This document shows positions 1 through 64,000 of a stretch of 64,000 nucleotides of DNA, piece after piece. Within the stretch, counting starts at the first letter, position 1; each line of letters opens with the position of its first letter. Below the pieces are notes generated by a model. That model saw only the letters and a program-made list of their open reading frames with translations. It ran no database searches and was not told the DNA's origin. A program made the position numbers and the translations under genes. The stretch is from Blasia pusilla (taxonomy: Eukaryota), in assembly GCA_050084515.1 (NCBI GenBank), contig CM114271.1, positions 16,182,001 through 16,246,000 of the forward strand, in the 5' to 3' direction.

Positions 1-791
1 TCTGAGAGAGCAAGTTTTCCCTTCGTTTCGGCTCATTTAGAGCCATATTGAGAAACTTACTATTTTAGGTAAGTACCATTTTGATTATATGGTTGATTTT
101 CTATTTTTGGTAAGTGACCCTTGACCTCCTACATCAGGTTAAGAGCCAAGGTGGTGACTTGGGAGCATAAGTTACCATGGAGAGAGCTTGGGAGAGGGGA
201 GGGGTATACCTAAAGGAGAGAGAGCTTGAGAGCTCATTTCTCTTTGTTGAACCTCTTGGCATAAGGCGGCAGAGCTTTGATCCCTTGTCTTGTGAGTGTA
301 ACCCAAGCCTCTCATTAGGAGAGTGGGTTTGGTTTGACATTGAGAAGGACATGTGAGAGTGCACACATGTGAGAACTATGGTATTGTGAGAGAGATTGGA
401 TCTTATTTTACAAAGAGAGAATGAGTGAGAGAGAGCTTCATGGGGGAGCTTGCTTGTTGCCGCACAACATACGTCTCAGTGAGAGAGTGTAGATTTAGTG
501 CCGCATGTTTAGTTTGAGTGATTGAGGGATTACTTGCAAGATTGAGAGTGATCATGTGAGAGGGGCACAAAGGGAATCACGGCGTCCTTTTGGGACTTTG
601 AGACGTCTGAGAGTGCACACGTGTGAGAACTATGGTATCGTGAGAGAGATTGGATCTTATTTTATTAAACATATTATGGTACTTCTTGTCTGGTTATTTG
701 GATGTCATGAGTTAGCATGGGATCTTGCGTGTTTGTATGTGTGTTCGGTAAAAGCGATGTATGTTGAGTAGCAATGTGTATGCACACAACA
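1..791 (+). mobile_element. Non-coding internally deleted derivative (or solo-LTR-like copy) of the DNMT-Gypsy family; 5' end lies outside the window
   Basis: 1-450 is the reverse complement of ~30640-31090 and 455-605 of ~29050-29200. 607-665 re-duplicates 354-410. 668-791 is the reverse complement of the element's 3' end (21716-21840) and ends ...CACAACA. Confidence 0.75.
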
Positions 792-2275
792 AGGCCTGCA
801 CAACATGCATCTAAAGCCTGCACGAGCAATAGCCAAACTCGTATCAATACTCCCATCCATGTTCAAAAGATGAAATGGCACACTATTATGCACATGATCT
901 TTCCAAACGGTACCATCATCACCCTCTAAAACAAGGACTCCTGATTTCTCGCACTCGCATAATAGTGTCTCCCGCCGTAACGTCCAATGTCTTCGGCATT
1001 GTCTGCTGTAGGTAGACAAAATTTCTAGGATGGAATCTCCGATTCTCTGGTCGACACCCTCCTCCACGTGTAGTCGCGAATCTTAGAGTATCGCGATGTT
1101 GATCAATAACCAGGTTCTCAAACGCCATAGGCATGACTCTATGAAAGAGCTCAACCCGCTAAGAACACACTCGCACCCAAATGTTTGGATTGTCAAGATC
1201 AAGCACCTCAACCAAATCTCATCGAATAGACAATGGTAACTTTGGCTCTCTCCTCTAGCCGCTCCCTCACTCAACCTATCCGGCAATGCTACCAACTCAA
1301 TCGATTTGGAAAAGTGCTCCACCATGACCAACATATACCCACTATGGCGTCCTATCAATGGCAAAGGACCTACAAATTATAAACTCCAACTATACCCAAA
1401 TCCCATTATCGATAAAGGATGCGAGTGTGGTGTCGGAGCATTGAATGATGCCCGCACCCTATCACATACAATGCATATGGCTACAAACTTTTGAACATCA
1501 ATTCGCATACCACGCCTCCAATATTGAATCTGAATCAAGCTATACGTACCCTCGAATCCAAAATGCCCTAACTCATCGTGAGCATGTCTCACAAACGGTG
1601 CTCGATGCAAAGGATGAGGTACCATCCGCACTCGTCCATCCTCCCAAACTCCAAGCTAATGCGATCCCTCCCACCTGAACCTCTTGACTCGCTGTAGGAC
1701 TCGATCTTGATCTCTAGCATCCACCATGCTTGCTAAGACACCAGTGCGCACATACTCCAAGACCAACTCATCATCATGGATTTCTCGAGTTTGTGTCGAC
1801 TCCTCACCAGCATTTGGATCTTAGGACTCACCATCAAACCTCCCTCTTGGAGTGGATGCCTCTTGCTGACCTGACAGAGCCAAAAGACACAAATACATAG
1901 ATGCATGCCAACCCCGGACTATCTCCTCATCACTCTCACCATGCCACCGCGCTCCAGTGGCATCGTTGTGGCTTGTGCATGGGTTATGGCTCAACACCTC
2001 CGCATCCTGGTTCAAATATCCTGGGCGATGGACAACTTGAAAATCGTACTCCTGCAACAAGAGTGACCATATGGCAAGCTTCCTTGCAAGCGTGTCAGAC
2101 TCCATCAACCATATGAGTGGCTTATGATCAATGATGAACCTGAAAGGGTCCTTGAACAAATAACATCTGAAATGGGTCACTTCCCTCACTACAACTAAGC
2201 ACTCCCCCTCGTAGGAACTCTACATTGCCTTCATAGCTTTGTTCAAGCGGCTCGCATATGCCACTACAAACTCAT
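792..2275 (-). pseudogene. Ty3/Gypsy pol fragment (RNase H - integrase - start of PHD) of the same family as 21716-31194
   Basis: ORF pieces IIDHKPLIWL..LLLQEYDFQVVHRPG (RNase H), HAHDELGHFG..CIVC (integrase Zn finger), VMVEHFSKSIELVALPD and VWKDHVHN..RCMLCRP are collinear with 22015-24089. The integrase core is partly deleted and the fragment has stops and frameshifts. Confidence 0.9.
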
Positions 2276-2402
2276 TGGGGTTGTCCAGTCATTCATGTGT
2301 ATGTGTAGAGATGTTAGGATTTATAGCTAGGTAGATGGATCTTAGAGATGTGCATACATGATAGCCGATGTATGTTGACAGCGATGTGTATTCGCACAAT
2401 AC
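2276..2402 (+). mobile_element. Terminal fragment related to the 3' end of the Gypsy family
   Basis: CGATGTATGTTGACAGCGATGTGTATTCGCACAATACA resembles 756-791 CGATGTATGTTGAGTAGCAATGTGTATGCACACAACA. Confidence 0.45.
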
Positions 2403-2411
2403 AGTTCATAA

Positions 2412-2449
2412 AACCTCTTGGTCATCTATCATTTGATGACCAAGAGGTT
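2412..2449. repeat. Perfect 15-bp inverted repeat with 8-nt spacer
   Basis: AACCTCTTGGTCATC-TATCATTT-GATGACCAAGAGGTT. Confidence 0.85.
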
Positions 2450-2871
2450 GAGGAGAGAGAGAGAGATCTCACATTCAATTAGGATCTATGAGGAAAATTA
2501 TGCTTTGAGCTTCCAAACATTGAGATATAAATCGTAAGATGGTGCTATTAATTAGTAACTCTAATGTGCTTACTATGTTAAATTTCCTAAACTACAAATA
2601 TAACCATATTACATTAATGCAAAATATAATATGCATTTTCTATTCAATATGAAAGAGTCTCATGTATCCTACATTATTACTCTTCAAACTATTGAAAGAA
2701 TTTTTTAAGGAGAAAATTTACTGACCCTTGATAGTTTCTAAGATAAGAAAAAATATTTCTTGAAAGATAAAGGTACAAATAACACTAGTCTTAAAACCAC
2801 ACTTTTATGAAACCCTTATGATTATGGCTTCATTAATTAATGGAAAGGATATAAAATTAGTGAGTGCACGT

Positions 2872-3587
2872 CAAGGTTGCACAAAAATGTACTTGTTTGT
2901 CCATGGGAAGGACAAGTCTGAACATATCCACGGACCTGCACAACGGGTCTCCTGTTCGGATATTTTTACTATCCAGGTCGCTTGCGTGGTCTCAAGATGT
3001 AGGAATGGGTGCAAGCAGGGATCAAATGGATGTGCAGGCTACGAGATCTAGCCAAGACCGTATCCAACCTATGCGTGGGCCACACGGGCCACGTACGTGG
3101 GTGTTTGATGCAGACGACAGGTCGCTAGACTACATGCAGGTCGGTTGAGCCCGGGTCTGTGTTTCATGTGGGTGGGCCCAAGTGTACGCCGTGGAAACTT
3201 GACCCTGCATAGACATGTTCATCTTGCAGACAGACATAAGTCCGCGAACATGGGCTTTTTCCGTGTGCAAGGTTGCACAGGAATAGACATGCAGCCCGGG
3301 TAGCTTGCCTAGCCCGTAGTGGGCACTCGCATTGGACGAGCCTGCACTGATTTTGTGGTCCACGCAAGGCCCGCACATGGCGGGCTCTACGGCGCTACGC
3401 GGGCCTAAACCTGCCTTGCGGGCCACAAAACTGGTGATGGGCTCTGAGGGCAGGCTTGGATGCGAATCACGAGTACCCAGGCCTGCAAAGAGATGTTTGT
3501 CCTCGGGACGGACATAAGTCCGCATACATGAATATGTTCGCGGACACCTACTTTGTTTGTGTGCAACCTTGTCCGTGTGCAACCTTG
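2872..3587. mobile_element. Non-autonomous hAT-like DNA transposon (MITE)
   Basis: 12-bp perfect TIRs CAAGGTTGCACA / TGTGCAACCTTG, flanked by an 8-bp TSD GTGCACGT (2864-2871 and 3588-3595). An 8-bp TSD with short CA-starting TIRs is typical of hAT. No credible ORF. Confidence 0.8.
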
Positions 3588-5299
3588 GTGCACGTGGGTG
3601 ACAAAATTTCATAAATCCCTACTTAGCAAACAACATGCTAGAGTGCCATTAATTTTAGGTGAGATTTGATCTAATTTTGTTTATCCAATTATATGTTTTC
3701 TCTACCATTTTGACCATGCCGACATAGTATAGGTGATATGCCAAATACGAATGATAAACAATTAAATGCCAATTTTTAAGTTTAGAATGAAAGTTGCATA
3801 ATGTAGGGGGTGAAGAAAACATGGGAGGGGAAACAAGGAGGAATAGTAACTTTTGTAGATGTATGGATATTTGTTTATGTAAGATTGAAAAGTGCATGAA
3901 CTTTTTTTGGTGATTTTGGACCTCCTTGAACATACACAATTTTTTTTGTTAACATTCTTCTTGGGAGTGAACTCTTGTGCACATCAACAATATTTATAGC
4001 CCATGCTACTTGGCTTTATTAAGCAGTTCTCTTTCTCTTTCCGCCACCTATTCTTGTGGGCCTTTGGGTGTTGAGTTGATTCACAATGCATAGGCTTTAG
4101 AATGCAAGTTATTCCCTTGAGCTTCTCAACCGTAGGATGTGAAATGGAGATGTGAGCCAATTTAATAAAGACATTTGGACTCACTCCTCTCCTTATTAGT
4201 ATTTGTCTACTCTCTCCACTCCGTATTAAGATTTTATTTTTTTAATAATCTCAATGTCGTGTCTCAATGCCGTGTAAGTATTTTGTTATATTTTCTCTCC
4301 ACTCCATTTTCTTTTTCTCTCCTTTCCATGCCCTGTTAGGCTTTTTTTAATTCTCTCCACTCCCCAAGTATGTTCATTAATTTAATTTTCCTCCCCATGA
4401 AACCAAGTTTTAAAAAAAACCCAAAACCTAGGTACATAGTGGTTGTATGTACCTAGGATTTGATTTAATAATGTTATAAATGGGAAAAACATGAAAGTAT
4501 CTACTTATGCCATTACATCCGAGGGCTTTCTTGCTGCTTACTACTTGAAAATGGACATGTTAACATGAGGGGAAATGTTTAGGAATGATCACTTTGTTTT
4601 TCTCTTTAAACTTTCCCAATTGTATGGGAAAGTTGGTTGCACACATTTCTTTGTTGTAGAAACTAGCCGGTGCACGAAAGAGAGTGCACAAAATTAGTGA
4701 GTTTCATAAGAGCTTACATGCTTTGGCTCATAAAGAACGACACATGTCAATCATTTACATTTCAAAAAACAAGTCCTAGGAGAAATGTCATCCCTTACCG
4801 GCATGCATTTGTTTAATGGTGCCGTCCCCACGAAGATGCCCTTACACCATCACTTTATAAATTAAAAAAATACATTTAAATATTGACGTTCTAGGGTAGA
4901 AGGAGCAAGCGCATGGGAACACGACACGACGGGCATTCAAACTTCCTGCCTGCCCGGGAGTATTCGGAAAGAAGTAACAAGTAATTGTTTTTTCAGGATT
5001 TTCAAAAGAGAGATAATATTGTTTGCGACCGGGTAACAGTGCAGTTCTAGCAAGGGGTTGACGTAGACAGCAGCACGGCAGAGAGCGCGACAGGACAGCA
5101 CGGGCATTCAAACTTCGTGTCTGCCCGGGAGGATCGGGAAGGAGAGGAGAAGCAAATCCGGTATTTTTTAAGGGAAAAAAAAGAGACAAAAAGACGAGCG
5201 ACTCTCCGCGCTCTCCGAAATGTGGGGGCCATTTTGCGCTACAGCGAAAGAGAGGAGTTTGATGAGCGAAGCGACAGAGACTGTCACCATCTACAGTCT

Positions 5300-5321
5300 G
5301 AGAGAGAGAGAGAGAGAGAGA
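5300..5321. repeat. (GA)11 microsatellite
   Basis: Direct reading. Confidence 0.9.
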
Positions 5322-6529
5322 CACCGGAAGACAATGGGGTCACTGCGCAGTGCAGCGGCGATTCAGATGTTGAGGTGCGCGATTTTCGCGGTGGTCGATG
5401 GATTGCTGCATCGCAGAGGTTAGTTGGCAGCCCGAGAGCAGCAGCGGCAGGAGCCTGTGAATCTGTCGCATAGCGTTGCGTACAGTAGGTCGGACATGGT
5501 GATGTATCGTGTGCTGCCTCGCTCTCCGTCCGTCCTTCCTTTCATCGCTCCTCTCCTCTGCGGTGCGGTGGTATGGATGTACTGTAATGGTCTCTTTGTG
5601 GAGAGAAGAGAGAGAGACAGAGGGAGTCTCAAGGGAGAGAAGAAATTGTCAATGATTATGTGGAGATGAGAGAGATTACAGTAATTAACCTGTCAGAGAC
5701 CTGCAGGAGACGGAATTCGTAAATGTGGTTACTGGTGCGAGATGGCAGATATTTACTGTAGAGAGAGAGAAATTCTCAAAGGCATGGGTACATCGCGGTG
5801 ACTGGAGGACGGAGCGGTCGGGAAATAGAAGCGTTGCTGTTGCAAAAGCCGATGAATGAGAAGCACCGGGCTGTCTCTGGTTGGGGAAAACCTCGGACTG
5901 AACACGCATACGGGGGATTCAATTATCAATACACTATTATAATCTGCCCACGGTTGATGAACGTGCTGCGTCAGTGGGATACGAAACAGGGTGACTCTGA
6001 GAGAAAGACGGTCTTGGTCTTCGGTGCTGTAGAGAGAAGCTGCTTCTCTCCGCCCTCCATATCTGGGAGCCGCCTTCTGATGCTGCGACGGTGGTGCCTG
6101 CAGGCTCCTCCGTTCCGCATCGTTCCGTCCCTCCTGGCAGCATTTGCTTTTTGTTCGGTGGCAGAATGTGCGTGCTGCGCTGTGCTCGCTCGCTCGCAGC
6201 CGTGGCAGAGCAGAGCAGAGGCAGGAATGATCGGCGAAGGTACAGAGAGGAAGCTTGCCTCACACGCGTTGCTCCCCGTCTCTCGGCCGCCCTACCTGCT
6301 GCGCCGAAGGACGCAATCCGCGGCCTCTAAGACCAGGATCTCCAGTACTCTAATTCGCTCCTGGAGTTACCCCGATCCCTCCGTCCCACCATCAGAGCAG
6401 GAATCCAGGGAGGGGTCCCGAATAAAATCCGCCCGTCCACCGTCGACTCGACCCCACTCTGTCTGCAGTTTCCGCCCCCCTTCTCTCTCATCTTCAATCC
6501 GCGCGGTCGGGGGCAGCGGGTTAAACTCG

Positions 6530-6802
6530 CCTCTTCAATGGCCGCTCGGGGGCGCAGGGGACCAAATTAGTGTTGCCACCTTCTTCACATTCCTTGTTTC
6601 TCAAATTCTCACACCTCTTCAGTTGCCGCTCGGGGGAGCTGGGGGAGTTACCTAGCGGTGCCACCTTCTCTCACCTCTTCAATGGCCGCTCGGGGCCGGG
6701 GAGCATGTTAGTGTTGCCACCTTCTTGACACTCCTTCTCTTACCTCTTCAATTTCCGCTCGGGGGAAGTAGGGGGAGTAAATTAGCGCTGCCTCCTTCTC
6801 AC
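6530..6802. repeat. Four-unit degenerate tandem repeat with G-runs, A-B-A-B higher order
   Basis: Core CCTCTTCA.T..CCGCTCGGGG...TAG.G.TGCC.CCTTCT at ~6530, 6614, 6674 and 6743. Confidence 0.8.
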
Positions 6803-9229
6803 ATGCCGTCCCCCCCGGAAACCCGGCGACAAACTAGAGTTCCCTCCTTCTCCCACCTCTCCAATTGGGCCCGGCGGTTGGGAGATGGGGAAGGGAGGGA
6901 GCAGGGTTGTCAGTCGGATTGAGTTTCCACCTGAGTCCGTTGTCTGGTAGAGTGCGAGCGGAGGTTCTTTCTGTCTCTCTCCGCTTCAATTTTCGGTTGG
7001 GGTTTGGGAGTGATTGATTCCTCGGCCAGGATCGGTCCTTTTCAATTGTTGTCCCGACTGGTGGATGAGCGACTCACGGATCACACCGGCCTCTTACTTC
7101 TTTCTCTCTTTACCCTTCGCTGCTGCCATGGCTTCCGATGACGACGAGCAGCCAGTCGGACAGACGAGACCGACACTTGCAGGCACCATAGACAGTTTGT
7201 TGAAACCGAAGAGAACAATCATGAGAACCTGTCGAGTAGCTTGAACCGAGCTTTCCAGGATGAGGATGCGCTTGGCCAAAATTGAATGAGCCATTGCTGC
7301 AGACCAGCCTCCCCATACAACTGTACTCATCTCTCACCTACTAGTCACTGACCCGTCCTCATTACTCTCAGTTCCACCGTGCCCTGCCAGCACATTGCAG
7401 ACACCTTATTTTCGCGGAGGGAAGCCTTGAGGACCATGTCAGCCGGCATCTTCCCTTTTCATTCGCCCTACGGAGATTTCGCAGAAGCTAGGGTATCCCC
7501 TTCTCATCATACGAAGATTTAATCGCTCATCCGCATCGCCCCTCGGACCCGTTCAGATCGGATCCACTGCTCTGGTCACCGCCCAACCCTCTCGCCTCGC
7601 CTCGCCTCACCTCACCTCACATCTCTCTCTCGCTTGTCTCAAAGGGCTATGACAGGCACTACTATACTACTTTATGAGTATTCTTTCTGCATCACCTCTC
7701 GAGTCCTACGGCTCTCTCGGGTCTCCATGGGCAATAAACCAGGGGCTCATTCACTCGTTCATTATCGCTCTCTGCGGCACTCTCTCGTATCCCTGTGCGG
7801 CAGCTCCTGGTTACCCGAAGTAAAAGATCAGGCCGCAACCGAAAGGCGAAGAGAGTGAATTCTACGCTGTAAGCCCTAATCCCTTCTGGCAGCGCAGTCC
7901 CCGCTCTCCCCCTCGTCCTCGCCCATTATTCTGCGGGGGCCCCGTTTGGACACCGACTTCTTGGAAGGAAGAAGCGGACGGGAAAGACGTCGCACTCTCT
8001 TTCTATCTCTGCCTTTTGCCTTTTCTGATCGAGAACGGAGTCAGCAAACGACTGGGCAGGCGCTTGGAGCTGCGCGGCGTCGTAGCCGCGTCTACCCTGG
8101 GAGAGGGGAGATATTTCGAATCTATAGGAGTTACTTGCAGCGAGATACTTCAGGGCTCGCGATGCAGTTATGGACACTGGGGGAGTCTTCCAACCCGAGC
8201 TGAAGGACACTGGCAGAAAGACACATGTAGATCGATAGACAGCTCTAGGATTTTCGAAATCCTCGGGGCGGTGGCCGAGTCTTGCCGGGGTCATCATCGT
8301 CATCTTGTTCCTGGGGACTGATACTTGGGCATATATTGAGTTTTTAATCTTTTCCCACTTATTTCGCGTTCGGGAGGTGGCGACGCGGATGGATTCTTTA
8401 CGTTTGCTCCTCTTCTCCCGGAACGCCTGTGGTTGGTGGAGGCATTCTTCCGAGACACTCATTTCGTGTTGATCCATTCAGGCCGCACGCTACTGCGTTC
8501 CGAGCGCGGTCCCCCACCAGTCTGGTTTCCACCTCTAGGATGGTGGCCTGTGCGGACGAAGAACCACCATACGTATTGACCGACCCTCTGTCTGGGATAC
8601 TTTGCCTGTCTCGAGTAATCTATGGCCTTAGGTAATTTGCGTAACAACGGACACCTCCCGCGATTTCCTAAGCACTCCTTTCAGATCTGCCCTTGAACTC
8701 TGGAGTCTTCGCGTGTGGTTTGCGGTCTGTGCGTTTCGTATCCGCCGCTCTTGGAAGGAAGTGTGGCACAATCCCAGTGATAGGATGGCCATTGACAATC
8801 ATCTTTTGACAGAGGTATCACGTACACGGTCATTAGTGCTGCTCATATCGGCGCGTCAGCCGGACTATTGCTAGAGAGCTATCCATGTAGCTCTCTAGGG
8901 AAGTCCTTGTGCCCCCTCCCTCTGTAAAACCCCACTACTGCAGAGGACTTCCTCATCATCTTTCTTTGGAACCTACTGCAGAACTTCCTTTCCGCTAAAG
9001 TTGCAAACGTCACGTTATCTCTAGCGATCATAAGAGTTTAGGCCACCAATGGCAATGTAGTAGCAACATAAATGACCAGAGTCCTGTTTGTGCATCCCAT
9101 GACGCATTCTTCCGTAGAAAGTTTCACATTTTCTATTCCCCTGCGAGGCTGCGACTCCTTTCATTAATCGTCCACCAGTGCCACATTCAGATGAACCACG
9201 CATGAATGCCAAAATGTTAAAAAATTTTA

Positions 9230-17640
<8,411 letters not shown>

Positions 17641-20600
17641 TGCAGTCCTTCAATTACCTCCCACCAAGACGAAAGGAACCAGAGATTCTTAAAAGAAGGC
17701 CATGGTTTCCACCAAATTGCGTGAAGGAAAACAGACGAGGACCACTGAAAATCTTTAGGCAAGGTGGCTAAAAACCGGGAACGAAGGGCGTGTGAGGAGA
17801 AATCTCAAGTTGTATAGCCAACAAAATCCACTGGGTAAGACTCCTGTCCGAATTGAGGAGTGCTCCGACGGGATCATAGGACACGCATTAGATGAAAGAG
17901 ACACCAACGAATCCTATCTGCGTGTATGGCGAACTTTCTCGGGCCATGAAGTCTGCTCTAAACTACTTCAAGGAACATTCGGGGCAAGGAAAAAACACGT
18001 CCTCTAGTAGCTGGTGGCAATCCTAAGCGTGTCAAAAGCTTCTCTTTGATAATGACTTGTAATAAACCCGGAAAAAACTCCACGAGCGGCCGCGGTGATG
18101 TCCATCATGTCCTTGGGATCATTTCGAGTTCCAGAATTTAAAGACGACAGCAGGGCTTGCTCATGTCCGAATTGAAAGTAGATACCAACGATTCGAAAAG
18201 CTAACTACGTACAATACCGCTCCGAATTTTTCCATCTTCAAGAATCATGAAACGTAGTCGCATGTTCACTTATGATTATAATCCAGAATCAAACACTTCT
18301 AACAAGACTAAAAACGACTGCAATTCAAAGTGCACATCACCAATCCACTAGAAGATGCAGTAAGACGTACCATAGAGCAGCAAACAAAACTTCTTGTCCT
18401 CCAAGCGAAATGGGCCGCACAAAGCTCCATCGTCACCAACTTCACGAACGCTTCTGCGTATGGAGCAACGCTCTGGCTTCGGCTCTCATCGGCCCTCTGG
18501 CTTCAGCCTGAGCTGCAAAAATTAAAGAGGCCAGTGCATCCACTGCGTTCCAAGCGGACAAGAGGCGGGTCACAAGGTCTGCCAAGCGTCGCAATAACGC
18601 CGTCGCGATGTACATGGTGATCTCGACGGAGACGTGGTCACTATGAGCAGAAACACCTCTCCGTCGCATTTCAGACGGCCTACTGGATAGGGACGTCGCG
18701 ATGCGTCCAAATATTGACGGGTGTCGAGCGGAGAGAGATGACAGCGCCTCCGGACAAATGCATCCGTCGTGTTAGTGACGGTTATCTCGACGGAGAAAAT
18801 GCAGTATGGAATGAAAGTGAGAACAAGATACTTTGAGGATATTGTAGTTATTATATGCTAAAAAACAATTTTGGGCGCTTGCAACTAGTGGCGTTGGAAC
18901 TTGTTGCAAAACTGCTTACAAGTCTACCAAGTATGCGGTCTGAAAGGGCAGTTTTGGTGGTAGCAATTAAGTGAAAAAAAATTAGGAGCAAGAAAAAATA
19001 GCTATTTGTTAACTTTGGAAATATTAGATAATTTTCGAGTGGTAGGACATGCCCAATTGGTAAGATAAGAAGTGAGTAACTTTAGTGTATAAATCAGATA
19101 CAAATGCAAAACACACCGAGTGCATAAGGTTTGTATAATTATAAGTGACTGAAATGGAAGCAAGGGTATTCTTATAGCATATTGTGATTGGCACATTGTG
19201 AACGATTAAATAGTAGAACATGAAATCATAAGGTTTTTTATGGATTTTATTAGAGTATTATAAGTGCCTGGAAAGGGGTTGTTTTAGTTGTGATTTAACA
19301 AGTTTCCGAATAGCAAAAGAAAAATTTGTATATGAATGAGATTGCAAATGGAGGTGGCTTGTGTATGTTTGTATGCGCAATGTAGAATGATAGTTGGATG
19401 TGGTAGAGAGCCACACAAAATGTAATTAAGCAAACTAAAATGAAAGATTGCAATGTAAATAAACCAAAGAGAATAAGAGTGAGTAATGATCTCAACCATT
19501 GCAAAATAGCACTGACAGAGACAATTGTGTACTTGAGTCTGAGTGCTTTTGCCAGAGACTTTCTCAAAATCTGCAAAAAAGACTTCTAGGAGAGATAAAA
19601 ATTGCCACAAAACTAATTGACACGTCTATTTCCGATGCAAAACAACAAACACAATATGGATTTAATTGTCAACATCTGTAGTTAAAGCTTGGGATTATCC
19701 TGAATTAAATGCTCGATGTCTTTGGAGAAGTCACCAAAGTCATCTTTTGCATTTTTCACTTGTTCTTTCACAGTTTGATGAGCTAGCAAGTTAGAAGCAT
19801 GTTTGTCATAAGTTGAATCTAATTTCCAAGTAAGATCGCGTATTCGTGTAGATAATTGATCAGATTTCTCTTCAACTTGACTCAATGTCATGCATGCATT
19901 CTAATATACTTGTACATGTAATGATACTACATGATGTGATGAGCACTCATTTTTTTCCCCTTTGGACTACATCAATGTGTTCTTGAGGGATCCTAACACT
20001 TGGCACACCATTCACCAGATTAAATCTTCCTCGATGACATGGTAGTCTGGTTGTGATATGTTGCTCATGAGTCATGAAATGACAGAACTAGTGTGCAGTC
20101 AGCGTAAGTGGGAAATAAGTGTATTGTAGAATAAGTCTGGAGATTATGTAGAGAGTTGTATATCGCTAGTGTATGAAAAAAATCTTTTGGTTTGAAATAG
20201 AATTGAAAGTTGTGCAAATGTGAATGGTTTTGTAGCCTAAAATGAGAAATAGATTAGGTTAGGAATTCACGGAATTTTGAATTCAAGGAGTATTGAATTC
20301 ATTTGTAGGAGCTCCTTTGTGTAGGAGTTTTAGGAATAGTAGGAATTGGGGAGCTTGTGAAGTTACTTATATGTGTCCTTTAGCACGTGGATCTTGTCAA
20401 TGGTAAATAAGAGGTAGCTTAGTGAAGAGAAATGGAATTATAAGAGTTTTGATTGATGCATCAATGAGAGGTGCTATGTATTTCGACTTTCTTACAAAGT
20501 AGGGTGATATTAGAGGACATGTTAATCAAACAGAATGTTCTAACACGAGCATAATGGAGTATTACCGATACAAATATCTGAAAACAAAATTTGCACTAGA

Positions 20601-22036
20601 TGTTTTTAATTAGGAAAGAATGAAAAAAACCTTCTCTGCAGAGATAACATGGTTTTGCAAAATGGAATTTGCGTATTTGGTAAAATGATGTAATGTTTTT
20701 AGGAGTATCATCAAGTTTGGCATATAGCTGCAGTAGGCACTAAAGGAGTTCATGCTTGTAGGAGTTAAAATTTGGAAAAACAGAAAGAAGGTATTATTGC
20801 CTAATACATACAGAGATATTCTATATGTGGTACTAATATTTGCTTGGTGATCCCATTGACAGAAGACCGAGGCTGTAGCCAGTGCCTGCATATCACAAGG
20901 TACAACGGTTCAGATTGCTGAATTATAAATGCAAATTGAAAAAAGTAGAAGGAACGTGTGCATGTGGAAGAATAGAGCTTGGAAGAATGGAGGTAGAAAA
21001 GCAGGTACAATCTGAAAAATGGATGAATGCAGCATTGGTATAGGGCGAGTAGCATATTTGTAGAATGTACTAAGGAGGCCTACTCAAAGATGAATTAAAA
21101 AATTTGAATACATATAAGGTAGAAGAAAAAGAAGGGCACTTGAAGTATGAATAGTTATAGAACATTTTACTTGCAAATCAGTTACGAAGCAAGGACTGAT
21201 TAATCCCTGACTGGAGCTTTAACTTCGGGTTGTGCTCAATGAGAGGGTTAACTTCAGCAATGAAGTCTTTGAAATGCCTTTGTGCTTCTTTCAAATTCTC
21301 CTTAAGATCTGAAACAATGTGCATATGGATGTCGTTCTCCTCGTAAAGCGCAGATAGCTCGTCGTTGAGGTTGTCTCTAATATCTTTATCCAATCATGGG
21401 AGTTATCCAATTGTGCCATGACTCCCAATTACACGTGAAGAGGAATAGTGGGACGAAGTGAACCATGGTCTGTTCGTGATTGCACCTCTAGTTGATGCTA
21501 CGGTGGAACAATGCAAGGAGTTGGAACCGAGTAAGGTTGACATCTTGAAGGTTGCCTACTTCTCATCTGGAAGTACATAAGCCAACGAGAATGTAGGGTT
21601 AGACCAGCATGGACATCTCTATAACGAATTGGTGGAAGGTAGTGAACAGGAGAAGCAGTGGTAAAATTTGAAAATCAGAATCCATGTTGAAGCAATGAAT
21701 ATGAATTACGACAATTGTCGTGCCCATACACATCGCTACACAACATACATCGCTATCACCGAACACACACACAAACACGCACGATCCCATGCTAACTCAT
21801 GGCATCCAAACAACGAGACAAGAAGTACCAAAATATCTCCAATTGCCCCCCTAGCTGGTGGTTAGGTCCCTCTAACTCCAGAAAGCAATCTATTCCTACC
21901 TACCATGACATACATCTCTCGAACGCTAAGAGCAAGAAGGCCGGGTGCTCATGTGGCCCCATCGTTAGTCGCCTTCCTGTCATCCATGTCAGAGAAAAAG
22001 GTCGAGATCGAAACCTACCTAATATCTCCTCTATGT

Positions 22037-22170
22037 ACATCTGGGACACATCCATTGTCCCCGAGGAACCCTAGTAGAGGTGGCGTCAGACATGCCATAT
22101 GCCAACCTCTCGAACAACCATCATAGACTAGCATCGTGGCCGCACCACGGGCAGAACCACACAACATACA
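22037..22170 (-). pseudogene. PHD-type zinc finger at the integrase C-terminus
   Basis: RCMLCGSARGAATMLVYDGCSRGWHMACLTPPL, then after a 1-nt frameshift VPRGQWMCPRC. This is a C4HC3 pattern with the diagnostic W; the third Cys is mutated to Tyr (TGT>TAT). Confidence 0.85.
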
Positions 22171-23330
22171 ACGCAAGCCTATAGGAACTACTGCTAAGCT
22201 CGGATCCACTGTACTATCAATGTTAGGAAGGTGACATGGTGCACAATTACGCACATGGTCCTTCCATACCATACCATCGCGTCCCTCCACCAAGAGAACA
22301 CCGGATGGCAAAACGTCACGCACTCTCAGGATAGTGCGCCTTGCAGTCACATCCAACGTCGTCGGTGCCGTCTACTGTAAGTAGACATAATCTCCTTGAT
22401 GAAACCTCCGGATAGTTGGTCGATAACCACCACCCCGAATAGTCGCATACCTCAACGTATCCCGATGTTGCGCAATCGCAAAGTTCTCGAACGCCATGGG
22501 CATCACTCTGTGAAATAACTCAGCCCTCTGAGAACATGCTCACACCCATACATCTGGGTCATCAAGGTCCAGCACCTCACCAGCATCTCGACGAATGGCC
22601 GCAGGTAAATCTGGCTCTCGGCCATAAAGTAGCAAGTACGGTGAAAAAGACGCTAAGGATGCCTGCCTGCTGAATCTGTATCCCATCGCCAACCATGGCA
22701 ACTCGAGGTCCCAATCTCCTAGGTGACCTCTCTGCAAGCCATACTTGTGTAAACCCCTCTTCACCGTCTACACAACTCTCTCCGCTAATCCATCCGCCTT
22801 GGCATGATCTCGTGAAGTTGTGCGGTGCTCGATCAGTGCTTGATCACACAAGGCTTGGAACTCACCCCAAAACTCGGTACCCTGGTCTGTCAATACCTCA
22901 GCCGGTGCGCCATAATGACTCAGCACTCTGTCAAGGAAGGCATAAGCTACTCCCTCACTCGCTTTGTCAGGCAATGCAACCAACTCGATCCACTTCGAGA
23001 AGTGCTCGACCATCACCAACACATAACGACTGTGACGCTTTGTCAAAGGCAAAGGTCCTACAAAATCCAAACTCCATCTATACCCTAAGCTCATGATCGG
23101 TAATGGATGCAATTGTGGAGTCGGAGCATTGAACAATGCTCGGACCGGATCACACACCATGCACCTGGCAACAAACTGCTGAACGTCAGTGTGCATGCCT
23201 CGCCACCAATATCGAATCCGAGCAAGTCAGACGTCCGCTTCACCCCAAAGTGACCCAAATCCTTGTGGGCATGCTGCACTAGTCGTGCTCTCTGCGAAGG
23301 ATGCGGCACTACGCGTACTCTGCCATCCTC
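22171..23330 (-). pseudogene. Gypsy integrase (HHCC Zn finger plus D,D35E core)
   Basis: HAHKDLGHFG..CMVC, WSLDFVGP, VLTDQGTEF, ADGLAERVV, SPYLLLYGREP. Confidence 0.93.
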
Positions 23331-23699
23331 CTAAACCCTCAAAACATGTGTCCCCTCCCAACGGAACCGTCTGGCCCGCTGTAGGATCCAATCTCGCTCT
23401 CTAGCACCCATAGTGCTCGCAACGCTTCCAGTACGAAGGTACTCCAAGACTACTCCATCATCATGAATATCTTGGCCACCTGTCGTCTCCTCACTGGCCT
23501 CGGGATCCAAGGACTCTCCATTAGACCTTGCCATCGAAGTCTCCACACTCTGGCTCTCCATAGCCAACATGCCTAAATAGGCTGACGCGTGCCATCCTGG
23601 CACCGACTCCTCATCACTCTCTCCATGCCATCGAGCTCCAGTCGCATCTCGCTGACTCGGGCATGGGTTACGACTCAACCCATCTGCATCCCGGTTGAG

Positions 23700-24089
23700 C
23701 GTCCCAGGTCTATGTACCACGTGAAAATCATACTCCTACAACAACAGAGCCCATCTCACAAGCTTCCTTGTAAGCTTTTCGGACTCCATCAACCACTTCA
23801 GTGGTTGATGATCAATGATGATGGTAAAGGGGTTGCCGAATAAGTAACACATGAAATGCGCGACTGCCCACACCGCAGCCAAGCACTCACCCTCATACGA
23901 GCTGTATTTTGCCTTTGTTGCGTTGTTCCAGCGGCTAGCGTAAGCCACCATGAACTCTCTACCCTCATCATCATGCAGGGTGAGCACCGCTCCAAGCCCC
24001 AACATGCTCCAATCTGTGTGCAACTGGAAAGGACGCCCCCTGATCGGTCTCCTCAAGATAGGCGCAGACGTTAACTTGTCCTTGAGCAA
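23700..24089 (-). pseudogene. Gypsy RNase H
   Basis: LTSAPILRRP..FQLHTDWSMLGLGAVL..VAYASR..YSSYEGECLA..IIDHQPLKWL. Confidence 0.92.
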
Positions 24090-24095
24090 CTGAAA

Positions 24096-25030
24096 TGCTC
24101 ACTCCTGCTCATCCCCCCAGTGCCACTCGTGATCCACCTTGGTCAGCAAGGTCAGTGGCTTCGCAATTGGACTGAATCCCTTGACGTATCGTCGATAGAA
24201 GTTCGCCAATCCCATGAATGCGCAAACACGGCTCACATCTGTAGGGCGTGGAATGGGTGAGATACCCTCTACCTTCGTTTGTTGAACACCAAGGCCCCCT
24301 GGGTATATCGTATGACCCAAGTACTCAATCTGGTCGTAGAAGAACTTGCACTTGCCTGGATGTAGCTTCAGCCCATGTAATTGCAATCATCAAAATACCT
24401 CCTCTAGTTGTCGCTCATGCTCCTCAACCGTGGTGCTAAAGACTACGATGTCATCAATATAACACCTAGAAAAATCCAGACCAACCAAGATCCTATCCAT
24501 GACCCTCTGAAACTCAGCCGGGGCATTCTTTAACCAAATGGTAAGAACCGCCACCGGTACAAAAAATCCTTCCCGTGAGGATCGATGCCCCAAAATGCCA
24601 TCTTGTGCCTGTCCTCCAATCTGATATGCAGCTGATGGTATCCGGCTCGCAAATCCAAAGACCTTTGCGTGACCAATCGCATCAAAGATCTCCTCAGGGG
24701 TGGGCATGGTATACCTATCGGACTTCGTCTGCCGATTGATAGGTCGGTAATCCCCACACATCCGCCTATCCGTCCAATTGCCATGCACATCCTTCTTGGC
24801 GGGCATGACAGTGGCAGATGCATACTCACCATGCACATCTCCACTAGTCCTTCTCTGACCAAGTCCTCGCTCCTACTCTCAATCAGAGCCCTCTCCATAT
24901 CACTGTACCTGTAGGGTCGTCAAAAGATCGGCGTATTACTCGACTACTCAATGCGGATCCTCGGTCCCTTCAGCGTACCCAAATCCTCCATGCTAAACTC
25001 AAAGCAGCTCCTATAACTCCTGAGGAAGTG
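24096..25030 (-). pseudogene. Gypsy reverse transcriptase
   Basis: RRMCGDYRPIN, LDLRAGYHQ, LPFG/LKNAPAEFQRVMD, CYIDDIVVFS, KCKF..IEYLGH, FMGLANFYRRYV, across frameshifts. Confidence 0.95.
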
Positions 25031-25399
25031 ATGTATTCGGCGCCGCTCTCCTCCTGTCAACTTAGGGCCCATATCTGGCTCCCAAGTCTCCATCGTGACT
25101 ACGGTAGGACTCTCCGGCGTGGATATCGGTGGTTGCTATGGTGCAACCCCGTCTCTAAGAACAACACTCGGCCGCTCTCCTGCAGCCAATTGCAAACTCT
25201 GATCTCCTCCACGTGCAGTGCCCGAAACCACGCTCGATGTTGTGGCTATCATCTCCTTGCGTACCTGCAAAACATCCCAAGAAGTCCAAGGATGTCTCTC
25301 CTGATCTCCTCAGGTCTTGCCCCCAGCCATTGCCTCCACCATCTCGGTAGGCATGGGGCTCACCAACGCAATCGTTGTGATCTGTCGCGATCTCATACG

Positions 25400-26380
25400 A
25401 CGTTGTTCAGCCACTCCCAAGTTGAGGCTCCATGTCAAGCAGTTCAGGTCCATCGCCTGACCCAAGACATGGCATCGTGATGCCTCTGACACTGATGGTA
25501 CTACCGTCACTCCTGTGGGAAATCCCATTGCTCGCTCCCTCTCGTCGGCGTTGGGCTCCACTAACCGCTGAACCTGGTCATCCCAAACCAAGCCAGGACC
25601 GGCCTCCTTGTATGCATAGGAAGGGGGAAAACTTACAAACGTGGGTAAGGTTGCCCGCGGCCTGCCTACCCTGTTGACCACAGTCCACTGTAGTCGATCA
25701 TCGTGCCTCACTGCCTGTGATCGATGACCTGGATCCAGAATGGAATCCACTAACAAATGGGAGGGGCTCCACTCTCGCATACGCCCTCCGTAACACCGCA
25801 TGGGGCACCAAGTTGGTCCACCATAGACACGGGCGATGGGCTCTAGAACCTACACTCGCCGCATCCAAGAACACTTCTAGGCCGATCCAGGCACGCACCT
25901 GATGAGCACTCGTCACCACCCGTGACCGGAAGTCTCCTAAGATCAGCACATTCTCCAGAATGTAGGCTGGAGAATGAGACTGGTGCTCCTACAACTGCCG
26001 TAAGACCCTCAACATCTCCCAAAACAACCTGGATCGAGTGTCAACCAACCCACTGCCTTGTCTAGCACTCGATTGGCCCTGACATGGCCAACCGGCAATG
26101 ACCAAATCAATGGTCCCTACCCGCTCTAAGTCCTACGCCCCCAACAACAAAATATCCCTCGGTAGGGAACTCTAATACCTCAGATCGCTGGACGCTTGCA
26201 TACAATAAGTCGGGAAAACGTAGGCGTAACTGTGCCACATGTCGTAGTGAGACACGCCTCGCAACATCATCACTCTCCACATACAGGTACTAGTGTACTC
26301 GCACTTCTGCCTGCAAAACAGCAGCTAACCCGGTGTTAATCCCTCCAAAGAGATCTAACACTCGAATACCCTCCTCCGGG
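25400..26380 (-). pseudogene. C5 cytosine DNA methyltransferase domain (DNMT3-like) embedded in pol between protease and RT
   Basis: Manual translation gives motif I IRVLDLFGGINTG (~26330-26367), II YLYVESD, IV IDLVIAGWPCQGQS (catalytic Cys codon 26082-26084), V RSRLFWE, VI YILENV (ENV 25947-25955), VIII LDAASVGSRAHRPCLWWTNL, IX ERERAMGFPTGVT and X RCHVLGQAMD. The domain is broken by three TAG stops and two frameshifts. Confidence 0.92.
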
Positions 26381-26582
26381 GTACACCACACAATGGGTGT
26401 GGTATCCAAGGGTGTCATCGTAGCAATCCTTGCTACCTCGGGTTCCTCAGACCCGTCACGCTCCGGTGACGGGTCTGAGGAACTCCAAGGGCCTGACGGG
26501 TCTCACTGTTAGGTGATGGGCGCCTAAATGAGCTAAGGCACCCATCACCTAACTGCCATCCTGGTCTGTAGGACATTGACTC

Positions 26583-26920
26583 CTCCTAGTAATCCACGGA
26601 AAAACCCATCGGGTATAACACTACTCCACCAACCAAGACGTCGTAGGACTCTGCATCAATCACTATCGCCTTGGCGCGCACCACAGACTCATCTGTAGGA
26701 TGTCTCGGGCGAATTCTCACCACGACCTCTTGTCGAGTGATATATTGTGTGGTACTCGCTCCACCCAAGGATGTCTGTATCCGAAATGGACAACGCTCCA
26801 CATCGGCTCTCGTCAAGCCCAATCCTCTGAATGACGCTTTCCCCAACATCAGGGGTTGCGCTCGAATCCAACAAGATGCGCTGCGGACTAAAAGCTCTAT
26901 CTCCAGGACTCACCAACTGG
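26583..26920 (-). pseudogene. Retropepsin-like aspartic protease
   Basis: RILLDSSA (degenerate DSGA active site), then after a frameshift MLGKASF..YDVLVGGVVLYPMG. Confidence 0.8.
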
Positions 26921-27299
26921 AAGATCTCTCGTCAGTTATCCAGCAACACAATACCAGGAGAAGCCATGGCACGCTCTATCGCGGGTCTAGAGGGCATCTC
27001 CGCCATTCTAGCATCCGCAACCTGCCATGAATCTGACGTGGATGGTCCGAGCATCCGCTCCAAGGGCAGGTCCATCACCTCCTCTGCAATCACCTCTGAA
27101 CGTGATGCAGGAACTCCAACTCCGCACTCACATAGCGACGCGGCCAGCCGAAAAGCCTCGTCGGGCGTACCCCCCAACGTCATAACATCGGAAGCAGAAA
27201 ATAAAGGAGTGCGGTACACAATGGTGGCCGCCCCCAACAATGTGCTCGACACATGCCCCTCCTGAGCATCAACAATAGGAGTCATTGCACTCGCTTCTC

Positions 27300-29000
27300 C
27301 CATTGCCCTCCGTGCTTGCACACCAAAAACATCACCAACTCTCAAGGAACTTTGATGAGGACCCATCGATGGGGTCCTCATCGCTTCGGACAACGTGAAA
27401 GACTGAGGAAGCCTAGTCTGTTTTTAGGCTTTCCCTCGTTGTGGATCCAACTGTGCGGCTGCTCCACGCGTCACAACCGCAACGGCCTCCATGTGGGCAA
27501 CCAGGATCCTCCAGATCTCTAGCTGCTCCATATGATGTCGATGCCATGGATCCGGCATCGGGTAACCTCAATGCCATAGCGGCAATCTGCTCCTGTAGCT
27601 ATTGTATCTGAGTAGCCATCCCAGCCTCACGTCCAACGTCTCCCTCGGCGCGTCTAGGTGGTGGTATTCTACCTACTCCACGTGCAGCTCCATCACCCTG
27701 TCGGGCAACTCCAGCTCCTCATCCCCCAACGGGACCACCTGGTGCACGATCTCTAGGCCCACCCGGACCGGCTACTTGCTCTGGTGCCCTCTCTGGCCCT
27801 CACTCCGAACGTAACTCAGGATGTAAACTGAAACACCTGGCGCGTGTATGACCATACCTCTGACAATAGTCACACTGATAACCTCCTGGTGCAACACCAT
27901 CTCCTCCTCCATGCTGAGGCATACGTCCATGACCCTGACGAGTGCAATGGCATTGATGATGGGCTCCACCACATGACCAACAAGTAATAGTAGGCGGCTG
28001 CTGTTGAGCCGCATATGAAGGCGCAGGTCTCTGTACCACTTGCTCCCAGTATCCTCCTTGAGCTCGTGGTGCCACAGTTGACCTATCTCGGAGTCCACGT
28101 TGTTGCACAGGTGGTGCAGCCAATCGCGACTGCTCTCACCCAAAACCCATGGTGGCTACGCTCTCCTCCGCCATGTTGCGCTCAATTTTCTCGGCGGTTC
28201 TAAAAACATCTCTCAACATAGGGGAGGTGTTCATAAGAAGCGCCCCCTCCCGCACCCGTGGCCGCAGGGTCAGGTCCAGCATCGCGTACCATGACTGGAT
28301 AGCCTGAGCCTCTGTCACCCCCTGAGTGACGTTGATCAACCGGTGCAAGCGAGTGTAAGCCTCACGTAAACTCTCACCCGGGCGCCTCTGGAAGTTGTGG
28401 ATGCTCCGCAAATTTTCCATCCGTACCCCTTGGTAGCTCGCCCTCAACTCAGCAAAGAACTCAACCACGGGGTTGAACCTGGGACGAACCCGACTAGACG
28501 GTGCAACTGCTCTAGTGCGAGTGACCCCTCCTAAAACATCACTAGTGGAAGAGCAAGTAGCCTCTCCTAACTCCTCCTCCTCCTCATCTGGGAACGGCTC
28601 CATCCATGACACATAGTGTGGGTCGTAGGAGAGTAGCCATGCCTCAATCTCTTGGGCATATCTGTGGGAAAACTCATGGTAATTGTCCATTGGTGCCCCC
28701 TCTAAATGCTGGAACATAGCGTTCCATGCTATAAACGGGTTGAACTCTCTAGAATTCCTGGCCCGATGGGAGTCGCACCAACTCCTAAACTTGCTATGAA
28801 ATCATGCAACTCAATCGTACCTACTGCACCTGAAAACCTACGCTGTCCTCTACCCCGGTCGTCCATCTCGTACGCCCAACTGGTAGGACCACTCACAATG
28901 TGTGGCGATGTGCTTACAAATTCCTCTACACCCTCCCCCTTCTCTGACAATGACACAGAAGGAGGTCGAGGTGGTCCTTGAAGTGAAGACCCTCGGAACC
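27300..29000 (-). pseudogene. Gag with two zinc knuckles
   Basis: FQRRPGESLREAYTRL (retrotransposon gag Q..GES motif), CWSCGGAHHQCHC and CDYCQRYGHTRARC (CX2CX4HX4C); frameshifted. Confidence 0.88.
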
Positions 29001-31194
29001 TCACGCCACTCCGCGTAAAACCTCTAGAGCTACTCTCGGGTTCACCACCTCGCCTCTCAAAGTCCCGAACGGACGTCGTGATGACCCTCGTGCCCTTCTC
29101 ACCCGATCACTCTTACCTCGCGAGTAATCCCTCAATCACTCATCCCAAACATGCGGCACTCGATCTACACTCTCCTTCCCCGAGAGATGTAACGTGCGGC
29201 AATAAGCGGCGTGGTGGGGCATATCGACTAGGCTATCATTTCATCGATAACCTATCCTCAACTCCGGACATCCCACACAGGTCTATGTCCCCTAAACCAC
29301 ATACATAAATGATGCTCTCAGCATCCACACACCCAATATCCCCAAATAAACTACCCAAATCCCAGAATCCCTCACACGTGCAGGGTAAAGGACCAGAATG
29401 GGTAACCTGAACACATGTCGATGTCGTTGCTCAGCAACTGCAAATCTTGACCCCAACTCGATCGTGGAGACATCTCCTCCAATCAGCAAGTCATACTCCT
29501 CCCATACTGACGTTGCTCAAAACTCCTCGATAGACTGTGCAGTTCCAGCGGAACGGTGCGGCGTTACAGGTGGCACGGAACGGCTACGAACGGCACGACC
29601 CTCGATGGTGGGATGCGGCACTTGGCGGCATACCCTCCTCAATCAAAATAAACCCACACTCTGCTCCACAATGCCGGAGCAGCTCCGCGATCGAGACGGT
29701 GCGGTGCGGCCACGAGCGGCACGGCGCGGCAATCAGCGGCGCGTTGCGGCTAAGGGCGTCACGGCACGGTACTTGATCGTCGTTGAGCGGCTACCAATCA
29801 CAACATAGCAGCATGAAATCAAAACTCAAACACTATAACATGACGTCATATGCCATCACAGGTTGATGACGGTGGCGGCCAAAACAAAGTACGTGATGGC
29901 AACGCAAGTCCAAAAATTAACGAACGATGTGGAAGACCCTCCACTCCGTAACGGCGGCAATGGCAACCAAGGGTGGACAATGGACGGTGGACCATTGACG
30001 GTGACGGTAGACCGTTGATGGTGACAGACAAACGGTGACGGTGACAGTTGACCATTGATGGTGACGATTGACCGCCGATGGTAGAAGTTGACCGTTGATG
30101 GTTGACGGTGATTATGACGGTGGCGGCTGGTTTAGGGTTTGCACAATTTAACCCTAAAAATCGCCTAGCAATGGCAGTTTTGCAATATTGACCATAACTT
30201 TTTGCTCGTAACTCCAAATTGCGCCTGTTTATTGCACAGCGTGCACAACTTCACGATCTACGCCAGCACAAAAAATATTTGGAATCGGACATTCCAGTAA
30301 AAACTGACAGGGACTGTCGTAAAGCCCAATGTCTCTTTCTTCTACCCAACATTTGGCAGCGCTTTCGCACTGATTTTTCCCAAAAAAAATGTAAAACCTG
30401 TAAAAATGCAAATCAGCAAGCTACATGGTGCTCCTGAAAGCACCGGCATGGGGCAACCCGCCCCCATACTCAATCCCTATCAGAAATTGGGCAGAGCTTC
30501 CGCGCGCCACTCTTCCACACGAAAAATCGGCAAATGCAAAGAACAATCCAAGCAACCCTTGCTCCGATGAGCACTCCCATGAGCCATTGAACGGGGAACA
30601 CGGTCCCCAACTTGCAAAAACAGCGAGTGACCAGCGAGCTCCCCCATGAAGCTCTCTCACTCTTTCATTCTCTCTTTGTAAAGTAAGATCCAATCTCTCT
30701 CTACACAATTTCACACCATATCTCTCAAAGGTGTGCACTCTCTCTCATGTCAAACCAAACCCACTCTCCTAATGAGAGGCTTGGATTACACTCACAAGGC
30801 AAGGGACCATAGCTCCGCCGCCTTATGCCAAGAGGTTCAACAAAGAGAGAATGAGCTCTCAAGCTCTCTCTTCTTGGGATATATACCCCTCCCCTCTCCC
30901 AAGCTCTCTCCATGGTAACCTATTCTCCCAAGTCATCTCCTTGGGTCTTGACGTGATGTAGGAGGTCAAAGTCCACTTACCAAAAATATAAAGTTGATCA
31001 TATACTCAAAATGGTACTTACCTAAAATAGTAAGTTCCTCAATATGGCTCCAAATGAGCCAAAACGAAGAGAAAACTTGCTCTCTTAGGTTTCCCGGGGC
31101 CTCAGCAGGTCATCCTCAACATCCTAGGCATGTCCTCCACTACTCTTGAAGACGCTCTACTAGATCTCACCGATCTATCCTAAAGGAGGTGACA

Positions 31195-33326
31195 ACTACC
31201 TCGCCTCTCAAAATCCTGAAAGGATGCCGTGTTGGCCCTTGTGCCCCTCTCACACGATCATTCTCAATCTCGCGAGTAATCCCTCAATCACTCAAACTAA
31301 ACATGCGGCACTCAATCTACATTCTCTCACTAAGACGTGTGTTATGCGGCAACAAGCAGCGTGGTGTGGCAAATCATTGATTTATCGTCTCATCGACAAA
31401 CCATCCTCAACTCTGGACATCCCACACAGGTCTATGTCCCCTAAACCCATACATCATCGATGCTACAAGCATTAGCACGAAACCCAATATCCCAAATAAC
31501 TTCCCAACATCCGAAAATCCCTCACACATGCAGGGTAAGAGACCAGAATGGATAACTAGACAATAATGTTGATATCGCTCTTTGGCAACTGCAAATCTCA
31601 ACCCCAACTTGGTCGTGAAGACAACTCCTCCAATCAGCAAGTCGTACTCCTCTCGTATTGACGTTGCTCAAACCTCCTCGATGTGCGGTGCACGTCGAGC
31701 GGTCTGGTGCGACCCTGGCAACATGGAACGGCTACAAACGACATGGCACTCGGCGATATACCCTCCTCAATCAGAAATTCACATGCTCTGCATCTTAATG
31801 AAGGAGCAGCTCCGCGATCGAGACGATGTAGTGCGGCCACATGTGGCACGACGTGGAAATCGGCGGCATATTGCGGCTACGGACGTCACAACACAATACT
31901 CGATCATCGTCGAGCGGCTAACAATCCCAACATAGCAACATGAAATGAAAACTCAAACACCATAATCCAAGGTCACTTGCCATTATTGGTTGATGACGAA
32001 ACTGCGATGACGGTGGCGACCAAACCAAAGTACGTGGTGGCGGTGCAAGTCAAAGAATTAAAGGTGGTCGTGGAAGACCCTCCACTCCGTAATGGTGGCA
32101 ATGGAAACCATAGGATGGACAACGGACCGAATCGGCTCTAAAAGCGACACTAAGCGCGAAACGGCCGGCGGTGGGCGGTGGACGGTGGACCGTTGACCGT
32201 TGACCATTCCAATTGACCATTGACCATTGAAGGCGGACCGTTGATGGTGACTATGACGGCGACGGCTCGTTTAGGGTTTAATCAATTTAACCCTAAAAAT
32301 TGCCTAGCAATGGCAATTTTTCAAGATTGACCATAACTTTTTGCTCGCAACTCCAAATTGCGCACCATTTATTGCACAGCGTGCACAATCTACAACAATG
32401 TCAAAAAATATTTGGAATCAAACATTGCAGTAAAACTGACAAGGACTGTTGTAAAGCCCAGTGTCTCTTTCTCTTACACAAAATTTGGCAGCGCTTCCGC
32501 ACAGATTTCTCCCAACGAAAATGTAAAACATGTGAGAACACAAATCTGCAAGCTACATGGTGCTCCCGAGAGCACCGGCATGGGGCAACCCGCCCCCATA
32601 CTCAATCCTTAACAAAAATTGGGTAGTGCTTTTGCGCGCCATCTTCTACACGAAAAATTGGCAAAGGAAACATCACAAGTAAGCGGTTCTTGCTCCGATG
32701 AGCATTCCCATGAACTGCTGAACGGGGAATACGATCCCCAACTTGAAAAGCCAACGAGTGATCAGCGAGCTCCCCCATGAATCTCTCTCACTCACTCACT
32801 CATTCTCTCTTTGTAAAGTAAGATCCAATCTTTCTCTATACCATCTCACACCATAGTTCTCAAAGATGTGCACTCTCTCTTATGTCAAACCAAACCCACT
32901 CTCCTAATGAGTGGCTTGGGTTACACTCACAAGGCAAGGGACCATAGCTCCGCTGCCTTATGCCAAGAGGTTCAACAAAGAGAGAATGAGCTCTCAAGCT
33001 CTCTCCTTGAGGTATACCCCTTCCCTCTCCCAAGCTCTCTCCATGATAACCTATGCTCCCAAGTCACCTCCTTGGCTCTTGACCTAATGTAGGAGGTCAA
33101 GGTCCACTTACCAAAAATAGAAATTTGATCACATACTCAAAATGGTACTTACCTGAAATAATAAGTTCCTCAATATGGCTCCTAATGAGCCAAAACGAAG
33201 GGGAAACCTGCTCTCTCAAGTTTCCCAGGGCCTCAAACAAATCATCCTCTACCTATTGATCCTGTCCTTTGCTGCTCATGAAGGCGATCTACTAGATCTG
33301 ACCGATCTATTCTAAGAGACATGACA
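31195..33326 (-). mobile_element. Second, diverged copy of the ~2.1-kb 5' leader/terminus of the DNMT-Gypsy family
   Basis: Collinear with 29045-31194 over its length. It starts TGTCATG on the minus strand at 33326 and stops at the position equivalent to the gag start. Confidence 0.85.
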
Positions 33327-36300
33327 TCTTGGACGCGGACCCACACAATGTGAGGGGCGATGAGCTTGGGACAATTGATTTCTTCGAGAAAAATAACAGA
33401 GAGAAAATGAACATTGGAGTTGGTCCAAGACATTAGCTTTTGGGGGATGAGAAGTTAGTTGGGAAGAGCAAAATGGAGGCGCTTGTTGCCGTAGCAATTG
33501 AGGCCCCATAAAAGGGTAAGAAAGTAGGGAGGAAGTCAAAGAGAAGGCATGCAGTGAGTTCTTTTATATCACGGGAGCTCAAAGCTGATGAGTAGCAAGT
33601 GAGAGTAGTCAGGGGCGAGGCACAACAATCTGCTACCTATAAGGTTCTACGTCCATCTCAAACCACTTGTGACAGTGCGGAAGAGGCTCAGGGAGTGAGT
33701 CCCTTGAGCATTGGAGTTGGAGTCATATATGTTCAAATGGTGGTTGAACTTGAACCTGAATGAAAGAAATGTAGACTCTCCTACTATGGAAACAGGAGAA
33801 AGTGGTAGGATGTTGGAAAGCGCTGAAGAGGTCAAGGAGGAATCAAGTGAGGAACAAAGCTTTGGCGAAGTAGATGAAGTGGTGTTAGGATTGACAGGTC
33901 CGCCATCATAACTAGGTGCGGAGAGTTTTATCGCAAGCATTTTAACAGAATCTGGACTAGATGATATCGTAGAGTTCAAAATGGTTGATTCCACTCCATA
34001 TGTATTCGTTAACCCAAAATCGCAGTCCAAGACACAAGCGCAGACCAAAGTGGTTGTAGAAAAAAGAGCAAGCACAAAGTAGAATCGGTTGAGGAGTACT
34101 TACCTCTCTATCGCTTGCGGCTTGTGTGGAGTTAGGATTCACCGCAGATTGATTGAGCACACACGATACCCTTACAAGACTGAAACACTTTGGAAAGGGT
34201 GGGGAGAAAGACGTTCAATAACTAGTATTATGATTAACAAAGAGGCCCAAACGAGTTGTAACAAGACTAACAAAAGCCCCAAGGGAGCCAGATAAGAACC
34301 GTGCAAGACGCGCAGAGGTAGGCGGAGATTACTCTTCGCATCAAACAAGAAGATTCAGAAACAAAGCGTGACTTGAACACGAGCAAGAATTGGAGCTCTG
34401 CATCTTAATGAAGGAGCAGCTCCGCGATCGAGACGATGTAGTGCGGCCACATGTGGCACGACGTGGAAATCGGCGGCATATTGCGGCTACGGACGTCACA
34501 ACACAATACTCGATCATCGTCGAGCGGCTAACAATCCCAACATAGCAACATGAAATGAAAACTCAAACACCATAATCCAAGGTCACTTGCCATTATTGGT
34601 TGATGACGAAACTGCGATGACGGTGGCGACCAAACCAAAGTACGTGGTGGCGGTGCAAGTCAAAGAATTAAAGGTGGTCGTGGAAGACCCTCCACTCCGT
34701 AATGGTGGCAATGGAAACCATAGGATGGACAACAGCCGAATGCGGCTCTAAGCAGCACTAGGCGACGGAAACGGCCGACGGTGGACGGTGGACGGTGGAC
34801 CGTTGACCGTTGACCATTCCAATTGACCATTGACCATTGAAGGCGGACCGTTGATGGTGACTATGACGGCGACGGCTCGTTTAGGGTTTAATCAATTTAA
34901 CCCTAAAAATTGCCTAGCAATGGCAATTTTTCAAGATTGACCATAACTTTTTGCTCGCAACTCCAAATTGCGCACCATTTATTGCACAACGTGCACAATC
35001 TACAACAATGTCAAAAAATATTTGGAATCAAACATTGCAGTAAAACTGACAAGGACTGTTGTAAAGCCCAGTGTCTCTTTCTCTTACACAAAATTTGGCA
35101 GCGCTTCCGCACAGATTTCTCCCAACGAAAATGTAAAACATGTGAGAACACAAATCTGCAAGCTACATGGTGCTCCCGAGAGCACCGGCATGGGGCAACC
35201 CGCCCCCATACTCAATCCTTAACAAAAATTGGGTAGTGCTTTTGCGCGCCATCTTCTACACGAAAAATTGGCAAAGGAAACATCACAAGTAAGCGGTTCT
35301 TGCTCCGATGAGCATTCCCATGAACTGCTGAACGGGGAATACGATCCCCAACTTGAAAAGCCAACGAGTGATCAGCGAGCTCCCCCATGAATCTCTCTCA
35401 CTCACTCACTCATTCTCTCTTTGTAAAGTAAGATCCAATCTTTCTCTATACCATCTCACACCATAGTTCTCAAAGATGTGCACTCTCTCTTATGTCAAAC
35501 CAAACCCACTCTCCTAATGAGTGGCTTGGGTTACACTCACAAGGCAAGGGACCATAGCTCCGCTGCCTTATGCCAAGAGGTTCAACAAAGAGAGAATGAG
35601 CTCTCAAGCTCTCTCTCCTTGAGGTATACCCCTTCCCTCTCCCAAGCTCTCTCCATGATAACCTATGCTCCCAAGTCACCTCCTTGGCTCTTGACCTAAT
35701 GTAGGAGGTCAAGGTCCACTTACCAAAAATAGAAATTTGATCACATACTCAAAATGGTACTTACCTGAAATAATAAGTTCCTCAATATGGCTCCTAATGA
35801 GCCAAAACGAAAGGGAAACCTGCTCTCTCAAGTTTCCCGGGGCCTCAGCAAATCATCCTCTACCTATTGATCCTGTCCTTTGCTGCTCATGAAGGCGATC
35901 TACTAGATCTGACCGATCTATTCTAAGAGACATGACATCTTGGACGCGGACCCACACAATGTGAGGGGCGATGAGCTTGGGACAATCGATTTCTTCGAGA
36001 AAAATAACAGAGAGAAAATGAACATTGGAGTTGGTCCAAGACATTAGCTTTTGGGGGATGAGAAGTTAGTTGGGAAGAGCAAAATGGAGGCGCTTGTTGC
36101 CGTAGCAATTGAGGCCCCATAAAAGGGTAAGAAAGTAGGGAGGAAGTCAAAGAGAAGGCATGCAGTGAGTTCTTTTATATCACGGGAGCTCAAAGCTGAT
36201 GAGTAGCAAGTGAGAGTAGTCAGGGGCGAGGCACAACAATCTGCTACCTATAAGGTTCTACGTCCATCTCAAACCACTTGTGACAGTGCGGAAGAGGCTG

Positions 36301-37004
36301 GGGAGTGAGTCCTTGAGCATTGGAGTTGGAGTCATATATGTTCAAATGGTGGTTGAACTTGAACCTGAATGAAAGAAATGTAGACTCTCCTACTATGGAA
36401 ACAGGAGAAAGTGGTAGGATGTTGGAAAGCGCTGAAGAGGTCAAGGAGGAATCAAGTGAGGAACAAAGCTTTGGCGAAGTAGATGAAGTGGTGTTAGGAT
36501 TGACAGGTCCGCCATCATAACTAGGTGCGGAGAGTTTTATCGCAAGCATTTTAACAGAATCTGGACTAGATGATATCGTAGAGTTCAAAATGGTTGATTC
36601 CACTCCATATGTATTCGTTAACCCAAAATCGCAGTCCAAGACACAAGCGCAGACCAAAGTGGTTGTAGAAAAAAGAGCAAGCACAAAGTAGAATCGGTTG
36701 AGGAGTACTTACCTCTCTATCGCGCTTGCAGCTTGTGTGGAGTTAGGATTCACCGCAGATTGAGCACACACGATACCCTTACAAGACTGAAACACTGGAA
36801 AGGGTGGGGAGAAAGACGTTCAATAACTAGTATTATGATTAACAAAGAGGCCCAAACGAGTTGTAACAAGACTAACAAAAAGCCCCAAGGGAGCTGTAAT
36901 AAGAACCAGTGCAAGACGCGCAGTAGGTAGGCGGAGATTACTCTTCGCATCAAACAAGAAGATTCAGAAACAAAGCGTGACTTGAACACGAGCAAGAATT
37001 GGAG
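31785..37004. repeat. Near-identical head-to-tail tandem duplication, units 31785-34394 and 34395-37004 (~2610 bp)
   Basis: Identical or near-identical ORF pairs (32300/34910, 33242/35853, 33711/36320); differences are mostly small indels. Confidence 0.93.
33327..34394 (-). mobile_element. Possible heavily degraded L1-like LINE segment (ORF1 end / endonuclease start); duplicated and extended at 35938-37190
   Basis: Only weak motifs: LPTARL, QCFS/CKG (knuckle-like) and NAQGL (resembles the APE N-terminal NxxGL motif). Confidence 0.3.
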
Positions 37005-38909
37005 TTCGAATGAGCGTGAGTAGATGGAAACAACCTGACCTTGAGGACATCGCAAGAAGGAGTCGTAGCCTACATAGACATTCCATGAATCGAACTGGAA
37101 AGGGAATTAACAGTAGAGTGGCTATGGAGCATACGCCCAACGAACGACCATATTGTTGTGCACACGTAAAGTTCGACCGCCAACGCCATGACTAGATGCT
37201 CAACAACCAAGAAACGCTACTATTGCTATGCACGTGTGACTTCTGTACGGAAATATGTTCGCACAATTATGGCTGAGAGACACTAAGATAGTGTATATGA
37301 AGTCCCCTGGAGGCATTTGTGATTTCCCACGCAGAAACGTACCGAATAGGCCAAAACTGGGAAACGTTATGAATGACTGACCAATTCGCACAAAGGAAGT
37401 TTGAGTCCATCATTAGTTTTGCACGACAAAGTATTAGATTAGTATTAGGCTAGTCCAATCATCTGGAATCTAACGGTAAAAAATACACCACATAGTCGAA
37501 ACATGGATCTAGGCAGGCTCTATATCAAGGAAACTAAACGAGCCATTCAGCCCCCGTCTCCAAATCAACCATAATGCAACATTTAAAATGGATCTCATAT
37601 GTAGAGGTTGTACATATAGTCTTGAATAGCATACAAACACTAGAAAATATTCAAATACAATATTCCCATGTCATGAATGTGAAAAAATAGCAAGTGCACA
37701 AAATTTGAAATGAAATAATAGTGATCATCAACAAGTTAGAACTAAAAGATTAGATATTGCAGAAATAGGAATGCAAGTGGAAGAGAATATAAACTATTCT
37801 AATATCAATGAGTATTTATTATTAGAAGCAATAATCTAAATGAACAAGTAAGTAGAAATGTAACTACAATAAATACTAATGGGCAGTCTGTGCCATGCAT
37901 GAGAATGAAGGTAGTAATCATGCTAAACATAATATTTTTTTCTTGCAGCTTGTAGAGGGGAAAAAAATTTCTTTCTGCCCGATTGCCACATGTGAAGCAA
38001 AGAGGTGCTTGCAAATCAAGAAAGCACTCTCCAATAATAATATAGATGATTAAAACTAATTCTTAGAATTAGAAGTATAGAGTACTACATATAGAGGCAT
38101 AATTACTTCCTCTGAAAGGCTATGATGGAGAAAAGGTGAAGTATAGAGGATCAATATCATCATGTGTATAAACAACAACTTGTACTATGATAATAAATAG
38201 CCAGTATTCAAAAATTCATGAAAGAAACACAAGTATCAACTGCATGTAATATCTGTACTTTACCTACAACATGATAAATCATATCAAATGCACAACATTA
38301 ATTATCATCAACAACCATAAGTTATGTTGATTGCACATGAAAATTGCAGGAAAACATAACTTAGATAATATTCAACAGCAAATGACACAACTTTTTTGGT
38401 ATTATAGCATTGGCCGATGATCAAATTCAAATTATGATCTATGAATTTTTTTGATTGATAAATTGAAGACTGCATAGTGCAAATCTCTATGTAGATGTCC
38501 TGCAGGATGCCCAACTCATGGGAGTGGCCTACAAGACGTACATAGCAAAGAACCCGTATTCAATATCCATTATAATGGAAATGAAAACAGCAAAGTGCAA
38601 AAATGCATATTTGCACAAATATGAGCATTTCATGCTCACTTTTGTGCAAATATACATATTTGTAAATGTGCAAATTTACATGCTTATTTTTGTATAATAT
38701 AATTTTGTGTTTCATGTATTTATGATGTTATTTGTGAATTGAATCTTTTTAATAGAAAAGTTTCTGCATAAAATTAGCATTGAAAGTTAATTGATATAAA
38801 AAAATTATCAAAAAAATATTTATTTGAAATCAAATCAATATAAAAGTTGGAAATACTAGCTTTCATGTTGAAATTATATCAAAGTTAGCTCTCTCTAACT
38901 TTTGTGACG

Positions 38910-39240
38910 TCCCTCACCTAAAATGTGAAGACGGTCCTATCCATCGTGAAATGCAAGCATTGCTTGAGCACTATGCGGATATCATGCCCAAAGAGCTCCC
39001 TCTAGAATTGCCTCCTAGACGCACGCTTGACCACTAAATTAAGATTCAATTGGGCAACGACATCCCTAATATGGGGCGAGGTTGGCGCATGACTTACATT
39101 GAGATGGAGGAGCTCAAAACCTAACTAACTGACCTCTTAAACAAGAATCACATTTGCCCTAGTATATCTTGTTATGCCGCCCTAGTTCTATTTGTGGCTA
39201 AGAAAGATGGGAGACTTAGAATGTGTGGAGTCACAAAGGG
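38910..39240 (+). pseudogene. Gypsy RT N-terminal fragment from a different lineage
   Basis: LLEHYADIMPKELPLELPPRRTLDH*I..EMEELK..LTDLL..PSISCYAALVLFVAKKDGRLRMC. Confidence 0.85.
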
Positions 39241-39289
39241 TAGAAATAACTCAATTTGGCCAAGTGGACTTTGACTCCTACACTTTCAT

Positions 39290-39520
39290 TAGCACTCTTA
39301 AAAAAATAGAGAATTGACTTTGTGGGTCCAATTATACCAACAAGTGAGCATCATAGAAATCCTTATGTTAATTTTGGTGGCAATTGATTATCTTTAAAAA
39401 AATGGGTGAAACTCAAATCACTCTTAAGAATGGTGCCATACTTGTGATGGACTTATTGTTTGAAAGAATTGTAATAGGGTATGGTTTCCTCGAAACTTGT
39501 AAGCAATAGAGGTGCTTACA
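39290..39520 (+). pseudogene. Degraded Gypsy integrase core fragment
   Basis: IDFVGPIIPTSEHHRNPY / ILVAIDYL..KWV, across frameshifts. Confidence 0.65.
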
Positions 39521-42500
39521 TCAAAAAACTTGGAGATGCGTCATTTTGATTTTAATCAGAATATAATTTATGTTTGATGTATTTATGATATCATTTTTGT
39601 ACTGAAATTTTTTCACTACAAATTTTGGTATATATAATTAGCATGGAAAGTTTATTGATATAAAAGACCGATATGAATTTTTTTTTTATTTGATACCAAA
39701 TCAATATGAAAGTTAGTGCTATCAGATTTCATTATGAACTTATATCAAAGTTAGCACCCTCTAATTTTTGTGATGTAATTTTGAATGAGACAATTGAATA
39801 TTTCAAAATATACTTCAAAATCTCATCAAAAGACTACACCATAAGAGCCACATATGTATTCCTTTCGGTTCTTGCCACGATGTAGATCTAATGTATAAAC
39901 TAGCATGCTAGCCATGGAATTAGGATCCACCTATGAGTGGGTGGATTAGTTTGGGGTAGGAATCTAAAAATTCCTTGATGGATCCATCCAATGCCCATCC
40001 TTCCCAATATTCCTGATAGAAGAAAAATCCACTAGAGCTAAATGTATGCAAGTTATTTTGGAATTCTTAGATCCACGTATAATTGATACATCAGTTGGGT
40101 ACTTAGCATACTCCTGGCTGACATTTTAAAATTTTCCATGCTATATAATCTCTTGGGATGTGGTGTGAGGTTTACATCATGCTAATCTAACCATAGCATG
40201 AATTCTTTTGGAGGACTATAATCCATCCATCCTAACTCAAGTATTATATCAAAACGTAGAATTCCAAGTTGTAAGCACATTCATAAACCACAAGTGCTCT
40301 TTATCCTTTGAGGACAAAGGGATTATTGTAGCCCTTTGCTACACGTCAAGATAAATTTAAGTATAAATTAGTTGGATTTATTTTGAGGGGAAAATTGGAA
40401 GTAAATGACCAATACCAACCTCTTTACAGATAATGTTCTCAACAATGTTTGATTTAATTCTATTTTTTAATAATTCATAACTTGATCTTTTTGATAATTC
40501 TTTTTTGAAAACACACTTCTCATATTTTGTAGTCTAAAGATCTTAGTTCAAACCCCAATTCTAGATAATTATTTTGTGATACAAAGGATATCCAAATCTT
40601 AGGTATAGAGTTGATCGATTTCTAATTCCTTCAAATTGCATTGCTTCTCACTTCCATCAATCAATTATTTTCCTTTCAAGTATATATTCAATTTCCTTCA
40701 TCACTTCTTGTGATCCAATTCCAAGCTTGAATATTTCTCTGGAGAAAAATTTGTTCTACCCATAAAATTGATGTCTCCTTCCATTATTTACTAAACTCAA
40801 AAAATTAAGCTTTCCACTTTACTCTCATACAAGAATCACCCTACCAAGCAACACTAAGAAGACATGCAAGATGAATTCATCAAACACATCAATCCACACA
40901 AATGATTGATAGTAAATGTAAATTTATCATGTGTCCTTCCCTCCCCCCCTCCCCCCAATGCATAATCACATAAGATTGAGGAAAGAAATAGAAGGGTGAT
41001 CTTTTGGAAAGAGATGCCAAACACTAGCTTTTCTACCTATTCCGCTTCCTCGACTTATTTCTTAAGTAACATGTCTTTTCACGACTTCTAGCTCAAAATT
41101 TATGAAATCTTTGAGACTTACCAACTTAAGGTTGGATTACTTAGTTGATAATTCCATCTTCTATTATCTTTGATCAACTTGTACATATTTTGTGTTGTAG
41201 GATATAAAGTAATGATGACGATGGTTTTTTTTCCCTTAAGAGGGAAGGGGAGGGATGAGGGGAGGAGGAAAGAAAAGAAAAAGACAAAGGGGAGAGTGAG
41301 AGAGTCACTAAGAGTAGAGAGGATGGAGAGAGTAAGGACAAAGGAGAGGAATGGATGGTCTCGCACCCCCCAAAAGTATTTTCAATAATCAGATTTGAAT
41401 ATAATCGTTCAAAGCAACCCTATGGCGTTTTCCATAACCTTGATTGATGAGACAAAAAGGTTAAAGAAATTGCCATAAGACACCACATGGTACCTAAAGA
41501 GATACTAGGTGGAAAATATGGTTGGAAAGAGGATTCTCTTTTACTTCCAAAAGTATTTTTATTTCAAAAAAATGAAAGAAATCTACACATGTATCTCTCA
41601 CAATAATAGCCATAAAGAATGCTTTGAGTAGCCCTAGTAGCCGAAAACGAAGCCCATAGTTCGTTCCGGAAAGGCATTCAATGCGCATAGCGTAGCGCCT
41701 ATCCCGAGCTGGGTCGGGCCACGTTTCAGGTTCCAGAGCCCCGGGATGGAGAGGTCGCGACGGAGGATAAAGAGGCCGCAATGGAGGATGGGAGGTCGCG
41801 ACGGACGCCTTCCAGAGAAGGACGGCGCCCCGCGGACGGCGGGAGACGGACGGGACGGGTAGGAAGCGGGGAGGGATGGACGACGTCCGTTCTTGACGGC
41901 GTTAGGGCTGTTGCTCGTTCTCGGAAGCCGTCGTTCGCTCCTGGCCGACTCGGCTCTCGTTCTCGCTCTTCGCTCGCTCGTTCTTCGCTCTTGGTCGACT
42001 CTCGCTCATTCTTCGCTCCTGGCCGACTCGTTCTCGTTCTTGACAGCTTCCGGCTCACGAACTATGTCGAAGGTTTCGTTCGGTTCTTGACGGCTTCCGG
42101 GTCTTCCGGATCTTGATCGGAGCAGCGGACTAGTAGCCTGTATTCTCGCTCTTTGCTCTTTGCTCGCTTTTGTTCTTCGCTCCTGGCCGACTCGTTCTCG
42201 TTCTTGACAGCTTCCGACTCACGAAATATGTCGAAGGTTTTGTTCTTGACGGCTTTTGGGTCTTCCAGATCTTGATCGGAGGAGCGGACTCGTAGCCTGT
42301 ATTCCCGATGCTCGTCTGTGCGCCCCTGCTCGGCTCTCCTTCGTTCACTTACCTCTGGTGAGTGCTCTCTCCGGTGTCTTTCTGCTCTCGTTCATGTCTT
42401 GCGATGTTCTTGTTCTCGTCCCCGACATCAGAAAGCCACAGCTCATCATCATACTTTGGCCCTCTCGACATCAGAAAGCCTTAAAATCTGGATTCACCTT

Positions 42501-42689
42501 AAAATCTGGCATTCGATGCTTGTGAGGTGAATCGCCGATGCAGAGGTCCTTGAAACCGTGCATGAGCGCCACTAGAGTCTAATTAGGTGCATACCTGAGT
42601 CAGTCCAATTCCAATGCTCGCAAGTGATCCTCGAAACCATGATTAAATCATCCTACCAAGTAGTGTCAGTTGTAATGGCATGGTGCCTG

Positions 42690-43240
42690 GCTACTAGATC
42701 TTCGAAGCTTCACCGATGGCATGGAAGGACAGCCAGATTGTCCAGCCAATTTTGATTGCATCTCACTCATCTGCAGGCTTTGTAGGTTGTGGATCTTCGA
42801 ATCTTCACCCATTGCTAGCGAGGAAAGCTACATTGTCCAGTCAGTCTGGCTGGAATCTCATTCATCTGCAAGCTGCATAGGTAGTCGATCGTCAAAGCTT
42901 CCTTCATTGCGAGGAAGGCAGGCTAGAGTCTAGCTCCTTTTTTGTTCATTCATCTGGAACCTGCGTAGCTCGTAGATCTTCAAACTTTCACTCATTGCAT
43001 GCAAGGAAGGAAGGCTGGATTTCCCAGTCAGTCTTGCTATGACGTCATTAATCTCCATCCAGGCTGCCTAAGTAGCAGTAGATCGTCAAAGCTTCACCCA
43101 TTGCAAGAAAGGAAGGAAGGCTACATTATGATGTCAGTCTACCTACCTAGCATAGCATTCAACTGCAGGTTGCCTAGGTTGTACATCGCCTAATCTCAAC
43201 TCATAGCAAGGAAGGCAAGCGACATCGTGGAGTCGGTCTA
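42690..43240. repeat. Six-unit degenerate ~97-bp tandem repeat inside the MULE
   Basis: Recurrent GATC.TC.AA.CTTCAC.CATTGC...GGAAGG..GCT.....CAGTC at ~42694, 42790, 42884, 42973, 43078 and 43181. Confidence 0.7.
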
Positions 43241-45079
43241 TTTCCATGTAAACTCACTTCCAATGGGAGTGTTCCTGCTGGGGTATTCAATGTGCTAAAA
43301 AACTTAAATAGATTGATTTGGCAGGAAACACGAGCTTAGAGTGTCAAATGAACTGCCAAGTCTAACAGCAAACTTCAGGGAAAGCAAGGAGTCAGTATCA
43401 GTCTTGTGGAAATATGAATACCAACATCCATGAAGAATGTCTCAAGAAGAGAGGAGACAAGAGAAGAATGGATGTCTTGTGTTGCATAAATTTACTGGTT
43501 GGAAATCCTGGATTGAGTATATGCAAATTGAAGTTTTCGAAGCAGACAAAAACACTTAATCCATCTCGTTGTCAATCACAAACTACAGTTTGGATGGATT
43601 AACTAAAAGGGCCAGGAAGTGTGAAGGTTAAAAGCATGATAACTAGCAGTTTTTCAAGCATGTTCCTTAAAGCATGGAGTTGATGAGGAATGAATCTAGA
43701 AGTGGTGAGACCGGGGGGGTGGCTGTAACAGTAAAAGTGGTGTCTTTTGATAGAATATGTCCGGAAGTGACTAACTTCAGGATTCAAAGAAGATGGTGAG
43801 TAAACTCTGAAGATTTTTACTAAGGGCTGAGATACATAGAATAGGAAGTGTTTGTGAAGGAGAGTGTTATGAGAGAAAAACTCGGCTGCTCGGCTCTCCT
43901 TCGTTCACTTACCTCTGGTGAGTGCTCTCTCCGGTGTCGTTCGCCCACCTTTGCTCGGCTTCCTCTCTCTCTGTGCTCCCGTTCGTGCTTACGTGTGGGT
44001 AGTTGATTCAAAGCTTATATATATTTAGGCATGCTGCATCCTTTGTATCTGTGGAAGTCACTTGCTTAGTCATTCTGATTTGCTAAATCATTCTGAATTA
44101 CTAGCAGGTAAATTCGTGCGGAAGCATTTAGGGTCCTAAAGTCAGGGATAAGTCAGAAATGTAGAATTAGTCGTTTAGGGTCAAAAGTGTATTCATGCAG
44201 ACAGCTCTGATAATCCCTGTTCGGCCGAAGGCCATAGACGATCTGAGTAATGGTAATGGTGGTACTTCCGCCCCACCTCAATTGATAGCTTGTACCATGA
44301 AATCGTAAAGTAATTGTGCTCAACCTTTTTATACTTAGATAGGATATAGACATCATCTTGTGATGGCAAGTGTCATCATAAAATGTTAAAGCTCAATCAG
44401 GACTCGTTTGGAAGATAGTGTTGGATATAGGCATAGGCTGCTATTAAGTCCTTTCTCAAGTGTGCTTATGTGTGCGCAGTTCATTAATCTGACCTCTAAA
44501 TCCAACTGTGTCTGGAGCGAGGTATAGCTACCACCTTTTGTTGTTTTCAATCCAAATGTGGTTGGAATTGCTAAGTGGTTGATTATTTTTGGTTGTGGAT
44601 ATGTTTGAGTGTGTTGGGATTCTACAGGCTTCTGCTCATAATAAAGGCAATCAGAATTTGCGTAGACATTCTTGTCAGTCATTCTGATGTGCTAGGAGAT
44701 AAATTATCCTACCATTCTAGCATTAAAGTCACTCTGATTTGCTAGCAGGTAAACGAATTCGGCAAGTAAATGATGCTACCCTTCCTTCCTTCCATCCGCC
44801 AACACGCTTTGCTTTGCTTATGCTCGAGCATCGAGACTCGAGAGACGATGGATCGATTCCATGAAACATCATCTCTGGGCAATAATTTTTTGACATGATT
44901 TTTCTGAAATTTTGTCTTATTTTGAGGGTTTTCAGAAGCTTGTTGAATTCTGCTTGTTTTTGGTGTTGTGTAGGGTTGAAGGTCATCAGTAACATTGCAA
45001 GTCCGCCATCGACAGTTACGTTTTTTGAGGCAGTAGGGGAGGTAGGTTTAAAGCCACCAAGGATCAACACATTAGGGCC

Positions 45080-48000
45080 ATGTCGGGTCAGCCGATGTTT
45101 TTAGATGCCAAGAGGTTGCGGTTGTTGGGAATTCAGGTTAACAAACCTGAAAACGTGACTGGTCTTCTATCAGGCCACCAGGGCAATCTTCAGACATGGG
45201 TCAGCCCCATAGTACATAGCAGTTCTAGTTCAGATTTTTTTCTAGCTGATATTGTGTGCAAGCGCTTGCATCCTCACTCCATAATGTATTTGGATGAGTG
45301 GATTGTCTTAGGGTTTCCGTTGGAAACTTATAAGTGTCTAGAACATGCAGCGATAGATGCTAGATTTAATGTTGCATTCTCACCCAAGGCCCGGTTGGTG
45401 GGGGACCATGTATGGTTAGACTCTTACTTCCAAAAGAAGGGACAGACTGAATTTCTAGTGGTGGAAAACCAGGGAGGTAAGATGAATGTTGTCTGAATTA
45501 AGGACATTAAACATTTGATGGGGGCATCCAAGCAGAACATGCTTGCCAAGATTGTTTGTACAATCCGGTTAAAGAGGAGAGTGTCCACCTCTGATGAGAA
45601 GGACCCTGTTCCTTGGGTTATCAGAGTTACTCCTAAAAGTATCTACCTTATCGACCAGACTTATGTGGATGACAAAGTACCGATTGGGAATGAGCACATT
45701 TCAGATTTGTCCGAAGTACTGAGTTCCATGGCCCTTCTCAATTTAGCCCGGGGTATTTCTCGGTACCTTGTTCTCGAATTGTTTGTTTTATGGAGTTTAG
45801 CGTGATTACATTTACGGTACACCTAAATTCCTCATGCATGTATGTTGTTCCCCGTTGGCACGGCTAACCAATTCGAGTCTTTGTCGTCTTGTGTTTGGCA
45901 GGTAGTGGGGGCTCCTCAAGACCTTGACCACGTGGGCCATGTTAGGTATAGGGTAGAAGTAGGTTTTCTTATCTTTGTGGCCTTGACACATTTACATATT
46001 TCGGATTGTTGGGATGTTCATACAGATTCTTAGTGTGTCTGTATGAACTAGACATTCTGTCAACTTTTCAGATATAGATGACACGGTGACAAAACCAGGA
46101 AATCTTGCTTTAGGCTAAAGTATTATAGCCAAAACCTAGAATTTTCCTCCGATGGAATTAGAGGATATGTATCCTACAAATTTTGGTAGGAGCTTCGGGA
46201 TATGGATGCCAGAGGAATTCTGTATCTACATTCTAGATACTGAATTCTAGCTTACATTTTTTGCTTTCATTTTTAGAAGTATGTTTTTAAATTCCAACTT
46301 TGCATTCCAACTTTAAATTCCAACTATGCTTGTATATGTTGGTGCGTTTACATGTGAGTGAGAACTCGTTGTGGATACACTCCAGGTTGAAGCCCAACCA
46401 GCAAACATGTTTGCTGCATTTAGGGGCAAGAGTGTAGGTCCTCCAGAGAAACCAGCCGTACAAACCTCTCTTTGGCGGGACCCGGTCGAGTGGGTTCATT
46501 ATTGCTACTCAAAGGAGCATAAGCAATTTGTGTGCCTGTGCTCCAAGTGCATCGAGTACTTTCGTGGGCCAGAAACATTTAACTCGCACATTGCATCACA
46601 TTGGTTGAGGCCGGTGCCTGGAACACCAAGGGTGAGTGGTAAGAAGAAGGTGGAAGCAGACAATGACCGAGACGACATGGAGGATGAAGATGATGGTAAG
46701 GGTGTAGGACTAGAACTTTCATACGCAGTTAGTGAGATGGTAGCAATGTTTGGTGTATGTGCTTTATGATAGCCGAACTTCATTCATTTATGTTCCGCCT
46801 TATGCAGGGAACCAGGCTACCCCCATCTCCATCCAACTTGCGTCTGCGAGGCCCCGTGCAGCAACGATGGGCTTGTCGTAGAAAACAAAAGAAGGCTGCT
46901 CTCTTCAGTAAAGCAATAGAGCATTCCAAACGGTCAGCGGGCCCGTTTGTACCTATGCACATTTTGCCAGATCTTTTGATTGCTTTTGAGGGCTATAGGA
47001 CAAAAGAACACGGTCATACCTCATGGGCAGGTTTAGCTAGGATACATGAGTATGAGAAGGTCCGAGAGGAGTTAGAGGGTGCCCTTGTGTGCCCTACCAC
47101 CACTGGCACGGGATGGATTGAGTCGGGCCGCAGGCTTCTCACTTCTACTATCCCTGTAGATAGAGTTCAACGTTCCACCTACTGGAGATGCATGGCCACT
47201 TTCCATCATCTAGCCGCAGTGTGGATCATGGACAGACACGAACCGTATCGATGGGATGCTAGAGCCGAAACCAGGCAGCATCAGGTTGAACATTCCCTGC
47301 ATGTTCTAGATGAAATGCGCCGAGCACAAAGGCATGCATGGTACATCAATGAGGAGTACTACCTCCCACGCTTCAAGTTTAACTACAAGATCTGGAAAGA
47401 GAAGAGTAAACCTAGCATTCTTGCTAAGTTCAGGGAAAAAGTCTCTCGCATGTATGTGGATGGAGTCGGCTGCTCCCTTGCTGATGCGGTTGTCCGGGTA
47501 TAGTGTTGCTTCATTTCATGCAAATTTCTCAGTATGAATTGTTGAAGAGTTGTGAGTTCATGATTTCCCATTGTATCCCTTGTAATTCCGCATTGTCTCT
47601 AACAACTTCTAGATGTGCAGGGTGGCCTGGATGTGGAAATCATAGATTCCAGTGACTTTGACTATAGTGATACACATCTCCCAAGTCCCCAACCCACCAC
47701 GCATAGTACCGGGCGCCATGTGATACAGGAGGAGCAGACGCCAAGTGAGGGTGATGAGGAGGGTATTGCGGGAGATCATGTCGAGCAGAGTGAGGAGGAT
47801 ACTATTTTGGTTCAGATGCGGAGGAGACCAGTGACGCTTCGGACACGTAACTTCCATGGTGAAAAGGTGCAGAAGCGAGGTAAGGGTGCGGTAGGATCTC
47901 GGAAATCCCGACGATTGAATCGGGAAGTTGACGTCGAACTGGGTGAATCTAGCCCGGTCATGGATAGTCATGGGCTAGGTGATGAAGGCCCAATTGAAGA

Positions 48001-49173
48001 CTCGCATACCCCCGATGAAGTAGTCTTGCAGGCGGATCCACAAATCATGGAAAGAGCACCCAAGGGCATGACTAAAGAAGAAAAAGCCCGAAGGAGGAGG
48101 ATGATGATGGCTTCACAACAGGTGTCTTGCATTCTGCTCAATTCGGTCGATGACATTTTTTTATTGTATGTCTTCGGACCATCTCCAGTAATTGTGCTTG
48201 TGTTGATATGTTGTAATGTGTTCAGAACCCTGCAGATGGGACTCTTAAGGACCGGGGCACAAGCCATGAAGACCCTTTGGTCTTACCTTCGCAGGACGGT
48301 ATTGAAGGGATTAGTGCCGATGAATTTCAGGCCACACCTTTACCCGAGTTCTGCACTCTAGCATTGCGGCCTTTGGATGGCATGTCTCCAAGTCCTTGAC
48401 CACCACGGGGAATGACATTTTGGTGAGTGTGTAGATGTATCATGCGATTTCACTGTTATGATTATCCTTTCATCTGGTGATTGGCATTTAATCTCTCAGA
48501 CCTGTGTGTGAACTTTCATTGCAGAGGTTGATGTATATTTTGCGCCCTTGTCATACTTTTTGATGTGTTTCCATGGCGATTATGACGACATACCTTTGGA
48601 CCACTCGCAAGTAATGTGTCACTTTTCTCTTTGGTCTTACTTTCCCTGGTGTCAATTCTTTACAAATGTGTTGTGTATATGACGGTTACTACTATCTGAA
48701 CATGCTTGTGTAGCGTATGTGTGTGCATGTGACTTTCTACAGAAATTTTCAAGCATTGTGGCAGGAGTTCATATCATCATATTTTGCGGATGTTTAGGAC
48801 TTAGTTCATGATCAGGGAGATTCCTTAGAGTAAGTATAGGAGAGTTCCTACCTGGCACGTAGGCTGTGAAGTTCTGTCTTTCTGCTTTGGACAAACCAGA
48901 AACGGGCAGATTTCTGTTCTTAATGTATGGCCTTATGGTTCTTCTATTTTGTGCAGGTGCAATGCAGGCCGTTTGGTGTATCGTCAGGGCACATTTTCCC
49001 TTACCATTTTTTGTGTTATGAAGGTCTATCCAAGAAGGTTAGGTTACCTTAGTTGGGCTATAGGTCATGGTCTGCTGAACTATTGTGGACGAAATGGTAT
49101 GGACCAAAAGGATACCATTGTCAATCAAATTAATCATACAACTTGCAGAGCTATTCTTGATCTTTGTCCCTAA
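45080..49173 (+). CDS. Multi-exon accessory gene of the MULE, unknown function; boundaries approximate and possibly degraded
   Basis: Successive plus-strand ORFs (45080, 45515, 46371, 46757, 47615) lie between short T-rich segments with GT/AG ends. They include a C2H2-like motif CSKCIEYFRGPETFNSHIASH, acidic stretches and basic NLS-like runs. Confidence 0.55.
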
Positions 49174-50232
49174 GATTGTACTCTTGAATGATACCTAAAC
49201 AAATTCCTCCTTACCTTATTCTGATGTGTCTTACATGTTATTAATGATCACATGTGCTTCCACCTGTAATTGGTGGTAAACTTTGTAATCCACAATGGAT
49301 CAATGTATGAACACCACGCTTGTCGATTCCTGAATTTCCAAGAAAGTGAAGCACTCATGTGTAATCAGCTCATGAATAGATAGAGTCCATGATACCCTGT
49401 TCAAAAATAAAAGACAAATGGTTGAAACACTCAGAGCAAATACAAGTTTAGTGATCATAAATGCAGTGACACGAAAAATGTATGAACAAAGAAATGTAGG
49501 TGTTCATTCATGAACACCTCAAAGGCTGTGTTTCAAGGGCATTCGCTTCATACATCGGACTATAAATTCTAGCCTTCTTGTTGCGTATCCCCCAGTCGTC
49601 AATCCACTGTGACAATCTTGGTTAGACACGATTTTAATCAAGCCCTAATTAGGGGAAGGTCACCTCACACCGCTAAATGTTTACGAAGAGGCACAACCCT
49701 CAGGGGTAGAGCTCGTGGGCCTTCTGAGGTGTTTTTTTTAGTTACTACTATAGAAGTAGTCAGAACTATATTACAGAAGTTCTCTAAAATTGACACAAGC
49801 GCGTGGCGGTGCGGACATGCCCCTAAACGCGAAGCGCACGGTGTTGCGAACGTGGTTCGGGTACAAACATACCTCATACGTTTACTACGGATTGAATCCA
49901 TAGAAAACCGATTGTGGTAATTACTAAGGTTTGGATGCTTGAATATTAATTGAATTGGGTTCGCATACAACTATTACTATACAAAACCGTGAAGACAGGT
50001 TACTATGGTTCACAATATGGCCTACACGATGGTTACTATGGTTTGGATGTTTGTGTAAAAACATAACATGATTGCTCACCGTACATGAAAATGGGACATG
50101 GTGGACATGAACATGAGAAGGGAACACATTTCTCATATGTAAACATCCGGGCCTTACATAAAAAATACATTTTTTTTGTTGAACACCAGATTTCTTGTGT
50201 TCTGTGGCTAATATGTGAAATTCGGAAATGCT

Positions 50233-53200
50233 TCATGAATCATGAATCTGGGAATCCTGTACTACATACAAATTATCGGGTCTTCTTGAGTACTCATCCA
50301 TTTGACTACCCTCCGCACCATATCGCTTTTCATCCAACAAACTATCAAGTATGACATCTGCAGTGGTTCTCTTAGTAGTAGTGCTGATTTTGTAGTTCTT
50401 ATGTGGCCTTGTATCTACCAGAGGCCATTCTGATTGTTGAGTATTCTCCTTAGTTGCCTCGCTTTCATATTGGCTCACGATAGCATCCAAATCGAGATGA
50501 TTACATGCATCTGCTTCCAATTCTGCCTCCATGTTCAGATATTTTGATCGTTTCACTCTGGGAAAGGACTCCACCTGATTCATTATTGCTTGGGGTTGAT
50601 TCTTCCGTATGGAACGTGTGGAATGTGAATTCCTTCTCTGATGCATCCGCTCAATCCAACCCATCCGCCGACGCAGCTGACGATCTTGAGAATTGCCTCC
50701 AATAAAGGGTTCAGGGAAATGTTGTCCAATGTTCATTAAATTTTCTAGAAGTTCTGTGTTCGTCTCTATCGGCGCCTTCAGGTTCAGAAGTGAGTCCATA
50801 TCCTTCTACAAAAGTACATACAAATGTTCAAGAAGAACATTGCACAATGGGACTCCAATGGTTGTGGCCAAGCATTTTTCCACCATCTCTCGAACATCTT
50901 CTTGAGTTGTTGCTTGTGATACAACTGTAGGAGTAGTAGCTTGCACCTCTTCTGGATAACCAACACCGTAAGACAAGTCTGATTCCACTGGTGTGTCTCC
51001 ATGTTGCTCCTGTGCATGCCTTTGCACCATGTTTTCCAACCCACCAGCTTTGCTACCAAAACGTGTGCCAAGGAAAGAAAACAACTCTACTTCAGAGTGC
51101 CCACTCAACAAGAAGCACTTTACCTGATACAATTTAAAAAGTCTTAGTAGGCTGCATGTAAAATCCTTGTACATCTAGTGCAAGAATAAGACATACTTAA
51201 TACATAAGACTGTTTGATTTCATGTGGGACTATAGCTTGGTCACCAAATCCGGGGTGCAAGAAACACACTTGATGTTTGCACGTGAATCCTTCATTGGCA
51301 CGAGAGCATGTACAAGCAACATCTTTCTTGTCGTAGTCAACCACATCATGCCAATAGTCGGGCTTGGAGCAACTCTTCACCATTGCGCATTTCCTCCCAT
51401 CTACCAATTAAAATGTGACATGGCTCTCTGGGATATCATTTGCCCTTCTAATAGCCATGAGCATGACTTTCTAGATTGCCTTGTTCCTCACCATACCCTC
51501 TCGTTTCAAAAATCCCAAGTACCAAAAGAAATCTTCTATTTCCCCGCATAAGATCTGCACAAGCCATATGAGCTTCCTGGTGGGTTTTGTAGGCATGCTA
51601 GAAGTGAGATGCATCTTCAGAGTGTGGTGCCACCTTTCTATCGCGGCATTTGTATCTTGGTTGGATCTTGCATGCTTACGATAACCCTTTGCCCAAGTAA
51701 TAATCTTAGGATGCCAATAGTTTAAATAGTATTTCACAAAGTGACGTTCAGTTGCAGCCCACTTGCGCATGAAACGATACGAGATATCCATAGGATCTGG
51801 GACAGAAAAACATTGCTTAATTAATATGAACCCTACTCCCACAACGGACATAGCTGAGAAACAATGAAACAAACTACTATTATTGACTCGCATAGAACAT
51901 ACCTTCTTCACGTGAGTACATGATACCACCCAAGTCTCTGTTCATGTCTGCTTTTGTAATTGGACAGCGGACTCGTTGGTGCAATTTCTTTAACCAATTC
52001 TTCCTTACATGCCATAGACACAGGTCTATGGGAACATCAGGGAAGACTTCTCTGATTGCAGATTGTTCCTCTTTGGAGTCGTCAACTATGAAGCATGACG
52101 GTTTCCAACCGGCGCTACCAACCGACGCAAAATCTCTTGTCATATATGTATCAGCCCAATCCTTGATATGGGCCAATGCATCCACTAGATCCCGATGTTG
52201 ATGCCTCTGTAAAATGGCCCATACTAGAGGTAATCCGTTCTGAAACTTGTCAAAACCCAAAGAACGTGAATAGCGAGCATGTGAACATAGAAAAGAGTGT
52301 GTTCAGGAATCCGATTGTTCATGTACGTATCTATTAAAGTGAACACAACGTTCCAGATGTTACCATTTTTTCCAGATCGTGCAGCAACTGTCAAATGATA
52401 CCACAAAAGTAATGTAGCCTATAAACTCATGTAAGAGAATGACATTACAGTTCTAAGGCCCTGAAATTACCTCATATGTGTTTGTGCCATGAGTGGCATC
52501 CATGGAGATGGCTCCACCATTACCAAGATGCAAAAGATTCTGAAGCATCCAAGGTGTGGAAATGACCAAGATGAAAGGTTGGCCTAAACTTGAAATGGCC
52601 TCCATGTAGTGTATGACATTTTCAGGATGAGCTGCAACCCAATGTTGGATTGCAGTGGCGTCATCGGTTCCATCATACCCCCCTTCGCGACTTCGCATTG
52701 AATGCTTGATATTAAGGATATCTTGTGGTTTTAACATAGTGTCCCTGCCCCAAGCTTGTGCCTGATTAGGATTATCGTGAATGTGTTCACGAATCCATCT
52801 CCTATGCTCCTTCATGATATTTAAGGGGCTCACGTTCACTCGCAATAACCGTTCAACAAAATCCCTACAATGAGAACTCAACTTCGAGGCAACAATTGCA
52901 TTCGCAATGTCCGTAGTCCAGTCTAAGTCCCCATGGTATATACAGCCCGCCTTATCGACATGCTTGGAATGCATATGCCTCAACATAGACACCCAGGGCG
53001 GTCCTTTGAGGTTACAACGGCAAAGTGAAATTGGCATCCACGTCCCTGAGACAGCCCAAGCCGTGTACTTTGGCTTTCTGGCCTACTACCCTTACCTCCC
53101 TTGCAGCGCAGCGCAGGTTTGAATCAAAAACCTCACTTGGCATAGAGGTCCAGGCAATATTCCTATGATCCTGGGGTCCATATGAACACCAGTATCAAAC

Positions 53201-53428
53201 TGTAACATGTATGTTCCCTGATTTTTCGGTATTCCTTTTCCTAAATGTGGTATGGAAATGTGGTCTTTGTTCTTCACCATGAATGAAGTCTTCAACCCTA
53301 TCCGAGGGAATCCATGCCTCTTTTCCATTGCCATACCAAATCAAATGCTGGCTCAAAAAAGGACCAGGGAGAGGGTTTTGGATAACATCGCATTCAAATG
53401 CAGCTGAATATTTCTTGAATTTCACCAT
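50233..53428 (-). pseudogene. MULE transposase with SWIM zinc finger (intron-containing, with apparent frameshifts in the 5' part)
   Basis: DDE motifs ISMDATHGTN, CFIVDD and DTNAAIERWH; CxxH motif LCLWHV; SWIM CTCSRANEGFTCKHQ. Confidence 0.88.
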
Positions 53429-54643
53429 GGCTATAATCTGTTCAGGGATTCAAGTGCAGGCTTCAAGTGCAGGCTCCAATTAAAGTGCAGACTTCAAGTG
53501 CAGGCTTCAAGTGTGAATTCTGTCCATTCGACCTGGGCAAGACCGTACAGTACATAAATGGAACCGAACACCAAAATTATAGTGCACATAATAATAGACA
53601 TGTTTTCCTGGATTACGATCTAAGCTTTTTTCTATCACCATGACCGAATGTGGCACCAATAGCTACTTACGTGCAAATTGGCAAATGATACTCACGGACG
53701 CAAATAATCTCTTACATGAAAAAGTTACGGAGTGGACCCCATCCGCCTAATCCGGCTTGTAATCCGTGGTCCGTAGCTCGTAATCAATCAAGTTAGAAGC
53801 GTTCGAGTTAGAACTAATCAAGCTCGTAATGAAATGCTAATCCGCTCTTAATCAGCTAATCACGGTCTCCGCATACAAAGCGCTCTTCCTCGTTCCGTGT
53901 TTCTCCTTGCGCGCTCTTCGTCCGGCCACGTAATCCGCTCGTAATCAAATGCTAATCCCTCCGTGTTTGGTTTCTACCGCTCTTCTCCGTTCATTCCAAA
54001 ATGATCGAATCCCCTAATTCCCGCCCTAATACCCGTCGACAAATTCCGTCATTTGAACCGGACCGAACGTAGTCCGTTCCGCGCCGTCCGTCTGTTTCGC
54101 GCCGTCCGTTTAGCACTGTCCGTTTAGATCCGTCCGTCTCCGGACGTTGTCCTCCCTGTCCTCCGTCGCGACCTCTCCATCCCGGGGCTCCTGAACCTAA
54201 AGCGTGGGCCCGACCTAGCTCGAGGTAGGCGCTACCCTACGCGCATTGATTGCCTTTCGGGACAAACTATGGCCTTCGGCCGAAAATCAGATTCCATAAA
54301 CACTCTATTAGAAACCTTCAATTTGGCAACCATCCTTATCTTAGTAAAAAGGAAACTTGACACAAATAATAGAATATAGTTGCTATTGGCACATAGTAAA
54401 TAAATGCATGCAAACCTTTGAAAGGGCCTACATGTAAATAATCCAACATCCAATAATCCACAAGATGTCCTTGAAGAAAGTGTCCCTTTCTTGACGACAA
54501 ATATAACAATCATGGAAGATTTCGTCATGAGAAGAAAGTATTTTATTATCATGAATCCATCCAAAAAGGGAATGAAAATTTGTAAAAGACAAGTTCATAT
54601 GTTTTTGTTTTTCAAAAATTTCATACCTTTCTTACTATGAGTA

Positions 54644-55707
54644 TCTAGACTAATTTATTATCAAACGTCTTCACGTCCATTAATGACTCCAATGAGTATC
54701 TAATAGAGCACAAATGATTCTTGCATAAATTTGTCACACCAAAAACCCATAAAAGTTCCATTTTGGATTATCGCCGGTTCCCTCGCTGAAGAATTTTAAT
54801 ATGCAGAAAACCGAGGGTTAACATTGTCCTCTAAATCACATCTTTCTCCCCTTCTGAATAAGTAAATAATTATTCCGCCTTGTGATTAAAGGGTGTTGCG
54901 TATGTTGCTTCTCTCCTCTCTATGCTTGTCTCTTTTCGTTGAAGCATGAGTAAACGTTTAAATTAAAATAAATAAATTAGGAATGGCTGCCAACGTTTGC
55001 ATATTGTAAATTCACGTCTACGTGGGAAATCGCGAGGAAATGCGAAACAAATTTGATTAAAAAATCACTATTTTAAGACAAAAGGAAAGAATCTACGTTG
55101 TTGGAACATGGGAAAAATTACTAAAAATAGTAAAATTAAAAAATACTTTTTTTGTTTTCATTTATTCGGAAGAAAATTTTAAATCAATTTACTGTAATAA
55201 TAAACGTTCAAGTAAGAGTTTATTTCCAGAAAATACCTTCACGACACTTCCGAAATTTTCATGTTCTTGTACGGGAGAGGAGAATTCTATGGCAATTTTC
55301 TTGGAAAAGTTTAATTAATGAAAAAGAGAAAATGGTACCATCCACCTTGGGTCGAGAAGATATTTTGATATACACATTGATATCACTCGTGGTTGAAATT
55401 TCCCCAGCTCTCACTGGTTTTTATAAAATTAGCAAAAGAAATAACTTTCCATCATGAATTTCTCACAGCTTTGTATTGCTCTGAAAAATCTTCAAAATTA
55501 GAGGTGCGGTTTGGAAAATAAAGAAGGTCACGAAGTAAGATAACAAAAATGAAGATTTCTTGTTGAAAATCTATACGGTTAAGAGAAGATGAGAGATAAG
55601 AGAAACCTCCTCCCCCGTTGGATTTTTTTTTATCGACACCTACTAGACTTAAAAATTAGATTATAGACGTAAATTTTTTTCCTCGTATAACACGGGCATC
55701 ATACTAG
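54644..55707 (+). mobile_element. Probable non-autonomous Helitron
   Basis: Begins A|TCTAGACTAATTTATTA. Ends with a short imperfect hairpin CCTCGTATAACACGGG followed by CATCATACTAG|T. Insertion is between A and T, with an AT-rich non-coding interior. Confidence 0.6.
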
Positions 55708-58112
55708 TCTCAAGAAATGCATGTGACACGATTTTAAGCGAAAACTTGAAATACATGTGGCGAGAGTTTCAAATTCTTCGTAGATGCCTTTCTCCGGCAC
55801 TCTCGTAATTTTCATGGTCACATAACATAAAATAAAAAAAATTGGAAATCACAGAAGAGAAAGAAGGAAATTAGAGTTGCAATTACGGGATAAGACGGAA
55901 AAGCTTCTAGAAGACAGGCGGAATTTTGATGTTCTTGTACCTCTCGGGGCCGTGTAGCATGCGGCGTTGTCGTCGGCAGTCAAAAGGAATCCCTGTCCGA
56001 GGATTCTTTTAGTTTACAGCGGAAAGCGATGAAGATGAGCACCAAATACACGAATTCCCCACATTCCCGACTATGAAAACCGGGAAAGTCAATTTCACGG
56101 GCGACGGAGGCGGATGACTGTGGAAGGAAGGAAAGCTGTCCTGCTGGTTGGTGGGGCTCCATCACCGTACTGCAAAAACAAGAGTCCGCACGCAGTATTC
56201 ATCACTTATTTCTCGTAGCTTCAGGACGGTAAATACACCTTGAATTCTGTCAGTTTGTGTGTATTGGAGCTTATTTTTTTCAGTATTGGTACGTTCTCTC
56301 TCTCTCTCTCTTTTCTCTCCGTATAAGGGCATTTCGAGGACTACAGGTGTGGTAAAGCTCTTGAATAGAGTATGTACTGTAGTTCTAGATACGATACACG
56401 TCCCGAGAAAGGACAAGAATTACTTACTGTACCGGAAATTGTGCGGACTTAGTTTAGCAGTAGTGTAGGGTTAACGGGAGAAAGGTGATGGGGCGGAGGA
56501 CCGAGGTGGTGCTGCACAGACAGAAAGGGGAGGAAGAGTCCAAATCTGCACATGAGGTGCACGGCGGTAGGAGCAAAGCAGGCTGCGCGGAGGCAGATCG
56601 GGTCGAAGTATGGAAATGGGACGTGATTGGAGTGCGACAGAGGGGATCCGAAAGTGAGGCAAGACGTGAATGATGAAATTGGGAGTGTAATGAATGAGGG
56701 AATTGTTAGATCGAGCGAGATACTGGACAACACGCAGTGATGAGGTGGTGGAGGTTGAGGAGGGGTGGAAGTGCTTAGAGGTGTAGTGCGCTGGAGCTAA
56801 GCCCCCGGAGCCGCATGGAAGAGTTTGATATTTAAAGAAAGAGATAGCGAGTCTCCCGGCCTCTTGGACTTGATAACAACGTCGAAAAGAGGTTGGGGCC
56901 TGGATCGCAATTCGCCTGAGAGTCGAACACAGGCTTTAAGCATTTTCGTCAATTCCTTCTCAGGTTTGTAAACAGTCACGGAGAATCTCTCCATCAATCC
57001 ACGTATGTTACTCGAAAGGACATTGTAGCTGGTGATCCGATCGACTCTTTTAAGTTTAAGACGTACATATTTGCTTTGTGGTAAGCGTAGTTGTACGATC
57101 CATGTTCTTCCTCACTGTGAATGCTCTGGTTTCTTTTACTTTCCATCTGAGATTGGTGCTGGGCTCATTATATCAACCCTCTATGCGTATTTCTTGTCCT
57201 CTTTTCTAATCCACTGTCTACGTTCGGCCGAGTTTGGGTGGTAAAGATCCGAAGACCTTGCCTCGCAGCAAGCGGATCGCGGTATGTAGTACGTTTGCAG
57301 AACTTTTCAAATCCATTTCTGGAGAGCAATTTACAGAGATGCGCGGTTTCCTCTACTCGTTTCATCGATTTACTTTGATTGTCGCTTCAGCTCGCGGAAA
57401 GGAGTAGATGTGGCAGTAGTTGGTTTCTGATTCGTTGGATCGAATGAGGCACTGAACGATCTGTGTATCAGTTTCCGTACTACAAGTTGATGTCGTGGTC
57501 CGATCGGATCTCCTATCTGTTAAGGATGGGTACTTTTGTTCAATTATTCTTGTCATATTTGCCCGTCAATGATGTTAATTGTGTTCGTGTGGTAGTAAAC
57601 CTCCGGTTTCGTGAGAGTGTGTCTATTAGTTTGATTCACGGTTCGAGAATGTCCTCTGCCCTGAGATGGAGTGTTGTCGACCCGTTGCAAAAGACAAGTT
57701 CAAGATGGATGGGCATGCTTCCCGATCTTAGTTACTTAGCGCGGTTGCCCGGTATATTGTCGGGTTGAATTCCTTTCCTCTCTTCACTCTTTGGTTTCGG
57801 CACCATGTGGGGCGAGCTCCATTTCGCTTTCGGCGGAGTCGAATCTTGAGCCATGTGCACCTGAAGGTGTAGTAGTTGTTAGGCAAATTTTGGAGGGGTC
57901 TTGAAATCGAGTTCTGTTAGAGCTGTGGTGATGACGTAGCACGTCTCGATGGAGCTTTGTCACGTGACACTGATTTTTCAGATCGTTCTTGATGTAGATC
58001 AAGGGAAGACAAATGTGACGCCCGTGACCTGTCCGTGTCCCTTGTTTATGGGCGTGTTGTTTCTCTGATGCGGGGGCTAATACTGAATTGAATTCTGTAG
58101 GGACTTCAAGCC

Positions 58113-61100
58113 ATGGCTGAGCCCGAACCAGGGTTGGTGCCTGAACAAGGTGCCGACATCAGAAGTGAAAGGGAAGCAGAAGGAGACCTTGAGTCCGTGC
58201 TAGATGACTCCCACAAGGAGGTGAGAGCTCTGAATTTCTGTTGTGAAGGCAGTTGTTGGAACTAGTCAGTAAGAAAGGACTGCGGTGACTTACAATTGTT
58301 GTTTTGAGGGTTTGAAGAATGGAAGATTGTAAACACTGATACTGATTCTCAGAGCTCGTTTTCTAGGCACATACGCCAAGACATGGGCCTAGTAAGCGAG
58401 GCCGCTCAACTGTTCATTTCAAGGAGGTCGTTACCATAGAGTAGAGACTCAGCTGTCATTGCATCTAAGCTGAGGTCTTGAAGAACGCATTATAAGTTGC
58501 CAGATTGTCTGCCTACTTTTGAAGCTACCATGTACTCGGCTGTCCATCGTTACGTGTTCAAAGCCTGACTTCTCTAACATTTTATGTGCCTAGTTGCATA
58601 GGCAATGAGGAAACATGTTAGTCTTTTTCAAATCTGGAAAGATGTAAAGAACATTAGGAATTACTGATTGGTCACATGCATCTAAGGCTGATGCTTACGC
58701 TGTCTGTATATGGACTTGGGACATGTTTTGGTGACCTATTAGGCTTTGTAGCAAATTCATCTTTATTGAATAATGGATTTCAAGATCAGGAATGGAATAG
58801 AGACAAGAGGCATACACACTGCTATGCCTTGTGTTGCAAGTTTAACAATCTGATGTATGAGTTATCATCAGGGGATCTGTCGTTGTGTGCAAGCAGTGTA
58901 TTGGATTTATGTATGATAGATATGGTAGCAGTCCAGACTTTCTTACAAACGATGTGGCAAACAGATTTAGAGGTAATCCGGGGCAGATAGGCACAGTATC
59001 TGTTACATGTCCTAGTAAAGGCTAAAATGTCACTGTGGGTAACTATCAAGGTTGGTGTGTCTGGTGGATCTTCCAGGCACCTAGGGTGGATTCTGCAGAG
59101 GTAATGAGGCTGAAGGACGAAGTCAATAAAGCTGAAGAGGACTTAGTCAAGTCCACGCAGGCCACTAAAGCAGCAGAGGCTAAAGTGGCAGCTATTGAGG
59201 ACAAATTGACAGAAGTTTTAGAGAAAGCTACTGCACTGGAAGAGGCAGCGAAGATGAATTTGGAGAGGGCATCTGTTGCTGAGGCAAAAGTTCAAGAGCT
59301 TACATTAGAGCTACAAGGAATGGTAGCGACAAATGACACCCATATAGAGAAAGCGTCTGGGGCTCAAGCCAAGATCTCTGATTTGGAAGAAAAACTGAAG
59401 GAGGAAATGTCCAATACTTCAAAAGCTGAGCAGAAAGCAACAGATAATGAATCCAAGTTGAGGGAAGTGGAAGGCGTTGTTGAAGAGTTAAATCTACGAG
59501 TAAAGAGTCTGCAGAGTCAAGCTGAGGTGACTGAAAAGGAAAGCTTGGGATTGAAAAGTGAAATTGAAAACCTCACAATCAGTGTTGCTACAGCTGAGCA
59601 GGAAGCAGGGGAGAGGATTAAGGCTTTACAGGAAGACTTGGGAAGTGCCAAGGCAGAAATAGAGAGCCTAGCCAAGGAGAAAGAAAAGCTCAAGCTTGTG
59701 GAGGCGCAAGTTGCCAAGCTTGAGGGAGAATTGAAAACTGCGGAAGCAAAAGTTGAGGAATTCTCTGCAGAATTAGTAAACAGGAAGTCCCAAAGTGACA
59801 AAGATGCTAAAATTCTTGGGGACAAGGTTGCAACACTGGAGTCCTCACTGGCTTCAGTGCAGGGAGAGCTGAAGGAGGCAGAAGTCAACCTTCAGAAGCA
59901 GTCCGAATCACAAGCAGAGGAATTGGCATCCAAGGAGGAGGCTCTGAAGTCATTAGAGAGCAGCAAAAGTGTCTTGGAAAGCAGAGTTTCTGAGCTTGAA
60001 ACCTCCCTTGCAACGGCTGAAGCCAACTTTAAAGACAGTGAAGAGCAACTGCAAGCTCAAATTGAGCTGCATCTTGCTGATCTTAAAAGCAAGCAAGAGT
60101 CGTTGTCTTCAGCAGAAGCAAAAACAATTGATATGGGTGCAGAGTTGGCATTGTGGTCTGAAAAAATCAAGGCTTTAGAGTCTGAGTTGAAGGAAGTTTC
60201 TGAAAGAGCAAAAGAGCATGAGATGAATGCAAAGACTCATGAGGAAATTGCATTGAAGTCTACAGCTAGGTCGCTTGACTTGGAAAGCTTAGTTGCCAGT
60301 CATGAGGAGAATTCCCAAAAGCACAAAGATACAGTACAATCCTTGCAAGCAGAAGTTGACGAGGCAAAGTCAAAGATTGCTGCTTTGGAGGCCATTGCTG
60401 ATAAGGTACCTAAATTGGAAGAGAGTTTGCAGAGTGCACAGGAGAAGGTGACTGAGCTTGTGGAGAAGTTGAAGTCTGCACAAAGTAAGGCAAGAGAACT
60501 TGAGGAAGTGTCTGCCTTCCATGATGACAATATGAAGGCGTACAAAGATGCAGTTCAATCTTTGCAAAATGAAGTTGAGGCAAACGCAAAGGTAAGTGCA
60601 GAAAAAGTGTCACAACTGGAAGAAAGTCTGCGGTCTTCGCAGGAAAAGTCAATGCAACTGGAAGAGAAGTTCAAGACTTCCGAAGAGAGTGCCAAAGTGC
60701 TAGAGGAGAAGTCTTCACAACTTGAAGGGAAGCTTAAGTCCGCCGAAGAGAAAATAGTAGAGTATGAGAACAGTGCCCATCTTCAGGAAAATAATGTCAT
60801 TCGTTCTGCTGAAAGAGTAGCAGAGTTGGAAGGTTTGGTGGTTGTCTATGAAGGAAAGGTTAAAGAAGCGGCAGATTTGTTGCAGTCAACAAAGGCTGAT
60901 TTACAGAAAGCAAGGTTGGAGGTTACAAATAATGCTGCAGTCCTGGAGGAATTAGAGGTTTCAGTGACTCAGCTCCAGAAGGAGCTCAGTGAAACTCAAG
61001 AAAGGGAGAAGGAACTTGAAGCACAGCTGAAGTCGACTGAAGTCAAAGCTTTGCACCATGAGAAGAATGCACAAGAGGTTCAGACGAAGTCTCTGAACCT

Positions 61101-63470
61101 TGAGGAATTGTTGGCTCTCCATCAAACTCAAGCAAAGGTTGCAGAAGATGAGGCAACATCTCTTAAGTCTGCTATTCTTGAGGTACAAGCTCAGCATGCA
61201 CAGGTTGATTCAGAGGCCAAAGTACTCCAGGAGAAACTTCTCTTTCTAGAAGAGAAAGTGAGAAATGGGGATTTGAGCTCTTCAGAATTAACTGCGAAAA
61301 TTGCTTCGGCTCAAGAGACTGCTGAGGCTATGTCCAGTGAGCTGGGAATCTCAAATAGGAAGTTGGAAGAAAGTGAAGCATTGGGAAAAGAGCTCGAGAA
61401 GAAACTTGCATCAGCAGAGGAGAAGGCGTCAACCGTTGAGTTACAGTTGATTGCAATCATGGAAAGTAGTGCAAAGTTGACGGAGGATTTTTCGAGCCTG
61501 AAGTCTCAAGCAATTACTGAGCATGACCATCTCACATCCAAGGTACCTACTTTCTATTGAAAAATTCTTTGCCTTGCTTGATCTTTCCTTGTTTCAATGA
61601 GGGATGGTGCCTGTGCCCAAGACCGTTCAATTACATTTATGGATTTTATAATTCAATTACTTTATGGGATGGTGAGATGGGATGAGAGTTGATTATAAGT
61701 GGTGATGGCTTAAGGAGGACAGGTGAGATCTTTGGAGTCTGCCAAACCGTGTCTGCTGAGTGAAACTAAACCTGCTCTCATGATGTTATATGTGTCTGTT
61801 TGCAGATTGTTGATCTTACCTCAGATAAAGATGCTCTCAGTGCTGAACTAGTAGTCACACAGAAGCGCCTCGAAGAGTTTATGAATGGGGTATCAGAGAA
61901 AGATTCTCTTGCTGCGGAACTTGTGGAGACCCAAAGACGTCTGCAAGAGGTGATCGAAGAAAAGCAGCAGGAGGCACTGAAGTCAAGAAACTACAGAACA
62001 GCCAAGGAGACTGCGCTTGAGGCTGAGCTTCATGGCCTTAAGGGGCAGCTGAAGGATGCAGAAATCAAACTTAGGGGTTTAAAGGAACTCCAGCAGAAAG
62101 TGTTAATAGCTGATGAGAAGCAGCGGGAACAGGTCTTTCTCAACCCACTATTACTTACAAGCCTTTCCTTGCAGAAAACATTAGTAGCACAACTTAATTT
62201 TTTTTTTTTTTGGGGGTATGTGATGATATAAACTGGATTTGACAGCACTTTTTTTCTGTTCAAGAAATTAATGGTTATCTGTTCGTTGGAGTGTGCTTTG
62301 TAAGCTTTTTCTCCGGTATGGGCATGTTGATTCTTTTGACTTCTTTATGGTAACGAAATAGAATACATAATTTTTGAAGATTGGTGATGGTTGTTAAAGT
62401 TCGATATTTCTTCATGTTGAGATGTTCTTCTGAGTTTGAAACACAGAGGTCTGAGTATGAATAAATGTGGAATACAATCGAGAATTAAAACGAGGTGCAC
62501 GGTGTGTGGAAAATTGTCTTGTATCTTCTATGTCTTGTTGTACGGCTGCTTTGGTTGGTTAGAGATGAGAATTGGTCGTGGTAATTTTGATGAGCAGACG
62601 TCCTTGAAGGTCTGACTACCTTTGATATTCCTAATGGCTGCATCCAGAGTGCCAGTGTTCTGAAGGAGCGTCAGAAATATGCAAGCACTCTAGAGGAGCT
62701 CTCAAAGTTGAAGGAAGAGATGGCATCTCTGCAGAAATCTGCATCTGAACAAGGAGCTGTCATTTCTGAGTTAAAAGAACAACTGGAATCTCAGAAGAAG
62801 TCTTCAATTGCACAAGAGGAGGTGGTATTAAAACTGAAAAATCAGTTGAAGGAATGTCCCAAGGAGACATCAACCAATTCTCATGAGGAAGTGATACAGC
62901 TAAAAGAACAACTGGCTACTCAGGTTTGGCAGTGCAACCTTGTAAATTTCTCTAATCCAACTCCACATGGACGGTGGTGTGTACATGTGGACGAGATCTT
63001 GGGCTAGTTGCAGTAGAATATATTTGCAAGCTGACTTGGTGGTATTGTTTTCATAAGGTAGAGGTTCTCTTACCATACTGTGCTGTTTCGGTTCTGTTTC
63101 TGTGAAGTTCGTGTTAAAGTTGCATCTAAGACCTCTATGCCCGCAGAAATCTGAGCACGAAAAGCAGAAATCCGAATTCGAAAAGCAGAGAACTGAGTAC
63201 GAAAAGCTTCAAGCACAATTCAATTCCACAACTGTCGCGACAAAGGATTTCACCTCAAAAGCCCCTGCACAAGATGGGAAACTAAGGAGGAGGAGGAGCA
63301 AGAAGGGCAATATGCAGGAGGATTATACTGCACCTGAAGATGTAGTGGATGAGAAGGGTACCACTGTGAAATCAAGCTCCATCAGTAGAGGTCTTCTGAG
63401 TATGCTTGTCGCCATTTCTGTAGGATCATCCCTGTTAAGCTTCTACTTCACCAAGAGGATCTATCAATGA
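58113..63470 (+). CDS. Long coiled-coil, C-terminally tail-anchored protein (PICC/PICL-like), ~1166 aa; exons 58113-58220, 59077-61542, 61806-62132, 62648-62923, 63147-63470
   Basis: All four introns are GT-AG and phase 0, giving one open frame. The protein is E/K/L/S-rich with heptads and has a single terminal hydrophobic segment GLLSMLVAISVGSSLLSFYF followed by TKRIYQ. The family name rests on architecture only. Confidence 0.85.
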
Positions 63471-64000
63471 ACATACAGCCCAGAGGAGAAATGCCTATCT
63501 ATTGAATAGACTCATGCCAGAGTTATACCTCAAACGGTAGCGATGACATCAACGTTTAGGGTTGAGGCATTGGCATGGTGAGTTGCCATTGGGCGTAGTA
63601 TCTCTTAAACAAACGGATACCTGTTTCTTGTAGATAGCCTCCTAGTCGATTATGCATATGCACGGCGTCACCGCCCTCGGAAGTGGCTGTAACTGCACTG
63701 ATTCTTCCCCATTTTCTCTCACCAGTTTAACAACAGAAACGAGTACCTTATGATGAAAGTAGTTCATTAGCTGTTGGCTAGTCGCATTAAACAGTTCCTT
63801 ACCTTATTTTTTCCAGTAAGGACTCTGTCATGTTATTTCATGTTTCTTGTCCGCATTGGATACCAATATGACCTTTCCGCACCAGTAAAATTGAGATTAT
63901 TTATCATCCGAGTCATATTGGAACTTTGAAGCGCCTTTTTTGAAGACCCTCAGACCAAACCCTTAAGAAGTGTACGGGCATTTTCTGACTCTTACGGCAG

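Follow-up and report, generated by a model that had tools for sequence, protein, structure and literature searches.

A stretch of 64,000 nucleotides from Blasia pusilla (contig CM114271.1, positions 16,182,001 to 16,246,000; hereafter referred to as the window, in whose own numbering all coordinates are given) carries on its minus strand a short Cys/His-rich segment directly behind an integrase. The locus raises the question of whether this segment is a genuine PHD finger, and if so, whether the finger reads histones and has a functional connection with the DNA methyltransferase (DNMT) of the same element. On the basis of its sequence, the segment at 22031-22170 is identified here, with very little doubt about either its identity or the anatomy of the surrounding element, as the decayed PHD finger with which the integrase ends in a Ty3/gypsy-type retrotransposon, now dead, that belongs to the Gypsy-DNMT3 elements. 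The complete explanation, in which such a finger would in addition tether integration by way of the histone H3 tail, is somewhat favoured over its negation.

Organisation of the element and decay of its finger

Pfam and tblastn searches place gag, protease, DNMT, reverse transcriptase (RT), RNase H, integrase and PHD in this order along the minus strand, with protease, RT, RNase H and integrase following one another, and gag upstream of them, as in Ty3/gypsy elements. The features recognised in the window are as follows.

About 21715-29207, minus strand: Ty3/gypsy-like element as a whole
22031-22170, minus strand: PHD remnant (C4HC3), stop codon included; Cys3 changed to Tyr, frame change near 22075 ahead of the closing Trp-x-Cys-x-x-Cys
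22171-23298, minus strand: integrase, with H2C2 zinc domain, rve core (PF00665, E-value 3.1e-15), SH3-like C-terminal domain and linker to the PHD; single frame with four in-frame stops
23736-25132, minus strand: reverse transcriptase and RNase H; the ORF2 equivalent begins here
25403-26445, minus strand: C5 DNA methyltransferase, DNMT3-like, closing the ORF1 equivalent; broken by stops and divided among three frames, motifs I, IV (GWPCQ), VI (ENV) and X being recognisable
26541-26909, minus strand: aspartic protease region, recognised by alignment with the protease regions of P0105 and P0070
27800-28851, minus strand: gag with CCHC knuckle
29055-29207, minus strand: A-like terminal repeat on the upstream side of gag; each unit of a tandem array opens with it
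21715-21836, minus strand: B-like repeat, some 195 nt beyond the PHD stop in the downstream direction
793-2285, minus strand: second family copy, truncated, running from RNase H as far as the first two Cys of the PHD
451-792, plus strand: adjacent A-like (451-603) and B-like (671-792) repeats, the end of an oppositely oriented family copy that abuts the second copy

As judged from sequence similarity, the ORF1 equivalent comprises gag, CCHC knuckle, protease and the DNMT3-like methyltransferase and the ORF2 equivalent comprises RT, RNase H, integrase and PHD. The Marchantia ORF1 protein P0070 was aligned to 28851-25271 with 40-64% identity and the ORF2 protein P0005 to 25132-22075. Many relatives of ORF1 occur in Marchantia polymorpha. 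The closest named relatives of the element are found in liverworts, that is, in land plants.

A single frame, extending from 23298 to about 22075, encodes the integrase and the finger as far as its sixth ligand position, the first Cys codon being at 22170-22168, and four in-frame stops (each represented by an X in the read-through translation P0001) interrupt this frame. Near 22075 the frame shifts, and the Trp, Cys7, Cys8 and the stop codon (22033-22031, the start coordinate of the preliminary description of this locus) are read in another frame; this last piece was matched separately by tblastn at 22075-22037 and 22072-22034, with P0035 and P0009 as the queries. Seven of the eight zinc ligands survive, Cys3 being the one lost. 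Because of the four stops, the lost ligand and the frame change, the window copy is a pseudogene and cannot function.

A possible objection is that the Cys/His pattern in such non-coding remains is a product of chance, and the 118-residue in-frame ORF taken alone scores 22.0 bits (E-value 1.7e-4) against PF00628, under the curated cut-off of 24. However, the pattern continues the integrase frame, residues 255-427 of the read-through translation align residue by residue with 61 database proteins (best E-value 2.2e-68, 70% identity) and the shifted last piece finds its own matches. Together with the complete set of eight ligands in 59 of these 61 relatives, the alignment and the tblastn matches refute a chance origin, the probability of which is considered negligible. 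In the PF00628 search, a check proposed in the preliminary description, the fragment in the window falls under the cut-off, and the four relatives checked (P0002, P0005, P0009 and P0035) lie well above it, with 37.7-50.4 bits.

The second family copy is 72% identical in nucleotide sequence to the main copy and, as had been observed earlier, shares its lead-in and the RCMLC motif. The codons for Cys1 and Cys2 are at 809-807 and 800-798, and directly after the second of them the copy ends, where the inverted terminus of another family copy starts at 792; it is on account of this cut that only the first Cys pair is seen. The PHD-coding stretch may be a hot spot for such cuts.

A flanking pair of two identical LTRs, as expected of a Ty3/gypsy element, was not found for the window copy. 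Repeats of 2.1-2.6 kb at 29044-37007 were rejected as a conventional LTR pair, as they are arranged in tandem and on one side only. Among nine loci of relatives examined, four (L003, L014, L024 and L040) carry split direct repeats in the arrangement A-coding-B-A-B, one (L007, cut by the contig end) has A repeats only and no repeats were found in the other four. In the window, an A-like repeat lies upstream, a B-like repeat lies downstream, and A and B are adjacent at 451-792; the main copy has no second A-B pair, and its A-like piece sits inside the 2.1 kb tandem unit. The missing half of an inverted copy in L014, sought as proof of a nested insertion, was not found beside repeat A1.

Conservation of the finger and its pairing with the methyltransferase

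PF00628 is present in 60 of the 61 database relatives, and the 59 with all eight ligands carry the finger 99-107 residues past the QHRD motif of the integrase; in the remaining two (P0022 and P0038), the sequence ends or diverges within the finger. In intact relatives, the finger is thus a conserved and complete C4HC3 PHD domain, in frame with the integrase, which disposes of the two sequence-based objections foreseen in the preliminary description, namely a consensus short of zinc ligands and a finger out of frame. Both the earlier proposal that a C4HC3 finger follows the integrase at the place of the chromovirus chromodomain, here after the integrase C-terminal domain, and the proposal that it is a trait of the family are upheld by these results. 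A chromodomain, the mark of the chromoviruses, was not detected by Pfam in the window or in the relatives scanned. An uninterrupted eight-ligand pattern was observed in only 13 of the 50 metagenome loci that reach the region, and most genomic copies are therefore wrecks. One named relative that combines integrase and PHD is P0009 from the volvocine alga Pleodorina starrii. The algal-type relatives have an extension of 300-480 residues C-terminal to the PHD, and a Pfam search over the whole of P0035 (E-value up to 0.01) predicted no domain in this extension.

The methyltransferase of the window appears to be DNMT3-like and to agree in this with the published Gypsy-DNMT3 elements, as suggested by the recognisable motifs and by P0063, a relative's enzyme 68% identical to that of the window, whose matches among solved structures are to DNMT3A/B/C only (29 of 29), though they are weak (best E-value 2e-7). 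The enzyme lies upstream of RT in all 41 assessable metagenome loci, as in the window, and between RNase H and integrase in 30 of the 31 assessable single-ORF relatives. The co-occurrence of PHD and DNMT, a check suggested at the outset, was found in all of these 41 loci and in the same 30 of the 31 single-ORF proteins, and their pairing is a trait of the lineage and not a local oddity. Of 30 algal-type single-ORF proteins, 27 retain the catalytic Cys of motif IV, mostly as Glu-Cys-Gln; Pro-Cys-Gln was found in only three. The precomputed Pfam assignments flag a DNMT in only three of 33 proteins detected by the family profile, and standard Pfam annotation misses the enzyme in most algal members.

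In the lineage of the window, the DNMT stands at the end of ORF1 and the PHD at the end of ORF2, as in P0105 and P0005, and more than 1000 residues separate them. A physical reader-writer unit is not supported by this arrangement, because the two domains belong to different ORFs and would be separate proteins after processing. The mobile reader-writer module envisaged in the preliminary description is hence retained as co-inheritance of the finger with the DNMT and is given up as a physical unit.

Sequence and fold of the finger

Residues at the positions of interest were counted in the fingers of 59 relatives (roughly 40-70% identity). Two positions before the His is a Gly in 53 fingers and a Trp in one, and an aromatic residue is found within three residues before Cys1 in only 10; these are the positions assigned here to the aromatic cage residues. 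Cys3 is followed by Asp in 57 of the 59 fingers, presumably the acidic residue that is placed at Arg2 of the H3 tail. The Pro-x-Gly-x-Trp motif ahead of Cys7 is largely kept (Pro in 51, Gly in 48 and Trp in 56), and the backbone around its Pro-x-Gly is assumed here to hold Ala1.

On account of the prevailing Gly and the scarcity of aromatic residues, the finger is predicted to be without an aromatic cage, as are the readers of unmodified H3K4 described in PMC3241642. In the same description, acidic residues are located at Arg2 and the hydrophobic residue before Cys3 inserts between Arg2 and Lys4. A hydrophobic residue at this position, a feature of the unmodified-H3K4 class, is found in 58 of the 59 fingers (Leu in 42, Phe in nine, Ile in three, Met in three and Val in one). 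An acidic cluster N-terminal to Cys1, which also belongs to the features of that class, was observed in only 18 of 59, when counted as at least two Asp or Glu among the eight preceding residues. The loop between Cys2 and Cys3 carries acidic residues in 45 of 59 fingers, but not in the closest relatives, the five nearest to the window having 0-1 acidic residues before Cys1 and 0-1 in the loop. Since these five have at most one acidic residue at either place, discrimination of the state of Lys4 by the subfamily of the window seems doubtful.

A profile built from 32 fingers matches 127 PDB sequences, the E-values for cage-less H3-tail fingers being 1e-23 to 1e-12, and the best matches are CHD4, KMT2D/C, WSTF, PHF12, KDM5 PHD1, ATXR5, KAT6A, DPF3, BAZ2A/B, PHF21A, UHRF1 and AIRE. 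The fold was examined in a structural model of the relative L012, which has about 50% identity and takes the place of the broken peptide of the window. Mean pLDDT values over blocks of 10 residues are 87-92 in the SH3-like barrel, about 60 in the linker and 85-93 in the PHD, so that a low-confidence linker of about 20 residues joins the PHD to the SH3-like C-terminal domain of the integrase. The modelled PHD superposes at 0.6-1.4 A, with 37-50% identity, on BAZ2A and ATXR5 with H3, BHC80, free BAZ2B, MOZ, MORF and DPF3b; entries for UHRF1 and ORC1b, titled with unmodified H3, were also matched, at 6.5 and 8.2 A over longer alignments. By profile and by predicted fold, the nearest fingers are accordingly the cage-less PHDs solved with unmodified H3 tails (BAZ2A/B, BHC80, ATXR5, MOZ/DPF3, CHD4 and UHRF1).

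Compared with the cage-less fingers of this group (BAZ2A/B, PHF21A/BHC80, ATXR5, KAT6A/MOZ, the second finger of DPF3, CHD4, UHRF1 and AIRE), the finger described here likewise lacks the cage Trp and has the hydrophobic residue before and the Asp after Cys3; it differs in that the acidic cluster before Cys1 is mostly absent, it is borne by an integrase and not by a chromatin enzyme, and its binding is predicted. The ADD domain of animal DNMT3A/3L, too, accompanies a DNMT3-type enzyme and reads unmodified H3K4 (PMC3241642). However, the ADD domain is placed in the same chain as the catalytic domain and next to it, whereas the present finger is a plain single PF00628 PHD carried by the integrase at a great distance from the DNMT; the families detected here by Pfam were all of the PHD type, none of them ADD (E-value up to 0.1 for the ORFs of the window and 0.01 for the relatives).

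Possible roles of the finger in integration

The finger of an intact element may bind the histone H3 N-terminus as do the cage-less PHDs that accept unmodified Lys4 and are unable to hold trimethyl-Lys4. The integration complex would thereby be held at nucleosomes that lack H3K4 methylation, at a distance from active promoters, and the finger would do the same job as the chromodomain in chromoviruses, with the DNMT acting separately on the new DNA. As the closest PHDs have been solved with unmodified H3, such tethering is the best guess available, and on the evidence of sequence comparison and modelling the chances for and against it are considered evenly balanced.

A true coupling of reader and writer would go further, the PHD guiding not just the integrase but also the element's own DNMT to H3K4-unmethylated chromatin, so that a new copy is methylated on landing, in parallel to the ADD domain of animal DNMT3. 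The almost invariable co-inheritance of the two domains, the exclusive matches of P0063 to the DNMT3 enzymes, the retention of the catalytic Cys in most single-ORF proteins and their domain order of DNMT-integrase-PHD, by which one mature protein could hold all three, are in favour of it, as is the presence of DNMT3A and DNMT3L among the readers of unmodified H3K4 in PMC3241642. On the other hand, RT, RNase H and integrase intervene between the DNMT at the end of ORF1 and the PHD at the end of ORF2, which would not form one chain after protease processing, and the DNMT occupies two places in two lineages while the PHD is always at the integrase end. That the PHD never leaves this end implies that it is tied to the integrase rather than to the DNMT, and coupling is regarded as unlikely. 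A role unrelated to histones, in which the finger, as a module stabilised by zinc, serves the multimerisation of integrase, its import into the nucleus or the binding of a host protein, appears no more probable than coupling. A few PHD fingers do bind non-histone partners (PMC3241642), and the subfamily closest to the window is without the acidic cluster that contacts Lys4; against this role, the residues that bind the H3 tail according to PMC3241642 are among the best conserved in the finger, and the solved fingers nearest to it in sequence and fold bind the H3 tail. Tethering to chromatin without H3K4 methylation thus remains the preferred role.

Both components have precedents, and the idea is less new than it was first rated, published work already covering Gypsy elements with a DNMT3 domain (PMC5890265) and retrotransposons whose PHD fingers may read chromatin (PMC6673714; bioRxiv 10.1101/2021.11.30.470311). 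KnitGypsy-Dnmt3 of Klebsormidium nitens (de Mendoza et al. 2018, PMC5890265) has a Gypsy-type polyprotein with a DNMT3-related methyltransferase and DIRS-style terminal repeats A-coding-B-A-B, the layout seen in four of the nine related loci and in traces in the window. It differs, in a comparison by description, in its host, a charophyte alga as against the liverwort-nearest element of the window, and a PHD is absent from the main text and one text supplement of that paper. Chromoviruses, the targeting of which to heterochromatin is cited in PMC6673714 and bioRxiv 10.1101/2021.11.30.470311, have a small domain of the chromatin-reader type at the same place after the integrase C-terminal domain; theirs is a chromodomain for methyl-Lys9, whereas here it is a zinc-binding PHD, the predicted ligand of which is the H3 N-terminus. 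PHD fingers as accessory domains of retrotransposons, with histone-tail reading or choice of insertion site proposed, are also described for REM1 and Gypsy-7a_cRei of Chlamydomonas, CR1-like elements and the PHD/TE fusions of Grau-Bove et al. (PMC6673714, PMC8557442, PMC9940879, bioRxiv 10.1101/2021.11.30.470311), the passages on these elements in the four sources containing no pairing of the finger with a DNMT. The EpiLTRs (bioRxiv 10.64898/2026.05.21.726589), LTR retrotransposons of green algae and Euglena, similarly combine DNA methyltransferases with a chromatin reader domain, but these are an adenine methyltransferase, a DNMT4-like cytosine methyltransferase and a chromodomain instead of a DNMT3-like enzyme and a PHD, and the EpiLTR text makes no mention of a PHD finger.

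If the finger steers integration, the family would have arrived independently at a second solution to what chromoviruses achieve with a chromodomain, in an element that brings its own DNA methyltransferase. A more speculative and rather improbable extension is that chlorophytes, charophytes and bryophytes share a single old clade of split-repeat Gypsy elements, in which a DNMT3-type enzyme and an H3-tail-reading PHD have been together since before those lineages parted, and in which the algal DNMT-integrase-PHD protein would insert the element where chromatin is unmethylated at H3K4 and straight away methylate the new copy. If so, immediate methylation would be a strategy of self-silencing or stealth that makes the element tolerable to its host, and current annotation, with the DNMT flagged in three of 33 profile-detected proteins, would be hiding the clade. 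The proposed steering of integration by the finger is open to test, given its near-perfect co-inheritance with the DNMT in green algae and bryophytes; Marchantia has many copies of the element, and chromatin maps for it already exist.

Organisation of the element and its integrase end

A decayed Ty3/gypsy-like retrotransposon (the main copy) spans approximately 29207 to 21715 on the minus strand of the window, with the following coding regions:

28851-27800, minus: gag with CCHC knuckle
26909-26541, minus: aspartic protease
26445-25403, minus: C5 DNA methyltransferase (DNMT) domain
25132-23736, minus: reverse transcriptase (RT) and RNase H
23298-22171, minus: integrase
22170-22031, minus: PHD-type finger

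The Cys1 codon of the finger occupies 22170-22168 and its stop 22033-22031, the position at which the preliminary description began the feature. A single frame, interrupted by four in-frame stops, runs from 23298 to about 22075 and takes in the integrase together with ligand positions one to six; the frame changes near 22075, and the terminal Trp-x-Cys-x-x-Cys and the stop lie in a different frame. This shifted last piece was detected separately by tblastn with two relatives. Seven of the eight zinc ligands survive, Cys3 being replaced by Tyr, and the first ORF (gag-protease-DNMT, ORF1) is scattered over at least three frames. The main copy is a pseudogene.

The in-frame fragment alone gives a marginal match to Pfam PF00628 (E 1.7e-4, 22.0 bits; cut-off 24). 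A read-through of the integrase end and the finger identified 61 proteins among 371 candidates (best E 2.2e-68, 70% identity), 60 of which carry PF00628, with scores of 37.7-50.4 bits in four relatives scanned afresh. All eight ligands were recovered in 59 of the 61 by pattern search; the two misses (P0022 and P0038) end or diverge within the finger. In the 57 relatives having an exact QHRD motif, the finger starts 99-107 residues past it. The eight-ligand pattern, the near-constant spacing and the Pfam scores of the relatives thus show that the finger belongs to the integrase and is conserved across this lineage. The preliminary description of a C4HC3 finger following the integrase, with the same lead-in and first Cys pair in a second family copy, is therefore confirmed, with the qualification that the main copy carries stops, the Cys3 to Tyr substitution and the frame change; in intact relatives the ligand set is complete and in frame with the integrase, so the refuting outcome named in that description (a consensus without all eight ligands, or a finger out of frame) is not seen.

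The metagenome loci examined (the best 80 of 550 confirmed matches, 50 of them extending to the integrase end) are mostly decayed. An uninterrupted eight-ligand pattern is present in 13 of the 50 that reach the finger, some of these having stops elsewhere; many loci have a ligand Cys substituted by Tyr, and in-frame stops are frequent; both defects also mark the window's copy.

Co-occurrence of the finger and the DNA methyltransferase

A DNMT lies upstream of the RT in all 41 loci that reach the integrase end and have at least 1700 nt upstream of the RT, with a median DNMT-RT gap of 541 nt and the same order as in the window. When all loci with at least 1700 nt upstream of the RT are considered, the proportion is 55/61; those without a DNMT (L046, L054, L057, L061, L076 and L080) are among the most distant matches (31-40% identity). 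A profile built from eight DNMT segments and run on the 61 integrase-PHD proteins detected the domain in 33, inside the same ORF and flanked by the RNase H and the integrase; the precomputed Pfam list marks only three of these.

DNMT in the same ORF among the 61 integrase-PHD proteins
Other than ORF2-type, with 700 residues or more ahead of the integrase motif (n=31): 30 (P0051 without)
ORF2-type, RT-RNase H-integrase-PHD (n=13): 0; DNMT encoded upstream in ORF1
Fragments with truncated N-terminus and part of the DNMT (n=3): 3
Too short to judge (n=14): not assessable

The pairing of PHD finger and DNMT is a trait of the lineage. Unlike the DNMT, the finger is always at the integrase end in both branches; the DNMT occupies the protease/RT interval in the window and its bryophyte-type relatives and the RNase H/integrase interval in the algal-type, single-ORF relatives. 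The DNMT of P0035 is 38-49% identical to that of the window, and the domain was either moved within the element or captured twice.

With the DNMT piece of the window as query, 66 of 587 candidate proteins were matched; the nearest named ones are from the liverworts Calypogeia fissa, Marchantia polymorpha and Riccia sorocarpa and the moss Sphagnum (58-68% identity). The solved-structure matches of P0063, a relative's DNMT 68% identical to the window's, are all DNMT3A, 3B or 3C (29/29), although weak (best E 2e-7). Motif IV reads GWPCQ in 45 of 65 matches of the search with the window's DNMT piece, the pattern not being found in the remaining 20; of 30 single-ORF proteins, 27 retain the catalytic Cys, for the most part within Glu-Cys-Gln instead of the usual Pro-Cys-Gln. 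Many of the DNMT relatives are ORFs of approximately 1250-1450 residues, and one of the relatives (P0105) combines a CCHC knuckle, an aspartic protease and a methylase by Pfam. Among the integrase-PHD proteins, the nearest relatives (P0002-P0008 and similar; 929-1155 residues) start just before the RT and terminate 2-13 residues past the finger. P0005 and P0105 share source and longest-sequence size (8955 nt), as do P0002 and P0107 (6232 nt), and from these matching lengths only we read each pair as ORF2 and ORF1 of the same element.

Most single-ORF relatives, including P0009, P0035, P0049 and P0062, carry a tail of about 300-480 residues after the finger, a few having shorter ones (79-150). 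Pfam (E up to 0.01) gave no match for the tails of P0035 and P0009; by eye, a Gly-rich 'DPW.GSG'-like motif bears a putative likeness to SAM-dependent methyltransferases.

For Klebsormidium, Gypsy elements that carry a DNMT3 domain and have DIRS-like repeats have been published (PMC5890265, available text), and the available text of a later study names such elements streptophyte Gypsy-DNMT3 (bioRxiv 10.64898/2026.05.21.726589). Retrotransposon PHD fingers, suggested to read histone tails or steer insertion, are described in the accessible portions of PMC6673714, PMC8557442, PMC9940879 and bioRxiv 10.1101/2021.11.30.470311. No published text pairing the two domains in one element was found: 'PHD' is absent from the main text of PMC5890265, and its sole match in the available text of the later study is 'PhD fellowship'. 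The figure and PDF supplements of PMC5890265 were outside this check, and the finger may therefore already be drawn there. What gives the present observation its value is that PHD and DNMT3 are inherited together throughout the lineage, along with the testable prediction on H3K4-unmethylated chromatin; the window's copy itself is a wreck.

Class of the finger and its proposed role

H3K4me3-reading PHD fingers possess an aromatic cage that invariably includes a Trp, whereas readers of unmodified H3K4 are without the cage and have an acidic cluster before Cys1 and a hydrophobic residue before Cys3 (PMC3241642, available text). Among the fingers of 59 relatives, 53 have Gly and one has Trp two residues ahead of the His, and 10 have an aromatic residue just before Cys1. 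Cys3 is preceded by a hydrophobic residue in 58 and followed by Asp in 57, while the Pro-x-Gly-x-Trp before Cys7 is conserved at Pro in 51, Gly in 48 and Trp in 56. Only 18 of the 59 possess the acidic cluster; in the five relatives nearest to the window, the stretch before Cys1 and the Cys2-Cys3 loop each contain 0-1 acidic residues.

When 32 of the 59 fingers were combined into a profile, it matched 127 PDB sequences, the best 60 of which include CHD4, KMT2D/C, WSTF, PHF12, KDM5 PHD1, ATXR5, KAT6A/B, DPF2/3, BAZ2A/B, PHF21A, UHRF1/2, AIRE and similar proteins; ING, BPTF and TAF3 were not seen among these 60. For an intact relative (L012), 167 residues at the integrase end were modelled from a 30-row alignment (mean pLDDT 74.6), with 10-residue block means of 87-92 for an SH3-like barrel, about 60 for a linker of about 20 residues and 85-93 for the finger. 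In Foldseek the modelled finger superposes at 0.6-1.4 A, with 37-50% identity, on the solved PHD fingers of BAZ2B, BAZ2A with unmodified H3K4 peptide, BHC80, ATXR5 with H3, MOZ, MORF and DPF3b, and at larger rmsd on UHRF1 and ORC1b entries with unmodified H3. The whole two-domain model matches the Tudor-PHD cassettes of PHF1, MTF2 and UHRF1 only loosely (rmsd about 10-14 A). The relatives thus have an intact, conserved and separately folding PHD finger that a flexible linker connects to the integrase C-terminal domain, and the finger resembles cage-less H3-tail binders.

Such a finger would bind the N-terminus of H3 in the absence of Lys4 trimethylation, and the bound finger would keep the integration complex on nucleosomes that lie away from active promoters, a job done in chromoviruses by the chromodomain. 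We give even chances to this combination of H3-tail binding and tethering, which predicts an association with H3K4-unmethylated chromatin that can be tested; the missing acidic cluster makes sharp sensing of Lys4 methylation doubtful in the closest subfamily. A non-histone role of the finger is improbable. The preliminary description had further proposed a mobile reader-writer module, of which the co-inheritance of finger and DNMT is borne out (41/41 loci, 30/31 proteins); direct coupling of the two is unlikely in the window's lineage because they are encoded in separate ORFs, and would be more plausible in the algal form, with its order DNMT-integrase-PHD.

Truncated copies, terminal repeats and surroundings

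The second family copy (approximately 793-2285, minus strand; 72% nucleotide identity to the main copy) shares the lead-in and first Cys pair and ends immediately after Cys2 (800-798), where the inverted terminus of another family member starts. Four copies of the window's subfamily are cut within the 45-codon PHD stretch:

window, 793-812
L014, 13700-14248 (also L013)
L043, about 4658-4760
L074, about 2840-2930

The cut points lie after Cys2, just past the His, just before the Trp-His and just past the sixth ligand, and those of the window and L014 adjoin the B-repeat end of an oppositely oriented family copy. They could mark a hot spot of insertion or recombination, or be due to chance. The missing half of the cut L014 copy was looked for and not found.

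No flanking LTR pair was found for the main copy in the window. When nine related loci were each compared with themselves, a split layout of the terminal repeats, A-coding-B-A-B, was observed in L003, L014, L024 and L040 (in L014, A at 3563-3851 and 13185-13473, B at 13005-13185 and 13474-13654), the same as that given for KnitGypsy-Dnmt3 of Klebsormidium in the Fig. 4 legend of PMC5890265 (available text). In L007, A was found twice before the sequence ends, and split repeats were not seen in L025, L053, L019 and L068. The window contains the following pieces, the second A-B pair being absent from the main copy:

29207-29055, minus: A-like piece, upstream of gag
21836-21715, minus: B-like piece, about 195 nt past the PHD stop
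451-792, plus: A and B adjacent, on the other strand

The A-like piece belongs to a 2.1-2.6 kb unit of a tandem array (29044-37007) directly upstream of gag. The array has about 3.4 copies, each unit opening with the A-like repeat; its last two units (31785-34398 and 34395-37007) share 98.4% identity, and the first shares about 80% with the others. Part of the unit is present inverted at 2-457.

A host tRNA 2-thiouridylase gene (MnmA/TRMU type) with introns lies at approximately 13655-17649 on the minus strand, its 5' end about 4 kb from the B-like repeat of the element; liverwort proteins are closest (62-65% identity over the part compared, 16942-17649). The host is accordingly a land plant whose nearest named sequences are those of liverworts. 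Further short repeats without relation to the element, in inverted, direct and tandem arrangement, occur at 41648-41775/54151-54278, 38696-38910/39560-39776 and 41977-43220.

Follow-up and report, generated by a model that had tools for sequence, protein, structure and literature searches.

A DNMT3-like cytosine methyltransferase domain within pol of a Ty3/gypsy-type retrotransposon family of bryophytes

The window, by which the whole 64,000-nucleotide stretch of Blasia pusilla DNA analyzed here is meant, contains at positions 21715-31195 of the minus strand what is best explained as a dead member of a Ty3/gypsy-type retrotransposon family whose Gag-Pol polyprotein has the order gag(CCHC)-PR-DNMT-RT-RNaseH-INT-PHD (a probability of roughly 0.85 is assigned to this explanation as a whole). 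The DNMT, a C5 DNA methyltransferase domain that resembles DNMT3, lies between protease (PR) and reverse transcriptase (RT), and the comparison with related elements shows that throughout the family it behaves as a fixed and apparently selected component of pol.

The window copy is organized like a Ty3/gypsy pol (PR-RT-RNaseH-INT), except that the DNMT occupies a place between PR and RT (table 1). Marchantia polyproteins align collinearly with the copy over gag through RNase H, and residues 1909-2181 of the database protein P0048 do so with the integrase. Three of the Pfam matches that bear on this assignment stay below their cut-offs: Retrotrans_gag in the gag region (E 6.5e-4, 20.3 bits, cut-off 24.1), PHD in the C-terminal module (E 1.7e-4, 22 bits, cut-off 24), and Asp_protease_2 in the P0048 counterpart of the protease region (E 2.8e-4, 22 bits, cut-off 24.3); the protease-region ORF of the window gave no Pfam match. 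At least eight frame changes are present along the polyprotein in addition to in-frame stops, the second arginine of motif VIII (invariant in the family) is replaced and the A2-B2 repeats are absent, and the window copy itself therefore makes no enzyme.

Table 1. Positions of retroelement features in the window (P0002, P0008, and P0048 are related database proteins).
Feature	Position	Strand	Remarks
Candidate upstream terminal repeat 'A1', ~2.15 kb	29044..31195	-	more tandem units upstream, to 37004
gag region, zinc-knuckle-like part at 27800-28135	27530..28851	-	collinear with Marchantia P0008 residues 9-423
Protease region	26526..27498	-	collinear with P0008 residues 435-753 and P0002 residues 27-266
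DNMT3-like C5 DNA methyltransferase domain	25313..26502	-	motifs I-X unpermuted; 2 stops and 2 frameshifts
Motif I, LDLFGGINTGL	26358-26326	-	
AGWPCQG (catalytic Cys, motif IV)	26096-26076	-	
ENV (motif VI)	25955-25947	-	
SRAHRPCLWWTNL (AHRP.LWWTNL stretch, motif VIII)	25847-25809	-	
ERERAMGFP	25543-25517	-	
LGQAMD	25465-25448	-	
Reverse transcriptase, spread over frames	24099..25099	-	RVT_1 E 6.6e-7; collinear with P0002 and P0048
RNase H	23736..24098	-	RT_RNaseH E 1.3e-30; RT_RNaseH_2 E 3.1e-27
Integrase, H2C2 zinc finger and DDE core	22435..23735	-	rve E 3.1e-15; Integrase_H2C2 E 6.4e-7
C-terminal conserved module with PHD finger	22018..22371	-	last part out of frame here
Short terminal repeat 'B1'	21715..21843	-	expected following A2-B2 missing
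Second, more decayed related element (integrase and RNase H only)	947..2264	-	
Third copy, 3' end only (A2-B2 junction), cut off by the window edge	1..792	+	

The original prediction had placed a C5 methyltransferase domain at 25400-26380, between protease and RT and on the same strand as both; the reading of the frames, the PF00145 match, and the collinearity with relatives confirm the domain and its location, and only the interval was slightly narrow (the true span is ~25313-26502). The domain was expected to lie in stop-broken frames and is indeed distributed over three frames with two in-frame stops and two frameshifts: piece 1 (26502-26110, stop at 26292-26290), the middle piece (26132-25701, stop at 25991-25989), and piece 3 (25849-25313). 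Aligned with intact relatives, the three pieces together cover the complete DNMT domain. The middle piece is matched significantly by PF00145 (E 1.4e-9, 38.3 bits, cut-off 22) and itself matches 34 database proteins (E 7e-48 to 1e-9), whereas pieces 1 and 3, each searched alone, gave no Pfam match. The match is far beyond chance. All motifs that had been named (LDLFGG, AGWPCQG, ENV, AHRP.LWWTNL, ERAMGFP, and LGQAM) were located on the minus strand, and their order of I, IV, VI, VIII, IX, and X is unpermuted and thus not the DRM arrangement, as had been claimed. The reported lack of BAH and chromo domains likewise holds in the Pfam scans of the window pieces and relatives, and the same scans found no PWWP or ADD domain. 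Overall, the window DNMT retains 12 out of 13 invariant and 19 out of 21 near-invariant family columns; an open frame able to yield the enzyme is absent from the window copy but present in relatives.

The likeness to DNMT3 that had been noted from the motifs is borne out by profile and by fold. In a profile search of the PDB, the best matches were DNMT3A (E 3.7e-19) and DNMT3C/3B (~2e-16), followed at lower rank by tobacco DRM (2.6e-10), M.HaeIII (7.6e-8), and DNMT2 (~1e-5), and no chain named DNMT1 or chromomethylase occurs among the 54 matches listed at E<=0.01. A Foldseek search with a predicted model (pLDDT 65.8, pTM 0.74) returned DNMT3A/B/C chains in all matches listed (ranks 1-50, with gaps; TM ~0.7, target-normalized). 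These rankings show a domain that can be classed as a DNMT3-type C5 cytosine methyltransferase, a class assigned by score rather than by placement in a tree. The catalytic domains of animal DNMT3A/3B/3C share motif I (F-[DG]-G-I-x-T-G) and motif VIII (AHR-R-WW/FW-N) with the window family but are only ~20-23% identical to it. In DNMT3 the DNA-recognition part is situated between motifs VIII and IX, and at this place the window family has ~100 extra residues compared with the animal enzymes. The domain furthermore differs from the animal enzymes in being part of a retroelement polyprotein, where no PWWP/ADD was found and a PHD finger is present behind the integrase instead.

The arrangement of the window copy is shared by its relatives. 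Among related metagenome loci, the DNMT lies upstream of RT in 50 out of 50 loci that hold both domains and PR lies upstream of the DNMT in 10 out of 10 loci with a protease match. None of the three outcomes that the original prediction named as refuting was borne out. Two natural database proteins (P0048 and P0235; 2188 and 2318 aa) carry PR-DNMT-RT-RH-INT in the single open frame that the original prediction had proposed to look for, and in P0048 the CCHC motif (residues 530-547) is followed by protease (796-888), DNMT (978-1226), RVT (1421-1575), RNase H (1638-1766), and integrase (1895-2061). The earlier inference that the enzyme was made within the polyprotein is thus likely for intact members of the family, based on collinear relatives and these two proteins, and fails for the window copy, which cannot make the enzyme. 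The possibility that a host DNMT3 pseudogene or fragment was captured by, or nested in, a single Gypsy copy would suit a broken copy that is the only one within the window with a DNMT domain, but it is refuted by the order shared with the 50 loci, the two one-frame polyproteins and 14 Marchantia proteins, and by the substitution pattern described below, and its probability is considered negligible.

The family is large, with matches at E<=1e-30 to 422 clusters (50% identity), and is shown here to be present in liverworts, mosses, and a zygnematophyte alga. The search with the middle DNMT piece (34 proteins) named Marchantia polymorpha (14 proteins), Calypogeia fissa (4), Sphagnum troendelagicum (2), and Closterium (1) as hosts, and a separate search added one protein of Sphagnum fallax. 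A PHD module with the full C4HC3 pattern was identified in 28 related loci. A green-algal sister group (e.g., Haematococcus lacustris and Cymbomonas tetramitiformis) carries a homologous DNMT with ~35-47% identity over the whole domain and shares the Ty3/gypsy backbone and the integrase-PHD C-terminal module (56 match rows among proteins), but has the DNMT at another place in pol, between RNase H and integrase (RT-RH-DNMT-INT-PHD) instead of between protease and RT. In a tree of the DNMT sequences the two pol architectures correspond to two clades: one of 65 tips that includes the window and all 11 tips labelled as DNMT before RT, with none labelled otherwise, and one of 110 tips that includes all 82 tips labelled as DNMT after RT/RH (SH-like support of 98 for the nearest starred set, 68 rows).

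Selection on the domain was estimated from 25 copies, most of them decayed, in 294 DNMT pairs. The median dN/dS is 0.52 for the DNMT and 0.38 for RT (78 pairs). For the DNMT, dN/dS is below 1 in 290 out of 294 pairs and decreases from 0.88 at dS<0.1 to 0.17 at dS 0.6-2 (21 pairs), which argues against the neutral evolution that the original prediction had left to be checked. Furthermore, 14 DNMT sequences at 33-46% identity (one pair at 80%) share 13 invariant columns that include the catalytic PC-Q, the E of ENV, and AHR.R. Single C>T changes account for most of the in-frame stops in related copies (44 out of 63 in the DNMT), but no conclusion is drawn from this count since it is inflated by shared descent and codon usage.

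Two raw-read runs of the same species label contributed 3233 and 3023 RNA reads that align to the element. The majority of these reads are 90-95% alike to the window and only 9 and 3 are at least 99% alike, so most of them come from other copies. The first mate is found ~10-100 times more often on the plus than on the minus strand, also in the four DNMT bins, and the family is thus transcribed in the organism of the window, probably from the sense strand on the assumed strand convention of the libraries.

The termini of several relatives are DIRS-like split repeats (A1-internal-B1-A2-B2) and not plain LTRs; like the PHD finger behind the integrase, they had been missed in the original prediction. 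Both repeat pairs are present in 4 out of 32 related loci of at least 9 kb (L038, L054, L057, and L078), three more contain only the A pair (L007, L044, and L046), and one contains only the B pair (L068), while self-comparison of the type-B locus L079 and four shorter loci revealed no terminal repeats. The window copy contains B1 and a candidate A1, and searches for a flanking direct LTR pair (blastn with word sizes 7-8 and a repeat search) found none. Nucleotide homology to seven related loci ends exactly at 21845, a position that corresponds to the start of B1 in L057 and L038, and loose ends of RNA reads cluster at 21843-21845. The DNA to the left of 21715 is unrelated to the element and covered by no read run; an interpretation of the flanks as the 'empty site' of another repeat was dropped because the homology to relatives ends exactly at their B1. 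The assignment of the 2.15-kb unit as 'A1' is putative and follows from the A..B-A-B layout of the relatives, in which the A repeat measures only 307-342 bp; the tandem units in the 'A1' region of the window are 2.1-2.6 kb long. The left end of the 'A1' unit adjoins B at window positions 452-792, and RNA-read loose ends to the left of 21710-21718 indicate that its right end adjoins the B repeat in other copies. A 30-letter consensus of the loose ends of RNA reads is absent from the window at up to three mismatches.

Two further copies in the window are more fragmentary. The element at 947..2264 shows 73% nucleotide identity to 22316-22619 and 22950-23948 and is matched in tblastn by P0048 and P0002. 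At the edge of the window, positions 792-671, a 67-nt spacer, and positions 603-452 are collinear in reverse with 21715-21836 and 29055-29207. A scan of viral contigs gave one unrelated weak match only. The window also carries a multi-exon mnmA gene (minus strand, 9233-17649), which points to a plant-like nuclear genome, and a host ORF of 844 aa with coiled coils, for which a search gave no match; the nearest relatives of the retroelement suggest a bryophyte-like host.

Several known systems resemble the family in part. Chromoviruses, the Ty3/gypsy elements whose integrase ends in a chromodomain, likewise have a chromatin reader fused behind the integrase; in the window family this reader is a PHD finger. 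The element closest in description is KnitGypsy-Dnmt3 of Klebsormidium nitens, reported as a DNMT3-related domain inside a Gypsy-type pol (de Mendoza et al. 2018, PMC5890265). It shares with the window family the intronless domain within the pol ORF and the unpermuted motifs, with 4 of the 32 related loci of at least 9 kb the DIRS-type A-coding-B-A-B repeats, and, less clearly, signs of purifying selection on the DNMT; the reported Ka/Ks of <0.2 (PMC5890265) is well below the median found here because most of the copies compared here are decayed. The host differs, the relatives of the window copy being found in liverworts, mosses, and Closterium, and the two are likened by description and not by sequence; no protein named Klebsormidium occurs among the matches of the two database searches that named hosts. 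SymbioDIRS-Dnmt3 of the dinoflagellate Symbiodinium has a DNMT3-type domain in pol and the A-coding-B-A-B repeats seen in some relatives, but encodes a tyrosine recombinase where the window family has a DDE integrase and is, in the view of the authors, an independent acquisition; CG methylation by its isolated domain is reported from yeast (de Mendoza et al. 2018, PMC5890265). EpiLTRs are described as combining a DNMT with a chromatin reader behind the integrase, as the window family does, but their DNMT is reported to be sister to DNMT4 and located at the 3' end of pol alongside an adenine methylase, and their reader is a chromodomain and not a PHD finger (preprint of 2026, 10.64898/2026.05.21.726589). 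Elements of this kind have therefore already been published for a charophyte alga, and the bryophyte relatives sit unremarked in public annotations. In line with the original prediction, literature searches that covered the main text of papers turned up no account of DNMT-bearing Gypsy elements from Marchantia, mosses, or other land plants.

In intact members, translation of the polyprotein would include the DNMT, which would then enter the particle along with RT. Methylation of the cDNA or of the integration site may then be envisaged, as was suggested originally, and the leading candidate function, to which slightly less than even odds are given, is that the enzyme methylates newly made DNA copies of the element itself, during reverse transcription and integration or immediately afterwards. 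A new copy would thereby enter the genome already marked, and the PHD finger behind the integrase would most likely steer integration by reading histone H3 tails. The element has a CpG observed/expected ratio of 0.72, no different from the 0.67 averaged over the window, and no footprint of self-methylation is thus visible.

An alternative that we regard as unlikely is that the DNMT marks host chromatin in trans, in the neighborhood of the integration site or at other loci, for example as a brake on the copy number of the element or as a means of weakening host silencing; the PHD finger would then select the chromatin. The PHD histone-reader module travels with the DNMT in both architectures and the family is abundant and transcribed, so that the enzyme could be present in cells, but within pol the finger is joined to the integrase end rather than to the DNMT, which lies at least 1000 residues away. 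Somewhat less probable again is an action on RNA or an RNA:DNA hybrid in the particle (m5C, with effects on stability, packaging, or translation) instead of double-stranded DNA. As the domain lies directly upstream of RT in the window family it would be packaged with RNA, RNA methylation is raised as a possibility for a LINE-borne DNMT by de Mendoza et al. (2018, PMC5890265), and the Klebsormidium domain gave no detectable DNA methylation in yeast, a result that counts against the leading candidate function too and that its authors call inconclusive (PMC5890265). Against this, DNMT3A/B/C, the best matches in sequence and fold, act on DNA, the match to the RNA enzyme DNMT2 is weaker by ~14 orders of magnitude, and the stretch of ~100 residues between motifs VIII and IX is conserved. 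The same yeast result, in that no activity was reported for the Klebsormidium relative (PMC5890265), could suit a domain kept for DNA binding or as a structural spacer in the polyprotein; such a non-catalytic role is very improbable given that the catalytic Cys, the Glu of ENV, the Arg residues of motif VIII, and the SAM-binding motif I are invariant or nearly so in both clades at 33-46% identity.

Taken together, and with considerable doubt, these observations may mean that bryophyte-grade land plants, including Marchantia, carry a large and still transcribed Gypsy-type lineage in which each element has its own de novo DNA methyltransferase (a writer) and a PHD reader, and that the place of the writer in pol changed from RH-DNMT-INT, as in green algae, to PR-DNMT-RT in the lineage of zygnematophytes and bryophytes. 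To our knowledge, such elements have been described only from a charophyte alga and dinoflagellates; the streptophyte type appears here as a large family that reaches liverworts and mosses, with catalytic residues under selection, transcription, and a PHD reader alongside. Annotators should be warned that tallies of 'DNMT3-like genes' from bryophyte genomes contain copies that belong to transposons. Cytosine methylation is the main means by which the host silences transposons, and a transposon with its own methyltransferase turns this usual picture around. Should the enzyme be active, bryophyte transposons would themselves, at the time of copying, deposit a share of the de novo cytosine methylation found on them, and the host would not be its source. 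Mutants, methylomes, and transformation are routine in Marchantia, where the role of a transposon-borne DNMT becomes testable.

Each of the six C5 methyltransferase motifs quoted by the original prediction was found at its predicted position in the window, where the minus strand carries a Ty3/gypsy-type retrotransposon with a DNA methyltransferase (DNMT) between its protease and its reverse transcriptase (RT). The parts of the element were called from stop-to-stop open reading frames and Pfam matches. The DNMT of the window copy is split across three frames with two in-frame stops, and the three pieces tile the complete domain of intact relatives in the motif order I-IV-VI-VIII-IX-X. The middle piece alone matches PF00145 at E 1.4e-9 with 38.3 bits, where the cut-off is 22; neither outer piece gave a Pfam match by itself. 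At least eight frame changes lie between gag and integrase (tblastn with Marchantia and other polyproteins), and the window copy is dead. The G+C content of the element (21845-29043) is 0.53, compared with 0.39-0.45 in the flanks, and its coding strand is G-rich (GC skew on the plus strand about -0.15 to -0.23). Two near-perfect hairpin palindromes of 57 and 47 nt (26436-26490 and 26508-26553) occupy the linker between protease and DNMT motif I, close to an "opposite strands" joint (26506/26579) in seven RNA reads of one run.

Features of the window, with the parts of the retrotransposon first (high to low coordinates) and other genes and transposon remains below
Feature	Position	Strand	Evidence
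gag	28851-27530	minus	Retrotrans_gag E 6.5e-4, under cut-off
Protease region	27498-26526	minus	
DNMT	26502-25313	minus	
RT	25099-24099	minus	RVT_1 E 6.6e-7
RNase H	24098-23736	minus	E 1.3e-30
Integrase	23735-22435	minus	rve E 3.1e-15; Integrase_H2C2 E 6.4e-7
PHD-like end	22371-22018	minus	E 1.7e-4, 22 bits, slightly under cut-off 24
mnmA-type tRNA 2-thiouridylase gene	9233-17649	minus	multi-exon, long introns; CpG observed/expected 0.45
mnmA-type N-terminal PP-loop exon	16945-17649	minus	PF03054 E 8.6e-9
mnmA-type C-terminal exon	9233-9763	minus	PF20258 E 4e-12
MULE-type DNA transposase remains	51474-53082	minus	PF10551 E 1.4e-8 on 51883-52302
Long coiled-coil gene	59026-63470	plus	844-aa open exon; CpG observed/expected 0.32; sole Pfam match Tropomyosin-like, E 2.8e-11

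The reading frames neighboring the MULE remains matched no family, and a database search with the coiled-coil gene returned zero matches.

The DNMT is a part of the element and not an accident of this copy. With the 144-aa middle piece as the query, a word-indexed search retrieved 34 proteins (E 7e-48 to 1e-9), among which the hosts named by source were Marchantia polymorpha (14), Calypogeia fissa (4), Sphagnum troendelagicum (2), and Closterium (1). Two Marchantia proteins (P0002 and P0014) carry the DNMT ahead of RVT_1 and RNase H in a single protein. A 2188-aa relative (P0048) contains, in one unbroken frame, zf-CCHC (530-547), aspartyl protease (796-888), DNMT (978-1226), RVT_1 (1421-1575), RNase H (1638-1766), and integrase (1895-2061), and the same domain set is found in one unbroken frame in a 2318-aa relative (P0235). 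A scan of JGI metagenome contigs yielded 77 loci of the same type as the window copy (type A) and one locus of the other type. The RT lies downstream of the DNMT in all 50 related loci with both domains (one of these, L017, has an additional upstream RT from a second element), and the protease lies upstream in 10 out of 10 loci with a protease match. The constant order and the one-frame polyproteins bear out the placement of the enzyme inside pol by the original prediction; none of the outcomes that it had named as contrary (lack of a PF00145 match, copies joining protease directly to RT, an out-of-frame and neutrally evolving DNMT) was observed. Two contigs, L017 (9354 nt) and L054 (21100 nt), hold parts of two family elements each in the same orientation (RT-RH-INT followed by DNMT-RT-RH-INT) and are tandem or nested copies. 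A weak DNMT match in an IMG/VR viral contig (L001, 10001-10177, 39% over 64 residues) probably comes from a C5 methylase of the usual phage or viral sort that has no tie to the family.

Across 14 sequences of both clades of the family (identity 33-46%, one pair 80%), 13 columns of the DNMT are invariant, including the catalytic Cys-Gln, the Glu of ENV, and the Ala-His-Arg-x-Arg of motif VIII. The window copy retains 12 of these 13 and 19 of 21 near-invariant columns, but lacks the second Arg of motif VIII, which is invariant elsewhere. The dN/dS ratio, named as a check by the original prediction, was calculated by the Nei-Gojobori method for 25 metagenome copies with the DNMT in one frame and stop codons masked, the other 52 of the 77 loci being excluded for frameshifts or partial cover. 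It was below 1 in 290 out of 294 pairs (median 0.52), with values of 0.88 at dS<0.1 and 0.17 at dS 0.6-2, and the RT gave 0.38 (78 pairs, 14 copies). A fall with distance is the expected pattern if constraint during old divergence was followed by recent neutral decay of dead copies. The DNMT is free of in-frame stops in three of the 25 copies. In the DNMT and RT regions of the loci L002-L078, many copies hold one frame yet carry 1-5 in-frame stops. Of the DNMT stops, 44 out of 63 are a single C>T change (coding strand) from the commonest codon, a count that still includes shared descent and would fit decay through deamination of methylated cytosine.

The kind of METHYLTRANSFERASE was judged by profile ranking against PDB chains and by fold ranking with Foldseek. 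A profile built from 11 relatives and searched against all PDB chains matched DNMT3A best (E 3.7e-19), then DNMT3C and DNMT3B (~2e-16), followed by tobacco DRM (2.6e-10), M.HaeIII (7.6e-8), Arabidopsis DRM2 (5.5e-7), M.HhaI (1.3e-6), and DNMT2 (~1e-5). The tobacco DRM match is only partial, which is to be expected of a permuted enzyme, and none of the 54 matches listed at E<=0.01 is to a chain named DNMT1 or chromomethylase. An AlphaFold2 model of one natural relative (pLDDT 65.8, pTM 0.74; good in the core, poor at residues 1-35 and 266-303) retrieved only DNMT3A/B/C chains among the Foldseek matches listed (ranks 1-50), with a TM of ~0.7 normalized to the target and 19-23% identity. The domain is thus classified as DNMT3-type by score ranking and not by phylogeny, in agreement with the likeness originally proposed.

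An exhaustive profile search over 1.84 billion cluster representatives matched 422 proteins at E<=1e-30, a number that rises to 1,922 at E<=1e-10 and to 10,746 at E<=1e-3; each of the 150 top-ranked representatives scores at least 223 bits over the whole DNMT domain. Mapping of RT, RNase H, integrase, and PHD with phmmer on 184 proteins placed the DNMT before RT/RNase H in 13, after RT/RNase H or immediately ahead of the integrase in 82 (most commonly RT-RH-DNMT-INT-PHD, n=31), and alone in 89. In a FastTree analysis of 175 DNMT segments (ten proteins with segments <200 aa excluded; window copy read through with X at breaks), a clade of 65 tips contains the window copy, 11 out of 11 "before" proteins, and zero "after" proteins, and the remaining 110 tips contain all 82 "after" proteins; the nearest starred set to this clade (68 rows) has an SH-like support of 98. 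Sphagnum fallax joined the "before" group in a second named search, which also brought Haematococcus lacustris (two proteins) and Cymbomonas tetramitiformis into the "after" group. A EukProt entry tagged Mesvir1, which we take to be Mesostigma, has the DNMT only. Both groups share a conserved module and a PHD finger behind the integrase (28 type-A loci, 56 hit rows among the proteins), which points to one backbone with the same DNMT at two positions. From the sequences compared, all of which bear a DNMT, a shift of the domain inside pol looks likelier than its capture on two occasions.

No flanking direct-repeat pair was found at the window copy. Among 32 related loci of at least 9 kb, four (L038, L054, L057, and L078) have full split repeats (A1 of 328-342 bp, an internal part of ~8 kb, then B1 of 113-117 bp, A2, and B2), three have the A pair only (L007, L044, and L046), and one the B pair only (L068). 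The same A-coding-B-A-B layout is reported for SymbioDIRS-Dnmt3 and, in the legend of Fig. 4, for KnitGypsy-Dnmt3 (de Mendoza et al. 2018, PMC5890265). Nucleotide homology of the window element with seven related loci ends exactly at 21845, a position corresponding to the first B1 base of L057 and L038, and window 21843-21715 was therefore read as B1; the DNA left of 21715 is unrelated and covered in none of four runs. Upstream of gag, ~3.3 tandem units of 2.1-2.6 kb each occupy 29044-37004, the two outer ones (31785-34395 and 34395-37004) being 98.5% identical, and the first 550 bases of the unit are covered by RNA and DNA reads. As seen from the loose ends of RNA reads, the B repeat of other copies leads into the beginning of this 2.15-kb unit, and at window 792-452 the B repeat is preceded by the unit's end. 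The tandem unit is read as the long A terminal repeat of the element, amplified up to 37004 and far longer than the A of relatives; a copy at window 1-603 lacks ~1.4 kb of it. The window copy thus probably consists of A1 (31195-29044), the internal part, and B1, with A2-B2 missing.

Up to 41% of the sampled words of the element are present in runs of the window's organism. One DNA run contains 187,869 contig pieces over 21574-29600, and two raw-read RNA runs contain 3233 reads among 10.1 million records and 3023 among 12.0 million (all at least 90% alike). Most of these RNA reads (2801/3233 and 2687/3023) are just 90-95% alike to the window and so derive from other copies. At three positions, 55-94% of RNA reads differ from the window copy in length by a single letter, so most transcripts lack some of its length changes. 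Over four DNMT bins, plus-strand first mates gave a depth of 26-37 in one RNA run and 15-27 in the other, compared with 1-3 and 0-1 for minus-strand first mates, which by the usual library convention would indicate minus-strand RNA, sense to the element.

The data show four things: the domain architecture, a catalytic core of DNMT3 type whose residues are conserved, selection, and transcription. The DNMT would be made within Gag-Pol, travel with the RT, and methylate the freshly made DNA copy at the time of reverse transcription or later, as proposed by de Mendoza et al.; we favor this reading at a probability of roughly 45%. An effect on host chromatin, whether close to the insertion or elsewhere, is unlikely, methylation of RNA or of an RNA:DNA hybrid somewhat more doubtful still, and retention for a noncatalytic role highly improbable; some other function makes up the remainder. 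Base composition is neutral between these readings, with a CpG observed/expected of 0.72 in the element and 0.67 in the window.

The kind of element is already known, and the window adds a dead member whose host is plant-like and probably a bryophyte. The main text of de Mendoza et al. (2018, PMC5890265) limits its description of DNMT3-bearing Gypsy elements to Klebsormidium nitens and does not contain the words Marchantia, Physcomitrella, moss, liverwort, or PHD, and two later papers speak of "streptophytes" in citing it (PMC12344493; preprint 10.64898/2026.05.21.726589). The full-text literature searched contained no paper naming such elements in bryophytes or giving Marchantia gene ids; supplements may list them. 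Relative to these searchable texts, what is new is a land-plant clade of the family, a second architecture, and the PHD companion.
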